Shown: positions 1-38,439 of the stretch, in pieces | Position numbering within the stretch: position 1 is the first letter of the stretch | Layout: each line of letters starts with the position of its first letter | Notes under the pieces: generated by a model | Seen by the model: the letters and a program-made list of their open reading frames with translations, nothing else | Database searches by the model: none | Told to the model about the DNA's origin: nothing | Source of the DNA: Macrostomum lignano | Lineage: Eukaryota | Length of the DNA stretch: 38,439 nt | Assembly: GCA_002269645.1 (NCBI GenBank) | Contig: NIVC01002994.1 | Span: forward strand, 1-38,439 | Reading direction: 5' to 3' | Made by a program: the position numbers and the translations under genes

Positions 1-164
1 ATGCTAAGCAACCTCAATCTAAGCTTTGAGACAAATAAATGTCCACTATTGCAGTCGACAATTTCACACAGCTGGGATTAAGAATTCTAACATTTTTACT
101 CCTGCTTGCTGCTTCTGTTCTCGACTTTTTTGTAGCGTCTGGTGAGCGGGCGGATGAGCAGACA

Positions 165-306
165 GGGGAGCGGGTAGGGAGGGAACGGGTAGGGGAGCGG
201 GTAGGGGGGAACGGGTAGGGAGCGGGTAGGGGAGGGAACGGGTAGGGGAGCGGGTAGGGAGGGAACGGGTAGGGAGGGAACGGGTAGGGGAGCGGGTAGG
301 GGAGCA
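165..306. repeat. G-rich minisatellite (GGGGAGCGGGTAGGGAGGGAACGGGT-like units), intronic
   Basis: Direct reading of reiterated GGGTAGGG/GGGAACGGGT units. Confidence 0.85.
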
Positions 307-308
307 GA

Positions 309-339
309 AAGACAGACAGACAGACAGAGACAGACAGAC

Positions 340-430
<91 letters not shown>

Positions 431-467
431 GAGACAAACAGACAAACAGACCGACAGACAGACAGAA

Positions 468-556
<89 letters not shown>

Positions 557-559
557 AAC
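309..559. repeat. (GACA)n microsatellite
   Basis: Near-perfect GACA run; source of the SVCL-repeat ORFs. Confidence 0.97.
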
Positions 560-582
560 AAGGTAGCACGAATCTGTCTCAC

Positions 583-2573
583 CTCTAAGGCCTGCCGCTC
601 CGAGCGGTACTCAGTAACCAGGGCAACAATCTTCTCGGCCATAAAGAAGAAATAAACTCCGCCCAAAGCCACCAGGCCCTTTAGCACCGTCTGCCGCTCG
701 TTGTGGCATCGCTCAGCATGAGCATTCTCCATGGCTGACTTGACTATGGCCTGCAGGGGTGGAAGGGCTTCATTCGAGAGGTTCAAAATGGCATCTCTCT
801 GTGTAAAAAATAGCATCTCTGTGCAAAGATGGCATCTCTTTGTGCAGAATGGCATCCCTCTGTGTAAAAATGGCATCTCTCTGTGCAAAAATGGCATCCC
901 TCTGTGTAAAAATGGCATCTCTCTGTGCAAAAATGGCATCCCTCTGTGTAAAAATGGCATCTCTCTGTGCAAAAATGGCATCTCTCTGTGCAAAAATGGC
1001 ATCTCTCAGTGCAAAAATGGCATCTCTCTGTGCAAAAATGGCATCTCTGCTTACGTGAGGCAGCAGGTGCAGCATGGCATCGCCTGTGAGGGAGCCGACA
1101 GCCAGAGCCACCAGGTACTGGATGAAGTGGTTGTAATAGGTGGACTGAACCAGAGGCACTATAGCCACGGCTGCGAGGCCCACCATGCTGATGATCAGAA
1201 TGGCCACGAATGACACCAGCCACACTGCGGCGGGGTAGAGGGGGGGGGGGAAATGCGGTGGCTCTGTTTTATCTATGCTTATTTGACATGGATCTATGGA
1301 GCACAACCACATACACACATATAGATCCGGGTAGCAACCAAATAGTCAAATACACACCTATAGATCCAGATAAAAACCAAATACATACGCACATAACACC
1401 TAAATCTAGGTAGCAACCGCCAACCACATACATGCTTGGGCGCAACCTTGGTGATTCACCCGGCCGTTCCTATTGGCAACACACACGATGTAAGTCGCTA
1501 TTGGACAGAATAGTAGTCACGTGACTGCTCTCAGCAATAGCGACTTACATGTGTGTTGCTAATAGAAACGGCCGGGTGATTCCCAAGGCTGCGCATGTAT
1601 GACCACATACCGATAGATCCAGGTAGCAATCACATACACACCTATAGATCTGGGTAGCAACCAAACACACACCTATAGATCCGGGTGACAAACATATACA
1701 AACACCTACAGATCTGGGTAGCAATCACATATACACCTGTAGATCCGGGTAGCAACCAAAAACGCACCTATAGATCCGGATAGCAATCAAAAACGCACCT
1801 AAAGATCCGGATAGTAACCAAAAACGCACCTAAAGATCCGGATAGCAACCAAATACACACCTACATCCGATAGCACATGCTGGGCGCAACCTAGGGATTC
1901 ACCAGCCGTTTCTATTGGCAACACACACATGTAAGTCGCTATTCGACGGAATAGTAGTCACGGGACTGCTCTCAGCAATAGCGACTTACATGTGTGTTGC
2001 CAATAGAAACGGCCGGGTGATTCCCAAGGCTGCGCATGTATGACCACATACCGATAGATCCAGGTAGCAATCACATCCACACCTATAGATCCGGGTAGCA
2101 ACCACACAACCTATAGATCCGGGTAGCAAACATATACAAACACCTATAGATCCGGGTAGCAAACATATACAAACACCTATAGATCCGGGTAGTAAGCACA
2201 TACACATCTACAGATCTGGGTAGCTATCACATATACACCTATAGATCCGGGTAGCAACCAACACGCACAGATCCGGATGACCGGATAGCAACCAAATACA
2301 CACCTAAATCCGCGTAGGAACCAAATACACACGTATAGATCCGGGTAGCGACCACATACCTATAGATCCGGTAGCGACTACAACACCCCCACAGATCCAT
2401 TTGTTTACAAATCCTACAGAATGCAAAAAGAAACTTCAGCTGCAATTTTTTTTCGTCTTACCTTTCGGACGAGCAAAGCTGGCCTGCTGCTCCTCTTCAT
2501 CTGCCGGCTGGGTGCCGTTGCCAGGCGGCGCGGTCGCCGCAACCGTGGCTGTCTGCTGAGCGTAGCAAGCCTC
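583..2573 (-). CDS. SLC39A: ZIP zinc transporter, LIV-1 subfamily (ZIP6/ZIP10-like), partial: exons 2573-2462, 1224-1055, 750-583
   Basis: Three exons with AG/GT ends and compatible phases (1, then 0) join to EAC...[29 protein letters not shown]...[24 protein letters not shown]|AIV...[18 protein letters not shown]. This matches TM1-TM3 of LIV-1 ZIPs (ALAVGxLxGDAxLHLxPH). The 5' exons and the exons downstream of 583 are unresolved, and the paralog is not assignable. Confidence 0.9.
785..1050. repeat. 21-bp minisatellite (AAAAATGGCATCTCTCTGTGC), intronic
   Basis: About 12 tandem units filling the ZIP intron 751-1054. Confidence 0.95.
1440..1594. mobile_element. Foldback/MITE-like palindromic element, copy 1
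   Basis: The left arm GCGCAACCTTGGTGATTCACCCGGCCGTTCCTATTGGCAACACACACGATGTAAGTCGCTATTG is the near reverse complement of the right arm CAATAGCGACTTACATGTGTGTTGCTAATAGAAACGGCCGGGTGATTCCCAAGGCTGCGC. Confidence 0.7.
1884..2035. mobile_element. Foldback/MITE-like palindromic element, copy 2
   Basis: Same arms and spacer as 1440-1594 with a few substitutions. Confidence 0.7.
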
Positions 2574-3097
2574 CTAGATTGACGGGGGGAGGGCGGCGGC
2601 AAAGTTCTGCAGTCGAACTTTTGAAGGCCGATTGAATTCCTTACTGCCCGGATTTACCCATGTCAATCAATAATCACATGAGGGCATGAACCCCCCCCCG
2701 GCCGTTGCGCGTGAGTCAGACCCGCTTACCGCTTGGTGTTTACCCATTGCGTGAGCATAAATTATCCTGGTGAAAAGAGCACTGCATCTGTCAGTCACAC
2801 AGGAAGCGACTCCGTTCGGATGTAGCAAAGACAGCAAAATTTGTGAAAATTCATTTCCTACACTTGTACTTAGCAGGTACGCTAGGAAAAGTGCATGCCG
2901 CTCTTTTCGTGGGAAATAAATTACCCCCCCCCTACACCTATTCTATAATAACAGCGGCCGGTTCGACTGATGGGCACATTGAGTTACTCCGAGGCTGGGG
3001 AGGCCGCTCCCTGCAGTGCCATCTCCTTAATTGGCGCGCCTCCCACCTGCGTGACTGCCGTGTCAGTGCGTCAGTTGACTCTCATTCACTCACTTTT

Positions 3098-3119
3098 GCC
3101 TGCCTGCCTGCCTGCCTGT

Positions 3120-3156
<37 letters not shown>

Positions 3157-3348
3157 TGTCTGCCTGCCTGTCTATGTGTCTGTCTGTCTGACTACCTGGC
3201 TGCCTGCCTGTCTGTCTATGTGTCTGTCTGTCTTAGTGTCTGTCTGTCTATGTGTCTGTCTGTCTTAGTGTCTGTCTGTCTATCTGCCTGTCTGTCTGTC
3301 TGTCTGTCTGTCTGTCTTAGTGTCTTAGTGTCTATCTGTCTATCTGCC

Positions 3349-3431
<83 letters not shown>

Positions 3432-3470
3432 GTGTCTGTCTCTCTGCCTGTTTTTTATGTCTGTCTGTCT
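3098..3470. repeat. (CCTG)n/(TCTG)n compound microsatellite
   Basis: Direct reading. Confidence 0.95.
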
Positions 3471-4249
3471 GTAGAATCCTGTGTCTCACTTCCCGATCCC
3501 GAGTCACGATTCCTGATCCGAGTCCCGATTCCTGATCCCGAGTTCCGATTCCTGATCCCGAGTCCCTATTTCTAACCAGAATTTTGCATTTCAAATTCCT
3601 AACTCTAACTTCTCCAATTTTTCTCCCCCCCAACCGAGATCTCAACTTCGAATTCCAAAATCCGCGGTTTCGAATTGCCGACAACATCCGGTCCGGATCG
3701 TCTAGCGTCCCAGTATGAAATCTTTATCATTACTGGTCCAATGAATGTCCAAGGGGAATTAAAGGCAAACAAACAGGGGTAGAAGAGACACCGGATATGA
3801 GCATATCTTATAAGAGCAGTTCAAAGCCGCCGTGCCGCGCCGTCTCATTTGCAGTTTTATCAGCTTGGCACTACAGATCCCATAATAAAACTCGAGAGTA
3901 TGGAGCTGAGCACGGGTTGAGCAGAAACTCAATATACCGGGGTATACAGCGGACGAATTTAACTATACTAGCACGAGCTTTAGCTAAGGCCTTCCTTGAT
4001 TAATTTATTTCACTAAACGAACGGCTGAGCCAAGGAGTCTGTAGGTCAGGTCCTTTGACAGGCTCGCTGTCAGCCTTCTGGCCTTCGCCGACTATGGCAC
4101 GATCGCACAGATTGGGAAGAGAGAGAGTAGTGGCGGAAAGAAGGAAACTTGAGTAACTAAAAATCCTATTACGGATGTGACGTCAGTCTGAGATCTGAGT
4201 GAAACTGGCTAGACTGAGAAGCATAATCTATGAGCTGCAGCTGACGGTT

Positions 4250-4502
4250 CCGTGAGCTATGAGCATCAACTGAAAGTTCTGTGTGCTATGATCAGCAACT
4301 GAAAGTTCTGTGTGCTATGATCAGCAACTGAAAGTTCTGTGTGCTATGATCAGCAACTGAAAGTTCTGTGTGCTATGATCAGCAACTGAAAGTTCTGTGT
4401 GCTATGATCAGCAACTGAAAGTTCTGTGTGCTATGATCAGCAACTGAAAGTTCTGTGTGCTATGATCAGCAACTGAAAGTTCTGTGTGCTATGATCAGCA
4501 AC
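4250..4502. repeat. 29-bp tandem repeat (TGTGCTATGATCAGCAACTGAAAGTTCTG)
   Basis: Period 29 (TGAAAGTTCT at 4271 and 4300); about 8-9 copies. Confidence 0.95.
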
Positions 4503-4518
4503 TAATCATTAAATCAGG

Positions 4519-6955
4519 GTGCTATGATCAGCAACTGACCATTCCATCAGTGTGCTATGATCAGCAACTGACCATTCCATCAGTGTGCTATGATCAGCAA
4601 CTGACCATTCCATCAGTGTGCTATGATCAGCAACTGACCATTCCATCAGTGTGCTATGATCAGCAACTGACCATTCCATCAGTGTGCTATGATCAGCAAC
4701 TGACCATTCCATCAGTGTGCTATGATCAGCGAATGACCATTCCATCAGTGTGCTATGATCAGCGAATGACAATTCCATCAGTGTGCTATGATCAGCGAAT
4801 GACAGTTCCATCAGTGTGCTATGATCAGCGAATGACAATTCCATCAGTGTGCTATGATCAGCGAATGACAATTCCATCAGTGTGCTATGATCAGCGAATG
4901 ACAATTCCATCAGTGTGCTATGATCAGCGAATGACCATTCCATCAGTGTGCTATGATCAGCGAATGACCATTCAATCAGTGTGCTATGATCAGCGAATGA
5001 CCATTCCATCAGTGTGCTATGATCAGCGAATGACAATTCCATCAGTGTGCTATGATCAGCGAATGACAATTCCATCAGTGTGCTATGATCAGCGAATGAC
5101 AATTCCATCAGTGTGCTATGATCAGCGAATGACAATTCCATCAGTGTGCTATGATCAGCGAATGACCATTCCATCAGTGTGCTATGATCAGCGAATGACC
5201 ATTCCATCAGTGTGCTATGATCAGCGAATGACAATTCCATCAGTGTGCTATGATCAGCGAATGACAATTCCATCAGTGTGCTATGATCAGCGAATGACAA
5301 TTCCATCAGTGTGCTATGATCAGCGAATGACCATTCCATCAGTGTGCTATGATCAGCGAATGACCATTCCATCAGTGTGCTATGATCAGCGAATGACAAT
5401 TCCATCAGTGTGCTATGATCAGCGAATGACAATTCCATCAGTGTGCTATGATCAGCGAATGACAATTCCATCAGTGTGCTATGATCAGCGAATGACAATT
5501 CCATCAGTGTGCTATGATCAGCGAATGACAATTCCATCAGTGTGCTATGATCAGCGAATGACAATTCCATCAGTGTGCTATGATCAGCGAATGACAATTC
5601 CATCAGTGTGCTATGATCAGCGAATGACAATTCCATCAGTGTGCTATGATCAGCGAATGACAATTCCATCAGTGTGCTATGATCAGCGAATGACCATTCC
5701 ATCAGTGTGCTATGATCAGCGAATGACAATTCCATCAGTGTGCTATGATCAGCGAATGACCATTCCATCAGTGTGCTATGATCAGCGAATGACAATTCCA
5801 TCAGTGTGCTATGATCAGCGAATGACCATTCCATCAGTGTGCTATGATCAGCGAATGACCATTCCATCAGTGTGCTATGATCAGCGAATGACAATTCCAT
5901 CAGTGTGCTATGATCAGCGAATGACAATTCCATCAGTGTGCTATGATCAGCGAATGACAATTCCATCAGTGTGCTATGATCAGCGAATGACAATTCCATC
6001 AGTGTGCTATGATCAGCGAATGACAATTCCATCAGTGTGCTATGATCAGCGAATGACCATTCCATCAGTGTGCTATGATCAGCGAATGACAATTCCATCA
6101 GTGTGCTATGATCAGCGAATGACAATTCCATCAGTGTGCTATGATCAGCGAATGACAATTCCATCAGTGTGCTATGATCAGCGAATGACAATTCCATCAG
6201 TGTGCTATGATCAGCGAATGACAATTCCATCAGTGTGCTATGATCAGCGAATGACCATTCCATCAGTGTGCTATGATCAGCGAATGACAATTCCATCAGT
6301 GTGCTATGATCAGCGAATGACAATTCCATCAGTGTGCTATGATCAGCGAATGACAATTCCATCAGTGTGCTATGATCAGCGAATGACCATTCCATCAGTG
6401 TGCTATGATCAGCGAATGACAATTCCATCAGTGTGCTATGATCAGCGAATGACAATTCCATCAGTGTGCTATGATCAGCGAATGACAATTCCATCAGTGT
6501 GCTATGATCAGCGAATGACCATTCCATCAGTGTGCTATGATCAGCGAATGACAATTCCATCAGTGTGCTATGATCAGCGAATGACAATTCCATCAGTGTG
6601 CTATGATCAGCGAATGACAATTCCATCAGTGTGCTATGATCAGCGAATGACCATTCCATCAGTGTGCTATGATCAGCGAATGACAATTCCATCAGTGTGC
6701 TATGATCAGCGAATGACAATTCCATCAGTGTGCTATGATCAGCGAATGACAATTCCATCAGTGTGCTATGATCAGCGAATGACAATTCCATCAGTGTGCT
6801 ATGATCAGCGAATGACCATTCCATCAGTGTGCTATGATCAGCGAATGACAATTCCATCAGTGTGCTATGATCAGCGAATGACAATTCCATCAGTGTGCTA
6901 TGATCAGCGAATGACAATTCCATCAGTGTGCTATGATCAGCGAATGACAATTCCA
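4519..6955. repeat. 33-bp minisatellite array (TGTGCTATGATCAGCGAATGAC(A/C)ATTCCATCAG), ~74 copies
   Basis: Homogeneous 33-bp period with no spacers. It explains the 838-aa and 823-aa repeat ORFs. Confidence 0.97.
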
Positions 6956-8608
6956 CAAGTATCGCTCTTAGATCTTCCACTCATCTCCCTCGGAGACTGA
7001 TGTATTGAAGGCAGGAATGGAGCATAATTTCTGCAGCTAAACACTAGTTGATGATGCTCAACATGCATCCCTAGAAGACGCTCGCTTCGCCTCTCCACTA
7101 GTATATAAATGTAGGTCCTGGTACTCACTTCGAGTCCCCCGAGATCAAGCAAGCAGTCTCATATGCGATCTGAGTGGGATACAGTGACCGTGGACGAAAC
7201 AGAGCTGAGCTCTACAGAAAATTCCTGTTGCCGAGAGGAATCATCGAGTAAACAGTTTTTCACAGAATATATGCATTTGAGATTAGTTATACTGCATGCA
7301 TGTAGGAGCTAATCCGATTTCATATCCAAATTCTCAGTCCTATAGGAATAAATATCTACAATATCTATCCATAAATGACGCCTCTATCCGGAAAGAGTGT
7401 TAGTTACTAACCCGCAAATATATCCCCTCCTCCGTTTTCCAATCTCATGTTACTATTGATGGACTTTCTTTCTCATGGGCTGCGCCATCAATCATATATA
7501 CTGGTATTTCTATTTAATATAGATTGTGTCTTTGGAGTTGTTGCAGAGCACTAGGAACTCTAGAGGGTTACAAGAGAAGGGAGTAGCAGGGAATGAGAGA
7601 AAGGAGACGCTGCATGCCAAAGGCTTACATGTATAATCCAAAGACAGATCTCATTTACTTTTGATTCAAGTAGCTCATAGGTGCATAGTAAGATATTTGG
7701 ACTTTGAACTTGGAGACCATGCAGCATCTCTCTACATCTAACGATGCATTCACTGTACAGGCGTTGCATGGAATGCCTTCAGATAAGAATTCCCTTCTCC
7801 CTTTGCCGCCTATCTGATGTTCTTTGACTCCCCATTTCACTCCCCGCCTACCAACCCCCTCTCCGCAGCCCCTCGCGCGTCCCAGCATCCCTGCAGCTGC
7901 AGCTCGGGGGTCCCGTTGGAGATTCTGAAGGACGATTTTCCCTCTATCCCTCTATCCTTTACACTCCATCTCTTTCTTCCCTTGATATACCAAAACCCGG
8001 GGCCTGTCTATCTTCCCTAACCGTTCCGCATCAGCAGTCCTCCGCCGTCTCCCCATCACATAGCTAAGTATAAGCTAGGCTCTGCGTATGTACGAAATTT
8101 ACGAGCATTGTGCTTTTTTAATGCCAGGGACTCCTATGCATAAAAAGAAGTTCCTTTAAGGCTGGAAGCCAGCCAGGTAGGAAATGCCCGAGATGTATAC
8201 TATGCAAGGGCATTTTTTTCTTCAAATGTTTGCATAGAAAGTCACAATAAGTGACCATCGCCTGCACATAGCTTTGTCTTTAAAAATATAAATGTACTTT
8301 CTTCCAGAAGTACGTATAATATAATAATGCGTGCATGAATGAAAGGTAGATATGCCATGCATAGCTGTTTATGCATATCATAGATCGCTCTACCCAATTA
8401 ACAAAAGGCATTGTAGGCATGAAGGAAACGAATCGAAAGAGGAACGGCACTTATTGATGTCAGTGCTGCTATGGGTGGGATATTAGCTGGGAATGCTTGT
8501 TAGGTGTATTTTCTGAGCAATTATAGAAAAATCAATTTGCTGCTGCAATTACGGGCATCTGCTGTTTCGGTAAATTCATGCAGCACTGCAATTACCTTCA
8601 GAGTCGCA

Positions 8609-9640
8609 GAGTGTACTGATCCACTGCAATTCCCATTCAGAGTGTACTGATCCACTGCAATTCCCATTCAGAGTGTACTGATCCACTGCAATTCCCATTC
8701 AGAGTGTACTGATCCACTGCAATTCCCATTCAGAGTGTACTGATCCACTGCAATTCCCATTCAGAGTGTACTGATCCACTGCAATTCCCATTCAGAGTGT
8801 ACTGATCCACTGCAATTCCCATTCAGAGTGTACTGATCCACTGCAATTCCCATTCAGAGTGTACTGATCCACTGCAATTCCCATTCAGAGTGTACTGATC
8901 CACTGCAATTCCCATTCAGAGTGTACTGATGCACCACTGCAATTCCCATTCAGTGTGTACTGATGCACCACTGCAATTCCCATTCAGAGTGTACTGATGC
9001 ACCACTGCAATTCCCATTCAGAGTGTACTGATGCACCACTGCAATTCCCATTCAGAGTGTACTGATGCACCAATGCAATTCCCATTCAGTGTGTACTGAT
9101 GCACCACTGCAATTCCCATTCAGTGTGTACTGATGCACCAATGCAATTCCCATTCAGTGTGTACTGATGCACCACTGCAATTCCCATTCAGTGTGTACTG
9201 ATGCACCACTGCAATTCCCATTCAGTGTGTACTGATGCACCACTGCAATTCCCATTCAGTGTGTACTGATGCACCACTGCAATTCCCATTCAGTGTGTAC
9301 TGATGCACCACTGCAATTCCCATTCAGAATGTACTGATGCACCACTGCAATCCCCATTCAGAGTGTACTGATGCACCACTGCAATCCCCATTCAGAGTGT
9401 ACTGATGCACCACTGCAATTCCCATTCAGTGTGTACTGATGCACCACTGCAATCCCCATTCAGAGTGTACTGATGCACCACTGCAATTCCCATTCAGTGT
9501 GTACTGATGCACCACTGCAATCCCCATTCAGAGTGTACTGATGCACTGCAATTCCCATTCAGAGTGTACTGATGCACCACTGCAATCCCCATTCAGAGTG
9601 TACTGATGCACCACTGCAATTCCCATTCAGTGTGTGTGTA
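8609..9640. repeat. 31-bp then 34-bp tandem array (CAGAGTGTACTGAT[GCA]CCACTGCAATTCCCATT)
   Basis: Period 31 up to ~8929, then units carry a GCA insertion (period 34). Confidence 0.95.
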
Positions 9641-9710
9641 CTCCCTGTGTGCGATCCCAACCCCGACCTTCACGTCGGGAGTCCGGCGCTCTAATAACTA
9701 GGCTAATAAC
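9641..9710 (-). mobile_element. tRNA-derived (SINE-head-like) fragment
   Basis: The minus strand reads TAGCCTAGTTATTAGAGCGCCGGACTCCCGACGTGAAGGTCGGGGTTGGGATCGC: an A-box/D-arm-like start and a degenerate B-box-like segment. It is not a foldable tRNA. Confidence 0.4.
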
Positions 9711-10204
9711 TAACCCCCTATGCTATGGAATCTGCAGCACTGACAAGTCATAAGAAGCATCTGCAATCAGACAGTCTGTCAGAGTCAGAAACTCAATAAC
9801 TGCTATGCTCAATCACTAATGCATTCTTTCAAGCTGCATCGATACTAATGCCTGGGATTATTAATTATAAAAAAATGTCTTGACAACATTTTGGAATCTC
9901 AATTTTAATTCTTAATCAGCAGATGAGATCCCTATCCTTGATTTTTGACACTATAGCTCAATCTCAATCTAGACAGAATTATCATTCATCCCAAGATCTT
10001 TATCTTCCATTCCAACCCTAATCTCAATCACGAGATGATTTCCTCTTCCGTCTTACTCTTATCTATTATCTTTGATTGAATATCCTTAAATCCTTAATCC
10101 TGATCCCAACTCTGTTAAATAGATATAACCCTTCCCTCTAGGCTATTGTATTAATAATCCCGGTCCCAGCCAATATTAATATCGATGAATTTTCATTTCT
10201 TAAT

Positions 10205-10895
10205 TTCTATCCCAACCCAAACCCCGACACTCCCTATCCTGTAGTCCCGATCCCAACCCAAATCTCGATACTCCCTATCCTGTAGTCCCCGATCCCAACC
10301 CAAACCCGATACTCCCTATCCTTTAGTCCCGATCCCAACCCAAATCCCGATCCTCCCTATCCTGTAGTCCCGATCCCAACCCAAATCCCGATCCTCCCTA
10401 TCCTGTAGTCCCGATCCCAACCCAAATCCCGATCCTCCCTATCCTGTAGTCCCCGATCCCAACCCAAATCCCGATCCTCCCTATCCTGTAGTCCCGATCC
10501 CAACCCAAATCCCGATCCTCCCTATCCTGTAGTCCCGATCCCAACCCAAATCCCGATCCTCCCTATCCTGTAGTCCCGATCCCAACCCAAACCCCGATAC
10601 TCCCTATTCTATAGTCCCAATCCCAACCCAAACCCCGATACTCCCTATTCTATAGTCCCAATCCCAACCCAAATCCCGATCCTCCCTATCCTGTAGTCCC
10701 CGATCCCAACCCAAATCTCGATACTCCCTAGATCCTGTAGTCCCGATCCCAACCCAAACCCCGATCCTCCCTATCCTGTAGTCCCCGATCCCAACCCAAA
10801 TCCCGATACTCCCTATTCTATAGTCCCAATCCCAACACAAACCCCGATACTCCCTATTCTATAGTCCCAATCCCAACACAAACCCCGATACCCCT
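10205..10895. repeat. 41-42-bp minisatellite (CCCGATCCCAACCCAAATCCCGATCCTCCCTATCCTGTAGT)
   Basis: About 16 tandem units. Confidence 0.93.
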
Positions 10896-11852
10896 AATGG
10901 AATCCTACTAGATGAATAGACATATTGCGTCACTCACCGACAGCAGGAGACTCAACGCCAGCACTGAACAAGCAGTATGCGTAACGGAGCGCAATTGTCT
11001 AAGCCTTGTGGATTTCATTATTCCAATTAATTATAATAATAACCTATCCTGGATCTATTGGGTTGAGATTCTTTGTTTATTGGATTCTAAGTTAATAATA
11101 AACTGCTTTGAAAAAGAAACAGTAAGGTGCAGTCAGCTTAGGATGCTCCAAGAAGAACAAGAAGGGGAGGATTTGAACTTGCGTTTGGGGAGGCGGGAAG
11201 AAGGGCAACACAAAAACCTGTACAGTCTGAATCTGGAAGTCCTGTGTTTGGCTGGGGGGCCTGGCCTAGTAAAGACGGGCTTGGATTTTATTAACCCTCC
11301 CAACAAATACAATGAGGAGTAGTGGGGTAGTGGTCGCCCTGAATGTACATTTAAAGATCAGACCTGGAGGAGGAATGGGAGGGCCCAGTCGGGATAGGGG
11401 GGGGGAGGGGCGTCTTTACCCGCAAATGTACATTCAGCCCTGAAGGCTAAGTAAACTGGGGGCGGGGGCTTGCCCCCCCCCCGACTCCGGGAGTTGTACC
11501 CCAACTCCTTCCTAGCTCTCAAGCCGCACGCAAACCGGGAATGGCAGAAATGGCTTCCTCTCCCCCGTCCCCCCGACCCCTCCGGTGTCCTTGCCTATGA
11601 ACTTATGATGATAGATTTTTCAAAGCTTACTGAGACCTGGGCTGAGGCCTGACCCTGAGCTCGTGTGCGCGACGCGGACGGACGTGGAGTTAATGAAAAA
11701 CCCGCGGCTTTGGCCTTAATAAATACGCAAGAGGGTGGCTTGGTCAGGGTGAGGTGTGAGAGAGTGACAGACTGAATTTGAGTGTCTCGATTTGAACTTG
11801 AAGCGACCCAGTTCATTCCCAAAAATCCCAACCCAAATGATTTTGATTAATA

Positions 11853-12050
11853 CAGGATGGTCTAGAAAGGTCTCCCGGATAACAGAGTTTTCTCTGTACT
11901 GGGTTGACGGATTGGGCTGAAATTTGACCTGCTTAAACTTTGTTGTGATGCTTTTCTTCTACTTAAAAATTTTGGTACTCATACATGTACTTGCTTCAAA
12001 AATCATGAAAACTTAGTTCGTTATCTAGGAGACCTTTCTTGACCATCCTG
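11853..12050. mobile_element. Tc1/mariner-type MITE (198 bp)
   Basis: ~31-bp TIRs CAGGATGGTCTAGAAAGGTCTCCCGGATAAC / GTTATCTAGGAGACCTTTCTTGACCATCCTG, flanked on both sides by TA (11851-52, 12051-52), the canonical Tc1/mariner TSD. Confidence 0.85.
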
Positions 12051-12599
12051 TACTTCCGGGCCACGTGTAACCTTGACGTGTATATTTTTTCTTTCCATAT
12101 CTTATCTTCTAGGCTATAGAAGATAGGCTATCGTAAAGTCCGACCCTCCTTTACAACTGTACTTGTAGATGGACGAATGCAAAGTAAATCAAGTGCTAGC
12201 CAAGCACTTGAACTTGGGCAGCTGAGCGGTTGAGCATTGCAGTGACTTCCTTCTCTTTCAGTGTGCTTTATGCAGTTCTTTTTACTCCTTGCCATTATGG
12301 TGATTTTGAATCAATATTATAGAACGATCAAGATCACGCTGAATGCTAATAAAATGATATTTATTTATTTAAATCCTTTAAGAGTCAGATGATGAACGAG
12401 AAAATAAGAACTGTACAAATTCCGAGACAAGCTGTATTCACACACTGTTTAAGACAGGCGGAAATAAATCACTTGTTAAATTTATTTCACACATGCTATT
12501 ATACATTTTGATGAAGTTCAATGGGTAGTGCTTTTTAGCTCGTAGAACAAAAAGTCCCACGCACTCGAATCGCAGCAGTTTTTGCGCATGCATGCATAT

Positions 12600-13095
12600 T
12601 GAACTTGATCAAAGCCAACTACAAATTGCCACGGAGCATGAGAAGTGCTTGGCTTGGCAAGCAATTAAGTTCATCTGCGTGCCAACCGCGGACCATAAGG
12701 CCCCTGTTTGGACTCAAACCGCAGAGATATCAGAGCGGGCAGCCATCCTGGCCCTCTAAGGTCATGGCAGTTATGCTAGGTAATCGCTTACCTCCAGGGA
12801 AAGGGAAATCCGCTGTGAGGAATGCCCATTCTGCCTCTCCGGTGTTGAGAATGCGGAGGCACTTCATCTGTGAGTGCCCCGCCTTTACTCAGGTGAGGGC
12901 TCACCTACCTCGTCCCAAACCCGGATCTCCGACGTTTTCAGGCTCGAGAGCTCTGCCAGCTCGTCCACTACCTAAGGGCTACCGCGGGCGAGCGACCATC
13001 CACCTCCTGGACTCTCAGGGGGGTTAGCGCAATGGGCAGCGACGCCTTCCCGTTGCATCCGGATGCCCGGAGCCTCCTGCAGCTGAGTCCAGTAA
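12600..13095 (+). mobile_element. Decayed 3' end of a non-LTR retrotransposon (LINE ORF2 C-terminus)
   Basis: Reads L*GHGSYAR* and then CPFCLSGVENAE/HFICECPAF, a CCHC knuckle with a +1 frameshift at ~12859, typical of the C-terminus of LINE ORF2. It ends at a short AGTAAGTAA tail. Confidence 0.7.
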
Positions 13096-13801
13096 GTAAC
13101 CAACTCTGCTTAACTTGCAGGATCTGACGGTAGAAGCCCTGATCAATTGTGGTATCTACTTTCTCGTGTCTAGCACAAAGCCTTGCAATTCACTTGTTTA
13201 CTAAAATATTGAATTAAGAACAATTTCTCATGCCAGAGCAGTTTCTGTTTGGTTCAACAGTAGAAACCACAAGATCGAGTATAAACTGTTTGTGGGGTTG
13301 ACTACTCTTCTATCGCTACTAACAGTAGGCCAGTAGTGATTGAGGAACTCGTAAGGAAATTCATTGAAAAAATGATTTCATTTATACTTAGGCATGCCTT
13401 CTTTGGCTTGCATTTAGGGGACGCTGGCAAAGAATAAGTCAAACATTTGGGTTTTTGTGCACCTGATTCCGTCTGCCAGTATCAATACTGCTTTCATTGT
13501 CTTGGCTGATGCGAGGCTTGCATGTTAATTAAAAAGAGTTACAGGTATTCAGTTTCGCAACTTTCGCAATACTAATGATCGACTAGGCATAATGGCAGTC
13601 AAACATAAATCATTTACTATCTTGGACTCGCTAACCGAATCGAAATTTTCTTGGCACGCGCCTGAACGCTGCGTTTCCGGTTTTCAGGCAACTTTGAGGT
13701 GATGTCTCTGATGCGATCACCATCATGGTATATATTGGAGCAACGCGTGTCCAAATTTACAATTATTCTTTACACTGACTGTGGCGAGTCCCTTACAAGC
13801 A

Positions 13802-14524
13802 ATGGACTTAGGCGCTTCTATCCTTCTGTTTCTGCTTCTGTGCTCCGCGCATGCTCAGTCGCTGTGTCCGAGTCCATTTGCCAACTCGTCCGGTCCATGT
13901 CTGCTTGAGAACACCGAACAAAGCTACTCCTGGTGCGAGGCCAACTCAGAGTGCGCAGCGCTCGGAGGCGAGCTGGCGAATGCTTACAACACCATTAGGA
14001 ATCGAAGTTCCCACCACGACTTGTGGATCGGCGTCTCTGACCATGCCGAGGAGCGCGGCACCAACCGATCGGGCTGGGGGCTTATTAATGATAATGGCAT
14101 TCTTATAACAAGTGATTCACTTTGGGACTATTCAGAGCCAGACAGACCTGTGGATGACTGCTTGAGGATAAAACCGAACACTTACAACGGAACTTTGGCT
14201 AATAGGCGATGCTCAAAAATTTATGGCTACCTGTGCGAGTTCCGGCCGGCGACTCGACCTGCCGCAAAGCTGCAGCCGGCCGCCTGGAGGCGAGTGGAGT
14301 TCAAGCGGACCAGCTACAACCCGAGCACCGAGTACTGCTACAAAGATCTGACTGGGATGCCGAGCTCTGTGAGCTGCGTAGCGGCGGCTGGCCGAGACAA
14401 AAACTGCAGACGCGCGCTGTACAACAGGAGGTCGAAGCTGTGCCGCCTGCTGCTGTTCACCGACGCTCAGGTCGAGTCGGAGATCGAGAACGGCGAGGAC
14501 TGGGCGAAGTACAGCGTGACGTGA
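13802..14524 (+). CDS. Secreted C-type lectin-domain protein with C-terminal PAN/apple-like module (240 aa, intronless)
   Basis: Signal-peptide-like MDLGASILLFLLLCSAHA. CTLD hallmarks: C...SWCEANSECAALGGELA, LWIG, W..SEPD, C...RCS..YGYLCEF. A second Cys cluster (CYKD...SC....C..ALYN...KLCRL) resembles PAN. The ATG at 13802 is preferred over the GTG at 13781. Confidence 0.85.
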   Translation: MDLGASILLFLLLCSAHAQSLCPSPFANSSGPCLLENTEQSYSWCEANSECAALGGELANAYNTIRNRSSHHDLWIGVSDHAEERGTNRSGWGLINDNGILITSDSLWDYSEPDRPVDDCLRIKPNTYNGTLANRRCSKIYGYLCEFRPATRPAAKLQPAAWRRVEFKRTSYNPSTEYCYKDLTGMPSSVSCVAAAGRDKNCRRALYNRRSKLCRLLLFTDAQVESEIENGEDWAKYSVT

Positions 14525-14680
14525 GCGAGGACTGGGCGGAGTTCAGCGTGACGTGAGCGAGGACTGGGCGGAGTTCAGAGTGACGTGAGCGAGGACTGGG
14601 CGGAGTTCAGCATGACGTGAGCGAGGACTGGGCGGAGTTCAGCGTGACGTGAGCGAGGACTGGGCGGAGTTCAGCGTGAT
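14493..14680 (+). repeat. 32-bp tandem repeat built from the last codons and stop of the lectin gene
   Basis: GCGAGGACTGGGCG(A/G)AGT(A/T)CAGCGTGACGTGA starts at 14493, 14525, 14557, 14589, 14621 and 14653. Confidence 0.95.
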
Positions 14681-15277
14681 GTTACAGATGACTTGAATCT
14701 TGGAAATTTAGCAAGTTATGAACATTGTTTCAGCTTAAACTCGATATTTTCAACTCTGGGTTTAACCATTGAAAATAAAATATACATGAGAACCGAATCA
14801 ACATGGCAGGCAATTACTATATTTGGCTCTAACTTGTCTTATTATCTTCAAACAGATGTCATTCTCAGAATTAAAGTCAGTTGAAAGATGGAAAATCAAC
14901 TATAGGCTCGTATGAAAGTTCAAGCATTCTGCTTTGTATCCGTGCTACCTGCATTCCTGAACCTGTCCATCGAAACTTGAGAAATTTCTTTGAAGTTTAT
15001 AACTTATAAATAATTTATGAAAGGTACTGGAGCTTTTGGGCTGATAAAAGATCGATAGCATACAGGTACATGCATGGTTCAACTGGTGAGAGAACAGGCC
15101 ATGAGGCTCAATTTTTAATTTACAGCAAGTGTCGGTAAACTCCGGCCCAAGGGCTACATGAAGCTCACGAAGCCTCTCTATCCAGCCCTCGTGTCCTTTG
15201 AAAATTCACTATAGTAATCCGGCCTGATCATTATATTGAAGTTTGTCTCTTCTCAGCTCTCTTCTCTCGAAAAAATC

Positions 15278-15470
15278 CCTTCTCTCCCTTCTCTCCTCTT
15301 CTCTCCCTTCTCCCCTCTTCTCTCCCTTCTCCCCTCTTCTCTCCCTTCTCCCCTCTTCTCTCCCTTCTCCCCTCTTCTCTCCCTTCTCCCCTCTTCTCTC
15401 CCTTCTCCCCTCTTCTCTCCCTTCTCCCCTCTTCTCTCCCTTCTTCCCTCTTCTCTCCCTTCTCTCCTCT
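15278..15470. repeat. Polypyrimidine repeat (CTCTCCCTTCTCCCCTCTT)n
   Basis: Direct reading; source of the E/R/G- and S/L/P-rich ORFs. Confidence 0.93.
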
Positions 15471-15608
15471 TCTTTTTTGTTTCTCCTCTGTTCTCCTTTA
15501 CTCTTCTTTCTGTTCTCTGTTCTATATTCCCTCTGATCAAAGTTTTCCAATCCCTGATTTACAGCAACAGAAAGCTCGTCACTACTAGCGTGTATTGGAA
15601 TTTCTCAT

Positions 15609-18600
15609 TCAGGCTGTTTTGGTCCTCGAACGCTTCGTCCGCCTTTTTCCCGTTGATCTTCTCGACCGGCCACCCGCACCGGCCGACTTCGCGGTGGCCG
15701 GTTTGGCCGACTTAGCCGTCCGTCCTGACGGCACCGGGGCCGTCTCCGGCCGGGTGGCAACGCCGGCTCGTGTCGAAGTGGATGCCTCCGGAGCAGCAAC
15801 TGGCGACGGAAAGAACTCGACCCGGCGGCCCTGGCAGTAGCGCTGGTTGCAAACCCGGCAGATGTTCGGCTCCAACATTTTGCCCACAAAGTCGCCCAGC
15901 AAGCATTCGCGGCAGTAGCGCGTGCCGCACCATTTGCACATGTACGTCTGCGAGAGAGGAGGCGGGGAGACACTGCGACCCCGAATTTCTCATTGACAGG
16001 CACAATTTGTGCTTCTGGGTTTGGCCTCTGAATCTAACCCAGGGACTTAAAAGATTTCCTGCTTTATATTGTTGCTTATTTTATGTCTTAAAAGAGTTAT
16101 TGACTGAATATGCAGTTCAGATTAACAAAGTATGTGTTGAGCATCACGTTTGATTACTTGATGGCACATCTATTAAGACTATATAGGAAACAACAATAGA
16201 ATTGCCCCTTGGCAACCTCAGAATCGCCCTTGGCAACCTCAGAATCGCCCCTTTTAGCAACCTCAGAATCGCCCCTTGGCAACCTCAGAATCGCCCCTTT
16301 TAGCAACCTCAGAATCGCCCCTTGGCTACCTCAGAATCGCCCCTTTTAGCAACCTCAGAATCGCCCCTTGGCAACCTCAGAAACGCCCCTTTTAGCAACC
16401 TCAGAATCGCTCCTTTTAGCAACCTCAGAATCGCCCCTTGGCAACCTCAGAATCGCCCCTTTTAGCAACCTCAGAATCGCCCCTTTTAGCAACCTCAGAA
16501 TCGCCCCTTGGCAACCTCAGAATCGCCCCTTTTAGCAACCTCAGAATCGCCCCATGGCAACCTCAGAATCGCCCCTTTTAGCAACCTCAGAATCGCCCCT
16601 TGGCTACCTCAGAATCGCCCCTTGGCTACCTCAGAATCGCCCCTTTTAGCAACCTCAGAATCGCCCCTTGGCAACCTCAGAATCGCCCCTTTTAGCAACC
16701 TCAGAATCGCCCCTTGGCAACCTCAGAAACGCCCCTTTTAGCAACCTCAGAATCGCTCCTTTTAGCAACCTCAGAATCGCCCCTTGGCAACTTCAGAATC
16801 GCCCCTTTTAGCAACCTCAGAATCGCCCCTTGGCAACCTCAGAATTGCCCTTAGCAACCTCAGAATCGCCCCTTGGCTACCTCAGAATCGCCCCTTTTAG
16901 CAACCTCAGAATCGCCCCTTTTTAGCAACCTTAGAATCACTCCTTAGCAACCTCAGAATCGCCCCTTAGCAACCTCAGAATCGCCTCTTATCAACCTTAG
17001 AATCACTCCTTAGCAACCTCAGAATCGCCCCTTGGCTACCTCAGAATCGCCCCCGAGCGTCCCCAATTATCTGCAATTAAAATTGCATTTTGGAATCCAG
17101 CCTTAAAAATTTCAAGATATAGGACAATCTTTTAAAAATTAGGCTTCTCTAATTTGGTAATTATCGAGTACAATATAGTTACTTTATTCAAATCTTATCT
17201 AGTTGCAGCATATAACTATCAAGCAGGAATTTAGAAAAACTTCTATTGCTGTAAAAAGATTCAATCATCAGACGAACGTCTGCCCCACCGGCTCCCAATT
17301 TTTTTCCAAACGGGATTCTGTGAAGGCTTAAAAATATTTCCATTGCTATAAAAAAGGCTCATGAATAATTAATGAGCTCTCAAGCGCAGCTGCATCTGCG
17401 AAGCGGTCTCTGGTTTGGGGTACCCGGCCCCAGGCAGTGTTTTGTCAGCTGGCTGACAGATTGGGCCCGCAGCTTCACATAGTTGATGAAGCAAAGAAAC
17501 GCTTTCATTTTCATAGCCAAAACCTCAGATGGGTTTTTTTAAATTGCGTTATTTCACTGTTTGCGTGGCAAATCCAACATTTTGTATGATTTCATTGCAT
17601 TTGCTGTGCCAATTGGTTGTATGCTTACCATGCAGTCCAACAGCTTTGCTATACTAAAACAAAGTCCATTGTATCATTTGTTTCGCGAGATTACACAGGA
17701 CTTTGGTAAGGTGTTACCTGTACATGTACATACACTGGATCATGATAAGATGTGGCCAGTACATACATTGAATCATGGTAAAGGTGTATCTGTACATACG
17801 TACGTGGAAGCATGGTAAAGTTGTACCTGTACATACATGGAATCATGGTAAATGTGTACCTGTACATACATGGAATCATGGTAAATGTGTACCTGTACAT
17901 ACATGGAATCATGGTAAATGTGTACCTGTACATACATGGAATCATGGTAATGTGTACCTGTACATACATGGAATCATGGTAATGTGTACCTGTACATACA
18001 TGGAATCATGGTAAGTTGTACCTGTACATATCTGAGATACATGGGATCATGGTAAGGTATCTGTGCATACAACTGACTGTCTGGGTGTGAGGCACACGAA
18101 TCCCAGGTTCAGGGCGCAATTATCGGTCGGATTGCAATGCCATGCAGTTTGTCATTGTCCCCGACTTTTAATATGAGAACTTGATCATTTTAGCCCCCGC
18201 TAAGTTTCTCTCTCTGCATCCGTATTCCTGCTAACTAGGACTCGCCTATGCGTTCAGGCTTAATTCACCTGTTGACTAGAGGCAAACACGAGATTAAGTG
18301 AGGAACTGTGTACATGCGCGCACCTATATTGTAGGCACATGTAATGCTGCACTAGCTATGCAAGCAATTTCCCTTGGCACACAAAAGCACAATCAAGCGG
18401 ATATACTGCTGTACTTGCTGACTTGCTTGTCACTGAGGGAAGTTACGGGCAAGCGAGTGAGTAAAACAGCACAACTTTTCCGATTTCACTGGTCTCAGTG
18501 TCTATATATTTCTGTTTTCGATGTATAGCTTCGTACTAAAGGCAGAAATTAGCAATTAAAGCCAACAGAAACTGCAACAGAATTATTCTCACCGAATCAA

Positions 18601-18625
18601 AGATTGCGCAGCCCCAGCGGCACAT
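15609..18625 (-). CDS. Small Cys-rich (putative zinc-binding) protein with basic tail; exons 18625-18593 (tentative) and 15947-15609
   Basis: The exon after a clean TCTCTCGCAG acceptor encodes TYMCKWCGTRYCRECLLGDFVGKMLEPNICRVCNQRYCQGRRVEF (three CxxC) and a K/R-rich tail. A phase-0 upstream exon MCRWGCAIFDS ends in a GTGAGA donor. The last exon is well supported, the upstream exon less so, and the family is not recognised. Confidence 0.55.
16205..17053. repeat. 22/24-bp minisatellite ((GG|TTAG)CAACCTCAGAATCGCCCCTT), often as a 46-bp dimer
   Basis: Direct reading; alternating 22- and 24-bp variants. Confidence 0.95.
17705..18060. repeat. 33-bp minisatellite (TGTACCTGTACATACATGGAATCATGGTAAATG)
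   Basis: About 10 units, degenerate at the edges. Confidence 0.9.
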
Positions 18626-19855
18626 TGTTCGTCCCGGCGTCCTTAGCGTTCAGTCTCTCCGTGTGTAAATTCAGGTTGAAAACGTACGGCAAAGAAAAGG
18701 AATAAAACTCAGTAGTATATTTCGTGTTTCGATTTATACAGCTTTCATGCGTATAGTTTTACACCCTGCAGCTCCGCCTGACTGACCGACCAATCAGATT
18801 TTACCACAGGAGCTCTATGTGTATACCTGCATGTGTAATCTGGCTGAAATTAAATTAAATTTGTATGAGAAAATGAATGCTTGTATTCAATGCATTTTCG
18901 AGTAATTTCTGTCTTTCAAGTGCGCTGCGTGTACCTTTATTTCAAATTGACACGAAGATATCGAAGTTGCTTGCATGTTTAAGATCCTGCATGCTGATAC
19001 TCGTAACTAAGAGTATAAATTTACATGCACAGATATTGTTTAGCTGTTAATTCGAAAGAATTGTCTTCTATGGCGTATTTTACCGAAGTTTTGATCGATG
19101 GAACGAAGTGACTTGATCTCTTTTTGCGCATGCTTTTAATCTGCTTCCTCGTGGTGGCTGCGGGCGTCGCCATGAATTTTATGGTGGGGGACAAAGCCAA
19201 AAATTCTACATGTACATCCTGATGAGGACGCACTTTTTCTAAATTTCACGCTCGCACATGGGTTCCAAACTTGCTAGCCTACTAACAGCAGGCTATGGGC
19301 GTTTTTCTTCCTCTTTTGTAATTTTTCTAGAATTCAACTAGTAGGACTTCTGTAGCTATATTAATATGCCATACTTGTAGTTATAATAACATAGGCGCGG
19401 TTTTTTGCTGCTTTTGGGTCATAAATCATTGCGTCTGAGCTGGTCTGACAGCCACCTGCGCCTCACTCAGTGCTGGGGCTGGCACCAGATGGTCTGAGAG
19501 GATGCGAATGATAGCTTTTTTCTCATCATTTTGACAGGCCATCAAGATTTATGAGGTCAGGGCCTATTGTTCGTGTTCACTCAAGCGTGTGACAGCTTTG
19601 ACAGCTATGCGTTTTACCCCTAAAAGTACGTACGTTGGGATTAACAATTAGCGATTTCTCTTTATTTACCTTCACTTTCTACTTAATAAGAGCTTTCTGA
19701 TGTATATTTTTTCAATAATTTTTGTCAATTCTACGCGAAAAGTCATAAATCATTTTGTTGCGATTTTGATTGATTTATGGCCGCACCTGTCATATTTTTA
19801 CGACCCCGAGGGAACTGATAGGATCTCCCGGTCAGGTGACTTTGGGTGGCAACAA

Positions 19856-19965
19856 GCTCAGCCAATCAGAAAATTCGACGCTCATTTTAACAAATCGGCT
19901 CAGCCAATCAGAATCGACGTGTTCCATTATAACAAACTGCGGTCCAGTTGGCGGCTATTTAAACC
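19856..19965 (+). promoter_or_regulatory. Possible Pol II promoter: two CCAAT boxes and a TATA-like box
   Basis: The 16-bp direct repeat GCTCAGCCAATCAGAA occurs at 19856 and 19898, followed by TATTTAAA at ~19956, between two divergently oriented genes. It could equally be transposon sequence. Confidence 0.3.
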
Positions 19966-20092
19966 GGTGTTTTTGGCCCGTTTGGACTAATCCTTTCTGG
20001 AGACCGGCCAAGAACTTGCTCTCTCCCTGGCCCGACCGTCGTTTCTTGATCCCCGGATTGCGACTCCCCCCATCATTCCGCCGCTCCCCCCC

Positions 20093-20335
20093 TCATTTTA
20101 GCGCTGCAGGCACTCATTTTAGCGCTGCAGGCACTCATTTTAGCGCTGCAGGCACTCATTTTAGCTCTGCAGGCACTCATTTTAGCGCTGCAGGCACTCA
20201 TTTTAGCGCCGCAGGCACTCATTTTATCGCCGCAAACATTTATTTTGGCAGTCATTCATTTTAGCGCCGAAAGCATTCATTTTGGCGCCACAGGCACTCA
20301 CTTTAGCGTCGCAGGCACTCATTTGATCGCCACAG
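20093..20335. repeat. 21-bp minisatellite (GCGCTGCAGGCACTCATTTTA)
   Basis: About 11 units; the same family recurs at 30660-30780. Confidence 0.9.
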
Positions 20336-21525
20336 GCCCTATGTATTGTCGGCCTAAGGCAAAATTCTTGATTTCCATAACGGGTCACAATTTTGGTGGC
20401 GTGGTAAATCAGGCCCGTGTAAAGGGCCGCATCGCACTAATGAACCTATTCAAAAACTTCAGAACTTTTTAATTCTCATGTCCATTGATTTGATGTATTA
20501 GTGTTTTCGAAGATTTGGAGTTTCTTCAGTGGCTTATTGATTTTTAATAACTGCAGCCACACAACTACATGATTTTTTTAAATGAAGAAAGCAAGTAAGA
20601 ACGGCAGTGTTAGTTGATATCTGTGTAAATTACAGTAGTTTAAGAGTTTGATGGACTCGTTTGCATCAGGAAAGAGCAGTTGAGTTATATACATGTACAG
20701 TATATGTACCACAGCTTGTAGCGGATCAAGTCGCGTCTTATTTTTTTCTACTTTATTTCTTCTTAAGGTTCACTTCTCGCATATATAAACTAACGCAAAG
20801 AGGCATGGGGGCATAAACAAAGAAGTTATCGCAAAAGTAAAAGTACACTACAGTACCGATTTTTCTATACCAAGCGGAAAACAAAGGAACAATCTCGATT
20901 CTCGATCCTATCTTTTTGCAACATCATACAAAAACTTAGCCTAGAAAATATAATTTGTAGATCTTAAAGCCTCAATTCTACTATTACGAGTCACTGAAAG
21001 GACACAACCAAGCAAGCTTGCTTAGAACTTAAAACAAAAAAGTTTTTATAGATTAATCAACATTTTAAGCATCGATTTCCAGGCCCGTTTATTTTTAGCG
21101 TATTATAACAACCTTTTTGATTCAAATTTGTGCAGTTTCGATTCAAGTATTAGATTATACCATCAATACATTAAAAAAACAGCAGACTGACACATGTCTA
21201 AAAAAAGCCAAACTAAAATCAAACAGCTTAAAACGGTAACAATTCAACTGAATTACTGAGTAGTTCTTGGAATTCTGGAATTTGGACTGGACTGGAACTG
21301 GAAGGCCTGCGCTGAAGCCAGTGGAGAAGTCATACTAATACTGTACTGTCAACTGTCATACATTTTGCTCATCAGTTGTTTTATTAAAACCGGTTACCTA
21401 ACTTAGCTAGCCCTCATTGTATTATTAAATTGGTCGTCTTGTGCACACTCGTCCTCGTTATTTTGCAAAGGTTATTCTGAAAACAAAGCGGGGTCTGCAG
21501 CCGTCTGCTCTGCTGGTCTGTCTAA

Positions 21526-24500
21526 ATGGCTACTGCACACATGCAATCAAGTGCTGTTAGAGCACTGCAGCAAGAACTTAAGAGTTTAAATGAGGAGCCA
21601 GTCGAAGGATTCAAGGTTAAATTAAAAAATGATGAAAATATTTTTGAGTGGAATGTTGTAATCTTTGGTCCTCCTGGAACACTATACCAAGGTGGATATT
21701 TCAAGGTATGTTATGTTGGCAGCTGGCTATAAAACTTAAAAACTATTTAGAAAATCATGTCAATACTCTTTTCTGCTCACATTAGTTATGTTTCATATTT
21801 TGTAATACCTGTTTCTTTCCTGTCTTAGTATCATAAATGTGTTATGTTTTATTTATTATTTAGTTAGCTTATTTAATTTAATGCTTTTTACTTTATAATA
21901 ACTTAATTAATAAGTGGCATTGTTGTATGTAGAATAAAAAGTTATACAATAATATTATAAAAATTATATAATATATACTTTGTAACGTTGTTTTATTTAT
22001 TATTAGGCCCTAGAGGCTTATATCTAGTGGATTTTAGGTTAAGTTTCAAATTTGATTCTATTATAAAGGTTACTACTAAGTATGGAATCTTTGCATGGCA
22101 ATTTTGTGGAATTTTTGGAACAAAAAGTTGTATGCAAAATTTTTATCCAATTTTTTACTCTAAGCCATGCCATAGTCTAGATCATGCTAAATGCATGCCC
22201 AAACAAAATTAAAAATTAAATTATTACAAATGCACTCTAACAAAATTGAAAGCATGCTTATTCTCCAAACTATGCTAGTATTATTAGAAATTATCTTTTT
22301 TATAATGTGACAATAAAAGACTTTTTAAATTGCATAGTAAGCATTTTTTGGCAAATAATTTGGGTAATTTGTTGCTTTTTTGGGTGATACTATTTATAGC
22401 AGAAAATTGATATATGCAAAGATTTGTTTAATTGCTTTATTACATACTAAAAAAACTGGAAAGCTTGAAATTAAAGCTTAAAATAAACTTTTTTCATCTT
22501 TTTTCTATTCTATAATAACTTTTCTATGATTCTATAAAGTGCATACCAGGTGTGCATGAACGATTTTCTTAGGAGTGATGTACACCAACTGTATATGCCT
22601 ACTTTTGGCATGCAAGGCCAATGCATATCTAAATTTTTGGGTATATAGTACATGATCCAAAATGTAGAAACCATGTAAGATTTTTGGCATTTGAATTTTA
22701 TAAGCAACTTTTTTACTTAGGATATTTTATACAAAGTTTAAATAAATACCTAAAAAGTAATTTTATAATTCTCTTTTAATGTTATTATAATTCTTAGTGG
22801 CTTTTCTTTTAAATGCAATAACTTTGTTTTATTGTAACAGATAAAATATTCAACATTATCAAATGAAATCCCAAGTTTTTTGAACAAATCAAAGCTGCGC
22901 ATGTAGACCTTTTAGAGTTGTGCAAGTTGGGATTACAAGTATGTGTAAGATGGTTTGCTTGGTTGATTGCATGTGCGCACATTTACTAGCTCTTATGTAC
23001 ATTTGCTTGCTATACAATGATAATATATAAGTGAATGCCTTGGCGCCCTGGGCAGCCAAGAGTTGGTCTACGCCTTAAGCCAATTTCTCGTTTTCGCTTG
23101 TTCTTACATATGCATAAGTGTGAGAGTTTTTGTTAGTGTGCATAGAATATGTATAGGATTTTGTACAAAAATTTTATCCTAAGAGGCTATTATCTTAAGT
23201 GTGGCCAATTATTATATTAGAGCTAATTTCAAAATTGCAAATACCATTTTGTCAACACTAATATGCAAAGTTTCAGTGAGAAAATTTATTAGTATACCAA
23301 GTTATTAGAGTATATATACATGGTATACATGTATATATGCATTTTGTCTGTTACCTTCAAAGTATTTTTAATAGGCCTATATATTTAGAGAGAGCTATGT
23401 CTGCATCAGCTTTGACTTTGTTGGTCATTGGCCTTCACCCAGATGGAGCTTCTGTACCTTCAATAGGTTGCACCAGGTGCAACTATGGCAAATAGAATAT
23501 TTTTTGCTAATGACACCTTTATATTTAAACAGGCTCTGATGGTGTTTCCGCAAGACTATCCTTACTCGCCACCATCCATATCGTTTGTCTCCAAAATGTT
23601 TCACCCGAACATTTACGATGTAAGTTGCCTGACTGGTCTGTTCCCTTCAATTCATATTGTTAGAATGTTGGAACAATACCAGACAGTAAGGATTGAATGT
23701 GGAATTTCAGGATGGCAAAGTGTGCATCTCCATCCTGCACCCACCTGGTGAGGACCCTGTGAGCGGCGAGCTGCCCTCAGAACGCTGGAATCCCACTCAG
23801 AATGTGCGCACCATTCTGCTCAGCGTCATCTCGCTGCTCAACGAGCCGAACACTTCTTCGCCAGCCAATGTGGACGCGTCAGTCATGTTCCGCAAGTGGA
23901 AGGAGAACAAGGGCGATGACTATGTCAAAATTGTCCTGTGAGACGCCCCTGCTTCACTTCTTTGGGTGGGCCTTTCAATCCGCCCACCCCCAGACTTCAG
24001 TCCGCCCACCCCCAGACTTCAGTCCGCCCACCCCCCCCCCAGTTTGGAGGACTTCAATCCGCCCTCCCACACTTCAATCCGCCCTCCCACACTTCAATCC
24101 GCCCTCCCCCAGTCTTCAATCCGCCCTCCCACACTTCAATCCGCCCTCCCCCAGACTTCAATCCGCCCTCCCCAGTCTTCAATCCGCCCTCCCACACTTC
24201 AATCCGCCCTCCCCCAGACTTCAATCCGCCCTCCCCCAGTCTTCAATCCGCCCTCCCACACTTCAATCCGCCCTCCCCCAGACTTCAATCCGCCCTCCCC
24301 AGTCTTCAATCCGCCCTCCCACACTTCAATCCGCCCTCCCCCAGACTTCAATCCGCCCTCCCCAGTCTTCAATCCGCCCCCAGTCTTCAATCCGCCCTCC
24401 TCAGTCTTCAATCCGCCCTCCCCAGTCTTCAATCCGCCCCCAGTCTTCAATCCGCCCTCCCCCAGTCTTCAATCCGCCCTCCCCAGTCTTCAATCCGCCC

Positions 24501-25121
24501 CCAGTCTTCAATCCGCCCTCCCCCAGTCTTCAATCCGCCCTCCCCAGTCTTCAATCCGCCCCCAGTCTTCAATCCGCCCTCTCCCAGTCTTCAATCCGCC
24601 CTCCCCCAGTCTTCAATCCGCCCTCTCCCAGTCTTCAATCCGCCCTCCCCCAGTCTTCAATCCGCCCTCTCCCAGTCTTCAATCCGCCCTCCCCCAGTCT
24701 TCAATCCGCCCTACCGCACGTTCAGTCCGCCCTCGGCTTCCACTTCAATCCGCCGCCAATCCGCCCCTCTGCCCCAACCAGGAAGCAGGTGGAGCTGACC
24801 CGCAAGGACGCGGACGCGGACGGCATAGTTGTGCCTGTACGAGTCGAAGATTACGTTGTGAAATCTCGGACAACTTCGACTTCCGTTGGCGGCGGCAGCG
24901 GCGGCTTCGGCGGCGGCAGCCACGCAGATCAGGACAACAACGACTCAGACGTGCCATTCGAAGTCTACGACGATCAGATCGACTACGACGATGACGACGA
25001 CGAAGATGATGAAGAAGAGGAAGACGATGAGGAGGACGGCGGTCGGGCTGACGGCCGGGCCAACGCCAGACACGCCAAGTTCGAGGACGACGAGGACAGC
25101 GGCTCCTTTCATCACGTCTGA
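21526..25121 (+). CDS. CDC34: Ubiquitin-conjugating enzyme E2 R (CDC34/UBE2R), 277 aa; exons 21526-21705, 23533-23619, 23711-23937, 24782-25121
   Basis: All introns are GT-AG with matching phases (0, 0, 2). The protein has FHPNIY, the active-site GKVCISILH, the CDC34-type acidic loop [30 protein letters not shown] and an acidic C-terminal tail. Confidence 0.95.
23975..24765. repeat. ~21-23-bp minisatellite (CTTCAATCCGCCCTCCCCAGT) filling CDC34 intron 3
   Basis: Direct reading; source of the P/S-rich ORFs 23802, 23938 and 23966. Confidence 0.95.
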
Positions 25122-25171
25122 AGTTCGCGATTGTTTTGGCTATTATATTTGTTCGGCTTTGTTTATAAATC

Positions 25172-25742
25172 TGATCCCAGATCCTCAACTCTGATCCCAG
25201 ATCCCCAATTCTGATCCCATATCCTCAATTCTTATCCCAGATCCCCATTCTGATTTCATATCCTCAATTCTTATCCCAGATCCTCATTCTGATCCCATAT
25301 CCTCAATTCCTCCCATTCTGATCCCATATCCTCAATTCTTATCCCAGATCCCCAATTCTGATCCCATATCCTCAATTCTTATCCCAGATCCCCATTCTGA
25401 TCCCATATCCTCAATTCCTCCCATTCTGATCCCATATCCTCAATTCTTATCCCAGATCCCCAATTCTGATCCCATATCCTCAATTCTTATCCCAGATCCC
25501 CATTCTGATCCCATATCCTCAATTCTTATCCCAGATCCCCAATTTTGATCCCATATCCTCAATTCCTCCCATTCTGATCCCATATCCTCAATTCTTATCC
25601 CAGATCCCCAATTCTGATCCCATATTCTCAATTCTGATCCCAGATCCCCAATTCTGATCCCATATCCTCGATTCTGATCCCAGATCCCCAATTCTGATCC
25701 CATATCCTCAATTCTTATCCCAGATCCCCATTGTGATCCCAG
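25172..25742. repeat. ~20-bp subunit minisatellite (TCTGATCCCATATCCTCAAT / TCTTATCCCAGATCCCCAAT)
   Basis: Alternating related 20-mers just downstream of the CDC34 stop. Confidence 0.92.
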
Positions 25743-26446
25743 CTCTTTAAATCTTGCATCGCCAATCATGCCTACAAGGTACAGTCCAGTTAGAAATGCT
25801 CTGCTTGGCTACACTGGGGTGCATATTGAATAATTTGATTTGGGTTGGCAGTGACTGCACCCAAGGTCGCGAGTCTGTTGGTATTTATTTGGCTATTTGT
25901 TTTTACCCAGTTTTAACCCGCGCCTGTACTGTTTTATGCGCTCTGTCTTTTATCCTACTCTTAATGCGAAATTATTTAAGCTACTTTACGTTTCTCAAAT
26001 TATAACAATAGAACTGCGACTTGTAACGTTTTGAATTCTCTTGATCTTTTAAGCCTAATGCAACCTCGATAGCTTAGAGATTTATCCTTGTGTTCCTTGC
26101 TTGTTATAATTAAACACCAAATTTTCAAAGGATGTGGAAAATCGCTCAGATATGTTGGCCTATGGTACGATTGTGTATAGAAATACGAGTATTACACAAT
26201 ATTGCTGACACGTGTCATTAGCCAGTATGCATTGTTTTTCCTGGTTTTAAATATACGCAACTCAGTTGTATAATTATATGTATAACTTGATTGGTTCTAT
26301 TGCCAACTGCATGGCTTAACAGTAGATGACCTTAACTGTACCGTTTGACCTTCTGCCGTTCATTCTTTATCATTGATGCCCTAACACTGGGCATGGGTTA
26401 ATGAGTGCTGTATCTATCTTAATTTCACTGATTTAGGTCCGTTCTA

Positions 26447-28024
26447 CTGACGCCAATGATTCAGGTCACTGACACCAATGATTCAGGTTACTGACATCAA
26501 TGATTCAGGTCACTGACACCAATGATTCAGGTCACTGACATCAATGATTCAGGTTACTGACATCACTGATTCAGGTTACTGACACCAATGATTCAGGTTA
26601 CTGACATCACTGATTCAGGTTACTGACACCAATGATTCAGGTTACTGACATCAATGATTCAGGTTACTGACATCAATGATTCAGGTTACTGACATCACTG
26701 ATTCAGGTTACTGACACCAATGATTCAGGTTACTGACATCACTGATTCAGGTTACTGACACCAATGATTCAGGTTACTGACATCAATGATTCAGGTTACT
26801 GACATCAATGATTCAGGTTACTGACACCAATGATTCAGGTTACTGACGCCAATGATTCAGGTCACTGACATCAATGATTCAGGTTACTGACACCAATGAT
26901 TCAGGTTACTGACACCAATGATTCAGGTCACTGACACCAATTATTCAGGTTACTGACACCAATGATTCAGGTCACTGACACCAATGATTCAGGTTACTGA
27001 CACCAATGATTCAGGTTACTGACATCACTGATTCAGGTCACTGACATCAATGATTCAGGTTACTGACACCAATGATTCAGGTTACTGACACCAATGATTC
27101 AGATTACTGACGCCAATGATTCAGGTCACTGACACCAATGATTCAGGTTACTGACGCCAATGATTCAGGTTACTGACATCAATGATACAGGTTACTGACA
27201 CCAATGATTCAGGTTACTGACACCAATGATTCAGGTCACTGACGCCAATGATACAGGTTACTGACACCAATGATACAGGTTACTGACACCAATGATTCAG
27301 ATTACTAACACCAATGATTCAGATTACTAACACCAATGATTCAGGTTACTGACACCAATGATTCAGGTTACTGACGCCAATGATTCAGGTTACTGACATC
27401 AATGATACAGGTTACTGACACCAATGATTCAGGTTACTGACACCAATGATTCAGGTCACTGACGCCAATGATACAGGTTACTGACACCAATGATACAGGT
27501 TACTGACACCAATGATTCAGATTACTAACACCAATGATTCAGATTACTAACACCAATGATTCAGGTTACTGACACCAATGATTCAGGTTACTGACACCAA
27601 TGATTCAGGTTACTGACACCAATGATTCAGGTTACTGACACCAATGATTCAGGTTACTGACACCAATGATTCAGGTTACTGCCATCAATGATTCAGGTTA
27701 CTGACACCAATGATTCAGGTTACTGACACCAATGATTCAGGTTACTGACATCAATGATTCAGGTTACTGACACCAATGATTCAGGTTACTGACATCAATG
27801 ATTCAGATTACTGACATCAATGATTCAGGTTACTGACACCAATGATTCAGGTTACTGACACCAATGATTCAGGTTACTGACACCAATGATTCAGGTTACT
27901 GACACCAATGATTCAGGTTACTGACACCAATGATTCAGGTTACTGACACCAATGATTCAGGTTACTGACACCAATGATTCAGGTTACTAAACACCAATGA
28001 TTCAGGTTACTAACACCAATGATT
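26447..28024. repeat. 22-bp minisatellite (ACTGACACCAATGATTCAGGTT), ~72 copies
   Basis: Period 22; a second block of the same repeat lies at 28359-28575. Confidence 0.96.
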
Positions 28025-28128
28025 CATCGATTAACAAATCGACTATCTGAATCTGGCCAGAAAATGGAACCCGCTGCTCCAACCGAACCGCTATTCAAAT
28101 GAATCAGTTTTGGCCATAGACATAATCG

Positions 28129-28358
28129 AGACGGTGATGTGTCTGTGGGTGCAGTGTGGGTATCGGGGAGACGGTGATGTGTCTGTGGGTGCAGTGTGGG
28201 TATCGGGGAGACGGTGATGTGTCTGTGGGTGTATTGTGGGTATCGGGGAGGCGGTGATGTGTCTGTGGGTGCAGTGCAGTGGGTATCGGGGAGACGGTGA
28301 TGTGTCTGTGGGTGCAGTGTGGGTATCGGGGAGACGGTGATGTGTCTGTGGGTGCATG
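28129..28358. repeat. 40-bp minisatellite (AGACGGTGATGTGTCTGTGGGTGCAGTGTGGGTATCGGGG), orphan block
   Basis: Same unit as the DM9 intron array at 29240-29678. Confidence 0.92.
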
Positions 28359-28575
28359 GTTACTGACATCAATGATTCAGGTCACTGACACCAATGATTC
28401 AGGTCACTGACACCAATGATTCAGGTCACTGACACCAATGATTCAGGTCACTGACACCAATGATTCAGGTTACTGACACCAATGATTCAGTTACTGACAT
28501 CAATGATTCAGGTTACTGACACCAATGATTCAGGTTACTAAACACCAATGATTCAGGTTACTAACACCAATGATT
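28359..28575. repeat. Second block of the 22-bp ACTGACACCAATGATTCAGGTT array
   Basis: Direct reading; ends with the same TACTAAACACC...TACTAACACC variants as the first block. Confidence 0.93.
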
Positions 28576-28829
28576 CATCGATTAACAAATCGACTTTCTG
28601 AATCTGGCCAGAAAATGGAACCCGCTGCTCCAACCGAACCGCTATTCAAATGAATCAGTTTTGGCCATAGACATAATCGTACGACTGGGACACCGCGGCT
28701 TTGAAACGAAAAATCAGCTTTAACATTTCTGCCACCCTATAAAGACGATTCCCAAATACTTTTTGTGTGTACGATCGCTTAGCGATAAATTGCTCTTCTC
28801 CCACTAACTCAACATTGAATATTGCGGCA

Positions 28830-30067
28830 ATGTCAACAGTGTTCAGCGCTAGCGGCATGTCTAAGGAGCTCAGGTTGAGCTGGTGTCAGAGGCAGCTGAT
28901 TCACTCGTGCCAGCGCCTATCCGAGCTGGTCATCCCGGCCAGCGCGACAACTGTCGGGGTGGCGCATACGATGATTCACGACTGTCCTCCAGGCGGGATG
29001 GTGTGCGTCGGCCGGGCACTGTGCGACAGCGAGTGGTGCCCCGGGTACTTCTTGATCGGCAGCGGCGCCGTGGCTGATGAATCGACCTCCATACCTGTGG
29101 CCACCGGTCTGCAGCTGTTCGCCGCCTCGTTTGACAGCTGCGTGCGCTGCAAAGACTTCGAGGTTTGAGCGCGGATTGTTGCTTCTACGGGTCTCTGTGG
29201 GTGTACATGTGACTGCTGACTGAACTGCAGTTGAGTGTCTGTGAGTGCAGTGTGGGTATCGGGGAGACGGTGATGTGTCTGTGGGTGCAGTTTGGGCATC
29301 GGGGAGACGGTGATGTGTCTGTGGATGCAGTGTGGGTATCGAGGAGACGGTGATGTGTCTGTGGGTGCAGTGTGGGTATCGGGGAGACGGTGATGGGTCT
29401 ATTGGTGCAGTGTGGGTATCGGGGAGACGGTGATGTGTCTGTGGGTGTATTGTGGGTACCGGGGAGACGTTGACGTGTCTGTGGGTGTATTGTGGGTATC
29501 GGGGAGACGGTGATGTGTCTGTGGGTGCAGTGTGGGTATCGGGGAGACGGTGATGGGTCTATTGTTGGTGCAGTGTGGGTATCGGGGAGACGGTGATGTG
29601 TCTGTGGGTGCAGTTTGGGTATCGGGGAGACGGTGATGTGTCTGTGGGTGCAGTGTGGGCATCGGGAGACGGTGATGGTAAACTCACCATAAAACTTTCA
29701 GGTGCTAATCTATACTGGCTTGTTAAATTTCGATATCGACTCACACCACTGGCTGGCCTGGCAGAGCTCCCGCGAGGTGCCAGACAACGCTCTTATCGCC
29801 GGCACCCGCCAGGGTTTGCCAGTGTACGTTGCCCGAACTAAAGTGGGTGAAAACGCCTACGTGATTGGCGGCTTTGTTCCACACTTGCGCCTGGCCACGT
29901 TTAACTATCAGATGCGGCTGCTGCAGCGCAACCGGGACTTTGAGCTGCTTATCATGGGCAGCAGGACTGGTCTTGAAAAAATGCTTGATCCACCAGCGTC
30001 GTACGACAAAGCTCTTGATACTGGTAAAGCGATGAATGGGCAATTGGATTCTTATGTATTTGATTGA
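28830..30067 (+). CDS. DM9-repeat (DUF3421-like) protein, ~232 aa; exons 28830-29162 and 29702-30067
   Basis: The phase-0 junction GAG|gtttga...ttttcag|GTG gives DFEVL. Two DM9-like repeats: VIPASATTVG...GGMVCVGRA...CPGYF...DFEVL and W...EVPDNALIAGTRQGLPVYVAR...IGGFVP...ATFNY...DFELL. The start codon is chosen by context and is uncertain. Confidence 0.72.
29240..29678. repeat. 40-bp minisatellite in the DM9 intron
   Basis: About 11 units of GGGGAGACGGTGATGTGTCTGTGGGTGCAGTGTGGGTATC. Confidence 0.93.
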
Positions 30068-30659
30068 TTTTTTGCTTTTTTCGCGTTGGTCAATTTTAAC
30101 AGAATCAGTTTAAACGACTGTTAATGTCTTGCCATAAATATAAATTACGTGATTCTGTGATGTTCCATGGAGTGTGTTTCTAGTAAATTGAGCTGATTGA
30201 ACATCTATACTTTCGGATTTCCGTCTTTGCATTTATTAACATTAACTTGCATTAACTGCTGTGCATTAACACAACACTGTATTCCCACTTGACCATATTC
30301 CGGTATTCAAACTTTGGCCATCTTCATTCTTCTAACAGGATTTAGGAAATAAAAAAGGTTTACAAATTAAAATAAAGGAATTGCAAGATTTTAAAGTGGT
30401 TATTGACAGAATGAGCTAGAATAACCTCGATTTCCGGTTTTGCTTCTAATATGAGCAGATTAAGTAAGATAGTAAGCAAAGGATACGGCAAATAAACTTT
30501 CATAGGCGTAGGAACGTTTCAAAAAGTGGGGGGGGGCAGGTTCAGTGACGATTTAGGGGGGGGGGGGGGGGCGGGGCGCACGCCCCCGTCGAGTTATTAG
30601 ATTTTATATATGAAAAATGCACATGATCATGTACCGATTATTTTCAGAATCCATCTTGT

Positions 30660-30780
30660 CAGCACTCATTTTATAAAGCGCCGCAGGCACTCATTTTAGC
30701 GTCGCAGTCCCGCATTTTAGCGCCGCAGGCACTCATTTTGGCGCTGCAGGCGCTATGTTTTGTCGCCCTGCAGCAAAATG
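30660..30780. repeat. Short copy of the 21-bp GCGCCGCAGGCACTCATTTTA family with its unique 3' flank
   Basis: Units and the following CTATGT(A/T)TTGTCG.CCT...GCAAAAT match 20093-20370. Confidence 0.75.
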
Positions 30781-31189
30781 CATTCATGCAAAGCAGCAAA
30801 AACCAAAAATAAGCAAGAAGTCTAAATTTTATTTAAAATGTGAAGGGGCCAGTGTGACAGTGTGATTCGTAGAAGCGCGTGTATCGTATTTCTTTATTTT
30901 CATATGCATACCGTGCTACTACTGTATTCTTCCATTTATTTTAACAATATTCGTACGTATTATTATCGCGCTATTTTTACTGTTAATTGCTTTGTTTTTG
31001 TAGCCTCGTATGTATTTATTCTGTTATTTGTATTTCATTCATATCGTTATTATTTCTCGTAAAGTAGTTCTACTTATGTACATGTACTGACGTATGTTAT
31101 TCTTGCATGATCTATTTATCGATTAATTTGTACATGTACATTGCGCGCCGCGTGGGGGGTTGTTTGTCTGGGTTTTGGATTAAGGGTGT

Positions 31190-31290
31190 TAGTAGTAGTA
31201 TGTTATAAGGGGCTGCGCCACACTTATTGCTCGGGCGCATTGCGCGCCAGCTCGCTGGATGACTCAACCCCTTATAACATACTACTACTA
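31190..31290. repeat. Perfect 23-bp inverted repeat with Polinton-like AGTAGT/ACTACT ends
   Basis: TAGTAGTAGTATGTTATAAGGGG (31190-31212) and CCCCTTATAACATACTACTACTA (31268-31290), with a 55-nt GC-rich spacer. Confidence 0.9.
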
Positions 31291-31713
31291 CCAGGAGGTC
31301 ATGGGTTCAAGTGGGGTGTGATAAATATAAAAATATATAAATATACATATATCTGTGACTGAGGGTGTTGAGGGTGAGGGCATGTGGGGGGCATTGGCCT
31401 GTGGTATATTTCTCAGAAGACAGAATTTCCGGATTTTTTATACTTTTAAAAAGGGGGGTGCCCTCGCCCTCATGCCCTCACTCATTTTGAAAATCACTAA
31501 AAATAAGTGAAAAATGACTAAAAACAGGCGAAAATGGTCTGAAAACAGCGATTTTTTGTGATTTTCAAAAATTTTGAAAAAGTGCAATTTTCACGATTCC
31601 AGCTCTAAAACCATGAGAAAAGTTGGATTCACGGGTCAATTTAATGCAATTTCAGGTATATACAATATGAAAGTGTCATCCAATTCAACGATAGTAAATT
31701 ATATATATATAAA

Positions 31714-31845
31714 ATGGCCTTCAGTAAACCATTATTTCTAGGAAATGCTTTAGATATTCAGTCAGCTATAACAAAACTACCACCCATCTTCGCCACTGGA
31801 AAATACCCAGGAGAACTTCATATTCCAGGGTATTCTTTTGCAGGT
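31714..31845 (+). CDS. PLA2-integrase fusion, exon 1 (44 codons; below the ORF-track cut-off)
   Basis: MAFSKPLFLGNALDIQSAITKLPPIFATGKYPGELHIPGYSFAG is the N-terminal half of a parvovirus-VP1u-type PLA2 Ca2+ loop. It ends in U, as group I 5' exons do. Confidence 0.88.
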
Positions 31846-32725
31846 TACGTAGTGGCCTGAGTGAGGAAGTCAATGTCCTTGCTAGTCATCAAATAAGCAC
31901 TTGTTAAAGTTTCTATAGTAAAAATGGAGCAAACAATTCGAGAAATTCTTCTGAAACCAATTGATGATAAGGTTGGGCATGATCAAATTCTTCATGATCT
32001 TTTCCAAGAAGAGTTAATAATTTCACACAAGATTAAAGTTATTCAAATGAGACTAGGCAGACTATATGAAATATTAGCAGAAAATTATTTTGGATTCGAG
32101 AAGGTAAAAAAGATAGACCTGGTTCACGTTGAGCGAAAGATTGCATTAGAGCTTAAATCTTCTGATAACACGGACAATTCATCAAGTCGTGAAAGGAATT
32201 ATCAGAAACTATTAGACTATAAAAATTCTTATCCCACCTATCAGTTGTATTATGTATGCATCAATAAAACTACAAAGGAACCTAAGAATATTTTACTAGA
32301 CAATGGAATCACCCTTATAACAGGAGAATTTGCATTGAAATTTCTTTATGGTGATCAATACAAAAACATTATAACCAACATTAAACAAGTGCTTAGTGAT
32401 TGGCGACACCTTCAAATTGCGGGAACTCCGTCCGATTCTAGTACGTCAATAACAGCCTCAAGTACCACTTCAGTTGAGAAATCTTCTGAAGGAACACAGG
32501 TAATTCCTGTTCCCAATCGGACTTCGTCCGCGAACCTATGGTTCGATGGTAACAAGCTTGAGGACATGGTGGAAATCCGCAGCCAAGCTCCTAAGTCCGA
32601 ACGAAGTTGACAAGGATATGGAGAAGGTTCAGAGACTTAATGGGGGTGGGGCTGAAGGATCTGGTCAATCCTGATGAAGCCTTAAGATAAAGTCCAGCCT
32701 CTTTCGAAAGATTGAGGAACAACTG
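31846..32725 (+). ncRNA. Group I self-splicing intron (880 nt; IC1-like architecture with P2.1 and extended P5)
   Basis: Conserved motifs: P AAATTGCGGGAA (32414), Q AATCCGCAGC (32574), R GTTCAGAGACTTAA (32627), S AAGATAAAGTCC (32684). Pairable helices: P1 with U31845.G31855, P3 (32407-14/32641-48), P4, P6, P7, P8, P9 with a GAAA loop, and P9.0. Terminal G at 32725. Removal restores an in-frame GYSFAG|PGT. Confidence 0.93.
31924..32610 (+). CDS. Intron-encoded PD-(D/E)XK nuclease, restriction-endonuclease-like (resembles the Eco47II family); putative homing endonuclease
   Basis: Motifs QMRLGRLYE, IDL, ELK and NTDNSSS in the first ~160 aa. The ORF starts inside the P2.1 loop with the element's TAAAAATG start motif. 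The last ~68 codons are read-through across the ribozyme core. Confidence 0.75.
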   Translation: MEQTIREILLKPIDDKVGHDQILHDLFQEELIISHKIKVIQMRLGRLYEILAENYFGFEKVKKIDLVHVERKIALELKSSDNTDNSSSRERNYQKLLDYKNSYPTYQLYYVCINKTTKEPKNILLDNGITLITGEFALKFLYGDQYKNIITNIKQVLSDWRHLQIAGTPSDSSTSITASSTTSVEKSSEGTQVIPVPNRTSSANLWFDGNKLEDMVEIRSQAPKSERS

Positions 32726-33952
32726 CCGGGTACAAATTTAGACAAGAGACTCAATCCAATTACAGACCGGCCTCGGTATGACAGTCTACCAATTAACCCA
32801 ATCGATTGGACTGCTTACTATCATGACAAAAACTATAGAGATGCTGAAAACACTTCTTCAAATCCAGAGGAAGCTCTAGCAAAGAAGCATATAGCTGATG
32901 AAAAAATGATAGCTGATTTAGATGCTATTCCAACCAGTGACTTGTCTGTGAAAGAGAGACTCATTCGAAATCTAGTAAATCGTATTATCAAGGCTAAAGT
33001 TCGGTTTGGATTAGGCATTCATACTCACAACCCCAACAATTGTATAGACTGTCTAACAATTTATGGTAAGGGTCTTAGCTATGAAGATGCAGTAAAATTG
33101 CATAAAGAATATCGAAAGCCAAGAGTATTTAGAAAAATGATTCACTATGCAAAAGACACAATTTGGCATGCAGATATCATTATCCTTCCTCCTGAAAGAG
33201 GTTACAAATATGCTCTCACTATCATAGATGGTTTTACACGTTACGCCTGGGCAGTTCCTTTGAAAACAAAGACGGGAGCGGAAGTTGCAGAAGCTTTCCA
33301 AAAAGTATTTAAGGAATCAGGAAGACGACCAGAGAGACTTTGTGTAGATGAAGGCAAGGAGTTTTATAATCAGCATATGTACAAGCTATATTCGTTTTCA
33401 AAAGACAACATTAGAAAGAAGGATGAAAAGGGTGAATATATAAACAAGATGTTTTCAATTTATGGCGAGTCCAAGAATGCAATGATTGAGAGGTTCAATC
33501 GTACTCTCACAAATAAACTCTGGTTTGAATTTGATCTACAGGGTAATCAGAAGTGGCTCCACACATTGCCAGCTATTGTTGAAAAATACAACAACACAAT
33601 CCATTCTGAGATTCTGATAACTCCTTCAGAAGCATCTAAACATCCTGAGCGAGTACCAAAGCCAACTTTCGAGTATTCAAATGAGAAACCAAACTTCAAA
33701 GTAGGTGACAAAGTTCATATCTATAGATATAAGGAGCACTTTGAAAAGGGTCGAAGAGGATATTGGAAAATTTCAGAAGTGTTTAGGATAAAGAAAATAG
33801 TTTACTCAAATCCCATAACTTACATAATTGAGGATGAGAATGGAGAAGAAATCATTGGATCATTTTACAAATCCCAGCTTCTACCAGCAAATTTTTCAAC
33901 TAAAAATGAGCGCCTATCGAACAAACTGCAAACGGGCGAAAGGTCAGATTGA
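32726..33952 (+). CDS. PLA2-integrase fusion, exon 2 (spliced product 452 aa)
   Basis: In frame with track ORF 32906: PGTNLDKRL...PINPIDWTAYYHDKNY...HIADEKM (PLA2 His-Asp dyad and second Asp), then HTH...CIDC, then an rve core WHADII / CVDEGKEF / MIERFNRTL and the Polinton-type C-terminus FKVGDKV...PITYII.D..GEEIIGSFY. Confidence 0.93.
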   Translation, partial: PGTNLDKRLNPITDRPRYDSLPINPIDWTAYYHDKNYRDAENTSSNPEEALAKKHIADEKMIADLDAIPTSDLSVKERLIRNLVNRIIKAKVRFGLGIHTHNPNNCIDCLTIYGKGLSYEDAVKLHKEYRKPRVFRKMIHYAKDTIWHADIIILPPERGYKYALTIIDGFTRYAWAVPLKTKTGAEVAEAFQKVFKESGRRPERLCVDEGKEFYNQHMYKLYSFSKDNIRKKDEKGEYINKMFSIYGESKNAMIERFNRTLTNKLWFEFDLQGNQKWLHTLPAIVEKYNNTIHSEILITPSEASKHPERVPKPTFEYSNEKPNFKVGDKVHIYRYKEHFEKGRRGYWKISEVFRIKKIVYSNPITYIIEDENGEEIIGSFYKSQLLPANFSTKNERLSNKLQTGERSD

Positions 33953-34328
33953 AACGTCTGATTCACAACTACTAGCTGATAAAGAGGGTGAAGGAATTGG
34001 TGATATGATCAGTGGTGTCACAAACTTTTTATCAAATCATGGAAGTAAAATTGTGAGTGGAGCTGATGCAATAGGTAAAACAGCTACCACAGCGAAGAAC
34101 ATATTCGATGCGAAGAAATCATACAGTGACATGTCTAAAGCAGGTGAGGAACTGGAATATATTAAAAAGAAACGTAGAGATAAAGAAGCAAAGAAAATAA
34201 TGGAAGAAGAGCAACAGATAGCTTCTCAATCAAATAAGGCTATTCAAGATATTGTTAAAAAGGCTCTAGGAACAGCAGAACAGTCTCAAGTGTCTTTGAG
34301 ACAAGGCAATGGTTTGAAGAAATTCTGA
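33906..34328 (+). CDS. Small Polinton virion/core-like protein (140 aa), function unknown
   Basis: Start reassigned to TAAAAATG at 33906. Amphipathic segment after EGEG (IGDMISGVTNFLS), K/E-rich helix and a terminal QGNG motif. Confidence 0.75.
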   Translation: MSAYRTNCKRAKGQIETSDSQLLADKEGEGIGDMISGVTNFLSNHGSKIVSGADAIGKTATTAKNIFDAKKSYSDMSKAGEELEYIKKKRRDKEAKKIMEEEQQIASQSNKAIQDIVKKALGTAEQSQVSLRQGNGLKKF

Positions 34329-34336
34329 CCTTAAAA

Positions 34337-34789
34337 ATGAGCGAGAAAAACACTGAAGCAAGACTCAATCGATATGTTCGAGAGGGAAAACCAAGATATG
34401 TTACTGTAAATAAGCAAAAGCAATATCTTTCTAAAGAGAAGATTCGAGAATTGCAAGAGAAACAGAAAGAACATGAAGGTGGAATAATTCCTCTATTAGG
34501 CTTGCTACCAGCAATTTTGGGTGGTATTGGAGCAGCCTCCGGAGTTGGTACAATGATTGCAAAAAGTGTTAATACAGCCAACAATGCTAAGCATAATAAG
34601 ACAATAGAAAGCATTGAACGGCAAAAACTAGAAGAGTTGAAAAAGGCTCAAGGGAGTGGAGTATTAGTTGATGCGGCTAAAATAGTCGAACAAGTACCCA
34701 GCGAAGCAGTCAAGTGGCTGCTAAAGACGTTTAAAGTTGAAAAGGAGAAACAGGGTAATGGGATAATTCTTAGACCTCATGAAGCTTAG
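34337..34789 (+). CDS. Polinton core-like protein with an adenovirus pX-like hydrophobic segment (150 aa)
   Basis: Basic N-terminus, then EGGIIPLLGLLPAILGGIGAASGV, which recalls the GG(F/I)LP-hydrophobic tract of adenovirus pX. QGSG and QGNG motifs follow. Confidence 0.75.
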   Translation: MSEKNTEARLNRYVREGKPRYVTVNKQKQYLSKEKIRELQEKQKEHEGGIIPLLGLLPAILGGIGAASGVGTMIAKSVNTANNAKHNKTIESIERQKLEELKKAQGSGVLVDAAKIVEQVPSEAVKWLLKTFKVEKEKQGNGIILRPHEA

Positions 34790-34809
34790 TTGAAATTTCT
34801 CTTATAAAA

Positions 34810-36174
34810 ATGGAGAACAAAAAGGATATACTGAGCATATATGAGGACAAAACTTTTAGCTTTTTCAAAAAGAAAGAAGACTATATTAAGATTTCTCCAA
34901 CTCCAGGTAGCACTAATAATCTCAATGTTGCAGGAGGTCAAATAGTTCATGAAGTCAATTCAACAGAGTCATACATTCTCATGTCAGAGGCATTCGGTTG
35001 TATAAAATACTCAATAACACAACGAGATAACACCGACTTGAATACGAACATTACTCTAGAACATAATTGGCCTATGAGACTTTTCTCTCAACTCATAGTT
35101 GACATTGGAGGAACAAAGAAAGTCTATAATGATCCTGGAGAGTATGACACAATCTTAAAGTCCGTAATGTACTCAAAATTAATGAATGAAGTTGGAGAAG
35201 CATACGGATGGATTCCAGACACTGGAGATGCTGGGACTGTTTCTGATATACCTCTAGCAAACAACGCAGATGCTGAAGCTGTGAGAACTGCAGCAATCGC
35301 TATGAAAAATAGACTCAATAAGAAGGATTCGAATACTGGATACATTAGGAGGCTTGAAAATTATAACAATGTCACTAATGCTCCAAACAGAGGTGGAACA
35401 ATCAAACTATCATTAACACCTCTCATTGGGTTCCTTGATTGGCAGAAGATTAGCAAAGGAATTAAATATAAATTCACATGGACAAGAAAGACTAACGATG
35501 CTGAAATTTTCTTTGGAGCTGCCGGGACGGAAGCTAAGTTAACTATTAATAGCTTTGAGATTTGGATCCCTGCTATTACTTTGTCACCCAGTGCTGAAGC
35601 AGCTTTTCTAAAATCACTCAACAAGGACATTACAGTATCATTTCCAGAGAGGGTAACGGTTCCACCACAACTCATTCAAGGAAGTCCATATACATGGAAC
35701 ATAGCCAACATCTCCAATATGCCACTTGCAATCTTTGTAGCTTTCAAATATGACGTAAACAACCCATCATATATAGTTAATGATCACAAGTATGTGTCTT
35801 ACAAAACTGGAGCAAATTCAGTGAAAATAACCCAGCTTCAAGTCAGATTAAATCAGGTGATGTATCCGAATGATTATGTTGAAATTGATCCAGTAGCTCA
35901 AGACATTCACAGAGCGTATGAAATGTACGAAGACATCTGCAGCCGTTTCGGTGTAACTCCTCCATTCAATAAACAAGACTTTCTAACCATCTATCCAATC
36001 TTTTGCTTTGATCTAACAGCTCAAGATGAGTTTCTGGTCAAGAGTGGAGTGAATATTCAATTATTTATCAAGAAGTCAACAAATGTTGAGCTGACTGCTT
36101 TTGCACTAATTCTTGAACAAACAAAGAATGTAATAAAAGTTACCAGTGAATATCAAATGACCCGCGTCGAATAA
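34810..36174 (+). CDS. Major capsid protein (double jelly-roll, hexon-like; 454 aa)
   Basis: Size, beta-strand-rich composition, Polinton MCP-like C-terminal motifs (QLQVRLNQVMYP...AYEMY...YPIFCFDLT) and position between the core proteins and the ATPase. The ORF is intact. Confidence 0.85.
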   Translation: MENKKDILSIYEDKTFSFFKKKEDYIKISPTPGSTNNLNVAGGQIVHEVNSTESYILMSEAFGCIKYSITQRDNTDLNTNITLEHNWPMRLFSQLIVDIGGTKKVYNDPGEYDTILKSVMYSKLMNEVGEAYGWIPDTGDAGTVSDIPLANNADAEAVRTAAIAMKNRLNKKDSNTGYIRRLENYNNVTNAPNRGGTIKLSLTPLIGFLDWQKISKGIKYKFTWTRKTNDAEIFFGAAGTEAKLTINSFEIWIPAITLSPSAEAAFLKSLNKDITVSFPERVTVPPQLIQGSPYTWNIANISNMPLAIFVAFKYDVNNPSYIVNDHKYVSYKTGANSVKITQLQVRLNQVMYPNDYVEIDPVAQDIHRAYEMYEDICSRFGVTPPFNKQDFLTIYPIFCFDLTAQDEFLVKSGVNIQLFIKKSTNVELTAFALILEQTKNVIKVTSEYQMTRVE

Positions 36175-36195
36175 GGTCATTTTTTCTTTTTTTAA

Positions 36196-36965
36196 ATGCC
36201 CAAAGTAAAATTTCGGCATGATCCTATTTTCCCTAATCCTCTTTTATGTTGTATTATCGGCGCTACAAATACGGGTAAAACATATTTACTATTCCATATT
36301 CTTACAAGTCCTGAAAAACTAGTTGACTTTAATGAGTTAGTTTTATATGTTCCCAGAGCATCTCAAATGGATCCAGAGTATCAGTTTCTAAAGCATGGCT
36401 TTGAAAATGGTCTCCCACCTTCTCTTATCAACTCACTCTATCATGTCTACCAGGTGAGTGAGGATGCATCTCCTGAAGATATTAAGCATATTTGTCGAGG
36501 CAGCCGACCTGGTGAGTGCAAAGCACATCAGAAAATTCAGAAGTAATAGAGAAAATTTCTGTCACTCTTTCCCATACTCCAAATGAAGAAATTTTTCATA
36601 ATGGACTAAAGACATGTGTGATATTGGACGATGTTTTGGGAGAGGCTAATCAAACATTTCAGGAAAGTCTGTTTCAGAGAGGCAGGCATGGAAACTGTTG
36701 TGGTTTTTATCTAGCTCAAAATTTTACCAAACTAGATCGCAATACTGTCAGGGAGAATACGACATGTTACATAATCTTTAAACAAAAAGATACAAACTTA
36801 AATCACATTGCTAGAAATATAGAAACGAATTATGAACCCGCTATATTCAAGGCTAAATGTAGAGAGGCTTGGAAAAAGAAGTATGGCTATATCTATATAA
36901 ATACAAGAGCTGATGAGGATGAGCAAGATTTGTATAAGGATGTTCTAACTAAAATCCCATTGTAA
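36196..36965 (+). CDS. DNA-packaging ATPase (A32/FtsK-HerA-like), split into two frames at ~36516-36543
   Basis: Walker A GATNTGKT in ORF 36196-36546. Walker B VILDD plus RGRHGN, AQN and RENT motifs in ORF 36516-36965. Confidence 0.88.
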
Positions 36966-36967
36966 AA

Positions 36968-37695
36968 ATGACTAATGAATATATAAGAGAACTCATTAAT
37001 TTAGCAAAGCAGCGAGAAATGTACAAATCCAGAAATGATGCTCAACGCTATTTGAAAATTGGAGAAGAGAGTTTATATGCAAGAGTGGCTCCATTAGCTC
37101 AAAAACCTGTCACAGAAAAGCTCGATGAATTTATTGATGTCAATGCCAACCTTGTTGATAAACTTCAGAATCAAAAAGTTCCAGTTCCGCAATCAAGTAC
37201 ACCAAAAGGCCGATTTGAACCCTAGAAGTATTTGACAAAATAATTGAAGAAATTGGAAAGATTCCAATAACTCAAAGACCAGCGCCTAGTATACGGATTC
37301 AAAAAACTGATGCTGGATATATATTTGGATCATCTGTAATAGATGTTGAATTCCATGAACAAGGTCGAGACATCATTGTCAACGAATTCGAATGCCATTT
37401 TCTGAAGATCTTGAAGAGTTGTTCAAAATGCCTAAAGTAACTGAAAATGGTGAAGAGCTGAAGCAATTCAAGATGCAAACATTGCAGGATTATGTTAACC
37501 TCATTGAACATTGTAAAAATCCAGCGGCCAAATCAAGTGGGAATTATAAGCAAGCAGTAAGGATATTGAAAGATAATCCACCAGGATATCGAGTAAAACC
37601 GGGATCTGGACTCAGTGAAAGAGTGTTGACATTACTAGCCGCAAAAGCAGGGACATAACAATGTTGATAAAGAGCTAGTAGAATTACTTGCTTAA
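36968..37695 (+). CDS. Polinton hypothetical protein, apparently one gene broken by three frameshifts (~37221, ~37390, ~37651)
   Basis: ORF 36968-37225 continues as LEVFDKIIEEIG..., then ORF 37392-37658, then AGHNNVDKELVELLA*. The final TAA (37693-95) overlaps the next TAAAAATG. Confidence 0.6.
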
Positions 37696-37697
37696 AA

Positions 37698-38439
37698 ATG
37701 GAAAAAGAAATAGAAAAAGTCAACATCCTCTTGAGTAAAAAGTTTCAACGCACATTTGACTTCTTTTCAATTAAAAACCCATTTCGACAAACTCTAGGCA
37801 CTCCTATAAATTTGTATGAAGATCGAGAATACGAAGCTGGTATAAAAAAGTTTGCAGTCTTTGATGCTATTAACAATATTGAAGGAGGCAATAATGAGTT
37901 GCGATACTCGAGGGATAGTGGTAGAACATGGAAAAAATAAAGATTCAAGCGGGATCTTGGGAAGTTAAAAGTCTGTCAAGCGAGATTCAAAGATTGCTAA
38001 CAGCTGCAAATGATTGGAAAGAGGGGGCTATTGTTTTCAGTGCAAGCCTAGACACGCGTAGAGTTGAGTTACGGTTAGCCACAGAGTATCAAGTTGATTT
38101 CAGGGATGCACATTCCAATAACTTTAGAAGACTGTTGGGATTCAATTCGGAAGTGTATTTGAAACCATTTGAGAGAGCTCCAAATCCAGCTCGGATAGAC
38201 GGAGCTAGAAGTGCGATCATGGTTCGTTGTCTCAATATCAAAGGGGTTTTATCACTGATCCAGCCAATGGAAATCATTTAATTGATAAGCAAATACTTTC
38301 TTTCATTCCATCGTTTCTCTGTCCAATGGGAAGTAAAATTATTCAGAGCCTGCAAATCCTGTGTACCTACCACTAACTACAAACATGTTGAGCCACATTC
38401 GACTTTGTCATCGAAGATGAGTCTGGTGTTCTATACGAC
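37698..38439 (+). CDS. Minor capsid protein (penton-like), frameshifted at ~37935, ~38245 and ~38346; runs off the window
   Basis: Joined frames give INNI...NNELRY...W..IKIQAGSWEV..L...LLGF...GSKII..PANPVYLPL, the pattern of Polinton minor capsid proteins. Confidence 0.75.

Follow-up and report, generated by a model that had tools for sequence, protein, structure and literature searches.

A candidate five-base restriction endonuclease in a group I intron of a GGNCC-free Polinton from Macrostomum lignano

PacI is a restriction enzyme with no known methylase, and its host is not known to carry the PacI site; it is a bacterial eight-base rare cutter with no intron and no homing, in all of which it is unlike the nuclease proposed here. 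GGNCC has been assigned to homologs of Eco47II (PMC10305163), and the cut sites of EcoO109I and AvaII are RG^GNCCY and G^GWCC, respectively (PMC7337904). Known homing sites are often >20 bp (PMC3943268), that of I-Ssp6803I being 17 bp (PMC3424549). According to main-text passages, protist Polinton-like viruses carry group I introns and homing genes (PMC12220804), and mirusviruses carry endonuclease-bearing spliceosomal introns, with 15 PD-(D/E)XK genes inside introns (PMC12768974). Both are, like the present locus, cases of eukaryotic DNA viruses that house introns together with nucleases; these passages name neither an Eco47II-type gene nor a site purge.

Here we analyze a window of 38,439 nt from Macrostomum lignano (assembly GCA_002269645.1, contig NIVC01002994.1, positions 1 to 38,439, forward strand), the right end of which is a Polinton-type provirus (Table 1). 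The element's terminal inverted repeats begin AGT. One of four full copies (C2696) has a 6-bp target-site duplication, the flanks differing in the other three. The remainder of the phospholipase-A2-like (PLA2-like) domain gives a weak match in the 3' exon (E 0.0036). Among the six right-arm ORFs of C2696 there were matches to D5 primase-helicase and Endonuclease_7 and none to PF03175 (DNA polymerase B). A protein-primed DNA polymerase B is present in family 2, a second Polinton family of the same genome with about 25% capsid identity to the window's family (family 1).

Table 1. Positions of features in the window
Feature	Position	Strand	Remarks
Last GGNCC of window, GGGCC	30846..30850		host DNA upstream of element terminus
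Polinton-type provirus, left part, GGNCC-free	31191..38439		contig ends inside element; full copies ~18 kb
Element terminus starting AGTAGTAGT	31191..31290		within 100-nt imperfect inverted repeat, both ends of full copies
PLA2-like/integrase gene, 5' exon, 44 codons, last codon Gly GGT	31714..31845	+	
GGN half of split GGN/CC site	31843..31845	+	GGC/CC in intron-less copies
Group I intron, 880 nt	31846..32725	+	Rfam RF00028 match 32333-32716, 88.9 bits vs cut-off 50
Helix, arms 31894-31908 and 32381-32395	31894..32395	+	nuclease core in loop
Intron-encoded Eco47II-family PD-(D/E)XK nuclease	31924..32610	+	core ~164 aa; frame continues into ribozyme core
PLA2-like/integrase gene, 3' exon, first codon Pro CCG	32726..33952	+	rve integrase, E 7e-11
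Double jelly-roll major capsid protein	34810..36174	+	PF21738, E 1.7e-13
A32-like packaging ATPase	36196..36965	+	PF04665, E 1.4e-4, just under cut-off; two overlapping frames here

The sequence-only reading, made by eye, had proposed that GGNCC is absent from the element part of the window and that the last site lies upstream of the candidate terminus. A programmatic count bore out both, giving 0 sites in the 7,249 nt of element DNA (GC 0.372) and 40 in window positions 1–31190. GGNCC is the sole zero-count word there among the 256 words of the form XXNYY. Expected counts were 8.7 with independent bases, 9.0 with dinucleotides and 5.3 with the maximal-order null, and of 300 Markov simulations per order, those without GGNCC numbered 0 at order 1, 1 at order 2 and 2 at order 3. 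By the strictest null, P is ~0.005 for zero sites in the window's element DNA taken alone, a value that would be borderline had the word been chosen post hoc; the counts in full-length elements remove that doubt over word choice. All four full-length intron-bearing copies (17.8–18.3 kb) have zero GGNCC, with 19–21 expected per copy by simple nulls and 12–15 by maximal order, and none of 100 Markov runs reached zero at orders 2 and 3. In these copies the next-lowest palindromic XXNYY word has an observed/expected ratio of 0.70, and GGCC, GGNNCC, CCNGG and GCNGC have ordinary counts. Synonymous-codon shuffles of the ORFs of three copies gave zero GGNCC in 0, 0 and 4 of 200 runs. Across 19 intron-bearing loci, 115,065 aligned bases hold no GGNCC. 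L138, which bears the intron but whose nuclease is broken, carries two GGTCC sites at its left end. The absence of Gly-Pro dipeptides noted earlier, apart from the one split by the intron, is not separate evidence, since Gly-Pro is spelled GGN-CCN and loss of GGNCC already entails its loss.

All four GGNCC variants are missing from the full intron-bearing copies, whatever the flank, which fits a site with N at its centre and no flanking requirement; loss of every GGNCC suggests a recognition site of five bases. A narrower site, GGWCC or RGGNCCY, was rejected because every GGNCC variant is missing. CpG loss was also rejected as the cause, because CpG does not occur in GGACC or GGTCC and family 1 has normal CCNGG counts. 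A second site-free gap in the window, 26441–30845, is repeat-rich host DNA with a maximal-order expectation of 3.7. GGNCC is also mildly low elsewhere, at 71 versus 95 in GC-rich families, 5 versus 14 in one stretch, and 47 versus 89 or 52 in host flanks.

The protein encoded in the intron matches Pfam RE_Eco47II (PF09553) at 30.1 bits (cut-off 25.9), and of 90 aligned homologs at least 90% share its catalytic residues D65, E76 and K78. The best structural match of the nuclease model (pLDDT 96) is EcoO109I, with Z 9.6, rmsd 3.9 and 159 aligned residues, the next match scoring 6.9; AvaII ranks high among the Foldseek matches. The solved enzymes share only 13–15% identity with the protein, and PDB sequence searches with the nuclease found no relative. 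The protein appears to be under constraint, dN/dS being 0.10–0.16 between families (intact copies), 0.11–0.36 for all but one of the 15 pairs compared inside family 2, and 0.16 between the window's copy and that in C870.

The intron has a P1 hairpin at ~31841–31859, a U.G at the 5' splice site and a terminal G, and its exons would join in the same frame that intron-less alleles have. Alleles that are nearly identical occur both with and without the intron, and among contigs from four runs, which are not recorded as RNA, the intron-less allele was found in three and intron pieces in all four. Those listed included no junction of a spliced intron-plus RNA, an outcome that has no bearing on expression. 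A genome-wide pattern requiring GGNCC found 23 intact junctions, 19 of them in family 1, and the control pattern found none; two older copies read GGCCA at the junction. The nuclease is encoded inside an intron whose insertion site is the predicted target, which the insertion destroys.

Family 2 has a free-standing nuclease gene next to an ORF-less intron that occupies the same position (Rfam 61–71 bits in L075, L076, L115 and L117) and has a short empty hairpin where the family 1 helix loop carries the nuclease core. GGNCC is absent from family 2 ORFs in nine of nine stretches, and other families have 4–13 sites in 12 of 12 sets. The proposal that depletion supports the predicted GGNCC specificity is well supported, two nuclease-carrying families being GGNCC-free and nuclease-less families keeping sites. 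Among 41 hand-picked family-2 loci the nuclease is present in 20, of which 19 have the intron and one is truncated; three have intact junctions, and all three lack the nuclease. This exclusion between nuclease and intact junction is automatic in family 1 and has only those three loci behind it in family 2. In family 2 a single slot is occupied either by the nuclease or by an HNH-like gene. The sequence-only reading had held that equal depletion in intron-less Polintons would count against it, and here the outcome was divided: nuclease-free siblings are nearly as depleted, with 2 GGNCC in 17.5 kb (C2167), 2 in 17.1 kb (C3031) and 1 in 17.6 kb (C870), whereas families without a nuclease match keep sites. 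The depleted intron-less or nuclease-less siblings are 95–99% identical to their relatives and so are not independent. A test for continuing selection among copies, with 1, 2 and 3 gains against 1.8, 2.1 and 1.4 expected, had no power.

Methylase matches numbered zero in 137 loci of the Macrostomum lignano genome, full-length copies included, whereas each of 13 outside loci of viral or virus-like type pairs the gene with a C5 methylase and still has 1–36 GGNCC sites; this contrast speaks for the preferred reading given below. Methylation as the means of self-protection was rejected, there being no methylase in the fetched loci, and the system is not classed as type II restriction-modification, as it has no cognate methyltransferase there. 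Outside the genome, a single-protein scan of viral contigs gave 31 candidates, of which none was confirmed, and a closer nuclease alignment pattern gave 12 loci, with no Rfam match in the nine scanned. The six viral-contig matches to an intron 5'-end pattern were ascribed to chance, being GC-rich where printed and having no Rfam intron match; the intron core pattern had no matches in viral contigs.

The reading we prefer, to which we give a probability of about two in three, is that a five-base restriction enzyme serves as a homing and competition nuclease, made safe by the purge and by intron shielding. The element would encode an Eco47II-family type II endonuclease predicted to cut the palindrome G^GNCC and probably derived from a restriction-methylase pair of giant-virus type, the methylase having been left behind. 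Self-protection would lie in absence of the site, GGNCC having been removed by synonymous and some amino-acid differences. At a conserved Gly-Pro of the PLA2-like domain the site is unrecodable, because Gly-Pro always spells GGN-CC; the group I intron splits this sole unrecodable site, and the predicted splicing would restore Gly-Pro only in RNA. Within the purged family the five-base cutter would then behave as a rare cutter: an intron-less sibling would be cut close to, or exactly at, the point of insertion and could be repaired from an intron-bearing genome, which amounts to homing. Unrelated, site-rich DNA would suffer many cuts, giving interference. With ~1 GGNCC per 900 bp in the host genome, expression in the nucleus should do harm; the enzyme's expression may be limited to replication away from host chromosomes. 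We put at somewhat better than even the fuller description of restriction without modification in a eukaryotic virus, in which the five-base enzyme is giant-virus-derived and serves in homing and competition, purge replaces methylation, the intron is the antidote for the one site imposed by protein coding, and the free-standing and intron-encoded stages of a proposed path to mobile introns both persist in one genome.

The earlier suggestion that the element has avoided a GGNCC nuclease is well supported, but the data do not decide whether the element's own enzyme or an outside one did the purging. In the latter, doubtful, alternative both families would have been purged by long exposure to the GGNCC restriction-methylase system of a giant virus, either a helper or one that co-infected; the intron would have spread as a shield for the one unrecodable site, and the nuclease would have been captured later, once the genome could tolerate it. 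It agrees with this alternative that the 13 outside loci, some of them on contigs that bear giant-virus names, are all nuclease-methylase pairs. The depletion of nuclease-free siblings and the persistence of the intron in 18 of 21 examined family-2 loci carrying the alternative gene point the same way, as does the A-rich TAAA(A)ATG-type context at all eight inspected element ORF starts, which we take to be like late promoters of large DNA viruses. However, young copies that lack the intron and keep the site whole are common (the 19 family-1 junctions), other families of the same host retain sites, and a genome-wide methylase search found no close one, its three weak partial matches being on contigs without the nuclease.

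It is improbable that the nuclease is a weapon and not a homing enzyme, destroying rival Polintons, helper-virus or host DNA, with the intron as antidote and intron copying incidental; the purge expected under this view does not differ. A five-base site is far below the often >20 bp of homing sites (PMC3943268), rival families in the genome are rich in GGNCC, the family 2 nuclease is free-standing, and phages offer a precedent in which an intron endonuclease acts in interference (bioRxiv 10.1101/2023.09.30.560319). Against this, an intron loop holds the family 1 nuclease, several outside homologs continue into intron-core sequence, near-identical alleles with and without the intron coexist, and the family 2 slot alternates between the nuclease and the HNH-like gene. 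Still less probable is a longer site centred on GGNCC, as in tolerant homing endonucleases, with the purge reflecting a loose core: EcoO109I, the closest solved fold, reads seven bases and a longer site would spare the host, but GGNCC is gone with every flank, the family-1 intron-less junction is flanked by T and A and not by R and Y, and the modelled core of only ~164 aa has no added DNA-binding module. Composition or chance, in which AT-rich codons together with a general shortage of GG-N-CC would yield zero without a nuclease, is hardly credible and already largely refuted, for although GGNCC is mildly short in host flanks and other families and the window's element DNA by itself gives P ~0.005 under the strictest null, full copies have 0 sites versus 12–21, codon shuffles seldom reach zero, a related nuclease-less family of GC 0.35 has 15 GGNCC in 4.35 kb, and the same word was lost in two families of ~25% capsid identity, matching the protein family and the splice site.

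If the five-base homing reading is true, a frequent cutter can be a gene-drive nuclease once the genome makes its site unique, which would overturn the long-site rule for homing, and a group I intron gains a selected role, immunity for an unrecodable site. The two families would represent, side by side in nature, the earlier and the later state on the collaborative-homing path to mobile introns. The reading would also bear on animal Polinton replication, as keeping an enzyme able to cut the host every ~900 bp would imply co-infection, recombination and expression off host chromosomes.

In comparison with known systems, the nuclease is like Eco47II-family restriction-modification systems (PF09553), EcoO109I and AvaII in Pfam family, PD-(D/E)XK residues and fold, but here no methylase was found, the gene lies in or beside a group I intron of a eukaryotic provirus, and protection is apparently by site absence. 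Among outside relatives, L051 has matches to plasmid genes that carry the annotation "Eco47II family restriction endonuclease" and have a methylase as neighbour. The selective loss of one palindromic word is shared with restriction-site avoidance in phages (PMC6286503). As in mobile group I introns that encode homing endonucleases, among them the PD-(D/E)XK-type I-Ssp6803I, the ORF is in an intron loop, the predicted target is at the insertion site and lost on insertion, and intron-less alleles exist; the difference is a predicted five-base site, made unique by the genome purge. Family 2 resembles collaborative homing, as described for F-CphI and the psbA intron of cyanophage S-PM2 (PMC6083498, PMC3984707), in pairing a free-standing nuclease with an ORF-less intron that splits the predicted target, and family 1, whose intron contains the gene, resembles the step proposed to follow. 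Unlike the cyanophage case, the nuclease here would be of restriction-enzyme origin, the virus is eukaryotic, and both arrangements are found in one host genome.

The sequence-only reading suggested, from a scan by eye, that GGNCC was absent from 31191-38439. A programmatic scan found zero sites there, with the last window site at 30846-50 and 40 sites in 1-31190. The expected number was 8.7 from independent bases, 9.0 from dinucleotides and 5.3 at maximal order, and zero was reached in 0, 1 and 2 of 300 simulations under Markov nulls. Each of four full-length intron-bearing copies (17.8-18.3 kb) also had 0 GGNCC, 19-21 or 12-15 being expected per copy according to the null chosen. Because these copies are mutually 96-100% identical, they were counted as one observation over 18 kb, for which the Poisson P of zero sites is 3e-6 to 2e-9. 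The next-lowest palindromic XXNYY in the full-copy word counts had an observed/expected ratio of 0.70, and GGCC, GGNNCC, CCNGG and GCNGC gave ordinary counts; the loss is specific to GGNCC. The lack of Gly-Pro in the element's ORFs, also noted earlier, follows from the missing GGNCC and does not count as a second finding. The absence of GGNCC is a real, strong feature.

From its gene content and termini, we call the element Polinton-type. Many copies occur across the genome. The element's genes specify an rve integrase, an A32-like ATPase, a double jelly-roll capsid protein and, in the right arm, a D5 primase-helicase; in the window's family, a protein-primed polymerase was not confirmed by Pfam. 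At the terminus (31191-31290), 100 nt form an imperfect hairpin that carries AGTAGTAG on each arm and occurs at both element ends. A 6-bp duplication was found at the ends of one of four full copies. For the elements on contigs C67, C5112 and C3947 of this genome (G000), the two-end flanks mismatch as target-site duplications, and one C67 flank is identical to one C5112 flank; copies may have recombined or been mis-assembled with each other. In the window, the ATPase (36196-36965) and the downstream ORFs (37698-38439) are split over several short frames. All eight ORF starts inspected (31714, 31924, 33909, 34337, 34810, 36196, 36968 and 37698) lie in an A-rich TAAA(A)ATG-type context, which we take to resemble the late promoters of large DNA viruses and which is presumably reminiscent of helper-driven cytoplasmic expression.

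Features of the element located in the window
Feature	Position	Sequence context	Basis or remark
Element start	31191	opens with AGTAGTAGT	far end of full copies has same terminal structure
Group I intron	31846-32725	between GGT and CCG	comparison with intron-less copies
Intron ORF, nuclease	31924-32610		Pfam RE_Eco47II above cut-off

The intron bounds could be fixed because intron-less copies show the limits of the insertion. The Rfam match to a group I intron spans 32333-32716 and scores 88.9 bits, and P1 folds with a U.G at the splice site. Nine copies lack precisely the intron segment and read GGC/CC at the junction; in two older, diverged copies the junction is GGCCA. With a genome-wide pattern requiring GGNCC (control, 0), 23 intact junctions came to light, spread over 21 contigs: 19 in the window's family, 3 in a second Polinton family (family 2) and 1 in another. 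The Gly-Pro at the junction belongs to a PLA2-like domain (weak Pfam match). Since Gly-Pro is GGN-CCN under every codon choice, the junction alone among the sites cannot be abolished by synonymous change.

In the intron-encoded nuclease, D65, E76 and K78 show at least 90% conservation across 90 aligned sequences. The best match of its structure model (pLDDT 96) among 48,161 chains was EcoO109I (Z 9.6, rmsd 3.9, 159 aligned; next 6.9), and Foldseek placed EcoO109I and AvaII near the top, below a partial DdmD match. Passages of PMC7337904 give the cut sites RG^GNCCY for EcoO109I and G^GWCC for AvaII, and PMC10305163 assigns GGNCC to Eco47II homologs. GGNCC is at once the missing word, the splice-site word and the specificity that family and fold predict. 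Between families, dN/dS for intact copies of the nuclease was 0.10-0.16; within family 2 it was 0.11-0.36 in 14 of 15 pairs, the remaining pair giving 0.83 on 2 synonymous changes. Values near 1 arose where pairs hold few changes or a broken copy. Twelve outside protein homologs (P0001-P0007, P0009, P0013, P0016, P0018 and P0023) continue into sequence resembling the intron core in translation, and other samples therefore probably contain the intron-encoded form too.

Family 2 shares about 25% capsid identity with the window's family. Its ORFs had 0 GGNCC in nine of nine stretches, and a nuclease-bearing copy had 0 in 18.8 kb (23 or 12 expected). Its nuclease, about 66% identical to that of the window's family, is encoded by a free-standing gene immediately upstream of the 5' exon. 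The homologous intron, inserted at the same Gly-Pro, is a short form without an ORF; the hairpin loop that the nuclease gene occupies in the window's family stands empty. In a survey of 41 family-2 loci picked by hand, 20 had the nuclease (19 with intron, 1 truncated), and in 21 an HNH-like gene filled the same slot (18 with intron; the other 3 keep the GGNCC junction intact). This viral-type gene, at L078:2906-3475 and 20 other loci, had no Pfam match, and its Atlas lead fell below the reliable range for named families. The 21 intact-junction contigs do not overlap with the 78 that have a nuclease match; this exclusion is automatic in family 1, the window's own, and concerns three loci in family 2, so that it is weak alone. 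In several family-2 loci (L092-L107, L111-L114 and L121) a second, different intron-like insert begins after the same GGT; Rfam gave it no score in L092, L096 and L101, the three that were scanned, and Pro-Gly seems to be lost at its putative 3' junction.

The sequence-only reading had turned on whether intron-less Polintons are equally depleted, and here the outcome was divided: other nuclease-free families retain sites, but siblings are nearly as depleted. All 12 sets from families without a nuclease match had 4-13 GGNCC in ORFs. One closer such relative (GC 0.35) had 15 in 4.35 kb, many of them where Gly-Pro-Lys is repeated. Another (GC 0.40) had 17 in 12.8 kb. Nuclease-free siblings had 1-2 per 17 kb, almost the carrier level. 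Where sequence could be aligned to the window, the intron-bearing loci (19) had 0 GGNCC in 115,065 bases and the intron-less loci (15) had 2 in 87,492, not counting the junction; another 7 loci, of indeterminate intron state, had 8 in 30,236. Both synonymous and non-synonymous differences from the window underlie these sites. Two GGNCC were present in one copy that bears the intron but has a broken nuclease, in a left-end segment not alignable to the window. In a low-powered test for ongoing selection among copies, site gains were 1, 2 and 3, with 1.8, 2.1 and 1.4 expected. GGNCC is rather low in general: GC-rich families have 71 against 95 expected, and host flanks have 47, where 89 or 52 were expected. 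The host is probably an animal, judging by a 764-Mb assembly and a flanking ORF (13781-14524) with a C-type lectin match and weak PAN matches. Two short intron-bearing derivatives without the capsid region (L136 and L137, one about 7.4 kb between termini) are also GGNCC-free. In some intron-less copies (L013:400-1350 and similar) the left end is longer and of another kind, and an additional GGGCC lies about 660-730 nt upstream of the junction. Another Polinton family, inside or adjoining copies of the window's family (L042-L043, at C273:174-190 kb, and L034), retains GGNCC and an intact Gly-Pro motif.

A coherent nuclease-intron system, in two arrangements in one genome, would best account for the absence of GGNCC. 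The analysis establishes the anatomy, counts, associations and conservation; cleavage, splicing, homing and the order of events are inferred. The following account has a probability of roughly two in three. The enzyme would cut G^GNCC; the carrier, with no GGNCC in its DNA, would be immune, and the intron would conceal the last remaining site. During co-infection, the enzyme would break an intron-less sibling in about one or two positions; repair from the carrier would then copy the intron and also clear the recombining family of stray GGNCC. Unrelated genomes would be cut at many places. In the main rival account, which we consider unlikely, both families were first purged by a giant-virus enzyme from outside, and the nuclease gene was captured later. 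The two accounts differ in the order of events and share the anatomy.

The system does not qualify as restriction-modification, since no methylase was found: the query used for outside loci gave 0 matches in 137 loci of this genome, full-length copies included, and a genome-wide search gave only 3 weak partial matches, on other contigs. Relatives of the nuclease lie on 13 outside contigs, 12 of them viral and one from a metagenome; in all 13 loci a C5 methylase adjoins the nuclease gene, and each retains 1-36 GGNCC. Some fall below expectation (L150, 1 against 6-20; L156, 36 against 112-131), a marked under-representation despite the nuclease-methylase pair; L150 also lacks CCNGG. The pair in L051 matches annotated Eco47II nuclease and methylase genes of bacterial plasmids, and the homolog P0036 is a methylase-nuclease fusion.

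PacI is a partial precedent. Earlier papers report group I introns in protist Polinton-like viruses (PMC12220804) and PD-(D/E)XK genes within mirusvirus introns (PMC12768974), and the supplements of both papers could list a similar case. The parts consulted of PMC10748475, PMC11296320, PMC11131425, PMC2441816 and PMC6286503 make no mention of this system, and bioRxiv 10.1101/2023.09.30.560319 offers a phage precedent in which an intron endonuclease acts in interference. A literature search covering few subscription journals found no Polinton described as having an Eco47II-type gene together with an intron and a purge of sites. According to passages of PMC3943268 and PMC3424549, the homing sites known so far are long. 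By analogy, the system of the window's family would work like a mobile group I intron, and the family-2 arrangement appears similar to collaborative homing as described in parts of PMC6083498 and PMC3984707.

Follow-up and report, generated by a model that had tools for sequence, protein, structure and literature searches.

A candidate short-site homing system: an Eco47II-type nuclease gene in a predicted self-splicing intron that splits a GGNCC site of a Polinton/Maverick-like element

Described nucleases, homing introns and site avoidance

Eco47II homologues and Sau96I have been linked to the sequence GGNCC (PMC10305163, PMC6346686), and the site of EcoO109I, RGGNCCY, includes it (PMC3089450). 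All three are bacterial enzymes that have C5 methylases. The nuclease described here, encoded in a window of 38,439 nt (the whole stretch of DNA that was analysed), resembles them in its Pfam family, its D...ExK motif and its best structural match, EcoO109I, and avoidance of GGNCC points to this sequence as its target. Unlike theirs, its gene lies in an intron of a eukaryotic viral carrier, no methylase is seen, and protection would come from loss of the site and insertion of the intron. A search for methylase domains in the ORFs of the window, which covers only part of its element, and in the Pfam lists for the related loci L002-L008 and L119 found none. The closest homologues found outside the clade of this element are in giant viruses (Nucleocytoviricota); they are 30-39% identical and adjoin C5 DNA methylases, the classical restriction-modification arrangement of the same nuclease family. 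The setting in a eukaryotic virus is shared, but the giant-virus enzymes are paired with methylases and GGNCC is not avoided, whereas the elements here have the nuclease by itself and are purged of the site.

Homing endonucleases recognize sites of about 14-40 bp, and degenerating nuclease copies are typical of their life cycle. I-Ssp6803I is a PD-(D/E)XK homing endonuclease that has a long site and a restriction-enzyme fold (PMC3424549). Like the introns of I-Ssp6803I and of I-Bth0305I (Vsr-like branch), the intron of the window is of group I, with self-splicing here predicted, and holds a free-standing internal endonuclease ORF; it is inserted inside the presumed target, it is polymorphic for presence and absence, some of its nucleases are degenerating, and the nuclease has a restriction-enzyme fold. 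It differs in that the enzyme belongs to a bona fide Type II family (Eco47II, PF09553) with an apparently 5-bp target of four specified bases, in that the target would be made unique by a genome-wide purge and not by a long site, and in the eukaryotic virus-like element that hosts it.

Free-standing endonucleases and collaborative homing in phages are reportedly the subject of Zeng et al. 2009 and Bonocora & Shub 2009. Examples cited in PMC11296320 are the cyanophage psbA endonuclease and the seg and mob endonucleases of T4. The likeness lies in two related elements (L008 and L118), where a nuclease gene is directly upstream of the target gene, set beside the window, where it is in an intron at the target; by analogy, the series resembles the path by which free-standing endonucleases have been proposed to give rise to mobile introns. 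The phage systems differ in their hosts and in their long-site GIY-YIG or HNH enzymes, and we know of no genome-wide site purge in any of them.

Avoidance of the same motif is known from staphylococcal Rosenblumvirus phages, which lack GGNCC altogether (PMC6346686, PMC6286503). There, too, a small viral genome is stripped of a short palindromic target, but the enzyme is that of the host, whereas here the elements carry the nuclease family themselves and the one unavoidable site appears to have become an intron homing site. The group I introns of polinton-like viruses of protists measure 309-376 bp, sit in a short gene that precedes the capsid gene, and have no identified endonuclease (PMC12220804). 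Those introns likewise interrupt genes of Polinton-like elements, but they are shorter than the 880 nt found here, lie in another gene and have no identified endonuclease. Our literature search turned up neither an intron that encodes an Eco47II-type nuclease nor a Polinton-like element that avoids GGNCC, and no report that an animal-looking genome has a Polinton/Maverick-like element with a group I intron whose nuclease looks active. The locus would be a mobile intron with a homing endonuclease of a variant kind, built on an Eco47II-type nuclease.

The intron, its nuclease and the element that carries them

The PLA2-integrase gene of the window lies on the forward strand in two exons. Exon 1 (31714-31845) has 44 codons, from an ATG at 31714 to an end that reads ...GCA GGT, the last codon being Gly; the related locus L005 has an exon 1 with 84% identity to it, and in P0017 and P0023, proteins without the intron, the corresponding stretch continues directly into that of exon 2. 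Exon 2 (32726-33952) begins CCG GGT at 32726, keeps the reading frame of the integrase ORF and encodes the rest of a parvovirus-type PLA2 domain, whose catalytic His-Asp lies at 32822-32827, joined to an rve integrase with its core at about 33149-33379. Its Pfam scores were 42.7 bits for rve and 18 bits, under the cut-off, for Phospholip_A2_4. Homologues of the PLA2-integrase number 1002, many of them with both domains, and one relative (P0091, 38% identity) is a coral protein.

Between the exons lies a group I intron of 880 nt (31846-32725, forward strand; last base G) that splits the Gly and Pro codons of the Ca-binding loop, GGT|CCG. Its boundaries are exact because the intron-less counterpart of the window locus (L117, protein 74-77% identical) aligns to position 31844 and then again from 32725. 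The sequence-only reading had also placed an intron here, but its span, 31841-32730, took in 5 nt of exon on each side. Its claim that the intron-less allele has GGTCC across the insertion point was borne out: exon 1 ends in GGT (31843-31845, the 5' half of the split site) and exon 2 begins with CCG (3' half CC, 32726-32727). The intron-less L117, L006 and L007 are uninterrupted across the junction, and removal of the intron restores a continuous frame.

The window intron matches the Rfam group I model RF00028 with 88.9 bits (gathering score 50) over 32333-32716 of the forward strand, a ribozyme core of P2-P9 that overlaps the 3' end of the nuclease ORF and is kept in L002-L005; the L005 intron scores 65.3 bits against the same threshold. 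The introns of L002-L004 gave no Rfam match at the gathering score or at E<=1, but decay was rejected as the reason, since direct alignment reveals the same core with compensatory changes. Among the five introns compared, such changes occur in 21 of 69 predicted pairs of the core. An internal guide, GCCUG (31855-31859, forward strand), forms a 5-bp P1 with exon CAGGU (31841-31845), the terminal U of the 5' exon making a G.U wobble at the splice site, and P1 covaries in L001-L004, where UUAGGU faces GCCUAA. A terminal G is present in all five complete introns. With the Rfam score, the covariation and the conserved ends, this is a true group I intron, which is predicted to splice itself.

Within the intron, behind an upstream frame of 48 codons, lies an ORF of 228 aa (31924-32610, forward strand) with an Eco47II-family PD-(D/E)XK domain in aa 1-166 (31924-32421). 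That the intron encodes an Eco47II-like enzyme had been proposed from the letters alone, and the Pfam model RE_Eco47II (PF09553) agrees, at 30.1 bits against a cut-off of 25.9; the giant-virus relatives and that of L007 score 37.7-47 bits. The predicted catalytic residues D65, E76 and K78 (D...ELK) and a TDNSSS motif are conserved. AF2 gave pLDDT >90 over aa 1-166 and <50 over aa 167-228, a disordered tail that corresponds to the ORF continuing through the ribozyme core. The best Foldseek match of the model is EcoO109I (E 7e-5, probability 1.0), and BamHI and other such folds also match. A dN/dS of 0.13-0.19 and the retained catalytic residues indicate purifying selection on the nuclease, which would recognize and cut GGNCC. 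Some of its intron copies are broken, by one stop in L001 and one frameshift in L002. No NCBIfam model matches the nuclease, PDB chains searched by sequence with the profile of the family gave nothing meaningful, a viral predicted-structure library gave weak PD-(D/E)XK matches only, and a look-up of the exact window sequence found no record.

Downstream on the same strand follow a double-jelly-roll major capsid protein (34810-36174; Pfam DJR-like_dom, 50.9 bits) and an A32-like packaging ATPase (36196-36965; Pfam Pox_A32 on the downstream piece) that is broken by one frameshift into two frames, both of which are matched by the ATPase of L006; the window copy of the element is partly decayed in this respect. 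The rve integrase, the capsid protein and the ATPase form one block, here as in L002, L004, L006 and L008, and this block assigns the PLA2-integrase gene to a Polinton/Maverick-like element. A DNA_pol_B_2 gene stands at the far end of L008, and the window covers one end of its element only. The flanking host DNA has a C-type lectin ORF; the flank is probably metazoan and the element probably part of an animal genome.

GGNCC depletion and alleles at the Gly-Pro codons

The 7.3 kb of the element in the window contain no GGNCC against 8.8 expected, and none of 2000 dinucleotide shuffles reached zero. The GGNCC-free tract extends from 30851 to 38439 and includes the element at about 31100-38439, its left end approximate and its right end past the window. 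In the host DNA of the window GGNCC occurs 40 times in 31 kb, in keeping with the many sites that the sequence-only reading had noticed there; of its three examples 30846 is right, and 674 and 21668 are each off by one (675 and 21667). The five intron-bearing elements together have one GGNCC against 23.4 expected, the strongest depletion among 272 patterns of four specified bases, the next having an observed/expected ratio of 0.55. A larger count covered 88.6 kb from 11 elements, whose kinship means that Poisson figures overstate independence, and gave 4 GGNCC against 44.8 expected. The loss extends to GGWCC (1 against 29.3) and GGSCC (3 against 15.5), whereas CCNGG shows no depletion (73 against 45.2). 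Host flanks of L001, L006 and L008 have GGNCC at expectation. A compositional cause was rejected on the strength of CCNGG and of the position of GGNCC among the 272 patterns. GGWCC as the target, intron-less alleles often using GGGCC, was rejected too, since GGSCC is also purged except at Gly-Pro sites.

Among more distant PLA2-integrase elements, those that lack the nuclease contain about as many GGNCC as expected (14 against 17 in L049, for instance, 19 against 21.5 in L084 and 29 against 31 in L107), and Gly-Pro dipeptides return with growing distance from the clade. Inside the clade, L006 and L119 are equally purged, although no nuclease is present in the part of each that was seen. The purging pressure thus spans the whole clade, and the selecting agent need not be the very enzyme of the window.

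Of the four GGNCC sites that remain in the 11 elements, three fall on the Gly-Pro codons of alleles without the intron (L006, L007 and L117), and in four short metagenome contigs (L047, L068, L085 and L093) the Gly-Pro site is the sole GGNCC. An intron-less relative has one GGNCC in its gene of 1341 nt, inside which a random insertion would fall with a chance of about 0.3%. A survey of related elements for the same insertion point and nuclease family, as the sequence-only reading had proposed, found five further elements in which this intron, with its nuclease, interrupts the Gly|Pro junction; their exon proteins are only 35-50% identical. Each of the six loci that bear the intron reads GGT|CCN across the junction. 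Because a single insertion event may lie behind them all, their agreement between site and junction counts as one data point.

The intron is polymorphic in both sub-clades. As expected of a homing endonuclease, the ORF lies in an intron at its presumed target, and P0022, an intron-bearing gene call whose cluster has 34 members, differs by the intron from the uninterrupted P0023 and is identical to it downstream of the junction at 386 of 386 positions. DNA of L003 and L006 is 94% identical on both sides of the intron.

That the Gly-Pro codons are a GGNCC site that cannot be lost is true of synonymous change, but the site has gone by non-synonymous change to G-A-Q in L008, L119 and L019 and to G-V-G in L118. 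L008 and L118 each have a free-standing nuclease gene directly upstream and no GGNCC, and L119 has none in 13.6 kb. The nuclease is not confined to introns: free-standing copies occur in three lineages (L007, L008 and L118), that of L118 being 52-54% identical to the intron-borne nucleases. The member in L007 is only 24% identical, and L007 keeps the GGNCC of its Gly-Pro codons. The idea that the intron immunises its carrier fits the split junction and the GGNCC-free element, but its logic leaves unexplained why the nuclease-bearing L007 retains the site. A further relative (L099) has no GGNCC, no GPG loop and a GIY-YIG ORF upstream; an Rfam search there for a second type of intron found none.

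Readings of the locus

The reading that we favour, with moderate confidence, is a conflict over GGNCC within this Polinton/Maverick-like clade, in which an intron-borne nuclease occupies the one site that the codons force, for homing or for interference. What has been observed for it is the anatomy of the locus, the purge across the clade, the one GGNCC left over, the other ways of escape, the polymorphism of the intron and the selection on the nuclease. The clade would be attacked by Eco47II-type nucleases whose target is GGNCC or includes it, and its own members carry genes of this family. Elements have purged every GGNCC that could be removed, the Gly-Pro pair of the PLA2 Ca-binding loop alone resisting synonymous loss. 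In the window the nuclease gene lies within a group I intron placed in the middle of that site (GGT|CC), and the intron-bearing copy is therefore left without any target; self-splicing would restore the protein. An intron-less relative would offer the enzyme one cut, where the intron inserts; if a copy with the intron served as template for repair, the intron would be transferred (homing), and a cut without repair would break the rival (interference). The specificity of cleavage, the cut-and-repair step and the time and place of nuclease production are steps that we infer.

Comparison among related elements backs this idea, first raised for the window, more strongly than the window alone could: the shared junction, the purge, the single residual site, the selected nuclease and the GGNCC-core fold speak for it, every sequence-level prediction examined having held, and L007, the non-synonymous losses and the free-standing copies call for amendments. 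That the genome-wide purge concerns a motif of 5 bp favours a short recognition site whose uniqueness would come from avoidance. Against the conflict over GGNCC stand the modest Pfam match (30 bits) in a restriction family where specificity can drift, the Gly-Pro site retained by the nuclease-bearing L007, the equal purge of L006 and L119, the many GGNCC sites in host DNA with no methylase seen in the elements, and the partial decay of the window copy, whose nuclease ORF is internal and behind an upstream frame in a eukaryote. A wider proposal, to which we give an even chance, is that a short-site Type II enzyme has become a single-site homing and gene-drive nuclease, not by longer recognition but through an arms race that stripped the clade of its 5-bp target and spared only the codon-forced Gly-Pro pair of an essential loop, now occupied by a group I intron. 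On this view the three answers seen (intron, Pro-to-Ala, Pro-to-Val), the free-standing genes beside the target gene and the giant-virus homologues with their methylases would mark steps along a single evolutionary path that began with a restriction-modification system and led to a mobile intron, probably within an animal genome.

If true, this would be a natural worked example of a restriction enzyme turning into a homing endonuclease, with intermediates surviving in related elements, and target uniqueness would be attainable by genome-wide avoidance of a site instead of a long recognition sequence. A Gly-Pro motif would be an unavoidable DNA target, so that a constraint on protein would shape nuclease warfare among selfish elements, and a group I intron with an active-looking nuclease would be placed in a Polinton/Maverick-like element of a seemingly animal genome. 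Complete lack of GGNCC, and of Gly-Pro dipeptides, provides a simple sequence signature by which to find members and to date the conflict.

Restriction enzymes of giant viruses are thought to degrade host DNA or rivals. The nuclease here could likewise be mainly a weapon against either, with the intron a patch that breaks an immutable site and spreads vertically with little or no homing. Three unrelated-looking lineages of free-standing nuclease in the clade, the reach of the purge into elements without one, and the Pro-to-Ala and Pro-to-Val changes that gain the same end with no intron would all suit such a history, and between clades the nuclease has diverged to an extent (50-54%) comparable with the host gene (46%), consistent with co-descent. 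We nevertheless think it unlikely. Recent gain or precise loss of the intron is needed, because alleles with and without it share a downstream protein that is 100% identical and both sub-clades are polymorphic; homing needs exactly such a substrate as the one site left at the insertion point; and the stop in L001 and the frameshift in L002 are odd in a weapon under constant selection.

The avoidance might instead be imposed from outside, by restriction-modification systems of co-infecting giant viruses or others, with the intron enzyme an ordinary homing endonuclease that reads a long exon-specific site in which GGNCC is an inherited core. We consider this distinctly improbable, because avoidance follows the nuclease-carrying clade and fades beyond it, and because the nuclease domain is small (about 166 aa), with no added DNA-binding domain to lengthen its site. 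I-Ssp6803I does provide a precedent for a long-site PD-(D/E)XK homing endonuclease (PMC3424549). The same nuclease family stands beside C5 methylases in giant-virus contigs, nuclease-less elements are purged too, and the intron-borne nucleases are closer to the giant-virus enzymes (30-39%) than to free-standing element copies (24-29%), but those contigs are from AT-rich aquatic metagenome bins and the host flank of the window, with its C-type lectin ORF, looks metazoan. Coincidence, with GGNCC playing no part in the insertion of the intron at the conserved GPG loop, the ORF a decaying passenger and the lack of GGNCC compositional or due to a host process, would accommodate the broken ATPase, the Pfam score barely above its cut-off and the general aim of homing endonucleases at conserved protein motifs, but it is very improbable given the undepleted CCNGG of the same composition, GGNCC as the strongest outlier of the 272 patterns, the low dN/dS of the nuclease, the Pro-to-Ala and Pro-to-Val escapes that adjoin free-standing nucleases and the undepleted host flanks.

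The element and its split PLA2-integrase gene

One end of a Polinton/Maverick-like element occupies the final 7.3 kb of the window (about 31100-38439). Its first gene (exon 1 31714-31845, exon 2 from 32726) fuses an rve integrase to a parvovirus-type phospholipase A2 (PLA2) domain, such domains being known in adintoviruses and polintons (PMC8502044), and the same part contains a pair of small ORFs, a capsid gene of the double-jelly-roll type (34810-36174) and an A32-like packaging ATPase gene (36196-36965). One frameshift splits the ATPase gene into two reading frames, so that this integrated copy has decayed in part, whereas its ORFs for the PLA2-integrase, the nuclease and the capsid remain open. 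On the left, the limit of the element can be placed only loosely, since DNA homology with relatives begins only at 31692-31711. Upstream of the first gene lie an inverted repeat (31187-31293; 53-nt arms, 75% complementary, 1 nt between them) and two shorter ones (31374-31481 and 31485-31570), which may belong to a terminal or promoter region of the element. Gene order varies between sub-clades (window 33828-36174 versus 11358-13720 of the related locus L006): in L006 a 162-aa gene follows that for the capsid, whereas its homologue in the window precedes the capsid gene.

The 31 kb to the left of the element are minisatellite-rich, and much of this flank is taken up by long arrays (4281-6955, 8607-9635, 10209-10896, 16198-17053, 24052-24734 and 26445-28026) with units of 20-41 bp in up to 82 copies. 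Long two-strand "ORFs" at 4484-7000 are a product of these arrays and not genes. The sole clue to the host, which points to an animal, is an ORF (13781-14524) whose product combines a C-type lectin domain (Pfam, 29.1 bits) and a signal peptide.

Exon 1 ends in GCA GGT and exon 2 begins with CCG GGT, keeping the integrase frame. They are separated by a group I intron of 880 nt (Rfam, 88.9 bits; gathering score 50) whose last base is G and whose internal guide GCCUG (31855-31859) pairs with the exon end CAGGU, giving a G.U at the splice site. Relatives combine exon UUAGGU with guide GCCUAA, a compensatory change with respect to the window, and the ribozyme core is kept in five introns with 21 pairs altered on both sides. 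With L117, a relative that lacks the intron, the alignment covers window 31692-31844 and resumes at 32725-33813; together with the intron features, this alignment therefore places the junction, and the GGTCC that it splits in the Gly-Pro codons of the PLA2 Ca-binding loop, where the sequence-only reading had put them. Intron and nuclease are paired at the same point in five further loci (L001-L005), which share the intron, ORF and junction, always GGT/CCN, with exon proteins only 35-50% identical to that of the window.

Loss of GGNCC across the clade

The window element contains no GGNCC against 8.8 expected (0 of 2000 shuffles reached zero), with 13 CCNGG, a control of the same composition, against 9.0. 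The five intron-bearing elements together have 1 against 23.4, and eleven elements (88.6 kb) have 4 against 44.8, made up of 1 GGWCC (29.3 expected) and 3 GGSCC (15.5 expected), with CCNGG at 73 against 45.2. In the five intron-bearing elements GGNCC shows the strongest depletion of 272 four-specified-base patterns, the next-worst having an observed/expected ratio of 0.55. GGNCC is at expectation in the host flanks of L001, L006 and L008, and the host DNA of the window has 40 in 31 kb. Because Gly-Pro always encodes GGNCC, the proteomes of purged elements also lack this dipeptide, which is nearly missing in the 80 closest PLA2-integrase homologues and returns in more distant ones; GGNCC counts are normal in more distant elements. 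By these comparisons the purge is clade-specific, the normal host flanks and the distant elements with usual GGNCC and Gly-Pro arguing for a property of the clade and not of composition. It extends to elements with no nuclease in the part available (L006 and L119), where either element-borne or outside enzymes may drive it.

Two IMG/VR contigs may be recorded here. L099 (1-10671), a differently arranged PLA2-integrase element, has 0 GGNCC in 10.7 kb against 6.1 expected; its PLA2 N-terminus is without the GPG loop and is closely preceded by a GIY-YIG-like ORF (2804-3145), and Rfam found no group I intron in it. L113 (1-11730) is enriched (57 against 14 expected), probably owing to repeats.

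Of the four sites left in the eleven elements, three fall on the Gly-Pro codons of the PLA2 loop (in L006, L007 and L117, all without the intron), and in four short metagenome contigs this is the sole GGNCC. Thus, an intron-less element presents a GGNCC cutter with one target only, at the intron insertion point. The sole non-Gly-Pro site found in these elements lies in the decayed, intron-bearing L003 copy, into whose capsid region a Ty3/gypsy-type retroelement (6343-9975, minus strand; protease, RT, RNase H and integrase) is inserted.

The loop site has been removed in other lineages by G-A-Q (L008, L119 and L019) or G-V-G (L118), so the earlier claim of a site that synonymous mutation cannot remove stands, with non-synonymous change as the way out. 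Both L008 and L118 carry a free-standing Eco47II-type gene directly upstream of the PLA2-integrase gene. A single case is at odds with self-immunity: L007 keeps its Gly-Pro GGNCC despite its own free-standing, very divergent Eco47II-family gene (8135-8722, minus strand; 24% identical to that of the window), located after the ATPase gene.

The intron-encoded nuclease and its relatives

The intron ORF (31924-32610), which lies behind a 48-codon upstream frame, scores above the Pfam threshold for RE_Eco47II, and D65, E76-L-K78 and a TDNSSS motif are conserved in sixteen relatives. AlphaFold models residues 1-166 with confidence and leaves 167-228, the part of the ORF that overlaps the ribozyme core, disordered. 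Its best solved structural match is EcoO109I (E 7e-5, probability 1.0), whose site is RGGNCCY (PMC3089450); Eco47II homologues and Sau96I are linked to GGNCC (PMC10305163, PMC6346686). Within the nuclease domain dN/dS is 0.13-0.19, and two of the five related loci L001-L005 have broken copies (one stop in L001, one frameshift in L002).

The clade also has free-standing copies, which belong to three nuclease lineages (L007, L008 and L118). The nearest relatives outside it (30-39% identity) are in giant-virus metagenome bins, where they adjoin C5 cytosine methylases, a classical restriction-modification layout, and GGNCC is not avoided. No methylase gene was seen in elements of the clade, of which the window copy is one element end. 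One GC-rich giant-virus bin (L018, 1-20237) has a five-fold deficit of GGNCC (36 against 174 expected; CCNGG 164) despite a C5 methylase adjoining an Eco47II-type gene fragment; AT-rich giant-virus contigs are without such depletion.

Intron polymorphism and a proposed mechanism

The gene call P0022, which represents a cluster of 34 members and starts within the 3' end of an L003-type intron, is identical to the intron-less P0023 at 386 of 386 positions downstream of the junction. On either side of the intron, DNA identity between L003, which has it, and L006, which does not, is 94%, and presence of the intron is polymorphic in both sub-clades. Recent gain or precise loss is therefore required, and the polymorphism fits homing.

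The mechanism that most likely underlies these sequence findings combines cutting, repair-driven spread and carrier immunity. A nuclease family cutting GGNCC would circulate in the clade, and selection would have eliminated every avoidable site, leaving the codon-forced Gly-Pro site as the remaining weak point. There the intron-borne nuclease would cut relatives that lack the intron. If an intron-bearing copy served as repair template the intron would spread, and otherwise the rival element would be damaged. In carriers the intron splits GGNCC, and splicing would restore the PLA2 loop. Sau96I-type enzymes make a staggered cut, and the insertion point would fall within it if the intron enzyme cuts like its namesakes.

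Such a system would behave as mobile group I introns with homing endonucleases do, homing enzymes with a restriction fold being known (I-Ssp6803I; PMC3424549). We found no literature report of an Eco47II-type nuclease in an intron or of GGNCC avoidance in Polinton-like elements. Group I introns are reported in polinton-like viruses of protists (PMC12220804) but, unlike the window intron, without a nuclease. There are likenesses to phage free-standing endonucleases adjoining their target gene and to GGNCC avoidance by phages (PMC6346686). The window system is set apart by its nuclease family, by a target that has apparently stayed short and owes its uniqueness to avoidance throughout the clade, and by its carrier, a eukaryotic virus-like element.

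Follow-up and report, generated by a model that had tools for sequence, protein, structure and literature searches.

A probable restriction-enzyme-derived homing endonuclease of the Eco47II family in a group I intron of a polinton-like virus from Macrostomum lignano

The DNA analysed here (the window) is the 38,439-nt contig NIVC01002994.1 of the Macrostomum lignano assembly GCA_002269645.1, taken at its full length. Its first 31 kb are host genome, which we take to be that of a protist, and it ends in an endogenous polinton-like virus (PLV) whose first gene, a fusion of a phospholipase A2-like domain and an rve integrase, is interrupted by a group I intron. The main features of this end of the window are the following:

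31714-31845, + strand: exon 1 of the phospholipase A2-like/rve-integrase fusion gene, assigned from ORF and frame; it ends in ...HIPGYSFAG, with GGT as last codon
31846-32725, + strand: group I intron (880 nt), with U31845 just before the 5' splice site and G32725 as its terminal G
32726-33952, + strand: exon 2, starting CCG GGT ACA (PGT...), coding for the phospholipase domain's HDxxY motif and for the core of the rve integrase
34810-36174, + strand: double jelly-roll major capsid protein of the PLV (PF21738, E 1.7e-13)

Exon 2 matches the Pfam rve family with 42.5 bits, and Phospholip_A2_4 was matched as well. In-silico joining of the exons gives a full PF08398 domain, its score rising from 18.2 to 35.4 bits (cut-off 23.9). 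The packaging ATPase gene appears frameshifted or split (36196-36965), so this copy of the PLV may now be inactive. A scan of IMG/VR with the spliced host protein returned no relatives; with an alignment of host proteins it returned two, both of them intron-less.

The original prediction had placed an ORF within a group I intron, and the Rfam model RF00028 indeed matches the window with 88.9 bits (cut-off 50). The match (32333-32716) covers the core alone and the full intron is larger; its ends were set from the exon reading frames, the P1 pairing, and seven homologous introns. Rfam default filters missed the introns of loci L002 and L003, while a sensitive setting recovered those of L003 and L014, at 77-81 bits. 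The structural elements are:

31841-31859, + strand: P1 helix, formed by CAGGU of the exon and GGCCUG (31854-31859) of the internal guide; the pair at the splice site is U.G
31885-31905, + strand: 5' strand of P2.1, including one strand (31894-31905) of a perfect 12-bp distal helix
32384-32404, + strand: 3' strand of P2.1, including the other strand of the 12-bp helix (32384-32395); it lies within the nuclease ORF, codons 154-161
32405-32716, + strand: ribozyme core, P3 to P9, from the Rfam alignment

The U.G pair of P1 is invariant in all seven introns and the adjacent pair covaries (CG in four, UA in three); the terminal G is likewise present in 7/7. In the intron alignment RNAalifold found compensatory changes in 26 of 79 pairs, and this covariation backs P1, P2, P2.1, P3, P6 and P8. 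From these features the intron is a candidate self-splicing element. The predicted perfect helix was borne out to the base: TAAGCACTTGTT at 31894-31905 faces its perfect complement AACAAGTGCTTA at 32384-32395, and the loop that it closes (31906-32383) measures 478 nt where about 480 nt had been estimated. Six related introns on other contigs carry a perfect helix of 10-14 bp at the equivalent structural place, with different sequences, such as CGTTGCTCTT/AAGAGCAACG, CGTTGTTTAATT/AATTAAACAACG, CAAAATCTTTTAC/GTAAAAGATTTTG, AATTATACATT/AATGTATAATT, and TTAATAAAATCTTT/AAAGATTTTATTAA; since the helix is kept there with other sequences it is no chance match. The stem that bears it comes after P1 and P2 and before P3 and shows compensatory changes, and therefore the name P2.1 is reasonable; the claim that the helix is stacked on P2.1 holds, as it prolongs this covarying stem. 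The intron ORF occupies the terminal loop of P2.1. Its parts are:

31924-32610, + strand: intron ORF of 228 aa, ATG at 31924 and TGA at 32608-32610
31924-32403, + strand: Eco47II-like PD-(D/E)XK nuclease domain, aa 1-160
32116-32157, + strand: codons of the catalytic core, D65 (32116-32118), E76 (32149-32151) and K78 (32155-32157)
32167-32187, + strand: NTDNSSS family signature, aa 82-88

The ORF had been drawn from 31924 to 32404. These limits roughly bound the nuclease domain (about aa 1-160, ending near 32403), but the ORF does not end there: no stop codon lies near 32404 and the reading frame runs on to 32610. The 3' strand of the helix and the ribozyme segments P3-P6 consequently fall inside the reading frame, and the last 68 aa are a translation of P3-P6. 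We rejected this C-terminal tail as a conserved protein domain, for the P3/P4 RNA is read in one frame by one subclade and in another by the other (LQIAG versus KLRE), and the conservation is therefore at the RNA level. The translation of 68 residues from ribozyme sequence counts against our main reading.

All the motifs that had been noticed in the protein are found in the translation: LYE (aa 47-49), IDL (64-66), ELK (76-78), and NTDNSSS (82-88). The suspected affinity to Eco47II is supported by Pfam, where family PF09553 (RE_Eco47II) matches aa 24-157 with 30.1 bits, above the curated cut-off of 25.9 (E 4.6e-7), and 15 of 16 close homologs from the same clade match too. NCBIfam yielded no match for the ORF, and a sequence search of the PDB gave only low-complexity matches to its tail. 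Structure prediction and Foldseek, the check suggested at the outset, gave a PD-(D/E)XK fold with restriction enzymes as best matches: the AlphaFold2 model (pLDDT 93.8, pTM 0.85) has an alpha-beta-beta-beta-alpha-beta core, and its best match in the PDB is the type II restriction enzyme EcoO109I (TM 0.66-0.70, E about 1e-4), followed by the nuclease domain of DdmD, BbvCI, Hef, and BamHI. Against viral structures (BFVD) Foldseek found weak, generic PD-(D/E)XK matches only. As to the presumed catalytic residues, the D and the ExK stand: neither the intron clade nor the giant-virus relatives of about 30% identity show any change at D65, E76 or K78 (alignments A1, A2, A3). E49, the glutamate of LYE, varies in the wider family, being Q in the giant-virus relatives, and was rejected as a catalytic residue. 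In the signature none of the three alignments shows a change at T83, D84 or N85; the intron clade (A1) also keeps S86-S88 without exception, while in the wider alignments S86 varies and S87 and S88 change little or not at all. Judged from its coding sequences the nuclease is under purifying selection, with a dN/dS of 0.13-0.18 within one subclade (about 0.15). The copy in the window is intact and starts in the context AAAAATG, the same as that of other PLV genes; broken copies exist elsewhere, with an in-frame stop in L001, a frameshift near the C-terminus in L002, and a pseudogene in L100.

The seven introns are all inserted at AGGT/CC (the slash marks the insertion point), between the same Gly and Pro codons (GGT/CC), in the conserved motif YxxxG/PG of the host protein. 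Their exon flanks have in common only AGGT/CCNGGNACA. Uninterrupted, the junction would read GGNCC, which is also the reported site of Eco47II, the intron-less junction being ...TTTGCAGGTCCGGGTACA..., and the exon junction accounts for the single Gly-Pro of every spliced host protein. Intron-less alleles are found as well. L101 is one of these, with 96% DNA identity to the spliced exons of L014, and the two near-identical alleles thus present a presence/absence polymorphism of the intron at one fixed site; six of their 20 differences are clustered in 15 nt at the insertion site, where GGNCC is destroyed (GPG to GAN). At this spot the homologs L098 and L099, which lack the intron, read GGACC and GGTCC. 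As GGTCC exists only in the uninterrupted allele, the intron-bearing allele would, by sequence logic, be immune to an enzyme that cuts there. In L097, finally, the nuclease gene stands free, immediately upstream of the target gene, which lacks the intron and in which Gly-Pro has become Gly-Val. This nuclease is sister to the intron-borne clade in a neighbour-joining tree (a tree without support values), a position that fits the capture of a free-standing nuclease gene by the intron, the direction being our reading of the tree. L100 was considered as a second free-standing case and rejected, its nuclease being a pseudogene with an in-frame stop and without NTDNSSS; an ORF upstream in L101 was likewise rejected as a nuclease C-terminus.

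Enzymes of the Eco47II/Sau96I type normally are paired with a C5 cytosine methyltransferase (MTase). None had been noticed in the window, and our searches agree: tblastn detected no C5-MTase in the window or in L001-L003, L014 and L094-L097, and a Pfam scan of the PLV ORFs detected no MTase. The PLV nuclease departs from the type II restriction-modification pairing in that no cognate MTase gene adjoins it. The proposed comparison with giant-virus homologs proved informative, as these exist, are about 30% identical, and have the MTase beside them. Giant-virus proteins, e.g. from Organic Lake phycodnavirus 1 and many freshwater giant-virus contigs, are the nearest sequence relatives outside the PLV clade, and hundreds of giant-virus contigs carry the pair of restriction endonuclease (REase) and C5-MTase. 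In 84 giant-virus-type loci, which are essentially all of those with enough flanking sequence, a C5-MTase gene adjoins the Eco47II-like gene, usually in convergent orientation; in L080 the two are fused. No group I intron was detected in the 19 giant-virus-type loci tested, and the giant-virus contigs with the REase show no specific avoidance of GGNCC. The giant-virus gene is likely to be the source or a sister of the PLV nuclease gene.

The PLV part of the window lies in a stretch without GGNCC:

30847-38439, no strand: GGNCC-free stretch, the last site being at 30846, with zero from there to the end of the window

About 7 sites would be expected in the tested stretch (31600/31700-38439), and the first 31 kb of the window hold 40. 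In 37.3 kb of nuclease-bearing PLV DNA there is one GGNCC where 24.0 are expected (P about 1e-9, a Poisson value that overstates independence because the compared PLV sequences are related). Expectations were taken from Markov models of order 1, 2 and 3, and the depletion persists under the stricter ones (1 versus 20.1 for the second order, 1 versus 12.5 for the maximal order). GGNCC is the most depleted of the 16 palindromes of the form XYNY'X' in this DNA; control palindromes are not depleted (CCNGG 37 versus 24 expected; GCNGC 58 versus 27). Any Gly-Pro dipeptide is encoded by GGNCCN, and therefore an enzyme that cuts GGNCC makes Gly-Pro 'forbidden' for its carrier; the ORFs of the nuclease-bearing PLVs hold one Gly-Pro against 17.8 expected. 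Avoidance is found in all eight nuclease-bearing PLV sequences and in none of five PLVs without the nuclease, a small control set of five contigs with 41 GGNCC against 58.5 expected. The site-free state spans two PLV lineages with capsid proteins only 24% identical, and L100, with its nuclease pseudogene, has regained GGNCC (6 versus 8.4 expected). A scan of the capsid proteins for replaced Gly-Pro in carrier PLVs was dropped, these proteins being too divergent (20-27% identity). Such a genome-wide loss suggests a short recognition site rather than the tolerant one of some 14-40 bp that is typical of homing endonucleases.

We consider the intron nuclease to be a homing endonuclease of the Eco47II family, derived from a restriction enzyme and residing in a group I intron of a PLV, and we give this reading a probability of roughly 0.7. 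The nuclease would be made from the intron, using its own ATG in the AAAAATG context, and would cut those copies of the gene that lack the intron, at the GGTCC of the Gly-Pro codons or close to it; recombinational repair off the intron-bearing copy would then move the intron together with the nuclease gene into the cut allele (homing). The carrier would be immune, since the intron splits GGT/CC and the rest of its PLV genome has been purged of GGNCC, so that site loss would stand in for the protective methylase of the giant-virus relatives. Self-splicing would rebuild the Gly-Pro junction in the mRNA and leave the host protein unharmed. Cleavage activity, homing itself, and the mode of expression of the ORF are what we infer from these data. 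The presumed specificity for GGNCC goes back to what the family is called, where the introns are inserted, and the avoidance of the site; an Eco47II homolog has been reported to cut GGNCC (PMC10305163). Identity of the clade to the giant-virus enzymes is only about 30%, and its PF09553 score is just over the cut-off. At such identity restriction enzymes often shift their specificity. To a stronger proposition we would give slightly under even odds: a restriction enzyme would here be on its way to a homing endonuclease with its 5-bp site GGNCC retained, all other Gly-Pro and GGNCC having been removed and the indispensable Gly-Pro of YxxxGPG kept only by the intron split. If it is true, site loss and intron insertion replace the methylase as immunity, and the enzyme could both drive the homing of the intron and serve as a weapon, be it against giant viruses, competing PLVs, or the DNA of the host. 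With a site of 5 bp the host genome would be cut too, and the target PLV in many places, which is not how a classical homing enzyme behaves.

In one alternative the enzyme is mainly a restriction weapon without a methylase: an activated PLV would degrade the GGNCC-containing DNA of its helper giant virus (if unmethylated), of competing PLVs, or of the host, and the intron would be a device that removes the one Gly-Pro site that the PLV cannot mutate, its spread being a side effect. This would account for the purging of GGNCC and Gly-Pro across the genome and not just at the homing site; the giant-virus relatives are ordinary restriction-modification pairs, and in L097, where the nuclease is free-standing, immunity would come from the mutation of Gly-Pro to Gly-Val and not from an intron. 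Restriction-modification has also been proposed to act as a weapon among giant viruses and against virophages (PMC7253447). Against it, homing classically leaves just what is seen here, the same intron site in divergent hosts and alleles of 96% identity with and without the intron, and a cutter of every GGNCC would destroy the host nucleus too, which may or may not be tolerated. We regard it as unlikely to be the main role, though it is compatible with homing and does not exclude it. A different origin of the avoidance, which we find harder still to credit, would be an Eco47II-like restriction-modification system of the helper giant virus, acting as a defence against PLVs: the PLV nuclease would then be a captured copy with a long homing specificity, and the intron in GGT/CC would remove the last cuttable site. 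The hundreds of giant-virus contigs with the REase and C5-MTase pair, the mere 30% or so of identity between the PLV and giant-virus enzymes, and the published idea of restriction-modification against virophages all lend themselves to this view, and avoidance could indeed stem from GGNCC restriction systems of helper viruses and not from the PLV's own enzyme. Avoidance follows the nuclease, however (8/8 with it, 0/5 without), and the pseudogene-bearing L100 has its sites again.

Least probable, in our estimation, is that the ORF is a decaying relic or serves the intron in a non-nuclease role such as folding (a maturase), the site statistics being a compositional accident. The damaged copies of L001, L002 and L100 and the split ATPase gene of the window PLV are what one would expect of decay, but the window ORF is intact, its catalytic residues are invariant, its dN/dS is about 0.15, and no depletion is seen for control palindromes of equal composition; we know of no maturase described with a PD-(D/E)XK fold of this type.

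Homing endonucleases fall into a handful of structural families. The original prediction saw here a possibly new class of intron-encoded endonuclease, and this has held up so far as our literature search, which found no description of an intron endonuclease of the Eco47II family, and the comparison with I-Ssp6803I can tell. The latter, a bacterial enzyme and the only PD-(D/E)XK homing example that we considered, is likewise a nuclease of restriction-enzyme fold encoded in a group I intron and a precedent for the use of this fold in homing. It belongs to a different family (PF11645), resides in a cyanobacterial tRNA-fMet gene, has no evidence of genome-wide site avoidance, and recognizes a long target of 17 bp (PMC3424549). 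PF11645 gave no Pfam match to the intron ORF at E <= 1, I-Ssp6803I gave no PDB sequence match at E <= 10, and it is absent among the 50 Foldseek PDB matches listed for the nuclease model. With the REases of the Eco47II/Sau96I type (PF09553) the PLV enzyme shares the HMM family, the D...ExK core, the NTDNSSS signature, the PD-(D/E)XK fold, and a small single-domain protein; it differs in having no MTase nearby, in being intron-encoded, in residing in a eukaryotic virus-like element and not in a bacterium, and in its low identity, about 30%, to the closest relatives that are linked to a methylase. The RE_Eco47II family was assigned to the PD-(D/E)XK fold by Steczkiewicz et al. 2012 (PMC3424549). 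The giant-virus REase and C5-MTase pairs belong to the same ecosystem as the PLVs, but their genes are free-standing with the MTase adjoining. EcoO109I cuts RG^GNCCY. This site (RGGNCCY) contains GGNCC, and the enzyme (PDB 1WTD, 1WTE) is the best structural match to the PLV nuclease; its sequence identity is only 12-13%, it is larger (about 270 aa), and it has an extra dimerisation domain and a different Pfam family. The arrangement in L097, a free-standing nuclease gene directly upstream of an intron-less target, resembles phage systems with enzymes of the HNH or GIY-YIG type.

With an enzyme of the Eco47II family residing in a group I intron of a virus-like element of eukaryotes, the homing endonucleases would gain a new family, and their host range would widen. 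Such an enzyme would also provide an unusually clear link between restriction-modification and homing, resting on three forms: the methylase-linked relatives in giant viruses, the free-standing copy by the target gene in one PLV, and the intron-borne copies as a derived clade. If the GGNCC specificity is true, a mobile element can do without a methylase by purging the site, and even a dipeptide, from its proteome, and an intron can shield a site that cannot be mutated; restriction enzymes, whose role there has so far only been proposed, would then join the three-way conflict of protists, giant viruses, and PLVs or virophages.

PLVs with group I introns are already on record, from Rhodomonas lacustris, Paulinella micropora, and Desmodesmus (Microbiome 2025, PMC12220804). 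The introns appeared there as RF00028 matches of 309-376 bp in PLVs with an rve integrase, and the gene concerned has a first ORF of about 50 aa. That report gives the Rfam core match alone and says that the protein 'remains unannotated'; it is without the nuclease, the true extent of the intron, the identity of the host gene, and the relation to GGNCC. The window intron and these introns probably belong to the same family, and our analysis supplies an annotation for the nuclease, the protein that had been without one.

The only Rfam family matched in the whole window is the group I intron (32333-32716; 88.9 bits, cut-off 50). This match spans the core only; what it aligns as 'P1/P2' is ORF sequence made to fit, since the real P1, P2 and 5' strand of P2.1 all lie upstream of the ORF. 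From the pairing of exon CAGGU with intron GGCCUG (31854-31859), the U.G pair at the 5' splice site and the terminal intron G at 32725, we deduce an intron of 880 nt that is predicted to splice. The upstream frame (...GELHIPGYSFAG) ends with the codon GGT at 31845, and the downstream frame takes up with CCG GGT ACA (PGT...) from 32726 and continues into an rve integrase. The spliced host protein (452 aa) would carry a parvovirus-type phospholipase A2-like (PLA2-like) domain, PF08398, at 35.4 bits (cut-off 23.9); exon 2 alone scores only 18.2 bits, so that the predicted splice junction restores the complete domain. Downstream of this gene lie genes for a double jelly-roll capsid protein and an A32-like ATPase, which identifies the 3' end of the window as an integrated polinton-like virus (PLV). 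The eukaryotic DNA of the first 31 kb is rich in minisatellites.

Selected features of the window (coordinates on the forward strand; the minisatellites are examples)
4281-6955: minisatellite, 33-bp unit repeated 82 times
8607-9635: minisatellite, 34-bp unit repeated 31 times
26445-28026: minisatellite, 22-bp unit repeated 72 times
31846-32725: group I intron, predicted
32404-32610: tail of the intron ORF (last 68 codons), identical with ribozyme P3-P6 sequence

The long 'ORFs' on both strands of positions 1-31000, and a CheX match in Pfam, were dismissed as repeat artefacts. The ORF at 29702-30067 matches the DM9 repeat (30.3 bits) and is probably a host-gene fragment.

The original prediction had an ORF at 31924-32404 looped out of P2.1 by a 12-bp helix. 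Its start stands (ATG at 31924), but there is no stop near 32404 and the frame stays open to the TGA at 32608-32610, giving 228 aa. The helix, TAAGCACTTGTT (31894-31905) with AACAAGTGCTTA (32384-32395), is perfectly complementary and exact in position, and the structural description is right, as a perfect loop-closing helix occurs in each of the seven introns compared (10-14 bp, with six different sequences among them). The motifs read from the ORF are likewise in place: LYE (aa 47-49), IDL (64-66), ELK (76-78) and NTDNSSS (82-88). The 3' strand of the helix and P3-P6 fall within the nuclease ORF, and the position of the stop codon varies among homologs (products of 199-233 aa). Because the same RNA, UUCAAAUUGCGGGAA, is translated in different frames by two subclades (LQIAG in one, KLRE in the other), a conserved protein tail is ruled out and the apparent conservation of this region is that of the RNA.

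Close homologs of the ORF number 15, all metagenomic and 46-61% identical, and every retrieved contig with enough flank has the same arrangement of intron and gene. In six contigs (L002, L003, L014, L094, L095 and L096) the nuclease gene is housed by an intron (799-835 nt) that interrupts the homologous PLA2-like gene at the identical point, AGGT|CC; that gene runs on into the rve integrase wherever the contig is long enough. With sensitive filters, Rfam matches the introns of L003 and L014 at 77.3 and 80.6 bits. Alignment of the seven introns after removal of the ORF body predicted 79 pairs, 26 of them with compensatory changes; the consensus structure comprises P1 and P2, then P2.1 as a third stem ahead of P3, and further P3 itself, P5 extensions, P6 and P8.

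The likeness to Eco47II, proposed from motifs, was borne out by Pfam, where RE_Eco47II is matched above its curated cut-off (and by 15 of 16 clade members), and by structure prediction: the AlphaFold2 model, built from 39 sequences (pLDDT 93.8, pTM 0.85), has an alpha-beta-beta-beta-alpha-beta core and finds as best PDB match the type II enzyme EcoO109I (TM 0.66-0.70, E about 1e-4), followed by the DdmD nuclease domain, BbvCI, Hef and BamHI. The putative catalytic residues D65, E76 and K78 are invariant in the clade and in distant relatives, as is TDN of the NTDNSSS signature; E49 of LYE is not kept across homologs. Within one subclade, dN/dS is 0.13-0.18. The family comprises 674 representatives after clustering at 50% identity, and Eco47II itself was placed in the PD-(D/E)XK superfamily in 2012 (PMC3424549). 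The known PD-(D/E)XK homing enzyme I-Ssp6803I was matched neither in Pfam nor in the PDB sequence search, nor was it among the Foldseek PDB matches listed.

The uninterrupted junction would read GGTCC, a GGNCC site. EcoO109I recognizes RGGNCCY. Cutting at GGNCC has been reported for an Eco47II homolog (PMC10305163). The intron would be inserted in the recognition sequence of its own nuclease family. As any GGN codon (Gly) directly before a CCN codon (Pro) creates GGNCC, a conserved Gly-Pro site is not removable by synonymous changes; the spliced host proteins have exactly one Gly-Pro each (7/7), at the position split by the intron.

Elsewhere in the carriers the site is nearly absent. All 40 GGNCC sites of the window lie before its final part, the last at 30846, and none follows as far as 38439.

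GGNCC in PLV DNA, counted against a first-order Markov null
Nuclease-bearing PLV DNA (8 contigs, 37.3 kb): observed 1, expected 24.0
PLVs without nuclease, GPG motif intact (5 contigs, 40 kb): observed 41, expected 58.5

A Poisson test of the nuclease-bearing set gives P of about 1e-9. Such P-values are not exact because the compared sequences are related; the contrast between the two sets is large. GGNCC is the most depleted of the 16 XYNY'X' palindromes in the nuclease-bearing set (next lowest ratio 0.67), where the controls CCNGG (37 vs 24.3 expected) and GCNGC (58 vs 26.9) are not depleted, and the deficit persists under a second-order null (1 vs 20.1 expected) and a maximal-order null (1 vs 12.5, P 5e-5). 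The ORFs of this set contain a single Gly-Pro where 17.8 are expected, and 14 Pro-Gly; the set without nuclease has 21 Gly-Pro against 32.8 expected. The site-free state is found in two PLV lineages with capsid proteins only 24% identical. Giant-virus loci show no specific avoidance of the site (GGNCC 0.75, CCNGG 0.69).

At the motif itself, intron-less homologs read GGACC (L098) and GGTCC (L099), and among the 120 intron-less PLA2 homologs that match best, 117 keep Gly-Pro. P0285 (GAN) and P0290 (GAQ), the two closest to the intron-bearing lineage, are among those that do not; contig L097 has GVG at this position. At the DNA level L101, the contig of P0285, agrees with the spliced L014 exons in 452 of 472 positions (96%), and 6 of the 20 mismatches lie in a stretch of only 15 nt where the intron is inserted (ACAGGT|CCAGGCACA in L014, ACTGGTGCAAATACA in L101). 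The intron is therefore recently polymorphic, present in one allele and absent from the other, and GGNCC is gone from the intron-less allele. In contig L100 a dead nuclease homolog (5287-5625, minus strand), which has an in-frame stop and has lost NTDNSSS, is the neighbour of a PLA2 gene whose motif is GAQ (6175-6672), and GGNCC is present again (6 observed, 8.4 expected).

A metagenome scan yielded about 150 distant relatives of roughly 30% identity, and IMG/VR viral contigs, giant-virus MAGs among them, a further 10. An Organic Lake phycodnavirus 1 protein belongs to one of the clusters. A group I intron is absent from all 19 giant-virus-type loci tested. In 84 loci, essentially all of those with sufficient flank, the endonuclease gene has a gene for a C5 cytosine methyltransferase as its immediate neighbour, usually convergent, and in L080 (3612-5414) the two are fused into one protein of 600 aa; these loci are ordinary restriction-modification pairs. 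In another such contig, L061 (4729-6513), the nuclease carries an N-terminal unknown region of 450 aa (fusion of 594 aa). The absence of a methyltransferase, noted at the outset for the window, extends to every PLV locus searched. A neighbour-joining tree, albeit without support values, unites the 11 intron-borne proteins in one clade with P0009 as sister. P0009 is encoded by a free-standing gene in L097 (393-920), the 3' end of which extends into the beginning of a PLA2/integrase gene (910-1698) that lacks the intron and has the motif YLGVG, Gly-Val replacing Gly-Pro.

The reading with most support is that a restriction enzyme has given rise to a homing endonuclease: the role of the methylase would have been taken over by genome-wide loss of the site, and the intron would split the single GGNCC site that cannot be lost. 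The enzyme may instead be chiefly a weapon against other DNA, or helper giant viruses may, through their restriction systems, have imposed the loss of sites; an anti-virophage role of restriction-modification has been proposed earlier (PMC7253447). We found neither an Eco47II-family intron-encoded nuclease nor the relation of GGNCC to Gly-Pro reported in the literature searched, which excludes most subscription-journal papers. A 2025 survey lists Rfam group I intron matches in PLVs of Rhodomonas lacustris, Paulinella micropora and Desmodesmus, with an intron-associated protein that 'remains unannotated' (PMC12220804).

The capsid proteins that are only 24% identical are those of the window (34810-36174) and L002 (9836-11125); the introns, nucleases and PLA2/integrase genes of these lineages are much closer, which suggests that the gene with the intron is passed from one PLV backbone to another. 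The packaging ATPase of the window is split into overlapping ORFs (36196-36546 with Walker A, 36516-36965 with the Pox_A32 match), being a single ORF of 258 aa in L095, and is probably frameshifted in a decaying copy or by an assembly error. Endogenous copies show signs of decay also in L003, with a retrotransposon (RT, RNase H, rve) just past the PLV genes (6343-9975), in L001, with an in-frame stop in the nuclease (about 9809-10456), and in L002, with the nuclease frameshifted near its C-terminus (about 7840). Finally, most PLV genes of the window (starts examined at 31714, 31924, 33906, 34337, 34810, 36968 and 37698) and of L002 begin in the context (T/A)AAAAATG, shared by the intron ORF in all copies. 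In this group of PLVs the motif may serve as a promoter, an initiator or a translation context.
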